Shown here: positions 1 to 64,000 of the stretch, one piece after another
Position numbering within the stretch: position 1 is the first letter of the stretch
Layout: every line of letters begins with the position of its first letter
From: Octopus vulgaris
Taxonomy: Eukaryota
Reading direction: 5' to 3'
Length of the DNA: 64,000 bases
Assembly (NCBI GenBank): GCA_951406725.2
Contig: OX597823.1
Span: forward strand, 80,228,001 to 80,292,000
Notes under the pieces: model-generated
Told to the model about the DNA's origin: nothing
What the model saw: the letters and a program-made list of their open reading frames with translations, nothing else
The model's database searches: none
Program-made: the position numbers and the translations under genes

Positions 1-225
1 TCATCCTCTTTATGTTTAGTTTTCAAAAACATACACATCAACAAGACAGCTGACATCTGTGATGTTACATAGTTTTTCTTGTCTGTCCAAACTATATCTT
101 ACCTGTTATGTTTGCATTTGGGAGACGTTTCGATGAGAAAGTTCCACTAATATTCCTGGTGTTGATATTTACGCGGAAATGCAATAGCAATGGGGTTCTC
201 TATATTTAGTTTTTGGGATGTATAC

Positions 226-435
226 TACAGTAATCTCTCAACTATTTCGGGTGTTATGTTTCAAACTCCCCCGCGGTGGGGGATCCGCGAAGTAGAACTA
301 GTACTGTACTGTATATGTTTTTTTATTATTTTTATAATTTGAATATATTATTTTATTATAAATGCAAAACAACACCACGGAGAAACAGACGTAAGCTTCA
401 ATAATAAACCGCGATATGGCGAGGGGGTTACTGTA
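226..435. mobile_element. pogo/Tigger-type MITE
   Basis: TA-flanked TIRs CAGTAATC(T/C)CTC...GAGGGGGTTACTG; homologous to 3513-3997. Confidence 0.7.
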
Positions 436-439
436 TATT

Positions 440-2055
440 GTTTTAGCAACAACGTCGTGTCGCAAATGAAGGTTGTACCTTCATGATATTTGTAGACAGT
501 TTCTGATCACATGGGTGATGTGATCTCTTCCACAGAAATGTTACATAATCGATGTTTTCGGTTGCATCTCGAGGCTCCAACAGCTTCACATCCCTTTTGC
601 TTCTTAAAAATTTTGTTGCAGTCTCCTGTTCCTGGCGTGCAAATGCATAGCCAATGAATGTGACATAGCCTTCACGAATCGAAGAAAGGTTACTCTTCAC
701 GCCATCTTCAAGTCTTCTCAAAACATACCAGCGCATGATCTTCTTTTGTTATGCTGAGCTATTCACATCCAGTTCTTCATGTAAGTTCTTTCTCCTGTTC
801 TAGAATTGTCTGGGATGTTGTCAGGCAGACTGTTCTTCCTGAAAAACTCACCGAATGCACATAAGATGTTTTCTCTTCTCTTTTCAGCACTAGGATTAAT
901 TTTTATTCTTTTATTCTTTTAGTCTTTTACTTGTTTCAGTCATCAGACTGCGGCCATGCTGGAGTGCCGCCTTTAGTCGAAGAAATCGACTGCAGGACTT
1001 ATTCTTTATAAGCCTAGTACTTATTCTATCGGTCTTTTTTGCCGAACCGCTAAGTTACGGGGACGTAAACAAACCAACATCGCTTGTCAAGTGATGGTGG
1101 GGGGACAAACATAGACAAACAAATACACACACACACACACATACACATATATATATACATACAAACTACATGATTCTTTCAGTTTCCGTCTACCAAATCC
1201 ACTCGCAAGGCTTTGGTCGGCCCGAAGCTATAGTAGAATACGCTTGCCCAAGGTGCCACACAGTGGGACTGAACCCGGCACAATGTGGATGGGAAGCAAG
1301 CTTCTTACCACACAGCCACGCCCCTTTTTTTTTTCGTTGTTGTTCCTTGACAGTCGAAGGTTGTTTGCACTGATTTTCTGTCTCTTTCACCTTCATCTCT
1401 TTTTACGTAGACCCTGTTGGTATTACCGTTTCTATGGAAGTTTCCACTTGATGTCAGAATCTTGCACGTTTTAATGTCTGTGGAGTGGTTTTACTCTACA
1501 GACCAGTCAAGTATCCCAAATACTGGTAACAGCACTGTTATTGCAAATACAGTGAGATATTGTCTGGTTGTAACAGGTGTGTTCCGACTACGATATTTTT
1601 CTATGTCTGGAGTAATATTCTTGGATCACTCTATCGTTATTCACAGTACCTTCATATGATGTTTTCATTTATAACTATGCGTTTGCAACATTCTTTGTGT
1701 GGAACAGGAGAGATAGAAAGTCTATTGATGAACATGTTTTGGGGGTTGGGGGACGGATTTTCCACGTTCAGCAATCAAATCCGAGTATTTCATTTGGCCA
1801 AATTCCATTCCTATGACAGCTGAAAATGTTATTGAAGTCCAACAGTAAACATTTTAAACGTAGGTCTTCACATCATCTACAAAGAAATTACATTGGCATC
1901 TCTGGTAGTTGCAGACCCTAGCATATAGCCATAGGATTCTTGTAGCAAAACTGATAATGGATTTAATGCCAAAATAAACAGAATTGCAGACAGACAATCT
2001 CCTTGGGATATTCCCTTTGAAATATTTTTAACATCATAGACGGTCGTTCCGCCCT
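440..2055 (-). mobile_element. Decayed non-LTR retrotransposon RT region (R4/Dong-like), interrupted by a SINE
   Basis: RT motif ISKGISQGDCLSAILFILALNPLS at about 1950-2030, followed by degenerate downstream coding sequence. SINE inserted at about 915-1322. Confidence 0.65.
915..1322 (-). mobile_element. SINE family B (tRNA-like head + CORE-like segment + internal CA/TA microsatellite)
   Basis: Head GGCTGTGTGGTAAG...GGTTCAGTCCC, then CCTTGGGCAAG and a (GAGTAAAA)n-type tail. Other copies at about 7478-7840(-), 14551-14985(+), 32040-32460(+), 43190-43600(-), 45780-46210(-), 48850-49190(-) and 58105-58510(-), plus fragments. Confidence 0.8.
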
Positions 2056-2191
2056 TATGCATGTATGTTTGTGTATATATAGTGTATATGTTCGTATGAT
2101 TGTATAAGTATATACAAATATTTATAGATATAGATAGATATACCAATATACGTACATATATATATATATACATAGAGATGTGTGCGCACAT

Positions 2192-2258
<67 letters not shown>

Positions 2259-2272
2259 CAAATCATAAGTAA

Positions 2273-2876
2273 CAGGATTTCAAGTAGTAATGCAGTAGGA
2301 CCGTTTCAAGCGATTCTATTTAATTGAAAAATGCAATCATTACATCAATTTAAATTCAGTGCTATCTTCAGCTGCACAAACATGGAACTTCAACAGACAA
2401 GATACATTAATATAATTTTTCTTAAATATTTTAACAGAGCAAAAGGATGGAAGAAATTCGTGTTGTCGCTAAGAGAACAGACTACAAATTTTTAGAGTGA
2501 CATGGAACAGAGTGCGGGGTCATAGGGTTGTATTTCACTTCCAGTTTATTTATCTCTTTGGTAAAGTGATAGATAAATTGGAAATGAATCACAACTCTAT
2601 GACCACCCACCCCCCACATTGTATTCCATGCCACTCTAAAAAATTGTAGTCTGTTCTCTTAGCTATTCTTGCTACAATAGCAACAACATGAATTTCTTCC
2701 GTCCTCTTCCTCTGTTAAAATATTTAAGATTTATTATATTGATGTATCTTGTCTGTTGAAGTTCCATATTTGTGCAGCTGAAGATAGCGCTATATTTAAT
2801 TTGATGTAATGATCGCATTTTTCTATTAAATGGAGCCGCCTCAGACGGTCGTACTGCTTTACTACTTGAAATCCTG
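2273..2876. repeat. About 600-bp imperfect foldback inverted repeat next to (TA)n
   Basis: CAGGATTTCAAGTAGTAA... at 2273 is the reverse complement of ...TTACTACTTGAAATCCTG ending at 2876. Arms are about 280-300 bp, centred near 2560. Confidence 0.85.
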
Positions 2877-2955
2877 AGAATATATAAATCCAAGATGAAC
2901 TAAAATGCACCATAGCCTGATTATGACTTAGGTGGCCGAAATTACGAAGTCTCTG

Positions 2956-3291
2956 TCAACAATAATAAGCCGGAAGGGGAATCATAGACCTAAAAACCCG
3001 AACTTTTATCCTCCTGTTCAGATATCGGTAGCGCCAAACAACCTTGTCCAATGAGTCCACAACTGCACCAGCATGTCCAAGTCTTTTCAGAACTTCAGAC
3101 TCGCAGCTAATGCCGCTATGAATCTCACTACTGTGATAAATGACTTGGTCCACAGCTTCGACATTTTCAACCGCAACAGAAATAGACGATGTGAAGTTCA
3201 CCAAGAAGCCAACGAAAGACTGAATATTTGTATTGACCCAAGATACTTTAAAGCCAAATAGCTCTGCTTCCTCGCTCAACAAAAGGAGCAA
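2956..3291 (-). mobile_element. RTE-clade LINE reverse transcriptase fragment
   Basis: EEAELFGFKVSWVNTNIQ...VEAVDQVIYHSS.I...CESEVLKRLG...VWRYRYLNRRIKVRVFRS resembles the degenerate RT C-terminal and thumb region of RTE elements. Confidence 0.7.
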
Positions 3292-3512
3292 TCACGCTAA
3301 CAGATTCGATTCGTTTCAATGTGAATGGAGTAAATGTTACTGAGAAGCTATAACGATAGCGAAATATTGATTTCTATCATTATCGTTTACCTCAAGCGAG
3401 TTGCCTCGCCTGCCTAGGACAGTCAGTATACTTTAACACCGGTGTTGAGTAGGAAGCTTTGCCAGGACGCTATACCGCAGCAAACTGGCGTATAAACAAA
3501 AATTAAAACACA

Positions 3513-3997
3513 TACAGTAATCCCTCGACTATCGCGGATATTATGTTCCAAACTCCGCGATAGGTGAACATCCGCGAAGTAGAAGCAGTACTATACTGTA
3601 TTTGTTTTTGCTGTTTTTATTCTATATATTTATTTTATTATAAATGCAAAACAACACCATACACTCGCCTCCCGAGTTCCGTTTTCCATACAGTGTGTGC
3701 GATTCTTTGTTTACTCATCTATAGTATACTAAATATTTTCTTTTAATATATTTTAATTAATGTGTTATATAGTGCAGTAAGGTACTGTATTTATATTTAT
3801 TATTTTTTTTTTTATTTTTAGACGTGAAATGCTTAATTTACTACAGAAATGATTAAAATCTAAAATAATATAAATACCTATCGGTCGCAGAATGTACTGA
3901 GAAGTCCACGATATAAATTTACATATATTAACCAGAAAAATCCGCGATGTACTGGGAGCGCGATAGATGAACCGCGATATGGCGAGTGATTACTGTA
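3513..3997. mobile_element. pogo/Tigger-type MITE
   Basis: TA + CAGTAATCCCTCG ... CGAGTGATTACTG + TA; same family as 226-435. Confidence 0.75.
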
Positions 3998-4316
3998 CAT
4001 TATGTATGTGCAACGGTTAATGTTTACGTTATTAGAACTGCCTTTAATTCGCAACTTAATACATACATACTTACATACATACATACATATACGTGTGTGT
4101 GTTGTGTTATTTACCTAGAAATTATTTTCTATTCGAATTCTTTTGTTATTACAAAGACTAAAATTTGTTATTACAAAGACTAAAATTTACTTTCCCATAC
4201 AGTCTGTGTGTAATCCTCAATGTTTAAATAAGACTTGAAAATCCTCGTACAAAATGCCAGTCTCTATATAAAATAGTTTTAAATGTACTACCAATATTCA
4301 GTCCTTTTCGGCAGTT

Positions 4317-4713
4317 AGATAGATAGATAGATAGACAGACAGAAAGATGAATAGATAGATAGATAGATAGTTAGATGGATGGACGGGCGGATGGATAGAT
4401 AGATAGATAGGTAGGTAGGTAGGTAGATAGATAGGTAGATAGATAGATAGACAGGTAGACATAGATAGGTAGATAGATAGATAGACAGGTAGACATAGAT
4501 AGGTAGGTAGATAGATAGACAGGTAGACATAGATAGGTAGGTAGACATAGATAGGTAGGTAGACAGATAGACAGGTAGACATAGATAGACAGGTAGACAG
4601 ATAGATAGGTAGATAGATAGATAGATAGACAGGTAGGTAGGTAGATAGACAGGTAGACAGAGATAGATAGGTAGGTAGGTAGATAGATAGACAGGTAGAC
4701 AGAGATAGGTAGG

Positions 4714-4763
<50 letters not shown>
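4317..4763 (+). repeat. Compound (GATA/GACA/GGTA)n microsatellite
   Basis: Directly visible; explains the spurious YLSI-type ORFs. Confidence 0.95.
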
Positions 4764-4764
<1 letters not shown>

Positions 4765-5225
4765 CGATATTGCAGGAGTGTGCACAGTTACGAAAGAAAT
4801 GCACATATCTCAGAAGATGAAAGCCATCTCATATTACTAATGATCAATAATGATATCTCTACATTGAATAATACAATAATCCGGCTTATTCTTATTTTGG
4901 ATCTTCAAATTTATTTGTGTCTATTCTCAAGTCATGTAATCATTCTCTCAAACAAGATATACCAATCGAAAATACACTCGGTTCTACATCACGAAAACTG
5001 GAATGTTTAGACATATAAATACTGATCTAAACTTTTAAATTCCGCCCACTAAATGGTTTAACCTGCTTAGTTTGACTCCCGCCACCGCTGCTGCCAAAAG
5101 TTAATGTGACAGTGCACATTGCGTCTACATAATATTTGAACACGCAACACTTGTTAAGTGAGATGACCACCTACAACATATTTTAACAGTCTGCCGTTTC
5201 GTTCTCAATATCAGTATTACCCTCG

Positions 5226-5620
5226 AGGCGGCGAGCTGGCAGAAATGGTAGCACGCCGGGCGAAATGTTGAGCGGTATTTCGTCTGTCGTTACGTTCTGA
5301 GTTCAAATTCCGCCGAGGTCGACTTTACCTTTCATCCTTTTGGGGTCTATAAATTAAGTACCAGTTACGTACTGGGGTCGATGTAATCGACTTAATACCT
5401 ATGTCTGTCCTTGTTTGTCCCCTCTGTGTTTAGCCCCTTGTGGGTAATAAAGAAATAGGTATTTCGTCTGCCGTTACGTTCGGAGTTCAAATTCCATCGG
5501 AGTCCACTTTGCCTTTCATCCCTTTCAGAGTCAATAAAATAAGTACCGTTTGAGTACTGCGGACAATGTAATCGACTCATGCCCTTTCCCAGACTTGTTG
5601 CCCTTGTTACAAAATTTAAA
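5226..5620 (+). mobile_element. SINE family A (tRNA-derived; GCCTTTCATCCTTTCGGGGTCGATAAA central domain), dimeric copy
   Basis: A box GAGCTGGCAGAA..GTTAG, B box GAGTTCAAATTC, central domain resembling the Meta/Sauria-type SINE domain. Other copies at about 5932-6125(+), 6170-6580(-), 8520-8690(-), 11153-11634(+, x2), 12707-12941(-), 13370-13590(-), 17385-17600(+), 23178-23405(-), 24848-25270(+), 36895-37127(-), 38640-38845(-), 48530-48750(+), 52735-53320(+, degenerate) and 57065-57290(+). Confidence 0.85.
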
Positions 5621-7034
5621 ATCAATATTAGCATTACCTTCAGGTGATTTTTTTTTATTACGCTCAGGGGGCTATACAAAGAATGGGACAATACAAGAGG
5701 TGACAAACATAAACTCGGGGAACTTAAAAATACAAAAAGAAGATGAAATAAGAAGAAAAAATAAAAGAAACGAATGAAAATATGAAAGAGTATAAAATAA
5801 GGCGCAATGCCCCTTCGCAATGCCCACTCGGCCCAGAAGTCGAGTGGTTACATTTAGACAGTTTTTTTTTTCTTTTTCATAAATGAATAACTATTTTAAT
5901 AGTCTTTTTTTTTTTTCTTAGCATTACCTTTAGGGCGGCGAGCTAGCAGAATCGTTGGCATGTCGGGAAAAATGCTTAGCGGCATTTCATCCGTCTGCGT
6001 GTTCTGAGTTCAAATTCCACCGAAATGGACTTTGCCTCTCATCCCTTTCGGGGTCGATAATTACTGAGGGCAATGTAATCGACATACCCCTCCCCTAAAC
6101 TTCTGCCAAAATTTGAAACCAATATTAAACTTCATAATTTAATGTTCTATCGTTTGTTCTTTTATCATTTATTATTTATTTCCCACAGGGGGCTAAACAC
6201 AGAGGACAAACAAGGACAGACAAACGGATTTAGTCGATTACATCGACCCCAGTGCGTAACTGGTACTTATTTAATCGACCCCGAAAGGATGAAAGGCAAA
6301 GTCGACCTCGGCGGAATTTTTACTCAGAACGTAATGGCAGAGGAAATACCTATTTCTTTATTACCCACAAGGGGCTAAACATAGAGGGGACAAACAAGGA
6401 CAGACATAGGTATTAAGTCGATTACATCGACCCCAGTGCGTAACTGGTACTTAATTCATCGACTCCGAAAGGATGAAAGGCAAAGTCGACCTCGGCGGGA
6501 TTTGAACTCAAAACGTAACGACAGACGAAATACCGCAAAGCATTTCGCCCGACGCGCTAACGTTTCTGCTAGCTCGCCGCCCTTTTACCATTTATTATTG
6601 CTGTTGTTAAAGTGGTGATCTGGCCTCGGACAAAATTCTTAGTGGCATCTCTTCTTACTCGTTACTTTCTAGGTTTAAATTCCACAAAATCAACTTTGAC
6701 ATTGATCCTTTTGGGATGGATAAAATAAAGTATCAGTCAATTAATGGGACCGATGTAATCGACTTGCCCATTTCCCTCAAAACTTCAGGCCGTATACCAA
6801 GATTAAAATGAATTATTGCTGTTGTTGTTGATGCCTATGATAGTTTTGATAATACAGACCAAAGGATCAAATGCATTCCAACCATGCACATCACACCTAT
6901 TCAGATTCAGTGTAATTATGACTCTGTAATCCAGCGAGTTCTTTCTTTAATAAGAATGTAAGATGCTATAAGAATGATTTGGACCGCTATTTCTAACAGA
7001 TAGACTGACCACGTACCAATTCCTCCATTAGCTT

Positions 7035-7345
7035 ATATTGTTTGTTCCTTCTCGAGTCACACCTGGCTCATTAAGGCCGGTTTCCCGGTTTCCTTGGCGT
7101 ATAGGTTCCCCACCTGGACGGGATGCCGGTCAGTCGCAGATGAGCTGCAAGATGCAGGAGGAAAGAGTAAGAGAAAGTTGTGGCCAAAGAGTCAGCAGAA
7201 GTTCGCCATCACCTTCTGCCGGAGCCGCGTGGAGCTTAGGTGTTTCGCTCATAAACACACACATCGCCAGGCCTGAGATTTGAACCCGCGATCCCTCGAC
7301 TGCGAGTCCACTGCTCTAACCACTAGGCTATGTGACTCCACCATT
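7035..7345 (-). mobile_element. SINE family C (tRNA-Arg-like head GGAGGCGCAATGGCCCAGTGGTTAG...GGTTTCGATTCC)
   Basis: tRNA A and B boxes. Copies or relatives at about 9335-9530(+), 13925-14240(+), 15200-15500(-), 31160-31545(-), 32810-33115(-), 37330-37620(+), 37770-37960(-), 44820-45145(-), 51120-51680(+, two) and 60932-61215(+). Resembles octopus OR-type SINEs from recall, not verified. Confidence 0.75.
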
Positions 7346-7651
7346 AGTGTATATAAGCACCATGAACATACTGTTTTTGTCGTATTCAGTTACACTATTA
7401 CTCAATAACATCATGGTGTTAAGCCACAGCAAAATTTTCTTCAGCAACGTTAATATAACATTCCTTTGTGGTAAGTCATGTGACCATGCTGGAGCACCGC
7501 CTCTAGTCGAGAAAATCGACCCCAGGACTTATTCTTTGTAAGCCTAGTACTTATTTTGTCTATCAATTTTGCCGAACCGCTAAGTGACGGGGACGTAAAC
7601 ACACCACCATCGGTTGTCAAGCGATGTTGGTGGGGCAAACACAGACACACA

Positions 7652-7683
<32 letters not shown>

Positions 7684-9205
7684 CGACTGGCTTCTTTCAG
7701 TTTCCCTCTACCAAATTCACTCACAAGGCTTTGGTCGACCTGAGGCTATAGTAGAAGACACTTGCCCAAGGTGCCACGCAGTGAGACTGAACCCGGAGCC
7801 ATGTGGTTCGTAGCAAGCTACTTACCACACAGCCACTCCTTAGCCTATAGTTATGGAATTTAATATGACTTCCAAAAGTAAAAAAAAAACTTCCAATGAC
7901 AACTGTATTACTTGCATGAACTCTTTACTGTATGGCTGCTATAAAGGACTGGAACTTATTGCAGATATCAGCATCGTTCGAGTTTAGAATAAAATACTTT
8001 ACGTTTTAGAATAGAATCCTGCACAATTAGAGCATCGGCTAGATTGTTTTGCATTGATCGTTCAGGCACTCTAAGTTCGAATCTTGCTGTAGTCAACTTT
8101 ACCTTTCATCTTTTCAAAATTGATAGATAAAATACCACCGGTTTTGGGATAGATTCTTCTGCAAAGAGAAGAAATCCAGTGTGTTCAGACTTGGAAAGGA
8201 TGGGCTCCACTAGGTTTTTAAGACATTACTCATGCAACGACAGCATCCCTTCAGCTCCACCATGAGTTAAGGATTCAAGGCAAAGCAAGGCAAAATAGAG
8301 TACCAGTCAAATATAGTAACCTATCTAATCAGTTTAAGCAACCCCAAAATTCCCCGAGCAAGGGAATGTCGAATTAGAAACGGTAAAGTATCGGATTACA
8401 ACGCTTCATGCTCTGAGTTCAAATAACATCAGTGTTGACTTTATTATTTTCTTTCTTACTCCCTTTGATTCATAAAGTAGATACCAGTAATATATTGGTT
8501 TCAAATTTTGACACAAAGTCAGCAATTTTGGGATGGATTTATGTCGATTGCATTCATCCCAATGCTCAATTGCTGCTTATTTTATCAACCCCGAAAGGAT
8601 GAAAAGAAAGTCGACCTCGGCGGAATTTGAACTCCGAACGTAAAGATAGACGAAATGCCACTAAGCATCTTGCCCGATGTACTAATTATTCTTTGAACCA
8701 CTAATATATTAATATTTGATTCAACTGTCCATTCAGCTGTAAATTTTGCACTTTCTTTTTTTTTGTTTTACAAAACTGAAACCTTATACCAAATTTAGAC
8801 ATTAGTATCTTTCTCATCTCATAAGCGACAAACTAAATGCATTCTAGTTTAAGTGTTTGGTTTTGAGATCACCGACTACCAGCTGTGAAATTTATTATTC
8901 GTCTCCTAACACTGGTTTCCTGTTGCATTCATGATCGTTTGAACGGACCAGTGCATTACATCGTCACTGCAACACACGCGTGTGTACTCAGTGTCGACGC
9001 AGCTTAAACCATAAGTCTTTTATCAGCTTCCAGGACTGAGTTCATTTTATCTTGGAAGTGTATCTTAGATAATGCTGAGCTCAGTCAATCTGATTTGTAC
9101 TAGATAAGCTATATAGTGATGAAGCCTTTAACCTTTCCTCCACAACTCAAAGACTTTCTCTGCGCTGCTACATTTAGCTTCACCTTTCTTCGTATTGTGT
9201 TCAAA

Positions 9206-10012
9206 TACAGTGGAACTTCGGTTTACGAAAGCCTCTCATCGCGAACAAATCAGTAAACGAACAATTTTAACATGAATGTCTTGGGTAATGAACGGCGTCT
9301 CAAATAACGAACACGCAGGCCGGCAACAACAGTTGAGGAGGCGCAATGGCTCAGTGGTTAGGGCAGAGGACTCGCGGGCGTAAAAATGCAGTTTCGATTC
9401 CCAGGCCGGACATTGTGAGTGTTTATTGAGTAAAAACACCAAAGCTCCACGAGGCTCCGGCGGGGTAGGGGTGGCGGTGAACCCCGCTGTACTCTCTCAC
9501 CACAATTTTCTCTCACTCTTTCTTCCTATTTCTGCCATAAAGCAGAGGAACCATGGTGTAACCCACTAGTGTGAGGTAAACTTTCTGACCCTGGTCTTGA
9601 TTGCGAATCCTCTGTACCCCATGATGGTTCAGGTTTCCACCCGTTAAAAGCCACCGTTTACGGAATGAGGATAACAAGGTAGCTTTCGCGCCTGTGGAAC
9701 CGCCAGTCTACCGTGTGTGATGAGTGGATCTTCAAGTTGCCACGCGCATTCTTAGTAGCTTAGTGTAGGCTCGAATTAGAGATTATTCTTTGTGGCTAAT
9801 GGCGTGAGTCATGATTGGAAGAAGAAGGCAATAGTTGACGTAGAACTGGGAGTATCAACGGTAGAACGTCAGTTACTGTCTAACTTTAGCTCAGTGAACA
9901 TCCCTGTTCGAGTTTGCTATGTCTTCTTTCGAATTTCCTATGGGAAAAAGAGTTTCGGTTTACGAACGGCCTTCAAGAACGAATTGAATTCTTAAATCAA
10001 GGTTCCACAGTA
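9206..10012. mobile_element. Tigger/pogo-like non-autonomous DNA transposon with nested SINE
   Basis: TA-CAGTGGAACTTCGGTTTACGAA ... TTCTTAAATCAAGGTTCCACAG-TA imperfect TIRs. Family C SINE at about 9335-9530 lies inside. Confidence 0.6.
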
Positions 10013-11136
10013 TTACGGATGTCAGAGTCGCCCATAGCCTACCACAATACCTTCCCAAATAAAACAAGCATAGCGCAAATGAACTAACATTCTATGGAAA
10101 TATATGCTCATTTATTTCGAGTCCCTAGTGCTTATTTATTGACCGCGGAAAATGAAAGCCAAAGTTGACTTGCGTAGAATTTGAACTCAGAATAAAAAGG
10201 ATCATAACTAAATACTGCAAGATTTCTTTGTGTGGTGCCTTACTGGTTCTATTACTCCATGATACAACTGATGAATACTGAAACATTTTGAACTAAGAGA
10301 AGAGGTTATGAGATACGATGTAGAAGAAATAATAAGAAAGAGAGCACGAGAGAGAGAAGAAAAGATAGCTAGGTGTGTTTTAGTTATTTATCAGCAAAAT
10401 TCCATCTTTGATACAGAAACTAACTCGTGTACTTCAGTGACGGTCCTAACGATGGAACGATTTAATTAAAATGTAATCTAAACGGCATAAAAATCACGCC
10501 TACGAACAAACATACGTATTCACACCCACTTCTGTGCATATACAGATACGTATAAATAGACAAACCAGCGCAAAAGAAATGTGTGTAATTTGCAGTTAGA
10601 CTTTGTGCAATGGACTGTACACAAGGCGAGAGTGGTTGTGAGAATGAAGTGCTGAAATTATTCGGTGAATTATTCCGAAAAAAAGCGAGCAAAATAGTGA
10701 ATATGCACTTGGTTTTTAAGCCGATTCAATGATGTATGCAAAATAATAACGGCCTATTGTCAATTTTGTTACATCGATAAAAGGTTCGGTCAAAGACTGT
10801 CTTCGTTCTCTTGCACTAGATCATACAAATAAACGCAATACCAACAGAAAGATATATAGATCTTGAAACAGGAAAAAAAAGCAAAATAAAAGAGAGAAAA
10901 GGGGGGGATTTGGGTAATAAATGGATATACTGCATCAATGAGTATTATTTTCGTGCACATATTGTTCAACGCCTACACAAATTGATAAAGTGCGTTCAAC
11001 TTTCTCTCGATGCCAATAAACACAGCTATATTGCCCGAAACCCACACATTCATCTCTTGAAAATTATTAGCCTATTTCACACACACGCGCGCGCATGCAT
11101 GCCCACAGAGCTCCGATCTGAGAGGATACTTGTCAT

Positions 11137-11650
11137 GGTATTTAAGAGAAGTAAGGCGGCGAGCTGGCAGAAACGTTACCACGCCGGGCAAAATGCGTAG
11201 TCGTATTTCGTCTGTCGTTACGTTCTGAGTTCAAATTCCGCCGAGGTCGACTTTGTCTTTCATCCTTTCGGGGTCGATAAATTAAGTACCAGTTACGCAC
11301 TGGGGTCGATGTAATCGACTTAATACCTATGTCTGTCCTTGTTTGTCCCCTCTGTGTTTAGCCCCTTGTGGGTAATAAAGAAATAGGTATTTAAGAGAAG
11401 TAAGGCGGCGAGCTGGCAGAAACGTTACCACGCCGGGCGAAATGCGTAGCCGTATTTCGTCTGCCGTTACGTTCTGAGTTCAAATTCCACCGAGGTCGAC
11501 TTTGCCTTTCATCTTTTAGGGGTCGATTAAATAAATACCAGTTACGCACTGGAGTCAATATAATCGGCTTAATCCGTTTGTCTGTCCTTGCTCGTCCCCT
11601 CTGTGTTTAGCCCCTTGTGGGTAGTAAAGAAATAGGTATTTAAGAGAAGT
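11137..11650 (+). repeat. Two head-to-tail family-A SINEs with a triplicated 16-bp flank
   Basis: GGTATTTAAGAGAAGT at 11137, 11386 and 11635 (249-bp period). Confidence 0.9.
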
Positions 11651-11899
11651 CAGTCATTGTTTAAAAAATAATGCCGAACTACAGAAAGTAATTTATATTA
11701 AAAGTTGTACACATAATTAATTGTGTCTATTTATTTGTACGGCACAGTGATATATGTAATAAGCGTATCAATGAAAACTTTTCACAACATCCTTGAAATA
11801 AGGTAGATTGGTATTTGACGGGTTTAAATTGACCTCACTCCCAGCTCTACAGAAATATAATTCTAGAAACTCGAAACAACTTGCTGGTGCAAATTCAAT

Positions 11900-12240
11900 G
11901 AGTCGAAAAACTCCGCATGCAGAATACCAGTAGATTTCAGGGGTCATCATGAGAGAATGCGCACCGCTTCGAGGCCTTCCTCTCGACAGCGCGCCGGCTC
12001 TCCTCACTGACGCGAAGTCCTACCTATTGTTTTAACTGACTAGTGTTCCACCTCAAGTTCATTGCGGGATCATCACCCTTCCAGCCAGGTTTCATCATTC
12101 TTTTTCAGTTATGACTGGTCCTCTCAACTGGCGGTTAATGGTGATAGAACTCTTTTCATAATTGAGAATCCTACCATTTCGATCGAAATCCTTACTCTGC
12201 TCATACACATTCTATAAGTTTTGTGATTCTTGATGACACA
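11900..12240 (-). mobile_element. Possible highly decayed Tc1-like transposase N-terminal fragment
   Basis: YEQSKDFDRNGRIL and RRAGALSRGRPR resemble Tc1 paired-like HTH segments; many stops and frameshifts. Confidence 0.3.
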
Positions 12241-14725
12241 TTGATATTTTTGCAGTTATACCAAGGGACGCTTTGACTTTCTACCCCGATGCATATATAC
12301 ACATATACAAGTGTTCATTCAAGCGCATACATCTTGAATATAAAAATAAATTGACTTGTTAATCTTCGACACACACTCTCAATAAACAAGTATGTGAAAG
12401 TAAGTGAACCGTAGCGGAGAAACTAAATAACTTGTACCACGCATCCGTCTTAAAGATGAATAACGATATCGATTTTTTAATACAAGATCAGAAATACGGC
12501 GTGGGACACAGTCGAGTGATTGCACCACCTTTTTTATGTCTGGTACTATTTTTAGATTCTGGTAATATTCTAATTTTGGCAAAAGATCAGCAATTTTGAG
12601 TGGGAGGTAAGTCGATTACATTGACACCGATGTTCTCGAAAGGATGAAAGGCAAAATCGACCACGATGGAATTTGAACTCAGAACGTAAAAGAGCCAGAA
12701 GAATTGCCTATTTCTTTACTACCCACAAGGGGCTAAAACATAGAGGGGACAAACAAGGATAGACAAACGGATGAAGTCGATTATATCGACCCCAGTGCGT
12801 AACTGGTACTTATTTAATTGACCCCGAAAGGATGAAAGGCAAAGTCGACTTCGGCAGAATTTGAACTCTAAACGTCGTGGCAGATGAAATACCGCTAAGT
12901 ATTTCGCCCGGCGTGCTAACGTTTCTTCCAGCTCGCCGCCTTTAGATTCCAGTAATGTGAAAGACAACGCTAATCTTAATAGGAATTCGTCTCAAAACGT
13001 AGACCTACAGGTGGAGAAAAGGTGAATGTTGGTCAGAACCATTATTGCGAATTTCATCCAGACGTGCAAGTGATTGGAAACGATCTCGAAATAGCCAGTC
13101 AGAGTTGGTAAAATACATCAATAAAGCGATGTACTACCTTGACAATGATCATGTGATCAGGTTGGAGCACGTGAGCTTTCAGCTGTTGTTGTTATTGTTG
13201 TTGGTTACTCTAAGTCTCTCTAACAAAACAGAATTATAGACAAACACATTCAAGACACGGCCATCTCTTTCTCTCGGACGAAGTGGTCATTGTGTATCTG
13301 AAATTTGCCTGTGTCCTTTCCCGTTCAAGATGATAGCGTGTCGCTTGAGTTCAGCTGAGCTGTTATTTCTTATTTCTTTATTGCCCACAAAGGACTAAAC
13401 ATAGAGGGGACAAACGGATTAAGGCGATTACATCGACCCCAGTGCGTAACTGGTACTTAATTTATCGACCCCGAAAGAATGAAAGGCAAAGTCGACCTCG
13501 GCGGAATTTGAACTCAGAACGCAGCGGCGGACGAAATACCACAAAGCATTTCGCCCGGTGTGCTAACGTTTCTGCCAGCTCACCGCCTTAAAATAACAGC
13601 TGAGCTGTTATTTCTGACAGCTCAGACACCCACGTAGAGGTTTTTTTCTCATCGGTTTGTTACAAACACTTTAGGTCAAAAAATTGTCTCTTGAAACGAA
13701 GATGATAGTGAGAAACGTCTAGGACTTGGGTAACGGCTGCCCAGACATTAAATGAGGATTCAGTTTCTCAAATATTCTCAACACATTGAATTGGGAACGC
13801 ATTAATCTCGATTGTTAAAATCTTGAGGTTGTCGGAGATTATCCTAATTTGCCCTTCGTAGCTATCCTGCTTCTTTTATATTATTTGCTTTTTGATATCA
13901 TTTTTTTTATGTATAATCTATACAGCGAAGGTGCGTGGCTTAGTGATTATGGGTATTCGGCTCAAGGATGCAACGCGTCCCTACGACGCGTTGCATCCTT
14001 GAGCAAGATATTTTATTTCATATTGCTCCAGTCCACTTGGCTGGCAAAAATGAGTAGTACCTGTATTCCAAAGGGCCACCCTTGTCACACTCTGTGTCAT
14101 GCTGATTCTCCCTAAGACCTACGTTAAGAGAACACGTGTTTGTGGGGTGCTCAGCCACTTGCACGTTAATTTCACGAGCAGGCTGGTCCGTTGATCGGAT
14201 CAACTGGAACTTCGTCGTCGTAACCGACGGAGTACCAGTTTAGTATAATCTATAGTTATGAAACTGTTTGACTTTTTTTTTGTGGGTAGGGGAGGAATGT
14301 TATCTTTTTGTGTCATTCCTTCGGGTTTTATTTTACAAGCCCTGGGATTCTTAAGACCGTCATAAGTCACCGAGATCACAACAAAATAAAAAATTTTAAT
14401 ATAATGAAACAATTTTGTTTCAGAAATTTATGTATCAAAAACGAAAGACGATTTATAAATTGTGAAACTTCCATGGAACCCGGTTGTGCACAAGCACACC
14501 CGCTGATACAAACAAATATAAAGGCAAAGCACTTCTATACCATCATTTATAGGTGCAGGAGTGGCTGTGTGGTAAGTAGTTTGCTTACCAACCACATGGT
14601 TCCGGCTTCAGTCCCACTGCGTGGCATCTTAAGCAAGTGTCTTCTACTATAGCCTCGGGCCGACCAAACTTTGTGAGTGGATTTGGTAGACGGAAACTGA
14701 AAGAAGCCCGTCGTATATATGTATG

Positions 14726-14775
<50 letters not shown>

Positions 14776-17700
14776 CGTTTGTGTGTCTGTGCTTGTCCCC
14801 CCCAACATCATTTGACAACCGATGCTGGTGTGTTTACGTCCCCGTAACTTAGCGGTTCGGCAAAAGAGACCGATACAATAAGTACTGGGCTTACAAAGAA
14901 TAAGATCTGGGGTTGATTTGGTTCGACTAAATGCGGTGCTCCAGCATGGCCACAGTCAAATGACTGAAACAAGTAAAAGAGTAAACCACAAACAGATACA
15001 CAATCTCATTCATATTCGCTGAATTGGAACCGATTCATATAATAGATTTAACGAACAGTTGTAATTAACCTTCCAAGACGGCCAGCATTTCTGATGAGTT
15101 GTCAATACTGATGAGTGCAATAGTTGGTGCGAAACCGACAGCAATATTCTGACCAATTGTGTGACATAATCAGTCATACACTGCTCGATGATGTACATAT
15201 ATCGCCTGATCGACCAGACTAACGGATGGTGTTATACATCGCTGGTCACAATGTGCTTTGCACTGTTTTAGCTTTCGAACGATGCCACCCCGCTTGCCAG
15301 GCGACCAAGTCACCTTTCCTCCCCTGAATGGAAGACTATTCCATCGCAGGGTTACCCTTTTACAGCTGAGTGGACTGGAGCAACCTGAAATGAAGTGTTT
15401 TGCTCAAGAATGCAAAACACCGCCTGGTCCGGGAATCGAAACCACGATAGCTGGTGCTTGAGTGCAATATCCTAACCACTGAGCCATGCGCCTTCACACA
15501 CACATGCATACACACACAGATACACATACACAGCGTGCTCGTGTGCACAGAAAACGGTTCAAGACGTTAATGACCTGGCCTAAGCTATGTTTGCAGTAAT
15601 CATATTCACGGAATGTCAACGACCTGCCAAGGGTTCAGTAACTAGGCTTCTGAAAATATTTACTTTAAGAGATCCAACAATAAACTAGACACAACCGAAA
15701 TTCCTTGTTTTGAGTGAGTTGGATAACAGCCTACAATTTTATTCTTCCTACTAAGCCAGGCCAGGCCTTACCAACCATTTGCGGAGATTACAAAAAGCAT
15801 TAACCATAAGAGTAAACAAAGTCAGAATCCATTACTACTGGGAATATTTCTGCACATTTCATAGCTAATCTTTGAAAAGCCACAAATCGTTATATAGGAT
15901 TATGTATCTGTGGAAGTTTCTAGGAAAATTTCCCCGGGGTTTTGGCACAGAAAAGAGGAAAAACAAGAAGAATGGAAAATATTGTCAGATCTCAACCCTT
16001 CTTTTCTCAAACTCTAACATTAGAAAAATGTGTAACTGTAGTTTGGAATTTAAACTGCTCTTCAAGAGTTTTATAAAACGTGGCTCTTGTTTATCTTGAG
16101 ACTTTTAAGAAGTATTGAGATGAATTTCCTTCTGACATACTTGATCACCAGTAAAGAGGTTGTACCGAGACCAATTTCTGTTATGGGATATTGAAACCGA
16201 TCAGCTTTTTATGGTCATCTTACCTATCATGTGAATTTTGAAAATTGGTCGAGTATTGCACGTGATATGGCTCGAAGATCCAATCACATTGCACGTAATA
16301 CATTCTCAAATATATTTCTTTATTCATCTATAAAAAGGTTTACATAGAAGGGACGTTACAAGGGACATGTAGGTTACAGGCACGCTTCTTATATACACGA
16401 TGGAACGACAGATAGAATACATTCTCAAATAACTCATCTGAATGTGAGCTGGAGTCTACCTTCCTTCCATAAATAGGTATATCAAACCATCTATGAGCAG
16501 AGAGGTGAGCGATTTTCATGAAGGCGAGTGATGTTATCTTCCTGCGTCATTCACCAATACAAAATTAATATAATGGAGCATATATAACCAACGAAAATCC
16601 GAGCTGAATTGTCCAAACGATGAATGAACTATACAACCACCAGAATTCGTGATGTTTTATTTGGTTCACTGTACAATTTAACGGAGAAATAAAGTCTCGT
16701 TGTTATTTTTAAAGTTCGTTTCTCGTATTATTTCCCTGAGTGAACGCCCAACATATATTATATAATAGCATAAACCGACTTTATACCACACTGTTAAAAG
16801 ATTATAACCCGGGCAAGGTAGCTTCCGCCAAATCATTAACCTACTAACTAGAGATGATACGAATACTGGAACAAAATTAACCCCAGGATATGCACAGAGG
16901 TGATACAACAGTCCCAGAGCATTCAAATCTGTTAATGCTTCAATTTCAGACCACGATGGCTAAAACAGACTGAAGAACAGGCATCGATGCACACAAATAT
17001 ACTTTTAACCCATAAAGCGCTGGGATTTGCAGTTACATAGCATTGACTGCTGAGCACATTTAATGAAAATGAGACTACCATGCACACATAAAAGACAAAA
17101 TAATTGTTAAAATATCTTCTTAGTAAATAACGGTGATAAGTTTTACATCATCTGAAAAGTCATTAGTTGAACTATTAGTCCTCTTGCATTCTGGAGTGTA
17201 TCGCAGCGTTTGAGTGACATTAGACCCCAACAAACGCCCATAAATTAAATGCATCTATCTGGGCTACGATCGTGGCCTGTCGACCTGAGCCTGACTGCCA
17301 CGATCATGGCCCGTCGCGCTTTGTGTGTTAAACATTTCGTTACAAACATTACAGTCAGTATTTCAGCATATAATACATAGATACAAGGCGGCGAGCTGGC
17401 AGAAACGTTAGCACGCCGGGCGAAATGCGTGGCCGTGTTTCGCCTGCCGTTACGTTCTGAGTTCAAATTCTGCCGAGGTCGGCTTTGCCTTTCATCCTTT
17501 CGGGGTCGATAAATTAAATACCAGTTACGCACTGGGGTCGATGTAATCGACTTAATGCGTTTGTCTCTTCTGTGTTTAGCCCCCTGTGGGTAGTAAAGAA
17601 ATATATAATACATAGCTACCTCTACTTGAACGGGCATGGACAGACAACCGTCATAAAGTTGGGAAAATATAATAACGGTTTCAAATCTTGGCATAAGACC

Positions 17701-17904
17701 AGCTTTTAAGGGAGGCAGGTACTTGATTACATCGGCTCTGAAAGGATGAGAGGTAAAGTCTATCTCGACGGCATTTGAACTCAGAATGAAAACTGCAAGA
17801 AATGCCGCTAAACTTTTTGTCCAACCCACTAACGATTCTAGCTGCTCACCATCTTAGAAAGATTTAATAACAAACAATAGGAGAATATGAAGAGAATGCA
17901 AATA

Positions 17905-17910
17905 TTTATT
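17905..17910 (-). promoter_or_regulatory. Putative polyadenylation signal AATAAA of the mucin gene
   Basis: tttatt on the + strand, about 100 nt downstream of the TAG stop. Confidence 0.55.
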
Positions 17911-18007
17911 AATTATTTACTTAAATCAACATGTTACAAATATAATTTTTCCGTTAAAAATATAGATTCTTCTAACAATATTGTGTTCACTGTGTTGTTG
18001 TTGACCT

Positions 18008-18090
18008 CTACATAGGTTCACTTCCGGTGCAAACATTGCAAGCACAGGAAACAATGCGACTGAAGTTATGTCGGTGAGTTTTGCCATTTG
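18008..18090 (-). CDS. Mucin terminal exon: CTCK part 2 and stop
   Basis: TTCAATAG acceptor. [27 protein letters not shown] carries the CxC..C motif that completes the knot (11 Cys in total). Confidence 0.9.
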
Positions 18091-21000
18091 CTATTGAAAA
18101 AGAAAAAAAACAAAAACGAGATAAATATATTTGTAGAAAATGAAAAAGGTAAACATGACATCGAGCTAAGAAGCTTGCTTCCCAACCACATGGTTTTGGT
18201 TTCAATCTCACTGTATGATACATAGGGTGATTTGTGAGTATGTAAGGCATGCAACCGATTGGACACAAGAACGACAACTGCAAATCATTATTGTTGCCTT
18301 TTGGTAAAGAAATAGCTTCATACAAGAAGAATATGTTTATTTATGATTAAATGATAGATAATGAATACAGCTAGAACCATGTCTAAAATCTAAGGCACCA
18401 AAGAACCTTTTTTTAATGTGTTCCCCAGTGTTATCACAGATTATGCAACAGATAGAAAACCAGAGGTTTCTAACTGCACGAAATTAGATTTTCATTTTCA
18501 TTTACATCAGTGGTTCTTAAGTGAGATTCATATGGCTCTTGGGGTCCCATATAAGATTTTGTTGTTAAACTTTACTTATACTTCTACAAAACACAAAATA
18601 TTTTAATTATTAATTATTTTTTATACAATTTCTAATAATATTTAATTATAAAAGTATAAGATTTTTTTAATATATTGAATGGTTATAGAGGCCCGGTAGA
18701 GTAAAAAGGGAATCAATGAGATCCATAGGTAAAAAATGGCTAAGAATCACTGATTTACATGGAACATAGAATTCAATTGTCAGTAACAAAATTGCTTCCT
18801 GTTTCTGGTAGATTTTACAATAATTAGTGATAGACATTTGGAATAGAGATAAGCTCCCAATCAGGTAGAAACATGATCCAGTTTTGATTCATTCTTCGAA
18901 ACATTTCATTTCGAAATCACTGCTAACACTTTTGGAAAGGGCAGTGGGTATCAAAACATATTGTACCTTCTTCTCCAATTTAATATCCTGAGCCAATTTT
19001 GACTGAAATCAATAATTGAAATGCTGGATAGATCTATACATTGCTCACTTAGCACAAACTTAAATATTTATTTTTATAAATTGTATATTAAATTGTATAT
19101 GGCTTTCAGGTCCTTTCAGATTCAGGTGTGAATCTGTCAGTGCTTCAATTTAGTTATGCTAATATTCAATTGAAGTCTAATCTGCTTACTTAAAAAGAGG
19201 AAACTAAGTGCTGATGCCTTTTCCAATGTGATATGAAAAGTGAAACAAAAAATATTATTTGCCTGTGTGGTTAAGAAACTTGCTTCCCAACCATGTGATC
19301 CCAAGTTCAATCCAACTGCACAACACCTCAGGCAAGTGTCCTCTACTATGGTCCCAGGCCAATTAAAACTTTGTAAGTGAATTTGATAGATGGAAACTAA
19401 AGAAAGTTCTTTGTATATGTCTATCCTGCATGATGTGGTAATGAGGCAATAACCAGGGTTATAATTATCCCCTCAATTTATATATATGGATGTATGCATG
19501 TATTGTGTCATCCCATAAATAATGCATCTTTTTTTTTCAATTGCATGAACTAAAAGTCAGACGGCGACAGGGGACAGGATAAACTATCTGGATCAACTTG
19601 CTATAAAAGCAGGTAGTAATTTTACTTTATGCTTATTCTTAGTGCAAGTTCTGAAGAGTGCAGTTCAATTTTAACAGTTATTTTTTCAAAGCTATAATGG
19701 AAGTGACAAAGGAGCATATTCGGCATATTTTGCTTTATGAGTCCAATGAAGGCAACAACACAATGGAAAGTGCAAGGAATATTAATGCAGTATATGGGGA
19801 TCAGACAATAAGCATAAGCCAGTGTCAACAGTGGTTCCAGAAATTCCAAGCCAGGAACTACAGCCTAGAAAACAAGCCTCATCTTGGAAGATCTGCAGAG
19901 CTCAACAAAGACATCCTGCAAACCCTGGTCAAAATCCCATCGTAAGTGTTGAGGAACTAGCAGAGAAACTTGGATTTGGTCATTCAACCATTCATCAATA
20001 CCTGCATGGCATCAGTAAAGTCAGCAAATTAGGTTAATGGGTTCCTCACAAATTTTCCAAGTCTAATCACGGCCTCATACAGTGAGGATGATATTCCAAA
20101 GGCTGGAGCAGTTTGAATGGGAAATGATGCCCCACCCACCATATTCATTGGACATTGCCTCATCTGATTATCATTTACTTCACGGTCTACAAAATCATTT
20201 GGACGGAAAAAATATGAATTCTGTAGACGAGGTCAGAACAGTACTGGAGGAGTATTTTCCATCACGGACAAGTGAATTTTGGAAGAGGGGCCTTGCAAGT
20301 CTACCAGATAGATGGAAGAGCTTTGTAGAAAATGAAAGAGAGTATATTTTAGATTAAAAAAGAACTCTGTTTATCTTAATTTTGAAAGATAAAAGAAGTA
20401 TTAAAAAAGGCATTATTTATGGGATCACCCAATATATGTGTGCTTGTGTGTACCCTTGTCTTGACATCAAATGATGGTTGTAAAGGATCATCATCATCAT
20501 ACAAGTGATGGTGTCTTCTATGAGGAAATAGTACCTCACATGGAAACAGTTGAGGGTTGGTAACAGGGAGAGCATCCAGCTGTAGAAAGCCTGCCATAAC
20601 AGATTCCATCTGACCCAAGCAAGCATAGACAAGTGGATGTTAAACAATGGTGAAGATGATGATGATGGTGGTGGTGATAGTGATGGTGGTGATGGTGATG
20701 GTGATGGTGGTGGTGAGGAGGAGGAAGAGGAGGAGGAGGCTGTTTTCATTTGATAAAACCAAATATACGTACCGCACGTCACCATCACAGAGTCTTGTCT
20801 AACTTCAGCAGGAGCACAGCAGCGACATACACTCTGTATGTTACCATCTTCCCTGGTGCGAGCATAAGAGTTACAAGATCCACGACATTCCATAACCTTA
20901 ACTGGATGGATAGCTTCACAACCCATAACTTTTAGTGTGATATTTACAGCAAATGGCTGGCACTGGTCTTTTGGAGCCTCTGCAAACAGAATAAGAACAT

Positions 21001-24000
21001 CATGGATTAATAAGTGATTACTGATGAGGCAAATGAAAATTAGAGATATATTTTTAGCCAAAATATTCTATAAATATAATTAGGCATAGCTGTGTGGTTA
21101 AGGGGGTTGATTTGCCACTACATGGTTTGGGATTTAGTCCCACTATACAGCACCATGGACAAGATTCATAAGTCTGGTGGATGTTTTTGGCCAATGAGAC
21201 AAAATGATGTGAAAACACTGGCAATCCTAAAATTGCTTGTTCTAATGAAGAAAGTATATTATGAACATATAATATTAATAATAATAATGAAATTATTGTA
21301 TACAGTGCTCAGGTGCACCACAACTTATCAAAAGTGCGTATAAAGTATATGCAGTAATGTACAAATGTCTGGAAAGCAAACAGTGTATGAGTCAGATACG
21401 TGCTTGTGTGTGTATGGAGGGGAGAAAATCAGGTGTAGCGTTGGCAAATCTCAGGAAGTATGGAAGTTTTGAAGGATGCAGTGCTCCGACAACTAACAAC
21501 TGATGCCGGCAGTTTGCTTCATGCTTCAGCAACTTTTAGTGTGAAAAAATGTTTCCTGAAGTCATGGGCGCTGTGCTGTTTTCTGACTTTGTAAATATGT
21601 CCACGGGTGTTAGACAGATGGAGTTTGAAAAGGTGCTCAGAATTATTATTTGTAAGATGGTTAATAATTTTATGGGTGTCTGCCAAGTCAGCTGCCAGAC
21701 GTTGGAGTTTCAATGTATCTATGTCCAGGGAAGTAAGGCGTACATCCCAAAGTAGTTGTTCTCCAGTGATAAAACAACAGTGATCATCATATTCATATCC
21801 AAATCTGCCGGGACATATAGAAAGTAAATATACAGGTCATCATTTGTTCCTTTAGTTTCAGTCGTATCCCACTAGTGGTACTTTGTATTTCCTCACTTAG
21901 TCATCAATTTCCAAAAAATAAACCCATTTCCAACTATATTCACAATGAAATTATTATCCTTCATATTAATCAAGTTCCATAATCAATGTGTAAGCCCCAA
22001 ATTTTGTTTGCTAATACTTGTCAATGCCTTAACATGACAGTACCCTAATCTCAAGCTATTTCTGTATTTTTGATATGCTACATCAATTACTTCTTAACTG
22101 GCTCTGGCTCTGTAGTACAAATGTCTTGTTTTCATAAGTTCTGAATTAAAATCTTCCACCAAGCCTTAGTCACAATTTATGTTCCTAACACTAGCTTAAT
22201 GTTGACTAAGTTATTTTACTAAATTCTTTGTTAGATTTTAAATTAATTGAAAGTAACAAAGAGTATCTCAAAATAAATATAGTAAGGAAAGGGTTAATGA
22301 GCTCCTGAGTAAATTACAGATTATTTAACTTACCTGTTGAAGGTACAACAGTACTTTCAGTAGAGCTAGGTGTGGCTGTTGTGACTTTTGTAGCATTGCT
22401 AGTTACTGATGTTTCTGTGGATGACGGTGCTGTAGATGTTTGACTAGTAGTTGTTCCAGGTGTTGTCTCAGGTGATGTCTCAGGTGACGTCTGAGGTGAT
22501 GTCTCAGGTGATGTTTTCTCAGAAATGGAGGGACTGGATGTAATTGTACTAGATTTGGTCACACCTTGAGTTGTCAAAGCTGATGTTGAAATGTGAGACG
22601 TCCCAGAAATTGTTGTGGGTTTACTTGTTGTCTTAGCTGAAAATTAAAACATATTTGTCTTCCTAAGTAACATGCTGTCTTTTGAATTTGACTTATTAAT
22701 ATATTGAGACTGTGGACAATATAACTGAATTGCATAAATATAATTTTCTCCTCAAATAAACTAGAAAAAACTGAAGTTGCATGAGTTAATATAGGATCCC
22801 ATACTCTCTGTTAATGCTTTTGTTGCCATATTTCTGCTGAAACATACTGTGTTTGTCACAGTTAATTGTTAAAATGATTAAGATTTAAATAAAATAATTC
22901 TGTCATTATGAAGCTAGTTTTTAGAATATAAATTCCTATATTTTCCAACATACAAGTTACGAGAGGGTATCAAAAGAAACCAGAATTCTGAAATATTATT
23001 ATATTCACTTAGTTTTACACATTTACACTTTTCTCGCCTTGAAAGTATTCCCCATTTGAAGCAATGCAATGGTCCAGCTGTGTTTTCCATTACTCAAAGC
23101 AATGCTGGAACTCTTGTGAAGTGATGCCTTTTAATGCCTCCATCATTTTTTCTTCACTTCTTCCACATCTGCAAATTCCTATTTCTTTATTGCCCACAAG
23201 AGGCTAAACATAGAGGGGACAAACAAGGACAGACAAAGGGATTAAGTCGATTACATCGACCTCGGTGCATAACTGATACTTAATTTATCGACCCCGAAAG
23301 GATGAAAGGCAAATTCGACCTCTGCGGAATTTGAACTCAGAACGTAGCGGCAGACGAAATACCACTAAGCATTTCGCACAGCATGCTAACATTTCTGCCA
23401 GCTCGAAAAATTCTGGAGCACCAGCTTTCATCACCAGTGATGACCTTCATAAAAATGTTCAGATCAACTCCCAACTGTTCTTTCAATTTATGACACACAT
23501 TCAGTTGTGACTGCTTTTGATCTTCAGTGAGCAAGCGAGGCACAAATTTAGCTACAATTCTTTTCATTTGCAATTCCTCGCTCAAAATTCGTTGGCAGGG
23601 GCTCCAACACACACCAGTCATATCAACAAGTTCATCAATTGTTCAATGACAGTCCTCCAAGACCAGTTCATGAATTTTCATATTTTCATTCATTTGGGAG
23701 GTTGACAGTCACCCTGAGCAAGGTTGGTCCTCGGTGATAAGTAACCATTCCTGAAGTGGGAAAACCATTCATAAACTTGTGGTTTGCTCATGGTAGTGGC
23801 CTTGTAAGTAAGTTGTTTGAATCATGACAACTGTTTTGGCTGCTGTTTTCTTTAGCAGAAAACAAAATTTCATGGGAGCACACTGTTGGGGACCCTCTCA
23901 TATAGTGTAAACATTCAAACATTGCCATTATCATTCCAAATTCTGTGCATTTCACATGGAATTTTTGATCCTCCAAATTTGTCCTGGATGTACCAATTTT

Positions 24001-27000
24001 GGCTGTAAATTTTCATCTGAAAACTTGTATGCCAGAAAATACAGTAACCTAAATCTTTGATGAACGGTTTTAATTCAGATTATTTTAAATCAGCAAGTTT
24101 GCATCACAAAATCAAGAGCAATTTCAGGAAGGGCGGTATTAAATGAATTAAAGGATTTAAAGTTCATACCTTTAATGACCTGGGACCATTCCATCTTATT
24201 GAAAATAGCCATCATTCTTCATTCTATTTTACAAATTGTTTTATACTTTCTATGAATTTTATTCTGTAAACTCCTTTATATTTTGATAGGGTATTTAGAG
24301 AAGATGTTGGACCTCACAGAAGGGATGACAGGGAACCAAGATTTCTAGCAGTCTGCAGTGCTTGAGAAGACACATCAAGCTAAATAAATAAGTGGTTGTC
24401 TTTGCATACAGGCATGTCCCCTTCATCCCTCTTCAGGTGGGTGTTCCTAATCTTGCAGGCTCATGGGTGCCAGTGCCACATAAAAAGCACCCATGCTGTT
24501 TCTGCATAAGAGCACCCAGTTCTCTGTAAAGTGGTTGGTGTTAGGAAAGGCATCTAGCCATAGAAACCATGCCAAAAGAGATGACTGGAGCCCAGGCAGC
24601 TCTCCAGCTCCTGTCAAACTGTCCAACCCATGTCAGCACGGAAAGCGAACATTAAATGATAATATTAAATAGATGAGGCTAGCCTAATGTAGCAGGAGTG
24701 TTAAAGTGTCAAACATTTGCTAGACGTGCATACAACATTTCTCATTGTTGTTCATACAATTTTTTATCATTATGATCATAAGTTTGATGGTGAGTCACTG
24801 AAGAATACACTAAGCATTTACTGTTATTTGATATAACAGTATAACAGAAGGCGGCGAGCAGACAGAAACGTTAGCGCGCCGGGTGAAATGCGTAGTGGTA
24901 TTTCGTCTGCCGCTATGTTCTGAGTTCAAATTCCGCCGAGGTCGACTTTGCTTTTCATCCTTTTGGGGTCAATTAAATAAGTACCAGTTACGCACTGGGA
25001 TCGATATAATCGACTTAATCCGTTGTCTGTCCTTGTTTGTCCTCTCTGTGTTTAGCCCCTTGTGGGTAGTAAAAAAATAGGTATTTTGTCTGTCGTTACG
25101 TTCTAAGTTCAAATTCCTCCGAGATCGACTTTGCCTTTCATCCTTTCGGGGGGACGATAAATTAAGTACCAGTTATGCAATGGGGTCGATGTAATCAACT
25201 TAATCCCTTTGTCTGTCCTTGTTTGTCCTCTCTGTGTTTAGCCCCTTGTGGGTAGTAAAGAAATAGGTATTATTTGATATGACAGTAAAATATATTAGCT
25301 ATGTGACACTTACCAGTGATTGTTGTGCTTCCTGATAATGTTGTTGGGCCTGTAGTTGATATCTTTTCACTTGTTGACGATGCTGTTCCAACCGTCACTG
25401 TAAAGTAATTGACATGAAAATAAATGTTAAACCTCTTTAAGAGTCAGTGTTTATCTTGAACTTCTGTGAAATTAGGTCAAGAATAACCATCAAAATTTCG
25501 CAAAAAAAAAAATGCTAAGCAAAGGGATAACTTTCAGTTACATAGTTGGCCTAGGATATTCGCAACTTAGGGCAAAACAATTACCCAGTGCTAATTATAT
25601 TGTTCTAATTTACCTGACGTTATTTAAACCCTATAAACTATTAAAGGAGTTTGTAAGTGTAAGATCTTATGACTAAATACCTGGTGTTGTTGGCTGTGGT
25701 GTCTCGACAGTCGGAGGAGAGGAAGCAACCTGAGTTGCATTCGCCGTTGTTGATGATGGTCCACTTGTTGTCGTGGTTGTTGGAGGTGAGGCTGTGGATG
25801 GTACTGCTGTTGATGATGCTGGGGGAACGCCGGTTGTCGTACTTATTGGTGTTGCTGACGAAGATGACAAAGTTGAAACCACAGGAGTAACAGTTGTTGA
25901 GGCAGAAGTACTGCTCACTAATGTTGTTGTTGCTGATGGTACAACAGTTGTAGCTGATGTCAAAGCAGTTGCAGCAGATGTTCTTGCAGAAAACACAGCT
26001 GTTGTGGTTGCTGAAGGTGTAGTAGCAGTAGTTGTAGCTGGTGATGCAGCTGTTGTGGTTGCTGAAGGTGCAGCAGTTGTTGTTCCTGATGGTGCAGCTG
26101 TTGTGGTAGCTGACGGTGCAGCAGTTGTTGTTCCTGATGGTGCAGCTGTTGTGCCAGCAGTTGTGGTACCTGATGGTGCAGCAGTTGTGGTTCCTGATGC
26201 TGCAGCTGTTGTGGCAGCGGTTGTGGTAGCTGATGGTGCAGCAGTTATGGTTCCTGATGGTGCAGCTGTTGTGGCAGCGGTTGTGGTAGCTGATGGTGCA
26301 GCAGTTGTTGTTCCTGATGGTGCAGCTGTTGTGCCAGCAGTTGTGGTAGCTGATGGTGCAGCAGTTGTTGTTCCTGATGGTGCAGCTGTTGTGGCAACAG
26401 TTGTGGTAGCTGATGGTGCAGCAGTTGTTGTTCCTGATGGTGCAGCTGTTGTGACAGCAGTTGTGGTAGCTGATGGTGCAGCAGTTGTTGTTCCTGATGG
26501 TGCAGTTGTTGTGGCAGCAGTTGTGGTAGCTGATGGTGCAGCAGTTGTGGTTCCTGTTGGTGCAGCTGTTGTGGTAGCTGACGGTGCAGCGGTTGTGGTT
26601 CCTGATGGTACAGCTGTTGTGGCAGCAGTTGTGGTTCCTGATGGTGCAGCAGTTGTTCCTGATGGTGCAGTTGTTGTGCCAGCGGTTGTTGTTCCTGATG
26701 ATGCAGCGGTTGTGACAGCAGTTGTGGTAGCTGATGTTGCAGCTGTTGTGGTTCCTGATGTTGCAGGTGCTGTGCCAGCAGTTGTTCTTGCAGATAGTGC
26801 AGCAGTTGTTGTTCCTGATGGTGCAGCTGTTGTCGCAGCAGTTGTGGTAGCTGATGGTGCAGCTGTTGTGCCAGCAGTTGTTGTTCCTGATGGTGCAGCT
26901 GTTGTGGCAGCAGTTGTGGTTCCTGATGGTGCAGCTGTTGTGGTTCCTGATGTTGCAGCTGTTGTGACAGCTGTTGTTCCTGACGGTGCAGCTGTTGTGC

Positions 27001-30000
27001 CAGCAGTTGTTGTTCCTGATGGTGCAGCTGTTGTGCCAGCAGTTGTGGTCGCTGATGGTGCAGTTGTTGTGCCAGCAGTTGTGGTAGCTGATGGTGCAGC
27101 AGTTGTGGTTCCTGATGGTGCAGCTGTTGTGGTTCCTGATGTTGCAGCTGTTGTGGCAGCAGTTGTGGTTCCTGATGGTGCAGCTGTTGTGCCAGCAGTT
27201 GTTGTTCCTGATGGTGCAGCTGTTGTGGCAGCAGTTGTGGTCGCTGATGGTGCAGCAGTTGTTGTTCTTGATGATGCAGTTGTTGTGCCAGCAGTTGCGG
27301 TAGCTGATGGTGCAGCAGTTGTGGTTGCTGATGGTGCAGCTGTTGTTGCAGCAGTTGTTCCTGATGGTGCAGCTGTTGTGGCAGCAGTTGTGGTCGCTGA
27401 TGGTGCAGCAGTTGTGGTTCCTAATGTTGCAGTTGTTGTGCCAGCAGTTGTTGTTCCTGATGGTGCAGCTGTTGTGGCAGCAGTTGTTGTTCCTGATGGT
27501 GCAGCTGTTATGCCAGCAGTTGTTGTTCCTGATGGTGCAGCTGTTGTGCCAGCAGTTGTGGTCGCTGATGGTGGAGCAGTTGTTGTTCCTGATGGTGCAC
27601 CTGTTGTTGCAGCAGTTGTTGTTCCTGATGGTGCGGTTGTTGTGCCAGCAGTTGTGGTAGCTGATGGTGCAGCAGTTGTGGTTCCTGATGGTGCACCTGT
27701 TGTTGCAGCAGTTGTTGTTCCTGATGGTGCAGCTGTTGTGGCAGTAGTTGTGGTCGCTGATGGTGCAGCAGTTGTTGTTCCTGATGGTGCAGTTGTTGTG
27801 CCAGCAGTTGTGGTAACTGATGGTGCAGCAGTTGTGGTTCCTGATGGTGCAGCTGTTGTTGCAGCAGTTGTTGTTCCTGATGGTGCAGCTGTTGTGGCAG
27901 CAGTTGTGGTCGCTGATGGTGCAGCAGTTGTTGTTCCTGATGGTGCAGTTGTTGTGCCAGCAGTTGTGGTAACTGATGGTGCAGCAGTTGTGGTTCCTGA
28001 TGTTGCAGTTGTGCCAGCAGTTGTGGTAGCTGATGGTGCAGCAGTTGTGGTTCCTGATGGTGCAGCTGTTGTTGTTCCTGATGGTGCAGCTGTTGTGGCA
28101 GTAGTTGTGGTCGCTGATGGTGCAGCAGTTGTGGTTCCTGATGGTGCAGCTGTTGTGGCAGCAGTTGTGGTCGCTGATGGTGCAGCAGTTGTGGTTCCTG
28201 ATGGTGCAGTTGTTGTGCCAGCAGTTGTGGTAGCTGATGGTGCAGCAGTTGTGGTTCCTGATGTTGCAGCTGTTGTTGTTCCTGATGGTGCAGCTGTTGT
28301 GGCAGCAGTTGTGGTCGCTGATGGTGCAGCAGTTGTTGTTCCTGATGGTGCAGTTGTTGTGCCAGCAGTTGTGGTAGCTGATGGTGCAGCAGTTGTGGTT
28401 CCTGATGGTGCAGCTGTTGTTGCAGCAGTTGTTGTTCCTGATGGTGCAGCTGTTGTGGCAGCGGTTGTGGTCGCTGATGGTGCAGCAGTTGTTGTTCCTG
28501 ATGGTGCAGTTGTTGTGCCAGCAGTTGTGGTAGCTGATGGTGCAGCAGTTGTGGTTCCTGATGTTGCAGTTGTTGTGCCAGCAGTTGTGGTAGCTGATGG
28601 TGCAGCAGTTGTGGTTCCTGATGTTGCAGCTGTTGTTGTTCCTGATGGTGCAGCTGTTGTGCCAGCAGTTGTGGTCGCTGATGGTGTAGCAGTTGTGGTT
28701 CCTGATGGTGCAGTTGTTGTGCCAGCAGTTGTGGTAGCTGATGGTGCAGCAGTTGTGGTCGCTGATGGTGCAGCAGTTGTTGTTCCTGGTGGTGCAGCGG
28801 TTGTGGTCGCTGATGGTGCAGCAGTTGTTCCTGATGGTGCAGCTGTTGTGGCAGCAGTTGTTGTAGCTGATGGTGCAGTTGTCGTGCCAGCAGTTGTTGT
28901 TCCTGATGGTGCAGTTGTTGTGGTTCCTGATGTTGCAGGTGCTGTGCCAGCAGTTGTTCTTGCAGATAGTGCAGCAGTTGTTCCTGATGGTGCAGCTGTT
29001 GTCGCAGCAGTTGTGGTAGCTGATGGTGCAGCTGTTGTGGTTCCTGATGGTACAGCTGTTGTGGAAGCAGTTGTGGTAGCTGATGGTGCAGCAGTCGTGG
29101 TTCCTGATGGTACAGCTGTTGTGGTAGCTGATGGTGCAGTTGTTGTGGAAGCAGTTGTAGTAGCTGATGGTGCAGCAGTTGTTGTTCCTGATGTTGCAGC
29201 TGTTGTGGTAGCTGATGGTGCAACGGTTGTTGTTCCTGATGGTGCAGCTGTTATTCCTGCAGTTGTGGTAGCTGATGGTGCAGCAGTCGTGGTTCCTGAT
29301 GGCGCAGCTGTTGTGCCGGCAGTTGTGGTAGCTGATGGTGCAACAGTTGTGGTTCCTGGTGGTGCAGCTGTTGTAGTTGCAGATGGAGCAGCTGTAGATA
29401 CAGTTGTAGTAGCTGTTGTAGTTACAGATGATGCAGATATAGTTGCAGCTGTTGTCATTGCAGAATGTGCAGGTGTCGTAGTTCCTGGTGGTGCAGCAGT
29501 TGTGGTTCCTGATGGTACAGCTGTAGTTGCAGTTGTTGTCATTATTGATGTTGCAGCAGTTGTGGTTCTAGATGGTGCAGCAGTTGTAGTTCCTGCTGTT
29601 GCAGCTGTAGTTACAGCTGGTGTAGTTGCTGATGATGCAGCTGTTGTACTTCCTAATGGTGCAGCAGTTGTGGTTCCTGTTATTGCAGCTGTTGAGGAAG
29701 CAGTTGTGGTAGCTGATGGTACAACTGTTGTGGCAGCAGTTGTGGTAGCTGATGGTGCAGCAGTCGTGGTTCCTGATGGTACAGCTGTTGTGGCAGCAGT
29801 TGTGGTTCCTGATGGTGCAGCAGTTGTGGTTCCTGATGGTGTAGCTGTTGTGCCAGCGGTTGTGGTAGCTGATGGTGCAGCAGTTGTGGTTCCTGATGGT
29901 GCAGCTGTTGTGGCAGCAGTTGTGGTTCCTGATGGTGCAGCTGTTGTGCCAGCAGTTGTGGTAGCGGATGGTGCAGCTGTTGTGGTAGCTGAAGGTGCAG

Positions 30001-30854
30001 CAGTTGTGGTAGCTGATGTTGCAGCAGTTGTTGTTCTTGATGTTGCAGCCGCTGTTGTTGTTGCTGATGGTGCAGCAGTTGTGGTTCCTGATGGTACACC
30101 AGTAGTTGTCATAGCTGTTGTGGTTGCTGATGGTGCAGCTGTTGTGGTTCCTGTAGTTGCAGCTGTTGTGGTTGCTGATGGTGCAGCTGTTGTGGTTCCT
30201 GTAGTTGCAGCTGTTGTGGTTGCTGATGGTGCAGGTGTTGTTGTTCCTGATGGCACAGCTGTAGATGCAACTGTTGTGGTTGCTGATGGTGCAACAGTTG
30301 TTGAAGATCTTGCAGTAGAACCTCTAGTAACAGCTGTTGTCTTTGCTGAGGGTGCAGCCGTACTTGCGATACCAGTTGTTTCAGATGATGCACCTGTTGT
30401 AATTGGTGTTGCAGTTGTTATCGCTGTAGAAGCTGATGTTATTTTTGTTGGTGCACCAGTCGTGGTTGATGGTGTTGCTGTTGATGGTGCAGTACTTCTT
30501 TCAGTTGGAGCCAATGTTGCCGTTGTTTCACCAGAAGGTGCAGGTGTTGATGCACTTGAAGTGGTTGATGTTGCAGTTGTTCTTGATATCACAGTGGTCG
30601 TTGGAGCCATCGTTTCTGTTGTCTCACCAACAGATGTTGGTGCAATGGTTGTGGTTGTTGGGACAGTAGGTCTTGATGTTGAAACTGTCAATACACAAAT
30701 AGTATGAAGTTACATATATATATATATAAATTAAATTAGAGATAAAACCACTATTAGGCAACTCAGTATATCCCTATAAGTTTGGATATACTCCCTAATA
30801 TTATGATATATATATATACACTTATATAGGTAGATAGTAATATATTATATATAT

Positions 30855-30901
<47 letters not shown>

Positions 30902-31083
30902 TTAATCAATATAGGGTGGCAAAAAAAATTTTGTAGAATTCTTTTGCCACCAGCGGCCTAGTAGGAAAAAATTAAAATAGTCATAGACCATTTTTAAGTT
31001 ACTGAATTAACTTTTATTTGCGGTTGAAGCTTTGGCTGTTATTTCTAGTGGGTGAATGGCCTATTATGGCCGTTCCTTTATTG

Positions 31084-31125
<42 letters not shown>

Positions 31126-31667
31126 TAGACAGACAGACAGACAGACAGATAGATAGATCGTAGTGGCATTGTCAGTTACAACGACGAGGATTCCAGTTGA
31201 TCTAATCAATGGAACAGCCTGTTCAGGAAATTAATGTGCAAGTGGCTGAACACTCCACAAACACGTGTACACTTAACGTGGTTCTCGGGGAGATTCAGCA
31301 TGACACAGAGTGTGACAAGGTTGGCCCTCTGAAATACAGGTACAACAGAAACAGGAAGAAAGAGTGAGAGAAAATTGTGGTGAAAGAGTACAGCAGGGTT
31401 CTCCACCAACCCCTGCCAGAGCTTCGTGGAGCTTTAGGTGTTTTTGCTCAATAAACATTCACAATGCCCAGTCTGGGAATCAAAACTGCGAACCTATGAC
31501 TGCGAGTCCACTGCCCTAACCACTGGCCCATTGCGCCTCCACAATGGATGGATGGATGGCTGGATGGCTAGGATGCTGGCTGGCTGGATGGATGGATGGA
31601 TGGATGGATAGATAGATAGATTGATAGTCAAATTATATATATTATATATTATATATATAGCATATTG

Positions 31668-31704
<37 letters not shown>

Positions 31705-32192
31705 ATAAATATATATACACGTATATATAACACATATATATTACACATACTTATATTATGCAAACATAATATACATAAATATATACTTGTTTTATTATCA
31801 ATGGTCATCAAAAACAAATTATAATTGTTTCACCAGTGTTTGAATTTAGAATGATGGATAATGAGAAAGCTCAATTAGTTTTAATGTAGTTCATCTTGGA
31901 CACATTGGTTCCTAACAACTAAATGAGAGTAGAAGAGATGTTAACATGACATATTTCCATTTGCCAACCTGCTTAGAGCTAAAAGCAAAAATAATTTGCT
32001 TCCAAAGGTTCAAATATCATGCCTGGACATCAATAGGAGAGGCTATGTGGCAAGTAGCTTGCTTACGAACCACATGGTTCCGGGTTCAGTCCCACTGCAT
32101 GGCACCTTGAGCAAGTGTCTTCTACTATAGCCTCGGGCTGACCAAAGCCTTGTGAGTGGATTTGGTAGATGGAAACTGAAAGAAGCCCGTCG

Positions 32193-32229
<37 letters not shown>

Positions 32230-35200
32230 TTATATGTATGTGTGTGTATATGTTTGTGTGTCTGTTTGTCCCCCCAACATCGCTTGACAACTGATGCTGG
32301 TGTGTTTACGTCCCCGTAACTTAGCAGTTCGGCAAAAGAGACCGATGGAATAAGTACTAGGCTTACAAAGAATAACTCTTGGGGTCGATTTGCTTGGCCA
32401 AAGGCGGTGCTCCAGCATGGCCACAGTCACATGACTGAAACAAGTAAAAGAGTAAAAGAGATGTAAGTAACAGTTGCTGAACATTGCCAGATGAAGCTTA
32501 ATGCTTTGTTTCCTTTTCCTACTGAACATTAAAGATATATTCTGTATGAGCTAAAACGAATATCAATGTGCATGTTTATCTGTATGTCATTGCCAGTGTT
32601 AAGAAAATTAAATGATTTCAAAATCATCATCATTTAACGTCTGTTGTCCATGCTGGCATGGGTTGGATGGTTTGACCAAGGCTGGCAAGCTGGAAGGCTG
32701 CACCAGACTTCGCATGGTTTGTACAACTGGAAATAATTAGACTCTTATCTACCTCTTTGCGACAATCTTAAACCTCTTAATTTATCGAAATATTTTGTAA
32801 TAACAGGAATGTTGTTTGTTCCTTCCTGAGCCATGCCTGGCTCATAAGGACTGGTTTCCCGGTTTTCTTGGCGTATAGGTTCCCCACCTGGATGGGATGC
32901 CGGTCCGTCACAGGTGAGCTGCTAATTGCAGGAGGAAAGAGTGAGAGAAAGTTGTGGCGAAAGAGTCAGCAGAAGTTCGCCATTACCTTCTGCTGGAGCC
33001 GCGCGGGGCTTAGGTGTTTCACTCATAAACACACACATCGCCTGTTCTGAGATTTGAACCCGCGATCCTTCGACCGCGAGTCCGCTGCTCTGACCACTAG
33101 GCCATATGCCTCCACATAACAGGAATGCCCTATGAATGTTCAAAACTTACCCTTTGTTGCAGGACTAGTAGGAGGAGGAACAGTTCCAGTAACTGAAAAA
33201 ACAAAAACATTCACCTTTTAGTAAAATTCTATTAACCTCTAATTCTGTTACTGACAGAATTATATATCAAATCAGATCAAGAGGGTGTCTTGTTATCAAC
33301 AGTAGGACTAGTAACATATAAGCTGGGTGAGTTATGATGGGGAGAGTTTACGAAAAAAACAAAAGACGAAGACAGGTGGTGTACAAAACAAACAGATGTA
33401 TTAGTATAACGCTCAGGAATAAAAAAAGTATTTTATGTTTCGAGCTTATGCTCTTCTACAGAAAGGGACACAGAAAAAACAAGGAGAGAAACAAGGAGAG
33501 GAAAAATGTGTGTACTGGCTAACGATACCCCAAACATGAATGGCTTGTACTTCTAGTTACAAATAGTGAAGACAAGAATAGGAATTAATATTTACAACCA
33601 GTAAAACACTAGGTTTAGCTATATATTTCATAAAAAACATTGTTTTTCAATGTCTTTGGTTATACTTGTCCAGTGATGCAACCACTGTGTCAGTATAGTT
33701 CCAATAACAATGGTGACAATGGCATGTCTGAGCAACAGAGTGCAGAAGAATATCATGGCTTATTTTTATTCAAACACACTGATAAATTGTTCTTGTTTGC
33801 CCAATGTTTACATCATCATCATCATCGTCGTCGTTTAACATCTGCTTTCCATGCTAGCATGGGTTGGACAATTTGACTGGGGGCTGTTGAACCAGATGGC
33901 TGCACCAGGCTCCAAACTTGATCTGGCAGAGTTTCTACAGCTGGATGCCATTCCTAATGCCAACCACTGCGAGAGTGCAGTGGGTGCTTTTACGTGCCAC
34001 TGGCACGGGGACCAGTCAGGCAGTACTGGCAACAACCTCGCTCGAATCTTTTTACACATGCCACTGGCACAGGTGCCATTAAGGTGATGCTGGTAACAAT
34101 CACACTCGAATGGTGCCTTTTATGTGCCACTGGCACGGAAGCCAGTTAGCCACTCTGGCAACGATCACGCTCGGATGATGCTCTTTGCACCCCACTAGCA
34201 CGGATACCAGTCATCGAATTTGATTTTGATTTGAATTTCACTTGTCTCAACAGGTCTTCGCAAGCAGAGTTTAGTGTCCAAAGAAGGAAAAGGTACGCAT
34301 AAGTGGGCTGGTTACGCTCCTAGCATAGCCCAAACATGTCATTAATTATGACTAACAAGTTGTGCATTAAAACATTTCATATAAACCTTTCTGCCACTTT
34401 ATATTTTTGATAATAAATTCATTAGTTGTATCTTTGTGACTGTGGAATATTGGTAATTTCACTATAATTGTAGGCATAACTTTTACCAATAGTAGCATCA
34501 GGGGTTAAAATTATGTTCACGATACATACATCAGGAAAAATCAAAATCATTTTGTAGCATATTTGAAAATAATTGTAATAAAATATCTAATATACAGGTG
34601 CAAGCAAGACTTAGTAAACCCATAATAAATTCATGTGTGTAAATATCACACTAATGATCACTTTAAAATAAATATTGAATATTATATGTTTTATATTTCA
34701 ATCTTATTCATCTAAAGCATTACATCATGCTTCAATCAATTATTAATTACTTCATATACAATATCTATAATTAACAGTCAATATAATCATTCTTACCTTC
34801 TGAAATATTAAAGCAAGCCTTCACCTGCAACCAGACAAAATAGTCTTCTGGTACACCTCCTTCTACAATTCCTTGAGATTCCAAAATAATCTTCACAGCT
34901 GTTGCTTTTGGATAATTACTCAATATAAGGGGTCCTGTAATGTTGGTACCTCCCAGTGTCTTCTGGAATTCATTAGAGCCAGGTGTTTGCACAAGAATTG
35001 TTACCTTACCGACACTACCCCACATGTCAACTTCAAGTAGTTCAACTCCTTCAGGTTTATCTGTCAATTTTATAGTAACACTTGGTTTTGGTTCAGAAGG
35101 TGATTTTGGTACTGGAACCTCCCAACCAGACGAGTCTGGTCTGATATTAGTTACAGGATGGTCTGGTGTATCAGGAGTTGATGATATGAAGGAATCAGGA

Positions 35201-36390
35201 ATGATATTTATATCATTCATACCTTCTCTGACCACACAAGGTACTGGAAAGAAAACAAACCAATATAAATTGTAACGTTATCAATTGTACAAATCCATAT
35301 ATAACATTAGGATAAACATTACTTAAATTTTATTTAGTTTAAATTAAGATATATTAAATAAATTTCAAATTAGGAATTCAGATAAATAAATTATATCAAT
35401 CTATATTAACTATATATCTCAATTACATAATTATAAATGTAATGATGTTTATTCCTAATGAAACAGCTGTAGAAATTAATTAGATTATGATCTATCAAAT
35501 ATTGGGATAGACATTACTTAAAATTAATTTATTTTAAACTGATATATATTAAATGAAATTCAAATTATGAATTTACATTAATAAATTATATTAATTTATA
35601 TTGACTAAATATCTTAATTACATAATTTAAAATCAATGATGCTTATTCCTCAAGAAACAGCTGTAGAAATTAATTACATTATGATGCATAAATAAAATTT
35701 ATGCCATTCTGCTTTCTATTCTAAATATATGTAAGCTCTTGGTTGATTTTTAACTGATTATGTATACGCAAGCCAGCCTCTACCACCTGAATTTACTGGA
35801 ATGTTTTAACGTGCTGAAGGTTAATTAATTAACATGGTCTTAATTAACATAGATGTATACTTTTTGGTTTTTTATATATCATCTTTCTTTATATAGATGT
35901 ATGCTAACATAAAGTATCAAATGACTAATGTATAATCAAATGACTAATATAGACAAGGTTTTACTTGATAAGGTGATAAAAATTAGTGCGGTACTTTTAT
36001 TTTGTTACCTACAGCAGAGACAAAATAGTAGCTTTCGTTGATAGTTGAACAAAGGATGCTGGGAAAAGAAACTCATTTAGTTTATTGTAGTTCATTTTGA
36101 ACATGTTCATTCCAAACAACTAACTGAGGCTAAAATTAAGAGATATTTAAATACAAATGTTAAAATGGTAATTCCCATTTATACCTGTTGTTGTTCTCTG
36201 TGTAGTGGATTTAGGGACAAGACTTGTTGATGTAGTTGTTTCTAAAAGATGAGTTGTAGCAGTGGGTGTTGTAACAGATGGAGTGGTCACTATAGTTGTT
36301 GTACTTGCTGACGTCACTATTTACATAAAGAAAGGGAAAACATTGTGTAATTAATATAAAAATTAAATTTATTATCACAAATATCAACTA

Positions 36391-36433
<43 letters not shown>

Positions 36434-37969
36434 ATATAGGAACAAAAAGATGACACCAGAAAAGACAGAGATGATGTAATGAACTTACAGCTGTTTCTGT
36501 TCTAAGATGTGGTGGCCTGTTAATCCCATAGCTTCATCAGAGCCTTGACTATGAAGTGCACCCTCTCTGCATGACTATATGTCTGCATAATTTTTCTTTT
36601 CTTATATTTCATTCTCATATAAACACATGTGCATATTTGCATACATTTTTTCTACATTTGGACAGATCTTTCCATAGGATTCAGTATTAGCTTTCTCACT
36701 CATAACACCTGTAGGTTCTGAAAATGTAACTTTCCTAAATAGGTGCACTTCGTATTCAAGGCTATGATGAAGTTATAGGACGTTACCCTGGGACTCCAGA
36801 AACAGTTCACCACATCCTATAGCAGAAACAGCTTCAGCTAATGAAGTTCATTATGGAACATTTGGTTTTTTTTCTAGTGTCATCACTTTTTTGCTTATTT
36901 CTTTATTGCCCACAAGGGGCTAAACATAGAGGGGACAAACAAGGACAGACTAAGGGATTAAGATGATTACATCGATCCCAGTGAGTAACTGGTACTTATT
37001 TTATCAACCCCAAAAGGATGAAAGGCAAAGTCGACCTCGGCAGAATTTGAACTCAGAACGTAATGGCAGACAAAATACCGCTAAGAATTTCACCCGGCGT
37101 GCTAATGTTTCCGCCAGCTCACCACCTATTCTCGCCACTCCATACTCAAATAACATTGTGTTCTGTACTATGTGTGCCTTGAGTTCTACTCCAGGTTATT
37201 AATCATACTACACCTAAGCAAAATACTAATATATATATATACATACACATGAATATATAAGTATGTATGTAAGTATACCTGCATGTATGTACTTATATAT
37301 ATATATGTATGTATATATATATATGTGTGTGGAGGCGCAATGGCCCAGTGGTTAGAGCAGCGGACTCGCAGTCATAGGATCGCGGTTTCGATTCCCAGAC
37401 CGGGCGATGTGTGTGTTTATTGAGCGAAAACACCTAAAAGCTCCACGAGGCTCTGGCAGGGGGTGGTGATCCCTGCTGTACACCTTCACCACTCTTTCTT
37501 CTGTTGGCCTGCTCGCTTAGCCAGCGGGGTGGCGTCATTCCAAGGCTAAAACAATGCGAACGCATTGTAACCAGCGATGTGTAGAAACATCTGATGGTCT
37601 GGTCGATCACGTGATCACGTGATATATATATGTATTTTTGTATATGTATATACATCATGGACTCTCCCATCGTTGGACAATACATGAGGGTTTGGCAATT
37701 TCCAAACGAACAACCACACAGATGATTTGTTTCTAATGATTAAATGTTTGTGTTGACATTAAGCTCACTCTCTCCATCAAATCGACATTATCTGTACACC
37801 AAGTGCACCCTGTGTCACATGTCAGACGACGAAATGATCACAGAGCAATGTGAAATGAAGTGCTTTGCTCAAGCACACAATGCAACGCCTGGTCTGGGAA
37901 TTGAACACACAATCTCGCAATCATGAGTGCAACACCCTAACCATTAAGCCATGCACCTTTATATGCACA

Positions 37970-38019
<50 letters not shown>

Positions 38020-41000
38020 GGCATATATGTATGTATGTATGTATACATATTTACATTTGTATGTATGCATGTATGTATGCATGCATGAATGTATGTATGT
38101 ATGTATGTATGTATGATGTATGTATGCATGCATGCATGTATGCATGCATGCATGCATGCATGTATGCATGCATGTATGCATGTATGTATGTATGTATGCA
38201 TGCATGCATGCATGTATGCATGTATGTATGTATGCATGTATGTATGCATGTATGCATGTATATATGCATGTATGCATGTATGTATGTATGCATGCATGTA
38301 TGCATGCATGCATGTATGTATGTATGTATGCATGTATGTATGTATGTATGTATGCATGAGTAGCAGAATGACAGAAACACAAACGTTAGTTCATAAATTG
38401 TATTTTATGATACAGCAACAGAGATACAAGTGTCATTTGTTGAATATAGTCTTTTGCTTGATAAACGTATTTTATGTTAGAGCAACAACATGCAAGAATC
38501 ATTTGAGAAATTTTATGGTAGAGTGATAGAAATAATAATGTTATTTATTATGTGTGTTCTGACAGAGCTAAACAAAAATAACAGAGTTAACCGTCAGTTA
38601 TGGAAAGAATATACTTGTGACAATATAATGCTCTTTTCTACTCTAGGAACAAGGCCTGAAACTTTTGGGGAGGGGGCCAGTCGATTAGATCAACCCCAGT
38701 ACACAACTGGTACTTAATTTATCGACCCTGAAAGGATGGAAGGCAAAGTCAACCGTGGCAGAATTTGAGCCCAGAACGTAAAGACAGACGAACTACCACT
38801 AAATATTTCACCCGGCATGCTAAAGCTTCTGCCAGCTCACCGCCTAGTGGCCTAGGTATGAGTATAGAAATTTTGAGCATTAATGAATGTGAACATTAAA
38901 AAGTAAAAGAAATATTCTATGCAGTAAAGAACTAAATGTATGATAATTAATGATAATTTATACACAACATGTTTTAGAAAAGATCTATCAGAATTGTTTT
39001 AACTTCTTACCAGGATAATGTCAATAAGTTGTCTTGGGATTCAAAGGATGAAAATTGAACAAAAGTGATAGTAATGAAAGACACACTGATGCAAAATATA
39101 AGTTAATGGTGTTTTTATTGATGTTACAGTTAAAACTAAATGAGGTATGAGAGAAGGAAAGAAACATTTTTTTGTCCCCCTATCATACCCTAACCTCTCA
39201 TCACTTGCACAAAGTCACCTCCCTCAATACGACTCCCTCTTTCAGTTGAGGGTCTTGCTTTGCAAGATACAGAGTGACCCCACTTGTGCTGGTTCCACAT
39301 TTAAAGCACCCAGTACACTTGGTAAAGTTGTTGGCATTAGGAAGGATGTCCAACTGTAGAATCCATGCCAAAGCAGGATAGAGCTTGGCACTGTCTTCTG
39401 GTTTGCCAGTTCCTATGAAACCATCCAACCCACACCAATATGGAAATGATTATAATGATGATGATGATGGAGTTTGTTATATATTCTTGTTCTATGATAA
39501 TAGTAACCAAAAGTGAATTTGTTTTCAACCTATTCATTGAATTAGCATGCAATTCACTGACTACTCTAAACATGTGTACTCTTCTTGTAATCCTCATTTA
39601 AAGGGAAAAATTTGACAAGAAAGTCAGTCGTCCACTGACACTCGTTGATGCTACATCGAAGAGGCCAGGGAACAGAAGAAAAAAGAAGAAAGAAGACATG
39701 CACACAACACCAGAGCTGAAGACACCTCCAAAAGTAGGGGGCCCCGCCACGTCAAAACGGTAGAGGAGTAAGGGCCGAAACCGGACATGGTTCCTCCTGA
39801 TGCTGTCTTGAGCTAACTGGATCCTATAAAGGAGCTGTTGTGGTAGAAGACCATAAAACACAGTTGAAATTCCCCAAACATGTGTACCCTTCTTGTAATC
39901 CTCAGGCAAAATCAACATGAAAGTGAATGACAAGGCTGAGTGTTTGAATTGAAGACACAATCCATCCAATGGCCTTCAATATATTGATAGTTTCTCTCCA
40001 CCCAATTTCATTCACAAGGCTTAGGCTGATCTGAAGTGACAGTGACAGACACTTGCTCACAATGCAAAACTGTAAGATCAAACTTAGGACCTGGTCATTG
40101 TGAGGCAAATGCTTGAAACATTAGACCATGCTTCTACTATATGCAACACTATTAAATCATTTTGGGGAAAAACGACATGTGCCGAGGGTGTTGCTATACT
40201 TTGTCGCTGAATGCAGGAGCCAATGTCTCATCAGACAGTGAACCAGCCAGCTCTGTGGGTGTTTCAGTCACCTCCACCCCCAAAACTCCTACAAAAGAAT
40301 ATTCTTCCTCATGTGATTACTAGTATCATAATTGTCAATATAATCATTCTTACCTTCTGAAATATTAAAGCAAGCCTTCACCTGCAACCAGACAACATAG
40401 TCTTCTGGTGTACTTCCTTCTACCTGACGTGGAGATTCCAAAATAACCTTTACAGCTGTCGCCTTTGGATAGGTGCTCAGTATGAGTGGTGTAGAAATGG
40501 CAGTACCTCCATTTATCCTATGGAATTCATCAGAACCAGGAATTTGTACAAGAACTGTTACTTTTTCTACAGAACCCATGAAAGCAACCTCAAGTAGTTC
40601 AACTCCTTCAGGTTTATCTGTCAGTTTTATGGTAACACTTGGTTTGGGTTCAGAAGGTGATTTTGGTACTGGAACCTTCCAACCAGACAATTCTGGTCTG
40701 ATATTAGTTACGGGATGGTCTGGTGTGTCAGGAGTTGATGATATGAAGGAATCAGGAATGATATTTATATCATTCATACCTTCTCTAACCACACAAGGTG
40801 CTGAAAAGAAAATACATATAGTTTATAAGGTTATTAAATCATATATATATATACATATACACATATATGTATATATACATATACACATACATGTATATAT
40901 ATATATATATAATACATATATGTATATGTATAATACATATATGTATATATACATACATACATATACATATATACATACATACATATACATACGTATACAT

Positions 41001-44000
41001 ACATATACATACATATATATATATATACCAACATGTGTATTTTATCAAATGACCTACGTGCTATTTATAGACAACAAATAGTACTTAAGATACAATATAC
41101 CATAAACCTGTCTTTTAAGACATTAGAAATGTGGCAAGCATTGCTGTGCTTATATTATTACCAATGGTAGGAACAAGAATGATAATTGTTTTACCAGTGT
41201 TTGAACTTGGAATAATGGGAGAAGAACCTCAATTAGTTTTAATGTAGTTTATCTTGGGCACATTGGTTCTGAACAACTAAATGAGAGTAGAAGAGATGTT
41301 AAAATTACAGATTGCCATTTACCTGATGTTGTTGTCTGTGTAGTGGATTCAGAGACAAGACTTGTTGATGTAGTTGTAACAACAGGTGTCTTAACAGATG
41401 GAGACGTCGCAATATGTGTTGTACTTGCTGATGTCACAATTTGCAGGTTAAAAAGGAAAATGATAACATATGATTACTATTAAAATTAGATATTAGTTAA
41501 TTATTAAGAATATCTGGTGCTTAAACCAATACCCACAAGAGTAAAATAATATTTTATATTGTTGATAAACATATATTTATAATTGTTAGATAATTGTTAA
41601 CATTGTGAAAATGGGGATGTAATAAATAATGATATTGGACAGAGGTATGAAAGTTACAATTCTTCAATCTAATGCCTTAACCCTTTTGTTACCGTATTTA
41701 TTTTGAGATACTCTGTGTTTCTTTCAATTAATTTTAAATATAACAAAGAATTTAATAAAATAACTTAGTTTTCATTAAGCTAGTGTTAGGAACATAAATT
41801 GTGACTAAGGTTTGGTGGAAGATTTTAATTCAAAACTTATGAAAATAAGACATTTGTACTACAGAGCCAGAGGTGGTTTCAGGCGGTTTTGTATCAAAAG
41901 GGTTAACTGGAAACAGGTGAGTGTTGGCAACAGGAAATATATCTAGCCATAGACAATTCTGCCTCACTGAAAAATGGCTCAACCTATGCAAGTATGGTCT
42001 AACAGACATTAAGATGAAGTTGATGGATGATGTATAGAGCACCAAACAGGCAAAATTTAAGGGACACCATAGTTTGCATCCCATTTCACAACCTGCACAG
42101 AGCTAAAGGCAAACATAATTTGCTTCCAGAATTTCAAATATTATCCCTGGACATCAGAACCTTTTAGTGATGTATCTAACAGTTGTTAAACACCAGCAGA
42201 TAGATCTTGATGTGTTTTCTTCTTTTTTGACAGAACATAAATGATATGTTCCGATGAGTTAAAGAGAATTTGAAAGTGCATGGTTTTTTTAAAAATCTCA
42301 TTGCTAGTGTAAAAGGGAGTAAAAATACTTCAAATCAAAATAATTGATAATTAATCCATAATTGATGTGTTTGCGACAATCTTTAATATCACAGACAATT
42401 AATCATATGATAGAAATATTTTAAAATATTAAAACCTTACCCCTTGTTGCAGGACTAGTAGAAGGAATAACCGTTCCTGTAACTAAGAAAACAAAAAATT
42501 ATTTTTAATAAACTTCTTTTCACTGATTTCAATTAACAACCATTATAATTATACATCTGATTACACTAACAGAATGTCTACATATCAACAGTAGGGCTGA
42601 CAATATATAAGTTGTGGTGAGTTGTGATATTGGCTAAGACATCTCCAAATGTGAATGGCCCATACATCTAATTACATCTGGTTACAATTTGGGCATTAAT
42701 CTCTATAACCAGCAAAACTCTGGGTTTCAGTATATCATACACTCTACAAACATTAACCCTTTAGAATTTAACCCTTTTATCATACACTCTACAAACATTA
42801 ACCCTTTAGAATTTAAACTAGTCATATCCAGCCAAAATGTTCTACCTGTCATATATGTTAAAAATGGTCAGACACAACCTCTCACATCTACCTTAAATGT
42901 TATTCTAAAAGTTAGCAATCCAATAAGGGGTATTTCAAAGGTATGAGATAATCCATAATAAATTCAAACAATGTGAATAAATAAATGTTACATTTGACAG
43001 AATAATCTGAATGGTAAAAGGTTGATGTTTTTCATTATATGAGTCTAATGAGACAATCTCTGGATCACTCTGTTTACATTTATAGTTGTGACAAAGTAAT
43101 GTCTGTGCAACACACTGCAGAAAAACTTATTTTATCCAATAACACTGGTATATTCTATTTTTTCCAAAATATTTATATATTTTGCAAATACTCTTTGCTC
43201 TTTTACTTGTTTCAGTCATTTGACTGCGGCCATGCTGGAGCACCGCCTTTAGTCGAGCAAATTGACCCCAGGACTTATTCTTTGTAAGGCTAGTACTTAT
43301 TCTATCGGTCTCTTTTGCGGAATTGCTAAGTTACAGGGATGTAAACACACCAGCATCGGTTGCCAAGCGATGTTGGGGGGACAAACACAGACACACGAAC
43401 ATACACACACACTTACATATATATATATACACACATATATACGACGGGCTTCTTTCAGTTTCCGTCTACCAAATCCACTCACAAGGCTTTGGTCGACCTG
43501 AGGCTGTAGTAGAAGACACTTGCCCAAGGTGCTACACAGTGGGACTGAACCCGGAACAGTGTAGTTGGTAAGCAAGCTACTTACCACACATCCACTCCAG
43601 TGCTTAATATATATATCATTTGTTATGACTATTTCATAAATATAAAATTTTAGTCCAATTCTTTCATTAAGAATACCTTTAAGAAGCATATAAAATAGTG
43701 GGTTAAGATTTCTTGATTATAAATTCTGTAGCTGTGTCAATATGACTTTGAAATATTGATACATTTCCAATAATTAGAGATAATTATTACCTATATTACT
43801 ATCAGGTTACACAGAGATATGTTCATTTCTAAGTTTTTACTAATATAAACATCAAAACAAATTAATGTTGTGTCGTATAGATAAGAGTTGCAAAGAAATA
43901 ATTATAATAAAATATCTTTAAACAGGTACAAGCAACATCTTAAATGTGAAGACTTACAAAACTTATGTAAATTCAAGAGAATAAAGCTTAAAATATAGAT

Positions 44001-47000
44001 CAAATCAAAGTAAATATTGAATACTACATTATTTATATTTTTGCAATCTTCATTATCAAATATATTTACCTCAGTCAATTATCATTTCAGTTCATAACTA
44101 ATTAAAATTATTTATTATTATATGTACAATAACTGTAACCAAAGTCAGATTATAATTAGTCAACTGTTAATATTTCATTTCATGTACAATAACTATAACC
44201 AACAAGTAATATGATTATGCTTACCTGCTGAAATATTAAAGCAAGCCTTCACCTGCAACCAGACAAAATAGTGTTCTGGTACACCTCCTTCTACAATTCC
44301 TTGAGATTCCAAAATAATCTTCACAGCTGTTGCCTTTGGATAATTATTCAATATAAGGGATCCTGTAATGTTGGTACCTCCCACTGTCTTCTGGAATTCC
44401 TCAGAGCCAGGTGTTTGCACAAGAATTGTTACTTTATCAACACTACCCCACATTTCAACTTCAAGTAGTTCAACTCCTTCAGGTTTATCTGTCAATTTTA
44501 TAGTAACACTTGGTTTGGGTTCAGAAGGTGATTTTGGTACTGGAACCTCCCAACCAGACAAGTCTGGTCTGATATTAGTTACGGGATGGTCTGGTGTGTC
44601 GGGAGTTGATGATATGAAGGAATCAGGAATGATATTTATATCATTCACACCTTCTCTGACCACACAAGGAGCTGAAAAACAGTAATATTTCATTATTTTA
44701 TATTATTGTAACATTACAATTTAAACTGTATCAACCTCAATAATTTCTTGTATATGCTCCACAAACTTTATGGACAACCACAATAAAAGCACTTACAGCA
44801 TTTACTGGTCAATATATAAGGAGCACTCCATCAGTTATGATGATGAGGGTCCCAGCTGATACGATCAACGGAACAGCCTGTTCATGAAATTAACGTGTAA
44901 GTGGCTGAGCAATCCACAGACATGCGTATCCCTAACGTAGTTCCAAGGGAGATCCAGCGTGACACAGAGTGTGACAAGGCTGGTCCTTTGAAATACAGGT
45001 ACTACTCATTTTTGTCAGCTGAGTGGACCGGAGCAACATGAAATAAAGTGTCTTGCTCAAGGACACAACGCGCCGCCGGGAATTGAACTCACGACCTTAC
45101 AATCGTGAGCCGAATGCCCCTAACCACTAAGCCACACGTCTTCACAATATATAATTCATAGACAAAGCATTGAGGCACAATTGTGCTTTAAACATGATAA
45201 TGTTGTAGAAACTGCTCTGCTATCTATATTTCATCCAGTTTTTGGAGACAAAAATTGAAGTAGATTTCACCAGGTTTTGAACTTAGAATGTCGTTTATTG
45301 CAGCTCATATTGAAAGCATTAGTATCTATACAACTAACTGAGTCAAAAGATATTTAAATAACATATTCATATTTACGTGCTGTTGTTGTCCTTGTTGTGG
45401 ATTCAGGAGAAATGCTTGTTGATGTAGTCGTTTCTGGATGAGGGGTTGTAACAACAGGCGTTTCAACAGATGGAACTGTCACAATACGTGTTGTACTTGC
45501 TGAAGTCACAATTTGCAAAGAAAAATGGGATAGCATGATAAATAATAGCAATTAAAGTGAAGTATTATTTGCTATTATAAATATCTAGTGATAAAGTCAA
45601 TGGACACAGGATTAAAATGATATTTGATATTGTTGATTAACAAATATCTATAATTGCTACATTATGATAAACATTGTGAAAGTAAATATAAATAGATAAC
45701 TTCTAATTAAAGCCAAAAGCCAGTAATTTTAAGAGGAGGGGGTTAGTCAGTTGCAGCATTGGCTCTGACATATACCTCTTACTCTCTTTTACTCTTTTTA
45801 ACTCTTTTTACTTGTTTCAGTCATTTGACTGCGGCCATGCTGGAGCACCACCTTTAGTCGAGCAAATCGACCCCAGGACTTATTCTTTGTAAGCCTAGTA
45901 CTTATTCTTTCGGTCTCTTTTCGCCGAACCGCTAAGTGACGGTAACATAGACACACCAGCATCGGTCGTCAAGCGATGGTGGGGGGACAAACACAGACAC
46001 ACAAACATACACACACACATGTATATATACATATAGATATATATACAACAGGCTTCTTTCAGTTTCCGTCTACCAAATCCACTCACAAGGCTTTGGTCAG
46101 CCCGGGGCTATAGTAGAAGACACTTGCCCAAGGTGCCATGCAGTGGGACTGAACCTGGAACCATGTGGTTGGGAAGCAAGCTTCTTACCACACAGCCACT
46201 CCTGTGCCTAAATACCTAATATTTTAGTTTGAAAACCTTGAAAGAGTGAAAGGCAGCATTGACTTTAGTGGCATTTCAACTCGGAACATAAAAACCAAAA
46301 CTGTATATCACAGTTTATTAGTAGATTGCTCTAAGAAACCTGCCTATCCACCAGCCTGGATGACATACAACAAATATTATAAGGAAGTATAAATGTTCAA
46401 AATTGTTAAACTTAAAAGGACTATTAATCATATTTAAGGAACCACTCCATCATATTCCATGGCTTAACAAGCACATGCAAATAACTTGCCTGAAAAGAGA
46501 GACCCTCTCTTGATTTATTAAACAGCTGTTGAGTAGCAGCAATTGTATTTTACTGGATATATAAAAGACATTTTGGTAGAAAATCTAAACTGAGTTAAGA
46601 ATGTGCAAGAATGTCTTTGATAGTGTAATAAAAAGGGAATGACTTCAAGTGGCAATAGTAATTAATCCACAATCTGCCCCTTGGTGACAGCCTTCATAAT
46701 CTTAATCTTTTTGACACCTACCTGCCCAAGTCTGCTTTTCTACAATACAAAGATCCAGTTTTACAATTATCTGAATTAAAAGCCACCTTTAAAATTTCAT
46801 GTTAATTTTCATTCTAAATAATATGGTGAGCTGGCACAATTGTTAAGAAGTTGAACAAAATGCTTAGCATTAATTCTTCTAGCATTTACATTTTGCATTT
46901 AAATCCCACCAAAGTTTTTGTCTTCCATCATTTTGGGGTCAATAAAATATATATTTGTTGAATATTGGCATCGATGTAATCAACTAGCCCTGTCCCCTAA

Positions 47001-47535
47001 AACTTCAGGCTTTTGGCCTATAGAAGAAAGATTTGTATTCCAAATACCAGCTTAATTGCAACACTTATTTTACTAAATATCTCATTATTTTCAAAATTAA
47101 TTGAAAAATGGCAGTTTATTTCTATAGAAATATGGTAACAAAAGGATTAAGTAATTAATCAAAATATTCTGTAATTACAGGAATGTTTTTAGGAATGTTT
47201 AAAATTTACCTCTTGTTGCAAGGCTTGTGGTGGGATGAACTGTTCCTGTAACTGGAAAAACAAAAGAATATTCACTTTCCAATTAAGATTCTATTAATTT
47301 CTACTTAAGTTTATGACAGTTATAATTATACTCCTGGTTGCATAAAATGGATATCTCAGAATTATTATTATTATTATTTTTGAGCAGAGGCAGTAGGATC
47401 TGCAAATAAAACAGGCAACCAGTAAGTAGAGGTGAGTCGTGAGTTTGGTCAAGACACTCTAAGCTCAAATAACTAATACATCTAATAATGAGGAGCCAAT
47501 GCAGGAGTTGATTTCCAGAACTAGTAATTAACTAT

Positions 47536-47596
<61 letters not shown>

Positions 47597-47893
47597 AATT
47601 AAGGACTGAACACGAAAAGTGGACAGTCAACATGCTAGATATAGACGTCAAATCGCCATTCACCACAAAAGATTATGTTCTCAGATCAAACTCAACACAA
47701 AGTTGTGTTGAGTTTGATCTGAGAACATAATCTTTTGTGGTGAATGGCGATTTGACGTCTATATCTAGCATGTTGACTGTCCACTTTTCGTGTTCAGTCC
47801 TTAATTGGTATATATAAATATTTTAATCTTCGGATTCTTTTTTAATATGCTAGACCACTGGTCTTAATTGATAAATATCAATTTCTACCCTTA

Positions 47894-47932
<39 letters not shown>

Positions 47933-50900
47933 AATTGCGACATCAAAGTGGCTGTTCCATGTTACTACTAATTTAACCCCAGGCAGTTCTTTGGTGTGGC
48001 AACTGACTTTACTTGTTAGTATAGTTATTACTCTGATCTCTTCTTGAGATTTTACAACTAGCTATTTTGCTTATATATATATATACATACAAAGGGGTGC
48101 TGAAAAGTTCCTGGCTTTAAGGGTATCCCAAAAGGCTTAGTTGGAGGTTCAACCTTCTGAGTTCTTTTACAGGCCTCAGAAAGCAGAAGGATCACTGCAA
48201 TCTGAGAGGGTAATATGTTGAATAAAATCATAATTAACTGATCCTCATGTATTTTCTTTTTTACCCAAAGCCGGGAACTTTTCAGCACCCCTTTCTATAT
48301 AAAATAATTAACTAAATATATGATATAACTGAACTTGATTTAAGTTTATCATACATTTTGTGAGAAATAATGTTTGGAATACTAACCATTCCACCGTAAT
48401 TATAGACATAACTGCAACCAATATTAACATCAGTTTGGAGAATATTATAATTCACTTGAAGCATTGTTTATTTTTTGTGAAATATAATGTGTCTTGAATA
48501 GCACAACAATGCAGAGTGGACTATAATAACTGGCAGAATCGTTAGCACGCCGGGCGAAATGCTTATAGGCATTTCGTCTGCCGTTACGTTCTGAGTTCAA
48601 ATTCCGCCGAGGTCGACTTTGCCTTTCATCCTTTCGGGGTCGATAAATTAAGTACTAGTTACGCACTGGGGTCGATGTAATCGACTTAATGTGTTTGTCT
48701 GTCCTCGTTTGTCCCCTCTATGTTTAGCCCCTTGTGGGCAATAAAGAAATATATAATAACTGTTATAATTTATCATTTATAGTCTGATATAATAGTATTT
48801 TGGAATATAAAAATTCCTGCTTCAGATATCGCTAGGAATCGATCCAGTCACTGCTGTGGCCATGCTGGGGCACTGCCTTGAAGGGTTTAGTTAAGCAAAT
48901 TGACACCAGTACTTATTGTCTTAAAGTCAACTACTTATTTCATTGGTCTCTTTTGCTGAACCACTATGTCATGGGGACATAAACAAACCAATTCCACTTG
49001 TCAAGTGATGAGGTGGTGGTGGGGGACAAACACAACAGGCTTCCTTTCAGTTTCTGTCTATCAAATCCACTTGCAAGATTTTGTCAACCCAGGTTTATAG
49101 TAGAAAACATTTGTCCAAGGTGCCAGGCAGAGAATTGAACCTGGATCTTATTTGACTAGGAAGCAAAATTCTTACCACCACAGTCATCACTCTGTGAGGT
49201 TCCACTAGTATACACACCAAAATATATCAATGTCATTTTGTACTCATAAGGACTGTAATAAAATAATGGTTAGGAAATATCTATTAGAGTAACATTTTAA
49301 ATTTGAATACCTAGTAAACCCATAATAAATTCATGTGTGTAAATATCAAAATAATGACCACTTTAAAGTAAATATTGAATGTTAAATGTTTTATATTTTA
49401 GTAGACTTATTTATCTAAAATATAACATCATAGTGCAATCAATTATTAATTATTTCATTTATAAAACCTATAATCAACAGACAATATAATAATTCTTACC
49501 TTCTGAAATATTAAAGCAAGCCTTCACCTGCACCCAGACAAAATAGTGTTCTGGTACACCTCCTTCTACAATTCCTTGAGATTCCAAAATAATCTTCACA
49601 GCTGTTGCTTTTGGATAATTATTCAATATAAGGGATCCTGTAATGTTGGTACCTCCCACTGTCTTCTGGAATTCCTCAGAGCCAGGTGTTTGCACAAGAA
49701 TTGTTACTTTATCAACACTACCCCACATGTCAACTTCAAGTAGTTCAACTCCTTCAGGTTTATCTGTCAATTTTATAGTGACACTTGGTTTTGGTTCAGA
49801 AGGTGATTTTGGTACTGGAACCTCCCAACCAGACAAGTCTGGTCTGATATTAGTTACAGGATGGTCTGGTGTGTCCGGAGTTGATGATATGAAGGAATCA
49901 GGAATGATATTTATATCATTCACACCTTCTCTGACCACACAAGGAGCTGAAAAACAGTAATATTTCATTATTTTATATTATTGTAACATTTCAATTTAAA
50001 CTGTATCAACCTCAATAATTTCTTGTATATGCTCCACAAAGTTTTAGCTACCAAATAAAAGTGGTAGCACAAATTCAAATGGCTGATTTTTGCTGGCATA
50101 AAATGGTTTCTAATGTGAAACCATAAAATGTGAGACCATAATGTGAAACCATAAAATGGTTTCACATTGACATAAGGTTAAACACTGTCATAGAGGAGTA
50201 TAACGAATGGAACTGATTTCAGTGCATGGTTGAACAACATTTTAACTCAGAACGTGAGAGCAGACATGGCTGTGTAGGAGGAAGTTTGCCTCTCAACTAC
50301 ATGATATCAGATTCCATCCCACAGTATGGCACCTTGGATAATGGTCATCTACTTTAGCACCAAAATGACCAACACCTTATGATTAGATTTGGTAGACAAG
50401 ACATTAAGAAGCCGATAATGTGTGTGTGAGTGTGTGTGTGTGTGGTGTTTGTATGGGTGTTTGTATGTGTAAGTGTGTGTGTGTGTGTGTGTGAGTGTGT
50501 TTGTGTGTTTGTGTTCCTGTGTGTGTGCGTATGTGTGTGTGTGTGTATGCATGTTTGTACGTGTAAGTATGTGTGTGTGTGTGTGCATGTGCTTGTGCAC
50601 AGGTATTGCAAAAACAAATAGACATTTTTGAAAGATTCCTCAAAGCAAAATGTCATTTATTGGAATTTAAATACTTAATCTTGTATGTAGTAGACATGCC
50701 TTGTTGATTTTGTTGCAAGGAACTACCAATGTCATCTTTGTAGCATTTGCAATCTGATTTCTAGCAATATTCCAACATGCCATTTTACTAGGGTGTGCTG
50801 AAAAGTCCTTGGCTTTGAGTAAAAGAAAATACAGGAGGAACAATTAATTATGATTTTATTCAGCATATTCCCCTCTCAGATTCATGCACTTGTTGCTGTG

Positions 50901-52463
50901 ATCCTGCAGTATCTAGGCCATGTTTTATGATTTCAAAATATGATCCTTTCATTGTCATTCATGACTTCTTCAATGACATGCTCTTTCTACACCAGGTCTG
51001 TTACTCTCCTAGTAGTGATTAAAAACTTATGTAAGACCTTCCTGATTGATAGACTGACCAAATGATTGATTAAATAACTGATTAGTTAAATGGTTGACTA
51101 GTTGACTAATAATAAAAGATGTGGAGGCATGTGGCTTAGTGGTCAGAGTATCAGCATCTTGATCGTAAGATTGTGGTTTCGATTCCTGGACCGGGCCATG
51201 CGTTGTGTTCTTGAGCAAAACACTTCATTTCACGTTTCTCTGGTTCACTCAGCTGGCAAAAATTAGTAACGCTCCGATGGACTGGCATCCCATCCAGCTG
51301 GGGAACACAAATGCCATTGAAACTTGGAAACCGGGCCCATAAACCTGGCTAGGCTTTAAAAAAAGGGCGCATATATTTTGTGGAGGTGCAATGGCCCAGT
51401 GGTTAGGGCAGCAGACTAGCAGTCGGAGGATCGCAGTTTCAATTCCTAGATTGGGCGTTGTGTGTTTATTGAGTGAAAACACCTAAAGCTCCATGAGGCT
51501 CCAGGAGGGGATGGTGGCAACCTCTGTTGTACTCTTTCACCTCAACTTTCTCTCACTCTTTCTTCCTGCTTCTTGAGTAATGCTGTGATGGACTGGCATC
51601 CCGTCCAGCTGGGGGGAACACATACGCCACAGAAACCGGGAAACCGGGCCCATGAGCCTGGCTAGGCTTGAAAGGGCGAAAAAAAAAATAATAATAATAA
51701 AAGAAGTGAAATAGAACCAATGATCCCTTCAGGATACAACATAATCAGTTTCAACACATTGGTCTACATCAAGAACTTTGCAAACCAAATACAAAAAAGA
51801 GAAATAGAAATACATTAAGATACCATTAATACTTAGGCTGATACTCTAAAATATCTACCAAAATAAAAAACAAAGAGAAGTGCATGTGTTACAATCTGCT
51901 TTTGCCTGTTTCCATTAGTTTTAAACAACAGCATGAAACCTACCATATGTTGTTGTCTGCATAGTTGGGCTCACCCCAGTTGTTCTACTGACAGTTGGTG
52001 TGGTACGAGGTGACATAGAATAAATCGCAGTTGAAGTAGTGGCGGTGGAGAAAACAGATGGCGATGTGAAGAATGTTGATATCGGAGTAGTTGGTGCCAT
52101 AGTTGTAACAGTGGTGGTTGCATTCGGGCAATATGGACAGCATTTTGCTGGATCTGTTATCCAAGTGGAATTGTCACAGGAAGGAGTCTCACAAGTTATT
52201 TCTTTCATCGACAATGAGCGTCCAGGAAGACATTCGATTGTTTTACATGGCCCGTCATTCCAGACTTCACCAATCTGAAAGGGAAAAACATTTGTGTCTG
52301 CAAATATATTTGGGAATGTTACATGAAATTAAAAGAAAGAAATAATTTTTGTGTATGTGCAGGAAGGGTGACATTGCCTCCCACTTAAAGGGTTTTGCCC
52401 ATGCATCTTTAGTTTAAAAAAAAAGAATAAAGTTGATACTTTTTTAATGCACTTTGTATATAT

Positions 52464-52498
<35 letters not shown>

Positions 52499-55400
52499 CG
52501 AAGTCATTGCCAGTACCACCTGACTGGCCCCCGTGCTGGTGGCACATAAAAAGCACCCACTACACTCCCGGAGGGGTTGGCGTTAGGAAGGGCATCCAAC
52601 TGTAGAAACTCTGCCAGATCAAGATTGGAGCCTGGTGCAGCCATCTGGTTCGCCGGCCCTCAGTCAAAATCGTCCAACCCATGCTGGCATGGAAAGTGGA
52701 CGTTAAACAATGATGATGATGATGATGCCAAGGAAGGCATGGAGCTGACAGAATCATTTGCACACCGGACAAAATGCTTAGCAGCATTTCGTCTGTCTAT
52801 ACATTCCACATTCAAATTCTACCAAGGTCGACTTTGCTTTTCATCCTTTTGGGGTCAATAAAATAGGTACCAGTTGAGGACTGGGGTCTATATAATTGAC
52901 TATCCTCCTCCCTGACATTGCTGGCCTTGTGCCAAAACTTGAAAACAATATTGTGTTAACCAAGGAAGGTGACTAGCTGACAAAATTGTTTGCACACCAG
53001 GCAAACTGCTTAGCAGCATTCTGTTCAGCTTTATGTTCTGAATTCAAATTCTACTTTGGTCAAATTACCCTTTTATCCTTTCCGGGTCAACAAAATAATA
53101 GCAGTTGAAAACTGAGGGTCAATGTAACCAACTTACCCCCTCCCTTGGAATAGCTGATCTTGTGCCAAAACTTGAAGCCAATATTGTTACCGAGGCCAAC
53201 TCTGCCTTTCATACATTTGAGGGTCAATGAAATAAGTACCAGTTGAGTACTGGGGTCGATCTAATCAACCAGCCCCTTTGCCCAAAATGTCAGGCCTTGC
53301 GCCTATAGTAGTAAGGGACATTATGTTGCATACCCCTAAAGCTGCTGATAAGACTGCATAAGTAGCCCTTAAAATGTTCATCATCTTTCTATATATAAAC
53401 GGAAAAATGTCTGTGTGTGTGTGTGTGTGTATCCTTTATACAAATCCACAATTTTTCAGTTAGAGGGCTCACACTTTCTAAGGTCATTCAAAACCGTCCA
53501 AAGGTGGTCGTGCACCTCTTTACATTTCCCCAGTCACCCGGCAAAGCCATTAAAAAGATCAATAGAAGTGACTTTTTGTGAATTTTCTATCCAAAATCCA
53601 ATCAAAATGCCCGAAACTTGATACGCCAGTTGAATGCCAGCTAGCTGTATGTGATTGGTCGGAGATTTGGACAATACTCGCGTGTATGTGCGCACGCACA
53701 CAGCTCTATATGCATGCACTAGCACTATGACCCGGCGTTGCTGGGTCATAGTGCTAGTTTTATATAAAAATGAAATAAAATGCATTTGTAACATTGCTCT
53801 GAAGCAATTTGGGATTATAATCTGAAGAGGAAACATAGTATGATGGTGTGGTTAAGAAGTTTGCTTCCCAAAAGGTGTTGGTGTGTTTGCATCCCTGTAA
53901 CTTAGCAGTCAGCAAAAAAAGGCCAGTAAAATAACTAACAGGATTTACAGAAAAATAAGTACTAGGGTCAATTCATTTGACTGAATTTGAAATTCTTCAA
54001 GGGGGTGCTCCAGCATGGCCGCTGTCTAATGGTTTAAACAAGAAAAAGAAAAAGATGTTTGACAAATAATCACGAACCTCATAGAAATTGCCTGATCTCT
54101 TGGGGTATTCACATTTATTAGCTGGTATACATCGGCAACATATATCATCATTCAGATCTTCATTCTCTAATATATAGTCCTGTGAAAATATTCAAAAAGG
54201 AAACACTTGTTAGAATAATGGTGAAGAGAAAGGGAGGAGGAAGAGGAGGAGGGCTTCTAAGACAGGCACGAGGCCAGAAATTTGAAATGCAAATAAATAC
54301 ATACACTCATACACACACACATGTACACTACTGGACACTCAAACTGATATAAGCATATATATATATATATACACATTCATATATACACGAGGAAGAGCTG
54401 AAAAGTTCCTGGTTTTGGGTAAAAGAAAATAAAGGAAGATCAATTAATTACGATTTTATTCAAAATGATCCCCTTTCAGATTTACACACTTATTGTAAAG
54501 GTCTATCAGTTTTCCTAAGCCCTGTAAAAGAACTCAGTGGGTTGGGCCTCCAACCAGGCCTTTTGTGATACCTTTAACCCTTTCGTTACTGTTTTTATTT
54601 TGAGATGCTCTGTGTTTCTTTCAATTACTTTAAATATAACAAAGAATTTAGTAATATAACATAGTTATCATTAAGCTGGTTTAGGAACATAAATTGTGAC
54701 TAAGGTTTGGTGGAAGATTTTAATTAAAACTTTAAGAAAACAAGACATTTGTACAACAGACCCAGAGCCGGTTTCAGCCGGGTTGGTAACGAAAGGGTTA
54801 AAGCCAGGAACTTTTCAGCACCCCTGCCCTTTGTAAACATATAGATATACATGAATATTGAGTCTACAGAAATGCAATTGTATATTCCTATTTTCCTACA
54901 CACACATATGATGTTGTCCGCCACCCAGAGCTCTTCTTGAAGAGCAACAGTGAATGTAGCTGTACAAGAGGCTAGTGATTTCTAACTTTTCCTCCTACAT
55001 TCCACCTTCTGTATGATAGAAAGAAAGAAACACATACATGCACACACACACACATAACAGGCATGATACTGTTCTGTGGGACATGCACTATTGTAGAGAT
55101 CAGCTGCTCAGCAGATGTAAATGTCCAATCAAAAGTCCAGGAAAAAGAGAACATTAATGGTAAATTAATGCAGAACTTACAACTCTTGTACCCTGAATAT
55201 GAATTCTCATTTGTATTTATCTTCATCGGTACATTAGGCTATGAACCCACAAATTTATGCAAAAGCCTAGAAATGCTAGGCTTTCCAAAGAAAGAGCAAA
55301 AGAAACTGACATGGTTCTCCAAATCCAATCCAATTGTGGCACAATGAAGATGTGTAAGACATTCCAAAAATTCTCCCTATGAGATTCTTCAGGTAAATAG

Positions 55401-58400
55401 ATGCACCCACTTGGGTGTATGCATCAACGGTTCAACCAACACACTAGCTCAACTGCACATTTATAAGCACTGAGAACTCTCTTAACCCATTTGTTACCGT
55501 ATTTATTTTGAGATGCTTTGTGATTCTTTCAATTATTTTAGATGTAACAGAGAATTTAGTAAAATAACTTGGTTATCATTAAGCTCGTGTTAAGAACATA
55601 AATAGTGACTAAGGTTTGGTGGAAGATTTTAATTCAAAATTTACGAAAACAAGACATTTGTACTACAGAGCCAGTGCCGGTTTCAGCCAGGGTTAACTCA
55701 AAAAGTTCTTTCATTTTGTTAGTGACCAGCCAGAACTCTCTCAAGAACTTAAATAAAACTAAAAGAAAAAATCATACAAGCTTGCATGCACGTGTGTTAT
55801 ACTACATCTCTCTCTTGTATAGTGGTGTGTAAGTGCATTAGATAACAGAAAATCATACATTACCCCTGAACACTTGATATCACAAACTTCTCCACATTTA
55901 AGAACATCATCTACACATTTACATAAGGTACAGAGAGTGGGTTTAACTGGATCTGTCACTGGTTTTCCATCAATTGTGCAGTTGCATGTTGAGACACATT
56001 TCCCATCTTGGAATAAAGTATGATCAGGACAAGCACATCCAGGAAAACAAGTCTCAACGTTACAAGAATGGTTATGAGAAATACATGTTCGATTACATGC
56101 ACATTTCTTCCAAATGAATGGTTCTGGGCATGCTGAAATACAGAACAGAATAAAATATGGATTATTTTTAATGCAGGTTTTTTTTCATTTACTGTTGCTT
56201 TTTTCTTATTTGTTAGAAAATTTTAATTCAGTTATTAAGAGTTGATTATCATAGTATTACTGTGAAGGGTTGTATGGTCAAGAATTTGCTTCTTAACTAT
56301 GTGATCTTGGGTTCAGTCCCACTGCACAGCACTCTAGGCAAGTGTGTTTAGTATAGCCTCAGGCCAACCAAAGCTTTGTTAGTGGATTTGGTAGATGGAA
56401 ACTGAAAGAAGCTTGTCATAAATAACTGAATATATATATATCATCATCATCATTTAATGTCTGTTGTCTATGCTGGCATGGATTGAATGATTTCACCAGG
56501 GCTGATAAGCTGAGGGGCCGCATCAGACTCCAGTCTAATTTGGTATGATTTCTATGGCTGGATGCCTTTCCTAACGCCAACCACCCAAGACTGTAATGGG
56601 TGCTTTTACATGCCATTGGCACAGGTGCCCGTTGTGTGACACCAGTATCTGCCACAATGGCTTGATGGGTTTTCTTATCAAGCACAGCATATTGCCAAAG
56701 GTCTCAGTCATTTGTCGTTGCCTCCTTGTGGCCCAATGCTCAAAAGGTACTTTTTATGTGCCCCCACACACATACACACCTGTGTGTGTGTTTTTGTGTC
56801 TATGTTTGTCCCCTCACTACTGCTTAACAACCAGTGTTGTTTTGTTTATGTTACACAGCTTGATGGTTTGGCAAAAGAGATTGATAAAATGAGTATCAGG
56901 CTTAAAAAATAAGGGATCAGTTGTTTGACTAAACTGTTCAAAATGATGACCCAGCATGCCTACAGTCCACTGAAACAAGGGAAATGTATTTGCTTAAAGC
57001 AAATGATAATTTTAGCTCAGGGGTATCGCATATTTCCACTCTTCATACAAGTGGCATAACTCATAAGGCAGCGAGCTGGCAGAAACGTTAGCGTGCCGGG
57101 AGAAATGCTTAGCAGTATTTCACCTGCCGTTATGTTCTGAGTTCAAATTCTGCCGAGGTCGACTTTGCCTTTCATCCTTTCGGGGTCGATAAATTAAGTA
57201 CCAGTTACGCACTGGGGTCGATGTAATCGACTTAATCCATTTGTCTGTCCTTGCTTGTGCTCCCTTGTGGGTAGTAAAGAAGTAGGTATAACTCATTCAA
57301 AAAGGAAGGGGATTAGTTTTTGTTCTTTTTTTTTGTTTGTTTTCTTGTAAATGTTTATATCCTAAAATACATACTTGTATTGCAGTCCTCATTAACCCAT
57401 TTATGGATGCCTTCACTTGTGCAAGTACCCAGAATTATATCACAGTCGTCCTTTGTTTCAACTACAAAAATTTCATTGGGCTAAAATGTAAAAGAGGAAA
57501 AGCAATATCCATTAGAAATACATATATAATAAACTTTGTAAACAATTGAAGCATGGAAGGTGTTTATAAGCCATTTAAAATACACAAGGAATTTTGTCAA
57601 AGTGACGAAAATATTTTGGCAAATTAAATTTAAATGTTGAAGTCAATCTAATGGTTTTTGTGTGTTTTAAATGGCTTATAAACACCTTCCACGCTACAAT
57701 TGTTTTTGTTCCAGCACACAATCTCAGATCAGGTCACTTGCTATGCAAGTACATCTCCGTAAAAAACTTTGTAAATATATTTCAAATCCATAAAAATAAT
57801 AATTGTTGTTTGTTGTTTTTTTTTTACTTTTGAGGTGGAGGTAGTTTTGATTTTTTCTTTTCTACATTGGTGTGCAGGGAAGTACTTGTAAGGGATGTGT
57901 TAAAAGTCAGTTACAGCTAACAATATTAATCATTTTGTATTTAATCCCATAGCATTCAGATTACTCTGTCAAATGTAACGTTTATTCAGTCACACTGTTT
58001 TGAATTAAACACGAATTATCTGATAGCTTCAGGGTTTTGATGATGCGGTAGTTTAGTTTTAGAAGGACAAAGCAAAGTGAGTGTGAGAAGCCAGATCTGG
58101 TCAGTTTACTCTCTTTTACTCTTTTACTTGTTTCAGTCATTTGACTGCATCCATGCTGGAGCACCGCCTTTAGCAAATCGACCCCAGGACTTATTCTTTG
58201 TAAGCCTAGTACTTATTCTATCGGTCTCTTTTGCCGAACCACTAAGTTACGGGGACGTAAACACACCAGCATCGGTTGTCAAGCAATGTTGGGGGTGCAA
58301 ACACAGACACACAAACACACACACACGTATATATATACATATATATGATGGGCTTCTTTTCAGTTTCCATCTACCAAATCCACTCACAAGGCTTTGGTCG

Positions 58401-60884
58401 GCCCGAGGCTATAATAGAAGACACTTGCCCAAGGTGTCACACAGTGGGACTTGAACCCGGAACCATGTGGTTGGTAAACAAGCTACTTACCACACAGCCA
58501 CTCCTGTGCCTATATTCTTGAACATAAAGAATGCAGAATATTTTGGCCATATATGGACAGTTTAAATACTGAAGAGTTAATCAAGGGCAAATGGCAAAGA
58601 TGCATTTAGATTGTAGAAAGATTAAATGTTGTATTATGCCATTCTATGTTTGTATATAGATCTTATGTTATGCTTTGGTCAAAAGCCTACATGTATGCCC
58701 CATGTGCAGCAGAACCTGTTGTTCAAGGACTGGTTTCCATATCAACTTAAGGGCTTGCCACTCTTCTTCCTGGTCATTGGACATGAAGAATTATCACCAC
58801 CATCATCATCAGCAGCAGCAGCCGTTCAAGAACTTGGACCTGGAGATCTCCATTTCCAGTGACTTCAAGAGCCACCTCCCAGTGACGTCGGGCGTCAACA
58901 AAGAGCCCTCGACTACAACGAGATGACCAAAGTCTGCAAGTTAGGAAGAGCTCACTATTCTAAGCTATAATCATTCTGTAGAATTTTAAAGGATAGTTTT
59001 TATCTAGCTTATGATGGAGTGTTCAACACTTCTTGAAGATTCTATTAGAAAAGTATTTTAGTTCATTTATTTCTTCTAAATAACCCACAAACAGAGGTAT
59101 CTCAGATCCTGAAACGTCAAATTTATTGATTCAGAATCAGAGAATGGTCAGATCCACCAATGAAATAAAGAAAGATAGAAAGAAGGACAGATCAATCAAC
59201 ATACGAAAATACAGTCAGGATATTTATTGGGTTGTCCGGAAAGTTCATGCCGATTTATAGTAGCTTACCTTTCGACTTATTTTACAACATGGTTGAGTCC
59301 ATAAAATAGGATTTGACTACACCTCCATTTAGAGCACAGTTTAAGCTATCTTTTCGTGGAATAAGGTTTATGTTCCTATAACCTGTGTTAATTCTGTAAC
59401 CCTTTAAAATGGAAGATAAGAAAGTTCATTTTTGGCACTTGATGCTTTGGGAACCAGACAAAAATTGCTGCAGCTCAGCTGGGATGTGTTACCCCACCCT
59501 CCATATTCACCAGATATTGCTCCTTCGGATTTCCACTTATTCAGGTCTCTGCAGAATAGTCTTAATGGTAAAAATTTCAATTCCTTGGATGACGTAGAAA
59601 GATACCTTGATGAATTCTTTGCCATGAAACCACCTCAATTCTAGGAAGAGGGTATTTTCAAGTTAAAGGAAAGATGGAGACTCATTGTGCAATAAAATTG
59701 TTCATATTTGGTTGATTAAAAATGTAATGGCAAGTATTTATTGACCTTTTTCTTTCTTTTAAAAATCGGCACAAACTTTCCAGACAACCCAATATATATG
59801 CTTTGATATTTGCTTTTTATTATGTTATTTTTTCATATTTTACTTACTTTGTAAAATTTTCCATTATGGTAACAAGGACAATCAGTTGGTTTGATACATT
59901 CACCTTTCTCTTGAACAAGGTGAGATGGACACATACAGCCTTCTTCACATTCAGTTTCATTAGGATTAGTAAAGTTGTTATAGGCTAATGTCTCACATGT
60001 TTGTAAAATAACACATGTAGTAAATTGCTTTGGTAATGTACAATTATGGGGGGTTGGAGTTGTTGAAAATGGTGTAACTGTCGTTAAAGACACACTAGAT
60101 GTTCTGAAAGAAGTCTCTGTCAAGAAAATAGAAAAGATAAGTCATGAGAAATCAGTAGAACAAAAATGATTTTTTTCTTAAGAGAATTACTTTTTTTATT
60201 ATTTTTGTATAAATGAAATGTAAAAATACAAAAAAAAATATATGGTTAATGATTGTTTCAAGTTTAGGTATAAAACCAGTAATTTTAGGGGAAATGAGTT
60301 GGTTTGGAGGCAGTTAATTAATTACACATGCTAATGAGTCTACTACCTCGTTACCTTAGAATATAGTACAGTCCTTATTTTATAATGATTATAATCATTA
60401 AATTTTTGCGATTAAAATTTATTATTTTGAAATTAATACTCTTTTACTCTTTTACTTGTTTCAGTCATGTGACTGTGGCCATGCTGGAGCAACGCCTTTA
60501 GTCGAGTAAATCTTTGATTTTAGACCTTGCTTCCATACATGAAATTTCTTCTCTAATTCTGGTAGTGATTCGACTATAAGAGCAATGTCATCAGTCTAGA
60601 GGATCTCCCAGGGGCAACCCAGCTTGAAATCCTCTGTTATTGCCTGGAGGACTATGATGAAGAAGACAAGGCCAAGGACTGATCCTTGGTAAACTCCTCC
60701 TTGTACCCTGAATTCATCGCTATATTCATTGCCAACTTCACTTTACTGATAGCATCCCTGTACGTGGTTTGTACAGCTCTAACCAATCATTCATTTATCC
60801 TTAGTTTCCACATTGACCACCAAATAAGGGAATGGGGGGGGGCTGTCAAAAGCTTTCTCTCCATGTCACCCAAAGCCAGGTATA

Positions 60885-60935
<51 letters not shown>

Positions 60936-63900
60936 AGGCACAATAGCCCAGTAGTTAGGGCAGCGGACTCGCAGTTGTAGGATCACGGTTTCGATTCCCA
61001 GACCGGGCACTGTGAGTGTTTATTAAGCGAAAATACCTAAAGCTCCACGAGGCTCTGTACTCTTTTGCCACAATTTTCTCTCACTCTTTCTTCTGTTGGC
61101 CTGCTTGCTTAGCCAGAGGGGTGGCATCATTTGAAGGATAAAACAATGCGAAATGCATTGTGACCAGCGATGTGTAGCAACATCTGATAGCCTGGTCAGT
61201 CACGGTGATCACAGTGATATATATATATATATATATTTGTATGTATCATTCTGTCTGTTTTTGTTCCCTACCACCACCTAACAATTGGTTTTAGTGTGTT
61301 TACATTCCCATAACTTAGCAGTTCAGCAAAAGAGTCCTATATAATAAATACCAGACTTTTAAAAAATAATAAGTACAGGGGTCGATTCATTTGGCTAAAA
61401 ATTCTTCAAGTCAGTATCCCTGCATGGTAGTAGTGTAATGACTGAAACAAGTAATAGATTTTTCCCAAATTACAAGATTCCAGAAAGAAAATAAAAAGGT
61501 ATACACTACCTGGAGAAACGGAAGACATCAGTGAAACAATATTTGTTGTAAAAGGTGTTGTTGTTGTTGCTAGGCCTGATGTTCCGAATGAAGTGGTAAA
61601 CGAAGCTGTGGTCGATTTTGACCAGCTGGTTGCTGTAGTGGACTGACAGTAGCTGGGAGTGTGAACGCAGAGTGTTCCTTCCTTCACAAACCCGGGCAAG
61701 CAAATACAGTCTTCTTCGCACATTGTACGAATGCAGATCTCATCGCATGAAGTTTTATTGCAATGACATCTCAAGGAACAAACTGAAATCATACAAGAAA
61801 CATGTATCATTATCTCATGGTAACCATCACCATCATCATCATTACTACTATCACAATCATCATTAATGTTTTTGTTTTCTTTTTCCCATGATTAGTTGGA
61901 TGAAACTTAATGAAGTAGGGTTCAATAGCTGGATGCCTTTCCTCATCCCAACCCTTAATTGTTTTTCAAGCAGGGCGGTTTTGTTTGTATGTCTGCAAGT
62001 GATTATATCATAACAAGTTCACTCAGCTCAGCTCCACAAGAAGATACAGCTTTGAGAATAGATAATATGATCATATCTTCAGTTGCACAGAGCCAGAAGA
62101 GAAATCATTTAAATGAACTTTGAAAATGGCTTCCAGAGAAGAATATTTTTGAACCTCCATTAATCAGTTGAGGTCATACAGACACTTTAACTAGAGAACA
62201 ATAGAAATTCTGGAGATGTACTTGCATAGCGAGTGACTTGATCTGAGATTGTGTGCTGGAATGAAAACAATTGCAGCATGGAGGGTGTTTATAAGCCATT
62301 TAAGAAACACACAAAAACTGTTAAATTCACTTCAACATTTATATTTAATTTGTCAAAATATTTTCGTCGCTTTGAGACCGTGACCTGTTCACTGACAAAA
62401 CTTCATGCTTTTATTAAATATTCCATATGGTTGAGTAGACAGGATAGTGACTGCAGGCATTTGACATTATGTAATAAATGGCATTTTAGTGACAGCCACT
62501 ATCTCATGGAGATTTACAACTGCACAAGATGTATGTGTTAAGAAGTCCACATCTCTGAAAATTAGATTGATGTCTGAAAAATTAAACTCTCTACTGCACT
62601 CAGCTGAGTGCTGTTTTACAAGTACTTGGTAAACTCACAAGTGTTGGTGCCATTAAAAGAAAGTGCCCAGTACACTCTGGAAAGTGGTTGGCATTAGGAA
62701 GGACATCCCGTTGAACAAACTATGCCAAAGAAAACAATGGGGCCTGGTGCAGCCCTGTGACTTGTCAGTTCCTGTCAAACCTGCCAACCCATGCCAACAG
62801 GGGCAAAGGAATGCTAAACTGATGATGATGAGGGGGGGATGATAAGGAGGGGAGGGGTGCAGGAAGGAGGTGAGGGGGGAGGGGATGGGAGGAGGAGGAG
62901 GAGGGCAATGATTTTCTGAGGGATGAAACATTAGCTATCTCCATCTTCATTACAATGAAACATATCAAACTCTTCCAAAATTCTCCTTTGATCTCATTAT
63001 TTTCCGATGGTCATCACCATCTTCCTTCAATTCCATATTTTACTCCATATTCTTCTGAGCCAACAACTCAAGTTAGACTAAGCAAATCTAATAATTAACC
63101 ATTATTTATAAAAAAACAAAAAAAACCCAAGAAATTCAGGCAAATCATATCTAATGCTTACAATACTTAAAACATTTTAAAGAATTTAATGAATTAAAAA
63201 GGCATAGTATTTATAAAAGAGTTGCGCTTACAAGTGATGGTCGTGGTTGACTGGTATTTGGTGGTTGTGGTCAAAGTTGAAACAGTTCTTGGAGCAGTAG
63301 TTATTCCTGCTGTAGTAGAGGGAGAAACGCTTGATGTTGTAACTGAAGGCACAGCAGTCGTTGTGGCTGGTAGGGAAGCAGTTGTTGGTCCCATAGTTGA
63401 TGGCTTTGGTGTTGTAGCAGCTGAGGTTGCTGGTGATACAGATGTTGTTGTTGTTGCTGATGGTGCAGTAGTTGTTTCCACCGTTACACCAGATGTATAT
63501 TCAGAAAATTCAACTGTAGGTGTACTTGCAGCAGTTGTTGTTGAGGGCACAACTGTGGTTGCTGTGGTCCTAACTGCTGTGGTTGTGGTACCAGTTGTTG
63601 TTGCTGATGTTCCTGTAGAAGATATTGCTGTTGTAGTTGCTGTTGCAGCACTTGTTGTTGCTGATGGTGCAACAGTTGTTGCTGATGGTCCCATAGTGGA
63701 TGTTGCTGGTGGCACAGTTGTTGTTGTCGCTGATGGTCCTAGAGTCGGTGTTGCTGTTGTAGTTGCAGTTGCAGGAGTCAATGTTCCTGAAGGTGCAGCA
63801 GTTGTTGTTGCTGATGTTGCAGCAGTTGTTGTTGTTGCAGTGGTTGTCACTCCTGATGTTCCCATAGTGGATGTTGCTGTTGGTACAGAAGTTATTGTTG

Positions 63901-64000
63901 CTGATGGTCCTACAGTTGGTGTTGGTGCTGTAGTTGTTGCTGTTGCAGGAGTCGTTTTTGTTGATGTTGCTACAGTTGTTGCTGCTGATGATACAGCAGT
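18008..64000 (-). CDS. Gel-forming mucin-like secreted glycoprotein (5'-partial; 22 exons in window, about 3,357 aa): PTS-TIL-TIL-Cys-TIL-VWC-VWC-[discoidin-like + linker]x4-giant PTS-CTCK
   Basis: Manually spliced exons 63232-64000, 61510-61782, 59848-60116, 57375-57480, 55864-56132, 54078-54179, 51944-52274, 49500-49946, 47210-47251, 45377-45499, 44225-44671, 42441-42482, 41323-41427, 40354-40800, 36185-36316, 34797-35243, 33151-33192, 25681-30684, 25314-25397, 22334-22636, 20773-20979 and 18008-18090. All have GT-AG boundaries and compatible phases and sum to 10,074 nt ending in TAG. PTS domains, TIL/VWC cysteine patterns and a terminal cystine knot are mucin/VWF-family hallmarks. Confidence 0.9.
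19501..20434 (+). mobile_element. Internally deleted mariner transposon (in last mucin intron)
   Basis: TA-flanked TIRs TTG(T/G)GT(C/G)ATCCCATAAATAATGC. N-terminal [22 protein letters not shown] motif at about 20038 and C-terminal [15 protein letters not shown] (YSPDL motif). Catalytic middle missing; frameshifted. Confidence 0.9.
20773..20979 (-). CDS. Mucin exon: C-terminal cystine knot (CTCK), part 1
   Basis: DQCQP...GCEA...ECRGSCNS...SVCRCCAP...VMVTC shows the CxGxC and CxCC motifs of mucin/VWF cystine knots. TTTGCAG acceptor, GTACGT donor. Confidence 0.9.
21280..21750 (-). mobile_element. CR1/L2-type LINE 3' end fragment
   Basis: [15 protein letters not shown]...[38 protein letters not shown] shows the TRGH...FF...WN.LP motif, followed by a 3' UTR and (TAT)n tail. 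Confidence 0.75.
22094..22297 (-). mobile_element. piggyBac-type MITE copy (partial)
   Basis: Reverse-orientation homologue of 54578-54797; ends AAAGGG-TTAA. Confidence 0.7.
22334..22636 (-). CDS. Mucin PTS exon with (TSPE)n repeat
   Basis: TTTTCAG acceptor, GTAAGT donor; 303 bp, phase 1-1. Contains [19 protein letters not shown]. Confidence 0.85.
22958..23885 (-). mobile_element. Decayed mariner (irritans-like) transposon with SINE at the deletion point
   Basis: [47 protein letters not shown] and C-terminal [12 protein letters not shown]-like TACGAGAGGGTATCAAAA at 22958. SINE A at 23178-23405. Confidence 0.8.
25314..25397 (-). CDS. Mucin PTS exon ([28 protein letters not shown])
   Basis: TTTACAG acceptor, GTAAGT donor; 84 bp, phase 1-1. 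Confidence 0.8.
25681..30684 (-). CDS. Mucin giant PTS exon (5,004 bp, 1,668 aa) with APS(G/A)TTTA tandem array
   Basis: Uninterrupted ORF; TTGACAG acceptor, G|GTATTT donor; phase 1-1. Core of 24-bp (8-aa) units interleaved with 12-bp (ATTA/GTTA/GTTT) units. No Cys and almost no charged residues in the core. Confidence 0.92.
33151..33192 (-). CDS. Mucin 42-bp micro-exon ([14 protein letters not shown])
   Basis: TTTTTCAG acceptor, GTAAGT donor; phase 1-1. Confidence 0.8.
33835..34320 (-). mobile_element. Interspersed repeat with (CAT)n/(ATG)n tail and GGATGCC.TTCCTAA.GCCAACC core (RTE-tail-like SINE)
   Basis: Related copies at about 20470-20660, 24470-24660, 32625-32730, 39200-39470, 52500-52725, 56440-56760 and 62640-62830. 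This copy has internal roughly 60-70-bp GTGCCACTGGCAC repeats. Confidence 0.6.
34797..35243 (-). CDS. Mucin exon: discoidin-like domain, copy 4
   Basis: 447 bp, phase 1-1; TTTCCAG acceptor, GTAAGA donor. Confidence 0.85.
35330..35715 (+). repeat. About 194-bp tandem duplication, each unit with GAAACAGCTGTA
   Basis: GAAACAGCTGTAGAAATTAATTA at 35460 and 35654 with shared flanks. Confidence 0.75.
36185..36316 (-). CDS. Mucin Thr/Ser linker exon ([15 protein letters not shown]...QRTTT)
   Basis: Not in the ORF track. AATAG acceptor (alternative in-frame TCAG gives start 36307), GTATAA donor; phase 1-1. Confidence 0.75.
36477..36853. repeat. Inverted repeat with hammerhead-like motifs (Penelope pseudo-LTR-like)
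   Basis: Left arm 36477-36562 is the reverse complement of right arm 36742-36853 with indels. Both carry TGATGA...GAAACAGCT. Confidence 0.65.
38012..38356 (+). repeat. (TATG/CATG)n compound microsatellite
   Basis: Directly visible. Confidence 0.95.
40354..40800 (-). CDS. Mucin exon: discoidin-like domain, copy 3 (most divergent)
   Basis: 447 bp, phase 1-1. N-terminal half nearly identical to the other copies; C-terminal half diverged ([35 protein letters not shown]...). Confidence 0.85.
40842..41027 (+). repeat. (TA/CATA)n low-complexity tract
   Basis: Directly visible. Confidence 0.9.
41323..41427 (-). CDS. Mucin Thr/Ser linker exon ([17 protein letters not shown]...TTTS)
   Basis: ATCAG acceptor, GTAAAT donor; 105 bp, phase 1-1. 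Confidence 0.78.
41677..41906 (+). mobile_element. piggyBac-type MITE (TTAA TSD)
   Basis: TTAA-CCCTTTTGTTAC...GTATCAAAAGGG-TTAA. Confidence 0.85.
42441..42482 (-). CDS. Mucin 42-bp micro-exon ([14 protein letters not shown])
   Basis: TTTCTTAG acceptor, GTAAGG donor; phase 1-1. Confidence 0.8.
44225..44671 (-). CDS. Mucin exon: discoidin-like domain, copy 2
   Basis: 447 bp, phase 1-1, near-identical to copy 1; GTAAGC donor. Confidence 0.85.
45377..45499 (-). CDS. Mucin Thr/Ser linker exon ([17 protein letters not shown]...TTTA)
   Basis: TTCAG acceptor, C|GTAAAT donor; 123 bp, phase 1-1. Paralogous to 41323-41427 and 36185-36316. Confidence 0.78.
47210..47251 (-). CDS. Mucin 42-bp micro-exon ([14 protein letters not shown])
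   Basis: TTTTTCCAG acceptor, GTAAA donor; phase 1-1. Paralogous to 42441-42482 and 33151-33192. Confidence 0.8.
47587..47816. repeat. Perfect palindrome: 114-bp arms with 2-nt spacer
   Basis: 47587-47700 is the exact reverse complement of 47703-47816 around ...CTCAACACAA AG TTGTGTTGAG...; embedded between (TA)n tracts. Confidence 0.95.
48088..48297. mobile_element. mariner-type MITE (about 210 bp)
   Basis: TIRs AGGGGTGCTGAAAAGTTCCTGGCTTT / AAAGCCGGGAACTTTTCAGCACCCCT, TA-flanked. Other copies at 54385-54826 and (partial) about 50790-50910. Confidence 0.85.
49500..49946 (-). CDS. Mucin exon: discoidin/F5-8 type C-like domain, copy 1 (149 aa)
   Basis: 447-bp phase 1-1 exon reading [20 protein letters not shown]...W...PSVTIKL...ATAVKIIL...VQVKAC. 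The terminal Cys pair and motif order resemble FA58C (C..GM..I.D..I.AS...W...LQIDL...ARYIRI...L.LEL.GC). The exon call is firm; the domain label is inferred. Confidence 0.85.
50418..50600 (+). repeat. Degenerate (GT)n tract
   Basis: Directly visible. Confidence 0.9.
51944..52274 (-). CDS. Mucin exon: VWC domain + PTS linker
   Basis: [15 protein letters not shown]...ITCETPSC...KCCPYCP matches the VWC GExW...CCPxC signature. CTTTCAG acceptor, G|GTAGG donor; phase 0-1. Confidence 0.9.
53384..53757 (+). mobile_element. Non-autonomous Helitron-like element
   Basis: Starts A|TC (TCTTTCTATATATAAA) and ends with a GC-rich hairpin and CTAG|T; no TSD. Confidence 0.65.
54078..54179 (-). CDS. Mucin exon: end of VWC-like module (CCRC) and start of next
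   Basis: Not in the ORF track. TCACAG|[34 protein letters not shown]|GTTCGT; 102 bp, phase 0-0. Confidence 0.8.
54385..54826. mobile_element. mariner-type MITE carrying a nested piggyBac-type MITE
   Basis: Outer TIRs GCTGAAAAGTTCCTGG / CCAGGAACTTTTCAGCACCCC; inner element at 54578-54797. Confidence 0.85.
54574..54801 (+). mobile_element. piggyBac-type MITE (220 bp + TTAA TSDs)
   Basis: TTAA-CCCTTTCGTTAC ... GTAACGAAAGGG-TTAA, with perfect 12-bp TIRs. Confidence 0.9.
55063..55370 (+). mobile_element. Restriction-like endonuclease (RLE) domain fragment of an R4/Dong-like LINE
   Basis: [36 protein letters not shown]....IGTLG resembles the (PD)..IE..P.D.N...K..EK..KY...IGALG C-terminus of RLE LINEs. 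Confidence 0.65.
55482..55696 (+). mobile_element. piggyBac-type MITE copy
   Basis: TTAA-CCCATTTGTTAC...GGG-TTAA; homologous to 54578-54797. Confidence 0.8.
55864..56132 (-). CDS. Mucin exon: TIL domain + start of VWC-like module
   Basis: [58 protein letters not shown]...[30 protein letters not shown] acceptor, GTAATG donor; phase 1-0. Confidence 0.88.
57375..57480 (-). CDS. Mucin exon: short Cys module (E/VWC-like half)
   Basis: Not in the ORF track. TTTTAG|[35 protein letters not shown]|GTATGT; 106 bp, phase 0-1, and joins both neighbours in frame. Confidence 0.8.
57541..57704. repeat. About 47-bp-arm inverted repeat, part of a repeat also present at about 62213-62400
   Basis: AACAATTGAAGCATGGAAGGTGTTTATAAGCCATTTAAAA versus TTTTAAATGGCTTATAAACACCTTCCACGCTACAATTGTT. 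Confidence 0.8.
59225..59794 (+). mobile_element. Internally deleted mariner transposon (570 bp)
   Basis: TA-TTGGGTTGTCCGGAAAGTTCATGCCGATTT ... AAATCGGCACAAACTTTCCAGACAACCCAA-TA. Start MEDKKVHF is fused to the C-terminal [21 protein letters not shown]. Confidence 0.9.
59848..60116 (-). CDS. Mucin exon: TIL domain ending in CPCYHNGK
   Basis: [10 protein letters not shown]...TCETL...[34 protein letters not shown] is the classic VWF/mucin TIL-to-E junction motif. GACAG acceptor, GTAAGT donor; phase 1-0. Confidence 0.9.
61510..61782 (-). CDS. Mucin exon: 10-Cys TIL-like domain + Thr/Ser linker
   Basis: TTTCAG acceptor. Encodes [45 protein letters not shown] then a T/S-rich stretch. Donor G|GTAGT; 273 bp, phase 1-1. 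Confidence 0.85.
63232..64000 (-). CDS. Mucin exon (5'-truncated by window edge): Thr/Ala/Pro/Ser-rich PTS domain
   Basis: Open frame from 64000 (TAVSSAATT...) to ...YQSTTTIT. Donor T|GTAAG at 63231, phase 1. Confidence 0.88.

Follow-up and report, generated by a model that had tools for sequence, protein, structure and literature searches.

This locus raises the question of what four recurring non-PTS modules are, and what they do, within a mucin-like gene of Octopus vulgaris. The window, by which we mean the whole 64,000-nucleotide stretch of DNA that was analysed, holds a predicted gene of 22 exons on the minus strand with one continuous frame of 3,356 aa, which runs from PTS sequence through TIL/VWC domains and four modules interspersed with Thr-rich linkers to a 5-kb PTS exon and, last, a knot of 11 Cys. 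In the order of transcription, its features are:

63232..64000, minus strand: upstream PTS exon, truncated at the edge of the window, beyond which the 5' part of the gene lies
61510-61782, 59848-60116, 57375-57480, 55864-56132 and 54078-54179, minus strand: Cys-rich TIL/EGF-like exons, of which the one at 59.8-60.1 kb matches Pfam TIL at E 4.7e-5
51944..52274, minus strand: VWC plus PTS exon, immediately 5' of module 1 (Pfam VWC E 4e-6)
49500..49946, minus strand: module 1 exon, 447 bp, phase 1/1; predicted discoidin-fold module (P0001)
47210..47251, minus strand: predicted Thr-rich linker exon after module 1, 42 nt
45377..45499, minus strand: predicted 123-nt Thr/Pro/Ser linker exon preceding module 2; possible alternative 57-nt form with acceptor 45433
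44225..44671, minus strand: module 2 exon, sharing 98% identity with module 1
42441..42482, minus strand: predicted linker exon after module 2, 42 nt; look-alike joint in contigs
41323..41427, minus strand: predicted linker exon before module 3, 105 nt; look-alike joint in contigs
40354..40800, minus strand: module 3 exon, of a divergent type (80-83% identity)
36185..36316, minus strand: linker exon between modules 3 and 4, 132 nt; both joints in contigs of two runs
34797..35243, minus strand: module 4 exon, sharing 93-94% identity with modules 1 and 2
33151..33192, minus strand: linker exon after module 4, 42 nt; module-end joint in 3/4 runs, copy ambiguous
25681..30684, minus strand: giant PTS exon, 5,004 nt, 1,668 aa, 61% Pro/Thr/Ser, no Cys
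25314-25397 and 22334-22636, minus strand: two more predicted PTS exons
20773-20979 and 18008-18090, minus strand: C-terminal cystine knot, two exons then stop (Pfam DAN E 6.9e-6, Cys_knot E 0.0014)

The large PTS domain and the C-terminal cystine knot that mark gel-forming mucins are both present, the knot containing 11 Cys in 96 aa and scoring above the Pfam DAN cut-off. The Cys-rich TIL/EGF-like exons (54078..61782) share 57–78% identity with the Argonauta protein P0005. No VWD was detected within the 64-kb window by tblastn or by a three-sequence VWD profile run over 1,565 six-frame segments, where the lowest E was 2.7; very short VWD exons might escape this search. The mucin context given in the preliminary description is borne out by the PTS, TIL, VWC and knot parts, but the window does not contain the N-terminal VWD assemblies. 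The modules are separated by linkers of 42+123, 42+105 and 132 nt, and module 4 is followed by a 42-nt exon and then the 5,004-nt PTS exon; no CysD-like Cys-rich exon lies among them.

The module exons were described beforehand as four 447-bp units that each encode a domain with one Cys near either end, and this holds on the minus strand. Each is bounded by a CAG acceptor and a GTAAG donor, with both ends in phase 1, and encodes 148/149 aa with exactly two Cys, at positions 2 and 143. Their Pro/Thr/Ser share is 26–28%, against 50–66% in the linker exons. Base differences in module 3 are concentrated within nt 211–410 (52–53 of 61–65). The four copies are 80–98% identical at the protein level, dN/dS ranges from 0.18 to 0.60 across all six module pairs, and a module in an Argonauta protein is 66% identical to the octopus module. 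The octopus modules are under purifying selection, and these three lines of evidence together imply that the module exons did not arise by chance.

Inclusion of the module exons in the transcript is supported for modules 3 and 4 by GT-AG joints in contigs from sequencing runs whose RNA origin is a guess. Two joints with CT..AC ends, 35243-36185 and 36316-40354, occur in two of the four runs (X1 and X3, from two studies), and a 205-nt contig spanning both joints matches the linker exon 36185-36316 with 0 differences. Contig joints were examined over 33000-40825, those of modules 1 and 2 being represented only by look-alike matches; because the module ends are near-identical, we infer which copy lies at the far side of each joint. 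A joint 33192-40354 was considered as skipping of module 4 and rejected; modules 1, 3 and 4 share identical last 26–29 bases.

Structure prediction points to a discoidin fold, as had been proposed. The AlphaFold model of the octopus module (pLDDT 93.7, pTM 0.88) gave 98 Foldseek matches at E <= 0.001, headed by the DDR2 DS domain, neuropilin b1 and factor V/VIII (E 8e-6). Comparison with 48,161 chains by VIA placed factor V-like domains and NRP1 b1 at Z 14.5 (rmsd 2.7–3.2 Å, 128–133 residues aligned; for NRP1 b1, 2.7 Å over 128). A distant relative, P0013 (34% identical), gave a model of its own with Z 16.1 and rmsd 2.4 Å over 129 residues, so that F5/8 type C/discoidin domains rank first with two independent models. 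Atlas features of P0001 fall with F5_F8/CBM32 clusters at 0.92–0.93, and an Atlas query with P0013 returned no usable match. The module is predicted to form a sandwich of 8–9 strands closed by a Cys2-Cys143 disulfide. Both Cys are present in all four octopus copies, and Cys143 in 20 of 23 family representatives; in the structural alignment of the predicted model, Cys143 falls on NRP1 residue 424 and factor VIII residue 2326, which we take to be the closing Cys of an N-to-C terminal disulfide. Across the whole module, the predicted model matches neuropilin b1, factor V/VIII C1/C2, DDR1/2 DS, CASPR2 and the N-terminal domain of Dictyostelium discoidin at Z 13.6–14.7 with the terminal Cys in register. 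However, identity to these eukaryotic domains is only 8–18%, the loops are shorter (about 148 versus 150–160 aa), and the module family bears an R-P/PVP/GNV/Y signature. Bacterial CBM32s share the superfamily fold at Z 10.8–13.0, CBM32-6 being the best match by sequence and Z, and galactose-bound CBM32s (Z 10.8–12.1 by VIA) score below the eukaryotic discoidin domains. We conclude, with a probability of roughly 0.93, that the modules belong to a divergent subfamily with the discoidin (F5/8 type C) fold, located inside a mucin gene.

Standard profile searches miss this subfamily, as had been anticipated. None of the 25 members of the A1 alignment (which excludes P0002, P0022 and some cluster members) matches Pfam PF00754 F5_F8_type_C at E <= 10, and the module is therefore assigned to the discoidin fold and not to PF00754. 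The relative P0016 carries a true PF00754 domain immediately before its module, and the A1 profile run over P0016 does not report that domain (domain E <= 1). Pfam Mucin2_WxxW does not match the modules either. When the PDB was searched with profiles, CBM32-6 came up at E 0.14 and 0.26, neither significant, the former being the sole match with A1. A CBM4-type xylanase module (single-sequence PDB search, E 0.13) was rejected as not significant, and a designed repeat protein (A2 profile, E 0.0012) as built of sub-threshold pieces.

Relatives of the modules occur in other molluscs and also in a flatworm. Tandem modules between Thr-rich linkers are found in Argonauta hians GAB1603105.1 (five copies and one partial), in the 'mucin-2-like' protein XP_064614628.1 of the chiton Liolophura sinensis (seven) and in the 'VWFD domain-containing' protein PAA50248.1 (P0009) of Macrostomum lignano (four), the last with three VWD-C8-TIL units upstream of the modules; the module regions of all three proteins have no Pfam annotation. 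The word-indexed searches reached only Argonauta and five short proteins, which leaves the range of the family under-sampled. Two of 17 search matches, P0012 and P0019, are long repeat proteins with 42–54 matching residues and were dropped as spurious before counting. The conserved residues of the family are R34-P35, W40, P43-V44-P45, G75-N76 and Y134. Asn76 is found in 18 of 23 representatives and has been lost in the octopod copies, all four octopus modules having Ser. Module 3 shares 21 of 31 residues with Argonauta copy 6, compared with 14–15 of 31 for modules 1 and 4, and two module types thus appear, from sequence, to be kept in both this genome and Argonauta. Only within-species groupings were used from the module tree, which has many long branches.

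The F-type lectin fucose motif is H-x26-R-x-D-x4-R/K and the structural calcium site of CBM32s is DG(N/D/S)...W. The fucose motif, the DG(N/D/S) pattern and a W-H pattern were each absent from all 58 distinct modules (of 62 module stretches; E <= 1e-8, >= 95 aa), and the conserved Pro35 aligns with the Asp of the calcium-site pattern in 4a42. The canonical CBM32 galactose pattern, H-x2-aromatic-x24..32-R-x4-N, was also found in 0/58 modules by a sequence-pattern test as distinct from a superposition; it represents the first four residues of the CBM32-5 galactose motif H1392/Y1395/R1423/N1428/F1483, as given in the accessible text of PMC3313936. The same text reports CBM32-6, the nearest CBM32, as non-sugar-binding. 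Hence, the claim of a lectin-armed, CBM32-like mucin finds no support in the sequence. Sugar binding may nevertheless occur without the canonical motif, because CBM32s have at least three unrelated modes of sugar binding (PMC3313936, accessible text).

The modules may act as folded adhesive nodes that cross-link mucin chains by protein–protein contact and not through a classic galactose site, a reading we hold tentatively, at slightly less than even odds. The protein would be secreted with its PTS stretches O-glycosylated, would dimerise via the 11-Cys knot and would probably multimerise via VWD assemblies encoded upstream of the window. In this picture, the modules protrude from the glycan brush with their loop end, bearing the conserved residues, facing like modules or other mucus proteins, and several copies per chain would provide avidity, as proposed for CysD. 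The position and number of the modules, four copies in octopus alternating with PTS linkers, suit such a multivalent node. The octopus module is acidic (net charge -9), so self-association without cations is not favoured. Likeness of fold by itself shows no function, and the conserved residues may have no more than a structural role; their placement at the loop end follows from strand order and not from coordinates. A rather unlikely alternative is a non-canonical lectin, whose loop end would bind the mucin's own O-glycans or microbial surfaces through a site unlike the CBM32 galactose site. The fold is shared with CBM32 and Dictyostelium discoidins (Z 10.8–14.2), aromatics are conserved at positions 40 (19 of 23 representatives) and 134 (21 of 23), and position 74, at the predicted loop end, is Trp in modules 1, 2 and 4 and Met in module 3. 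However, position 74 is aromatic in just 5 of the 23 representatives, R34 is the only conserved His or Arg of the family, and the nearest structures (neuropilin b1, factor V/VIII C and DDR domains) function in protein or lipid binding; the missing galactose motif and the reportedly non-binding CBM32-6 as sole A1 match in the PDB also argue against it. In its favour, the accessible literature contains non-canonical CBM32 sites (PMC3313936), a second-hand report that the discoidin region of Drosophila hemolectin is required for bacterial aggregation (PMC4015701), and sea-star adhesive FA58C domains described as carbohydrate-binding (PMC9382459).

The modules could also be structural beads with a passive role, closed by a disulfide and serving only to stiffen or space the chain or to shield it from proteases; they would have been amplified by exon duplication and homogenised, and would have no specific ligand. 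Symmetric phase-1 exons are readily duplicated, intron homology shared between the repeat units flanks the module exons, copies are near-identical within a species and 27–37% identical between distant groups, and loop sequences vary highly across the family. We regard this as unlikely, since the loop-end signature RP, W, PVP, GNV and Y persists from flatworm to cephalopod and two module types are apparently retained in both octopus and Argonauta. Membrane or lipid anchoring, which would tether mucus to cell surfaces, draws on factor V/VIII C domains being among the best structural matches. Those domains use hydrophobic spikes and a basic ring, neither of which has a sequence counterpart in the octopus module; the loops at the relevant end are rich in Pro, Asp, Thr and Ser and the module is net acidic, which makes anchoring highly improbable.

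Insect hemolectin/hemocytin has a C-terminal knot, and CysD domains have about ten Cys and a WxxW motif. CysD is unrelated in sequence to the octopus module with its two Cys. Nevertheless, the CysD (CYS) domains of MUC2/MUC5AC are likewise folded repeats that break PTS regions and are proposed mucus cross-linkers, and poly-CYS stiffens mucus (PMC6861317, accessible text). Hemolectin shares a VWF-like build, TIL/VWC and discoidin domains with the octopus gene, but has two additional VWD-C8-TIL units after its F5/8 domains and little PTS (accessible parts of PMC4948705 and PMC4015701), whereas in octopus the modules are followed by the 1,668-aa PTS exon and the knot. According to the accessible portion of Lang et al. 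2016 (PMC4948705), F5_F8 domains are characteristic of lophotrochozoan mucin-like proteins and CysD is inserted in the same region; these VWD proteins, like the octopus gene, have F5/8 type C-fold modules in a PTS-bearing protein in the CysD-insertion region. The architecture was therefore already known and its novelty had been overstated. The F5_F8 domains of that survey were Pfam-called, whereas octopus-type modules score 0/25, and the word 'Octopus' is absent from its accessible text and searched supplement, consistent with a survey containing no cephalopod. The accessible text of an octopus skin-mucus proteome paper (PMC11431876) contains neither 'discoidin' nor 'hemocytin' and offers no tie to the gene, and that of a limpet paper (PMC7333891) neither 'discoidin' nor 'FA58C'. 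No description of the module subfamily was found in the literature searched, in which subscription journals are thinly covered. What is new is the divergent, unannotated discoidin subfamily and not the architecture.

Nothing is overturned by this finding, as invertebrate mucin-like and adhesive proteins with discoidin domains had already been published. Since invertebrate mucins are annotated mostly by Pfam, modules of this kind read as blank gaps; with the A1 profile, mollusc and flatworm mucins would gain complete domain maps, and the present data suggest that F5/8-fold arrays are commoner in these mucins than Pfam-based surveys indicate. A more doubtful, though conceivable, extension is that the modules represent an undescribed Spiralia-wide discoidin subfamily, marked by the RP-W-PVP-GNV-Y signature, that would be the spiralian counterpart of CysD, a dedicated reversible cross-linker or a binder of new specificity present in 4 to 8+ copies per chain that would determine how stiff or sticky the mucus of molluscs and flatworms is. 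Octopods would then have retained both a module 1-like and a module 3-like type, differing in function. As a small, easily expressed, single-exon domain, the module makes the non-covalent cohesion of invertebrate mucus gels directly testable.

The four modules lie in a mucin-like gene whose 22-exon model (63998 to 18008) forms one 3,356-aa frame with its sole stop at the end. In order, the exons encode a Pro/Thr/Ser-rich (PTS) stretch truncated by the window edge, a Cys-rich EGF/TIL-like region, VWC with PTS, and the modules with Thr-rich linkers; downstream come a 5,004-nt PTS exon, a further pair of PTS exons and an 11-Cys knot of 96 aa. Beyond 33000-40825, a number of the exon borders are predictions, picked to keep the frame. 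Pfam matches in the gene comprise TIL, VWC (both slightly below the cut-offs) and DAN/Cys_knot. The 64-kb window contains no VWD; the gene continues past its edge, where the presumed N-terminal multimerising part would lie. The Argonauta hians protein GAB1603105.1 is 57-78% identical to the Cys-rich exons and 66% to the module, which marks the animal as an octopod. All four module exons have a CAG acceptor and a GTAAG donor:

49500-49946, minus strand, module 1 exon, 447 bp, phase 1/1
44225-44671, minus strand, module 2 exon, 447 bp, phase 1/1
40354-40800, minus strand, module 3 exon, 447 bp, phase 1/1
34797-35243, minus strand, module 4 exon, 447 bp, phase 1/1

The preliminary description of four such exons, each with two terminal Cys, was accurate, the two Cys lying at module positions 2 and 143 in 4/4 copies. 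A 25-sequence module profile found exactly four copies among the six-frame segments of the window (E <= 4e-60; next best E 1.3), sharing 80-98% protein identity, with dN/dS of 0.18-0.60 in 6/6 pairs. Contigs from four runs of putative RNA were placed on 33000-40825. In 2/4 runs, from two studies, contigs span the joints 35243-36185 and 36316-40354, which have CT..AC ends; a 205-nt contig bearing both is exact across the linker exon. A 42-nt exon at 33192 is joined to a module end in 3/4 runs; its placement fell on module 3, and because the last 26-29 bases of modules 1, 3 and 4 are identical, this joint was read as module 4 with its next exon. Among the contigs, some pieces match modules 3 and 4 exactly and others are variants differing by 4-9 letters, as expected from other copies. 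If the runs are RNA as presumed, the joints around modules 3 and 4 show these exons spliced into a transcript. Linker exons 45377-45499 and 36185-36316 carry internal AG acceptors (45433 and 36241) permitting in-frame 57-nt versions, and linker length may vary through splicing.

Elsewhere in the window, the intron that follows module 1 holds an inverted repeat at 47582-47821 with arms of 119 nt (99% complementary, 2-nt spacing); it is either a fold-back element or an artefact of the assembly. A small MITE-like element at 48084-48301 has 35-nt inverted ends (91% complementary, 148-nt spacing), with similar ends near 50800 and 54380-54830. Short frames at 1877-2257, 2956-3291, 21519-21836 and 23337-23642 resemble, by eye, decayed retroelement and mariner fragments; Pfam gave no match to them at E 0.01.

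With the 25-sequence alignment, AlphaFold predicted an all-beta sandwich (pLDDT 93.7, pTM 0.88), for which the best Foldseek matches were DDR2 DS (E 8e-6), neuropilin b1 and factor V/VIII C domains. A VIA structural comparison with 48,161 representatives placed a factor V-like chain and NRP1 b1 on top (Z 14.5, rmsd 2.7-3.2 A, 128-133 aligned), followed by Dictyostelium discoidin I (Z 13.9), CBM32-6 (Z 13.0) and galactose-bound CBM32s (Z 10.8-12.1); non-lectin relatives such as IFT25 (Z 13.3) interleave between the lectin-type neighbours. A repeat comparison left the ranking unchanged. Moreover, a distant member with its own alignment (P0013; 34% identical, pLDDT 86.2) reached Z 16.1 to NRP1 b1. 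Atlas features agreed with F5/8 for the octopus module; the same search with P0013 gave no result. Pfam matched 0/25 alignment members, including to F5_F8_type_C (PF00754), so the module, on these models, has a discoidin fold like that of eukaryotic members, with a predicted closing disulfide, and lies outside PF00754 by profile. Both the proposed fold and the expectation that profile searches may miss it were thereby supported.

The lectin part of that proposal is unsupported. The W-H, calcium-site and F-type motif patterns each occur in 0/58 distinct modules. The sequence pattern for the first four residues of the canonical CBM32 site (His/Tyr/Arg/Asn/Phe, PMC3313936) likewise occurs in 0/58, and the sole PDB match of the profile is CBM32-6 (E 0.14, not significant), described in that paper as not binding sugars. 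Among 23 representatives (<70% identity), the conserved positions are R34 (22/23), the aromatic positions 40 (19/23) and 134 (21/23), C143 (20/23), P35, P43-V44-P45, P53, G75 and V77; N76 is present in 18/23, with Ser in all four octopus copies. From the predicted strand order, the conserved residues would sit on the far side from the predicted disulfide, at the loop end, where discoidin domains bind their ligands.

The preferred mechanism, at a probability of about 0.45, is that the modules, whose place in the gene is shown and whose fold is predicted, would act as adhesive cross-linking nodes. The mucin would be secreted, O-glycosylated and dimerised via the knot, with its folded modules making contact with others of their kind or with different proteins of the mucus, a role also proposed for the CysD domains of MUC2/MUC5AC (PMC6861317). 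At -9, the net charge of the module makes simple self-association less likely. A non-canonical lectin or microbe binder is a less probable reading: passages in the literature describe CBM32s with unrelated sugar sites (PMC3313936), term sea-star FA58C domains carbohydrate-binding (PMC9382459) and tie, second-hand, the discoidin domain of hemolectin to bacterial aggregation (PMC4015701), but the absence of the canonical motif argues against it. Passive beads are somewhat less probable again, and a lipid anchor is very improbable.

An unindexed sequence search returned 17 relatives (E <= 0.001), of which 15 were kept and two dropped as repeat proteins. Macrostomum lignano PAA50248.1 has EGF, three VWD-C8-TIL and then four modules separated by Thr-rich linkers, the chiton 'mucin-2-like' XP_064614628.1 has seven modules, and the array in Argonauta comprises five complete copies plus a partial one. 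Two further Cys-bounded stretches of the Macrostomum protein (residues about 1830-1970 and 2640-2780) are F5/8-like by eye, matched by neither Pfam F5_F8 nor the module profile. Another relative, P0016, carries a true PF00754 domain immediately N-terminal to its module, which fits descent of the module from F5/8 arrays already known in such proteins. Its residues about 517-1194, after PF00754 and one module, hold more Cys-bounded beta-rich repeats, barely picked up by the profile (domain E 0.005-0.23), possibly a still more degenerate module series. Eleven near-identical module proteins (P0006, P0023-P0032), neighbours of the octopod copies in the tree, probably come from another cephalopod-like genome with a longer array.

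Copies in the module tree cluster by species, suggesting repeated duplication or homogenisation. Module 3 (40354-40800, considered together with residues 1209-1307 of the Argonauta protein, P0005) is a mosaic: it resembles the other copies in residues 1-69 (dS 0.08-0.15) and is old in residues 70-136 (dS 0.44-0.55), where 53/65 base differences from module 1 fall, a pattern suggesting partial gene conversion. Residues 70-136 match the last Argonauta copy at 21/31 positions, compared with 14 and 15/31 for modules 1 and 4, which hints, in a small sample, at two old module types.

The architecture had been put forward as novel, but Lang et al. 2016 (PMC4948705) present the F5_F8 domain as characteristic of lophotrochozoan mucin-like proteins, with CysD inserted in the same region, and figure Lottia, Aplysia, Crassostrea, Capitella and Helobdella proteins; by that account the class of F5/8 modules in mucin-like proteins is already known. 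No description of the divergent subfamily was found in the open-access papers searched. The four-module feature is real and the fold call good, and the divergent subfamily would be the new part.
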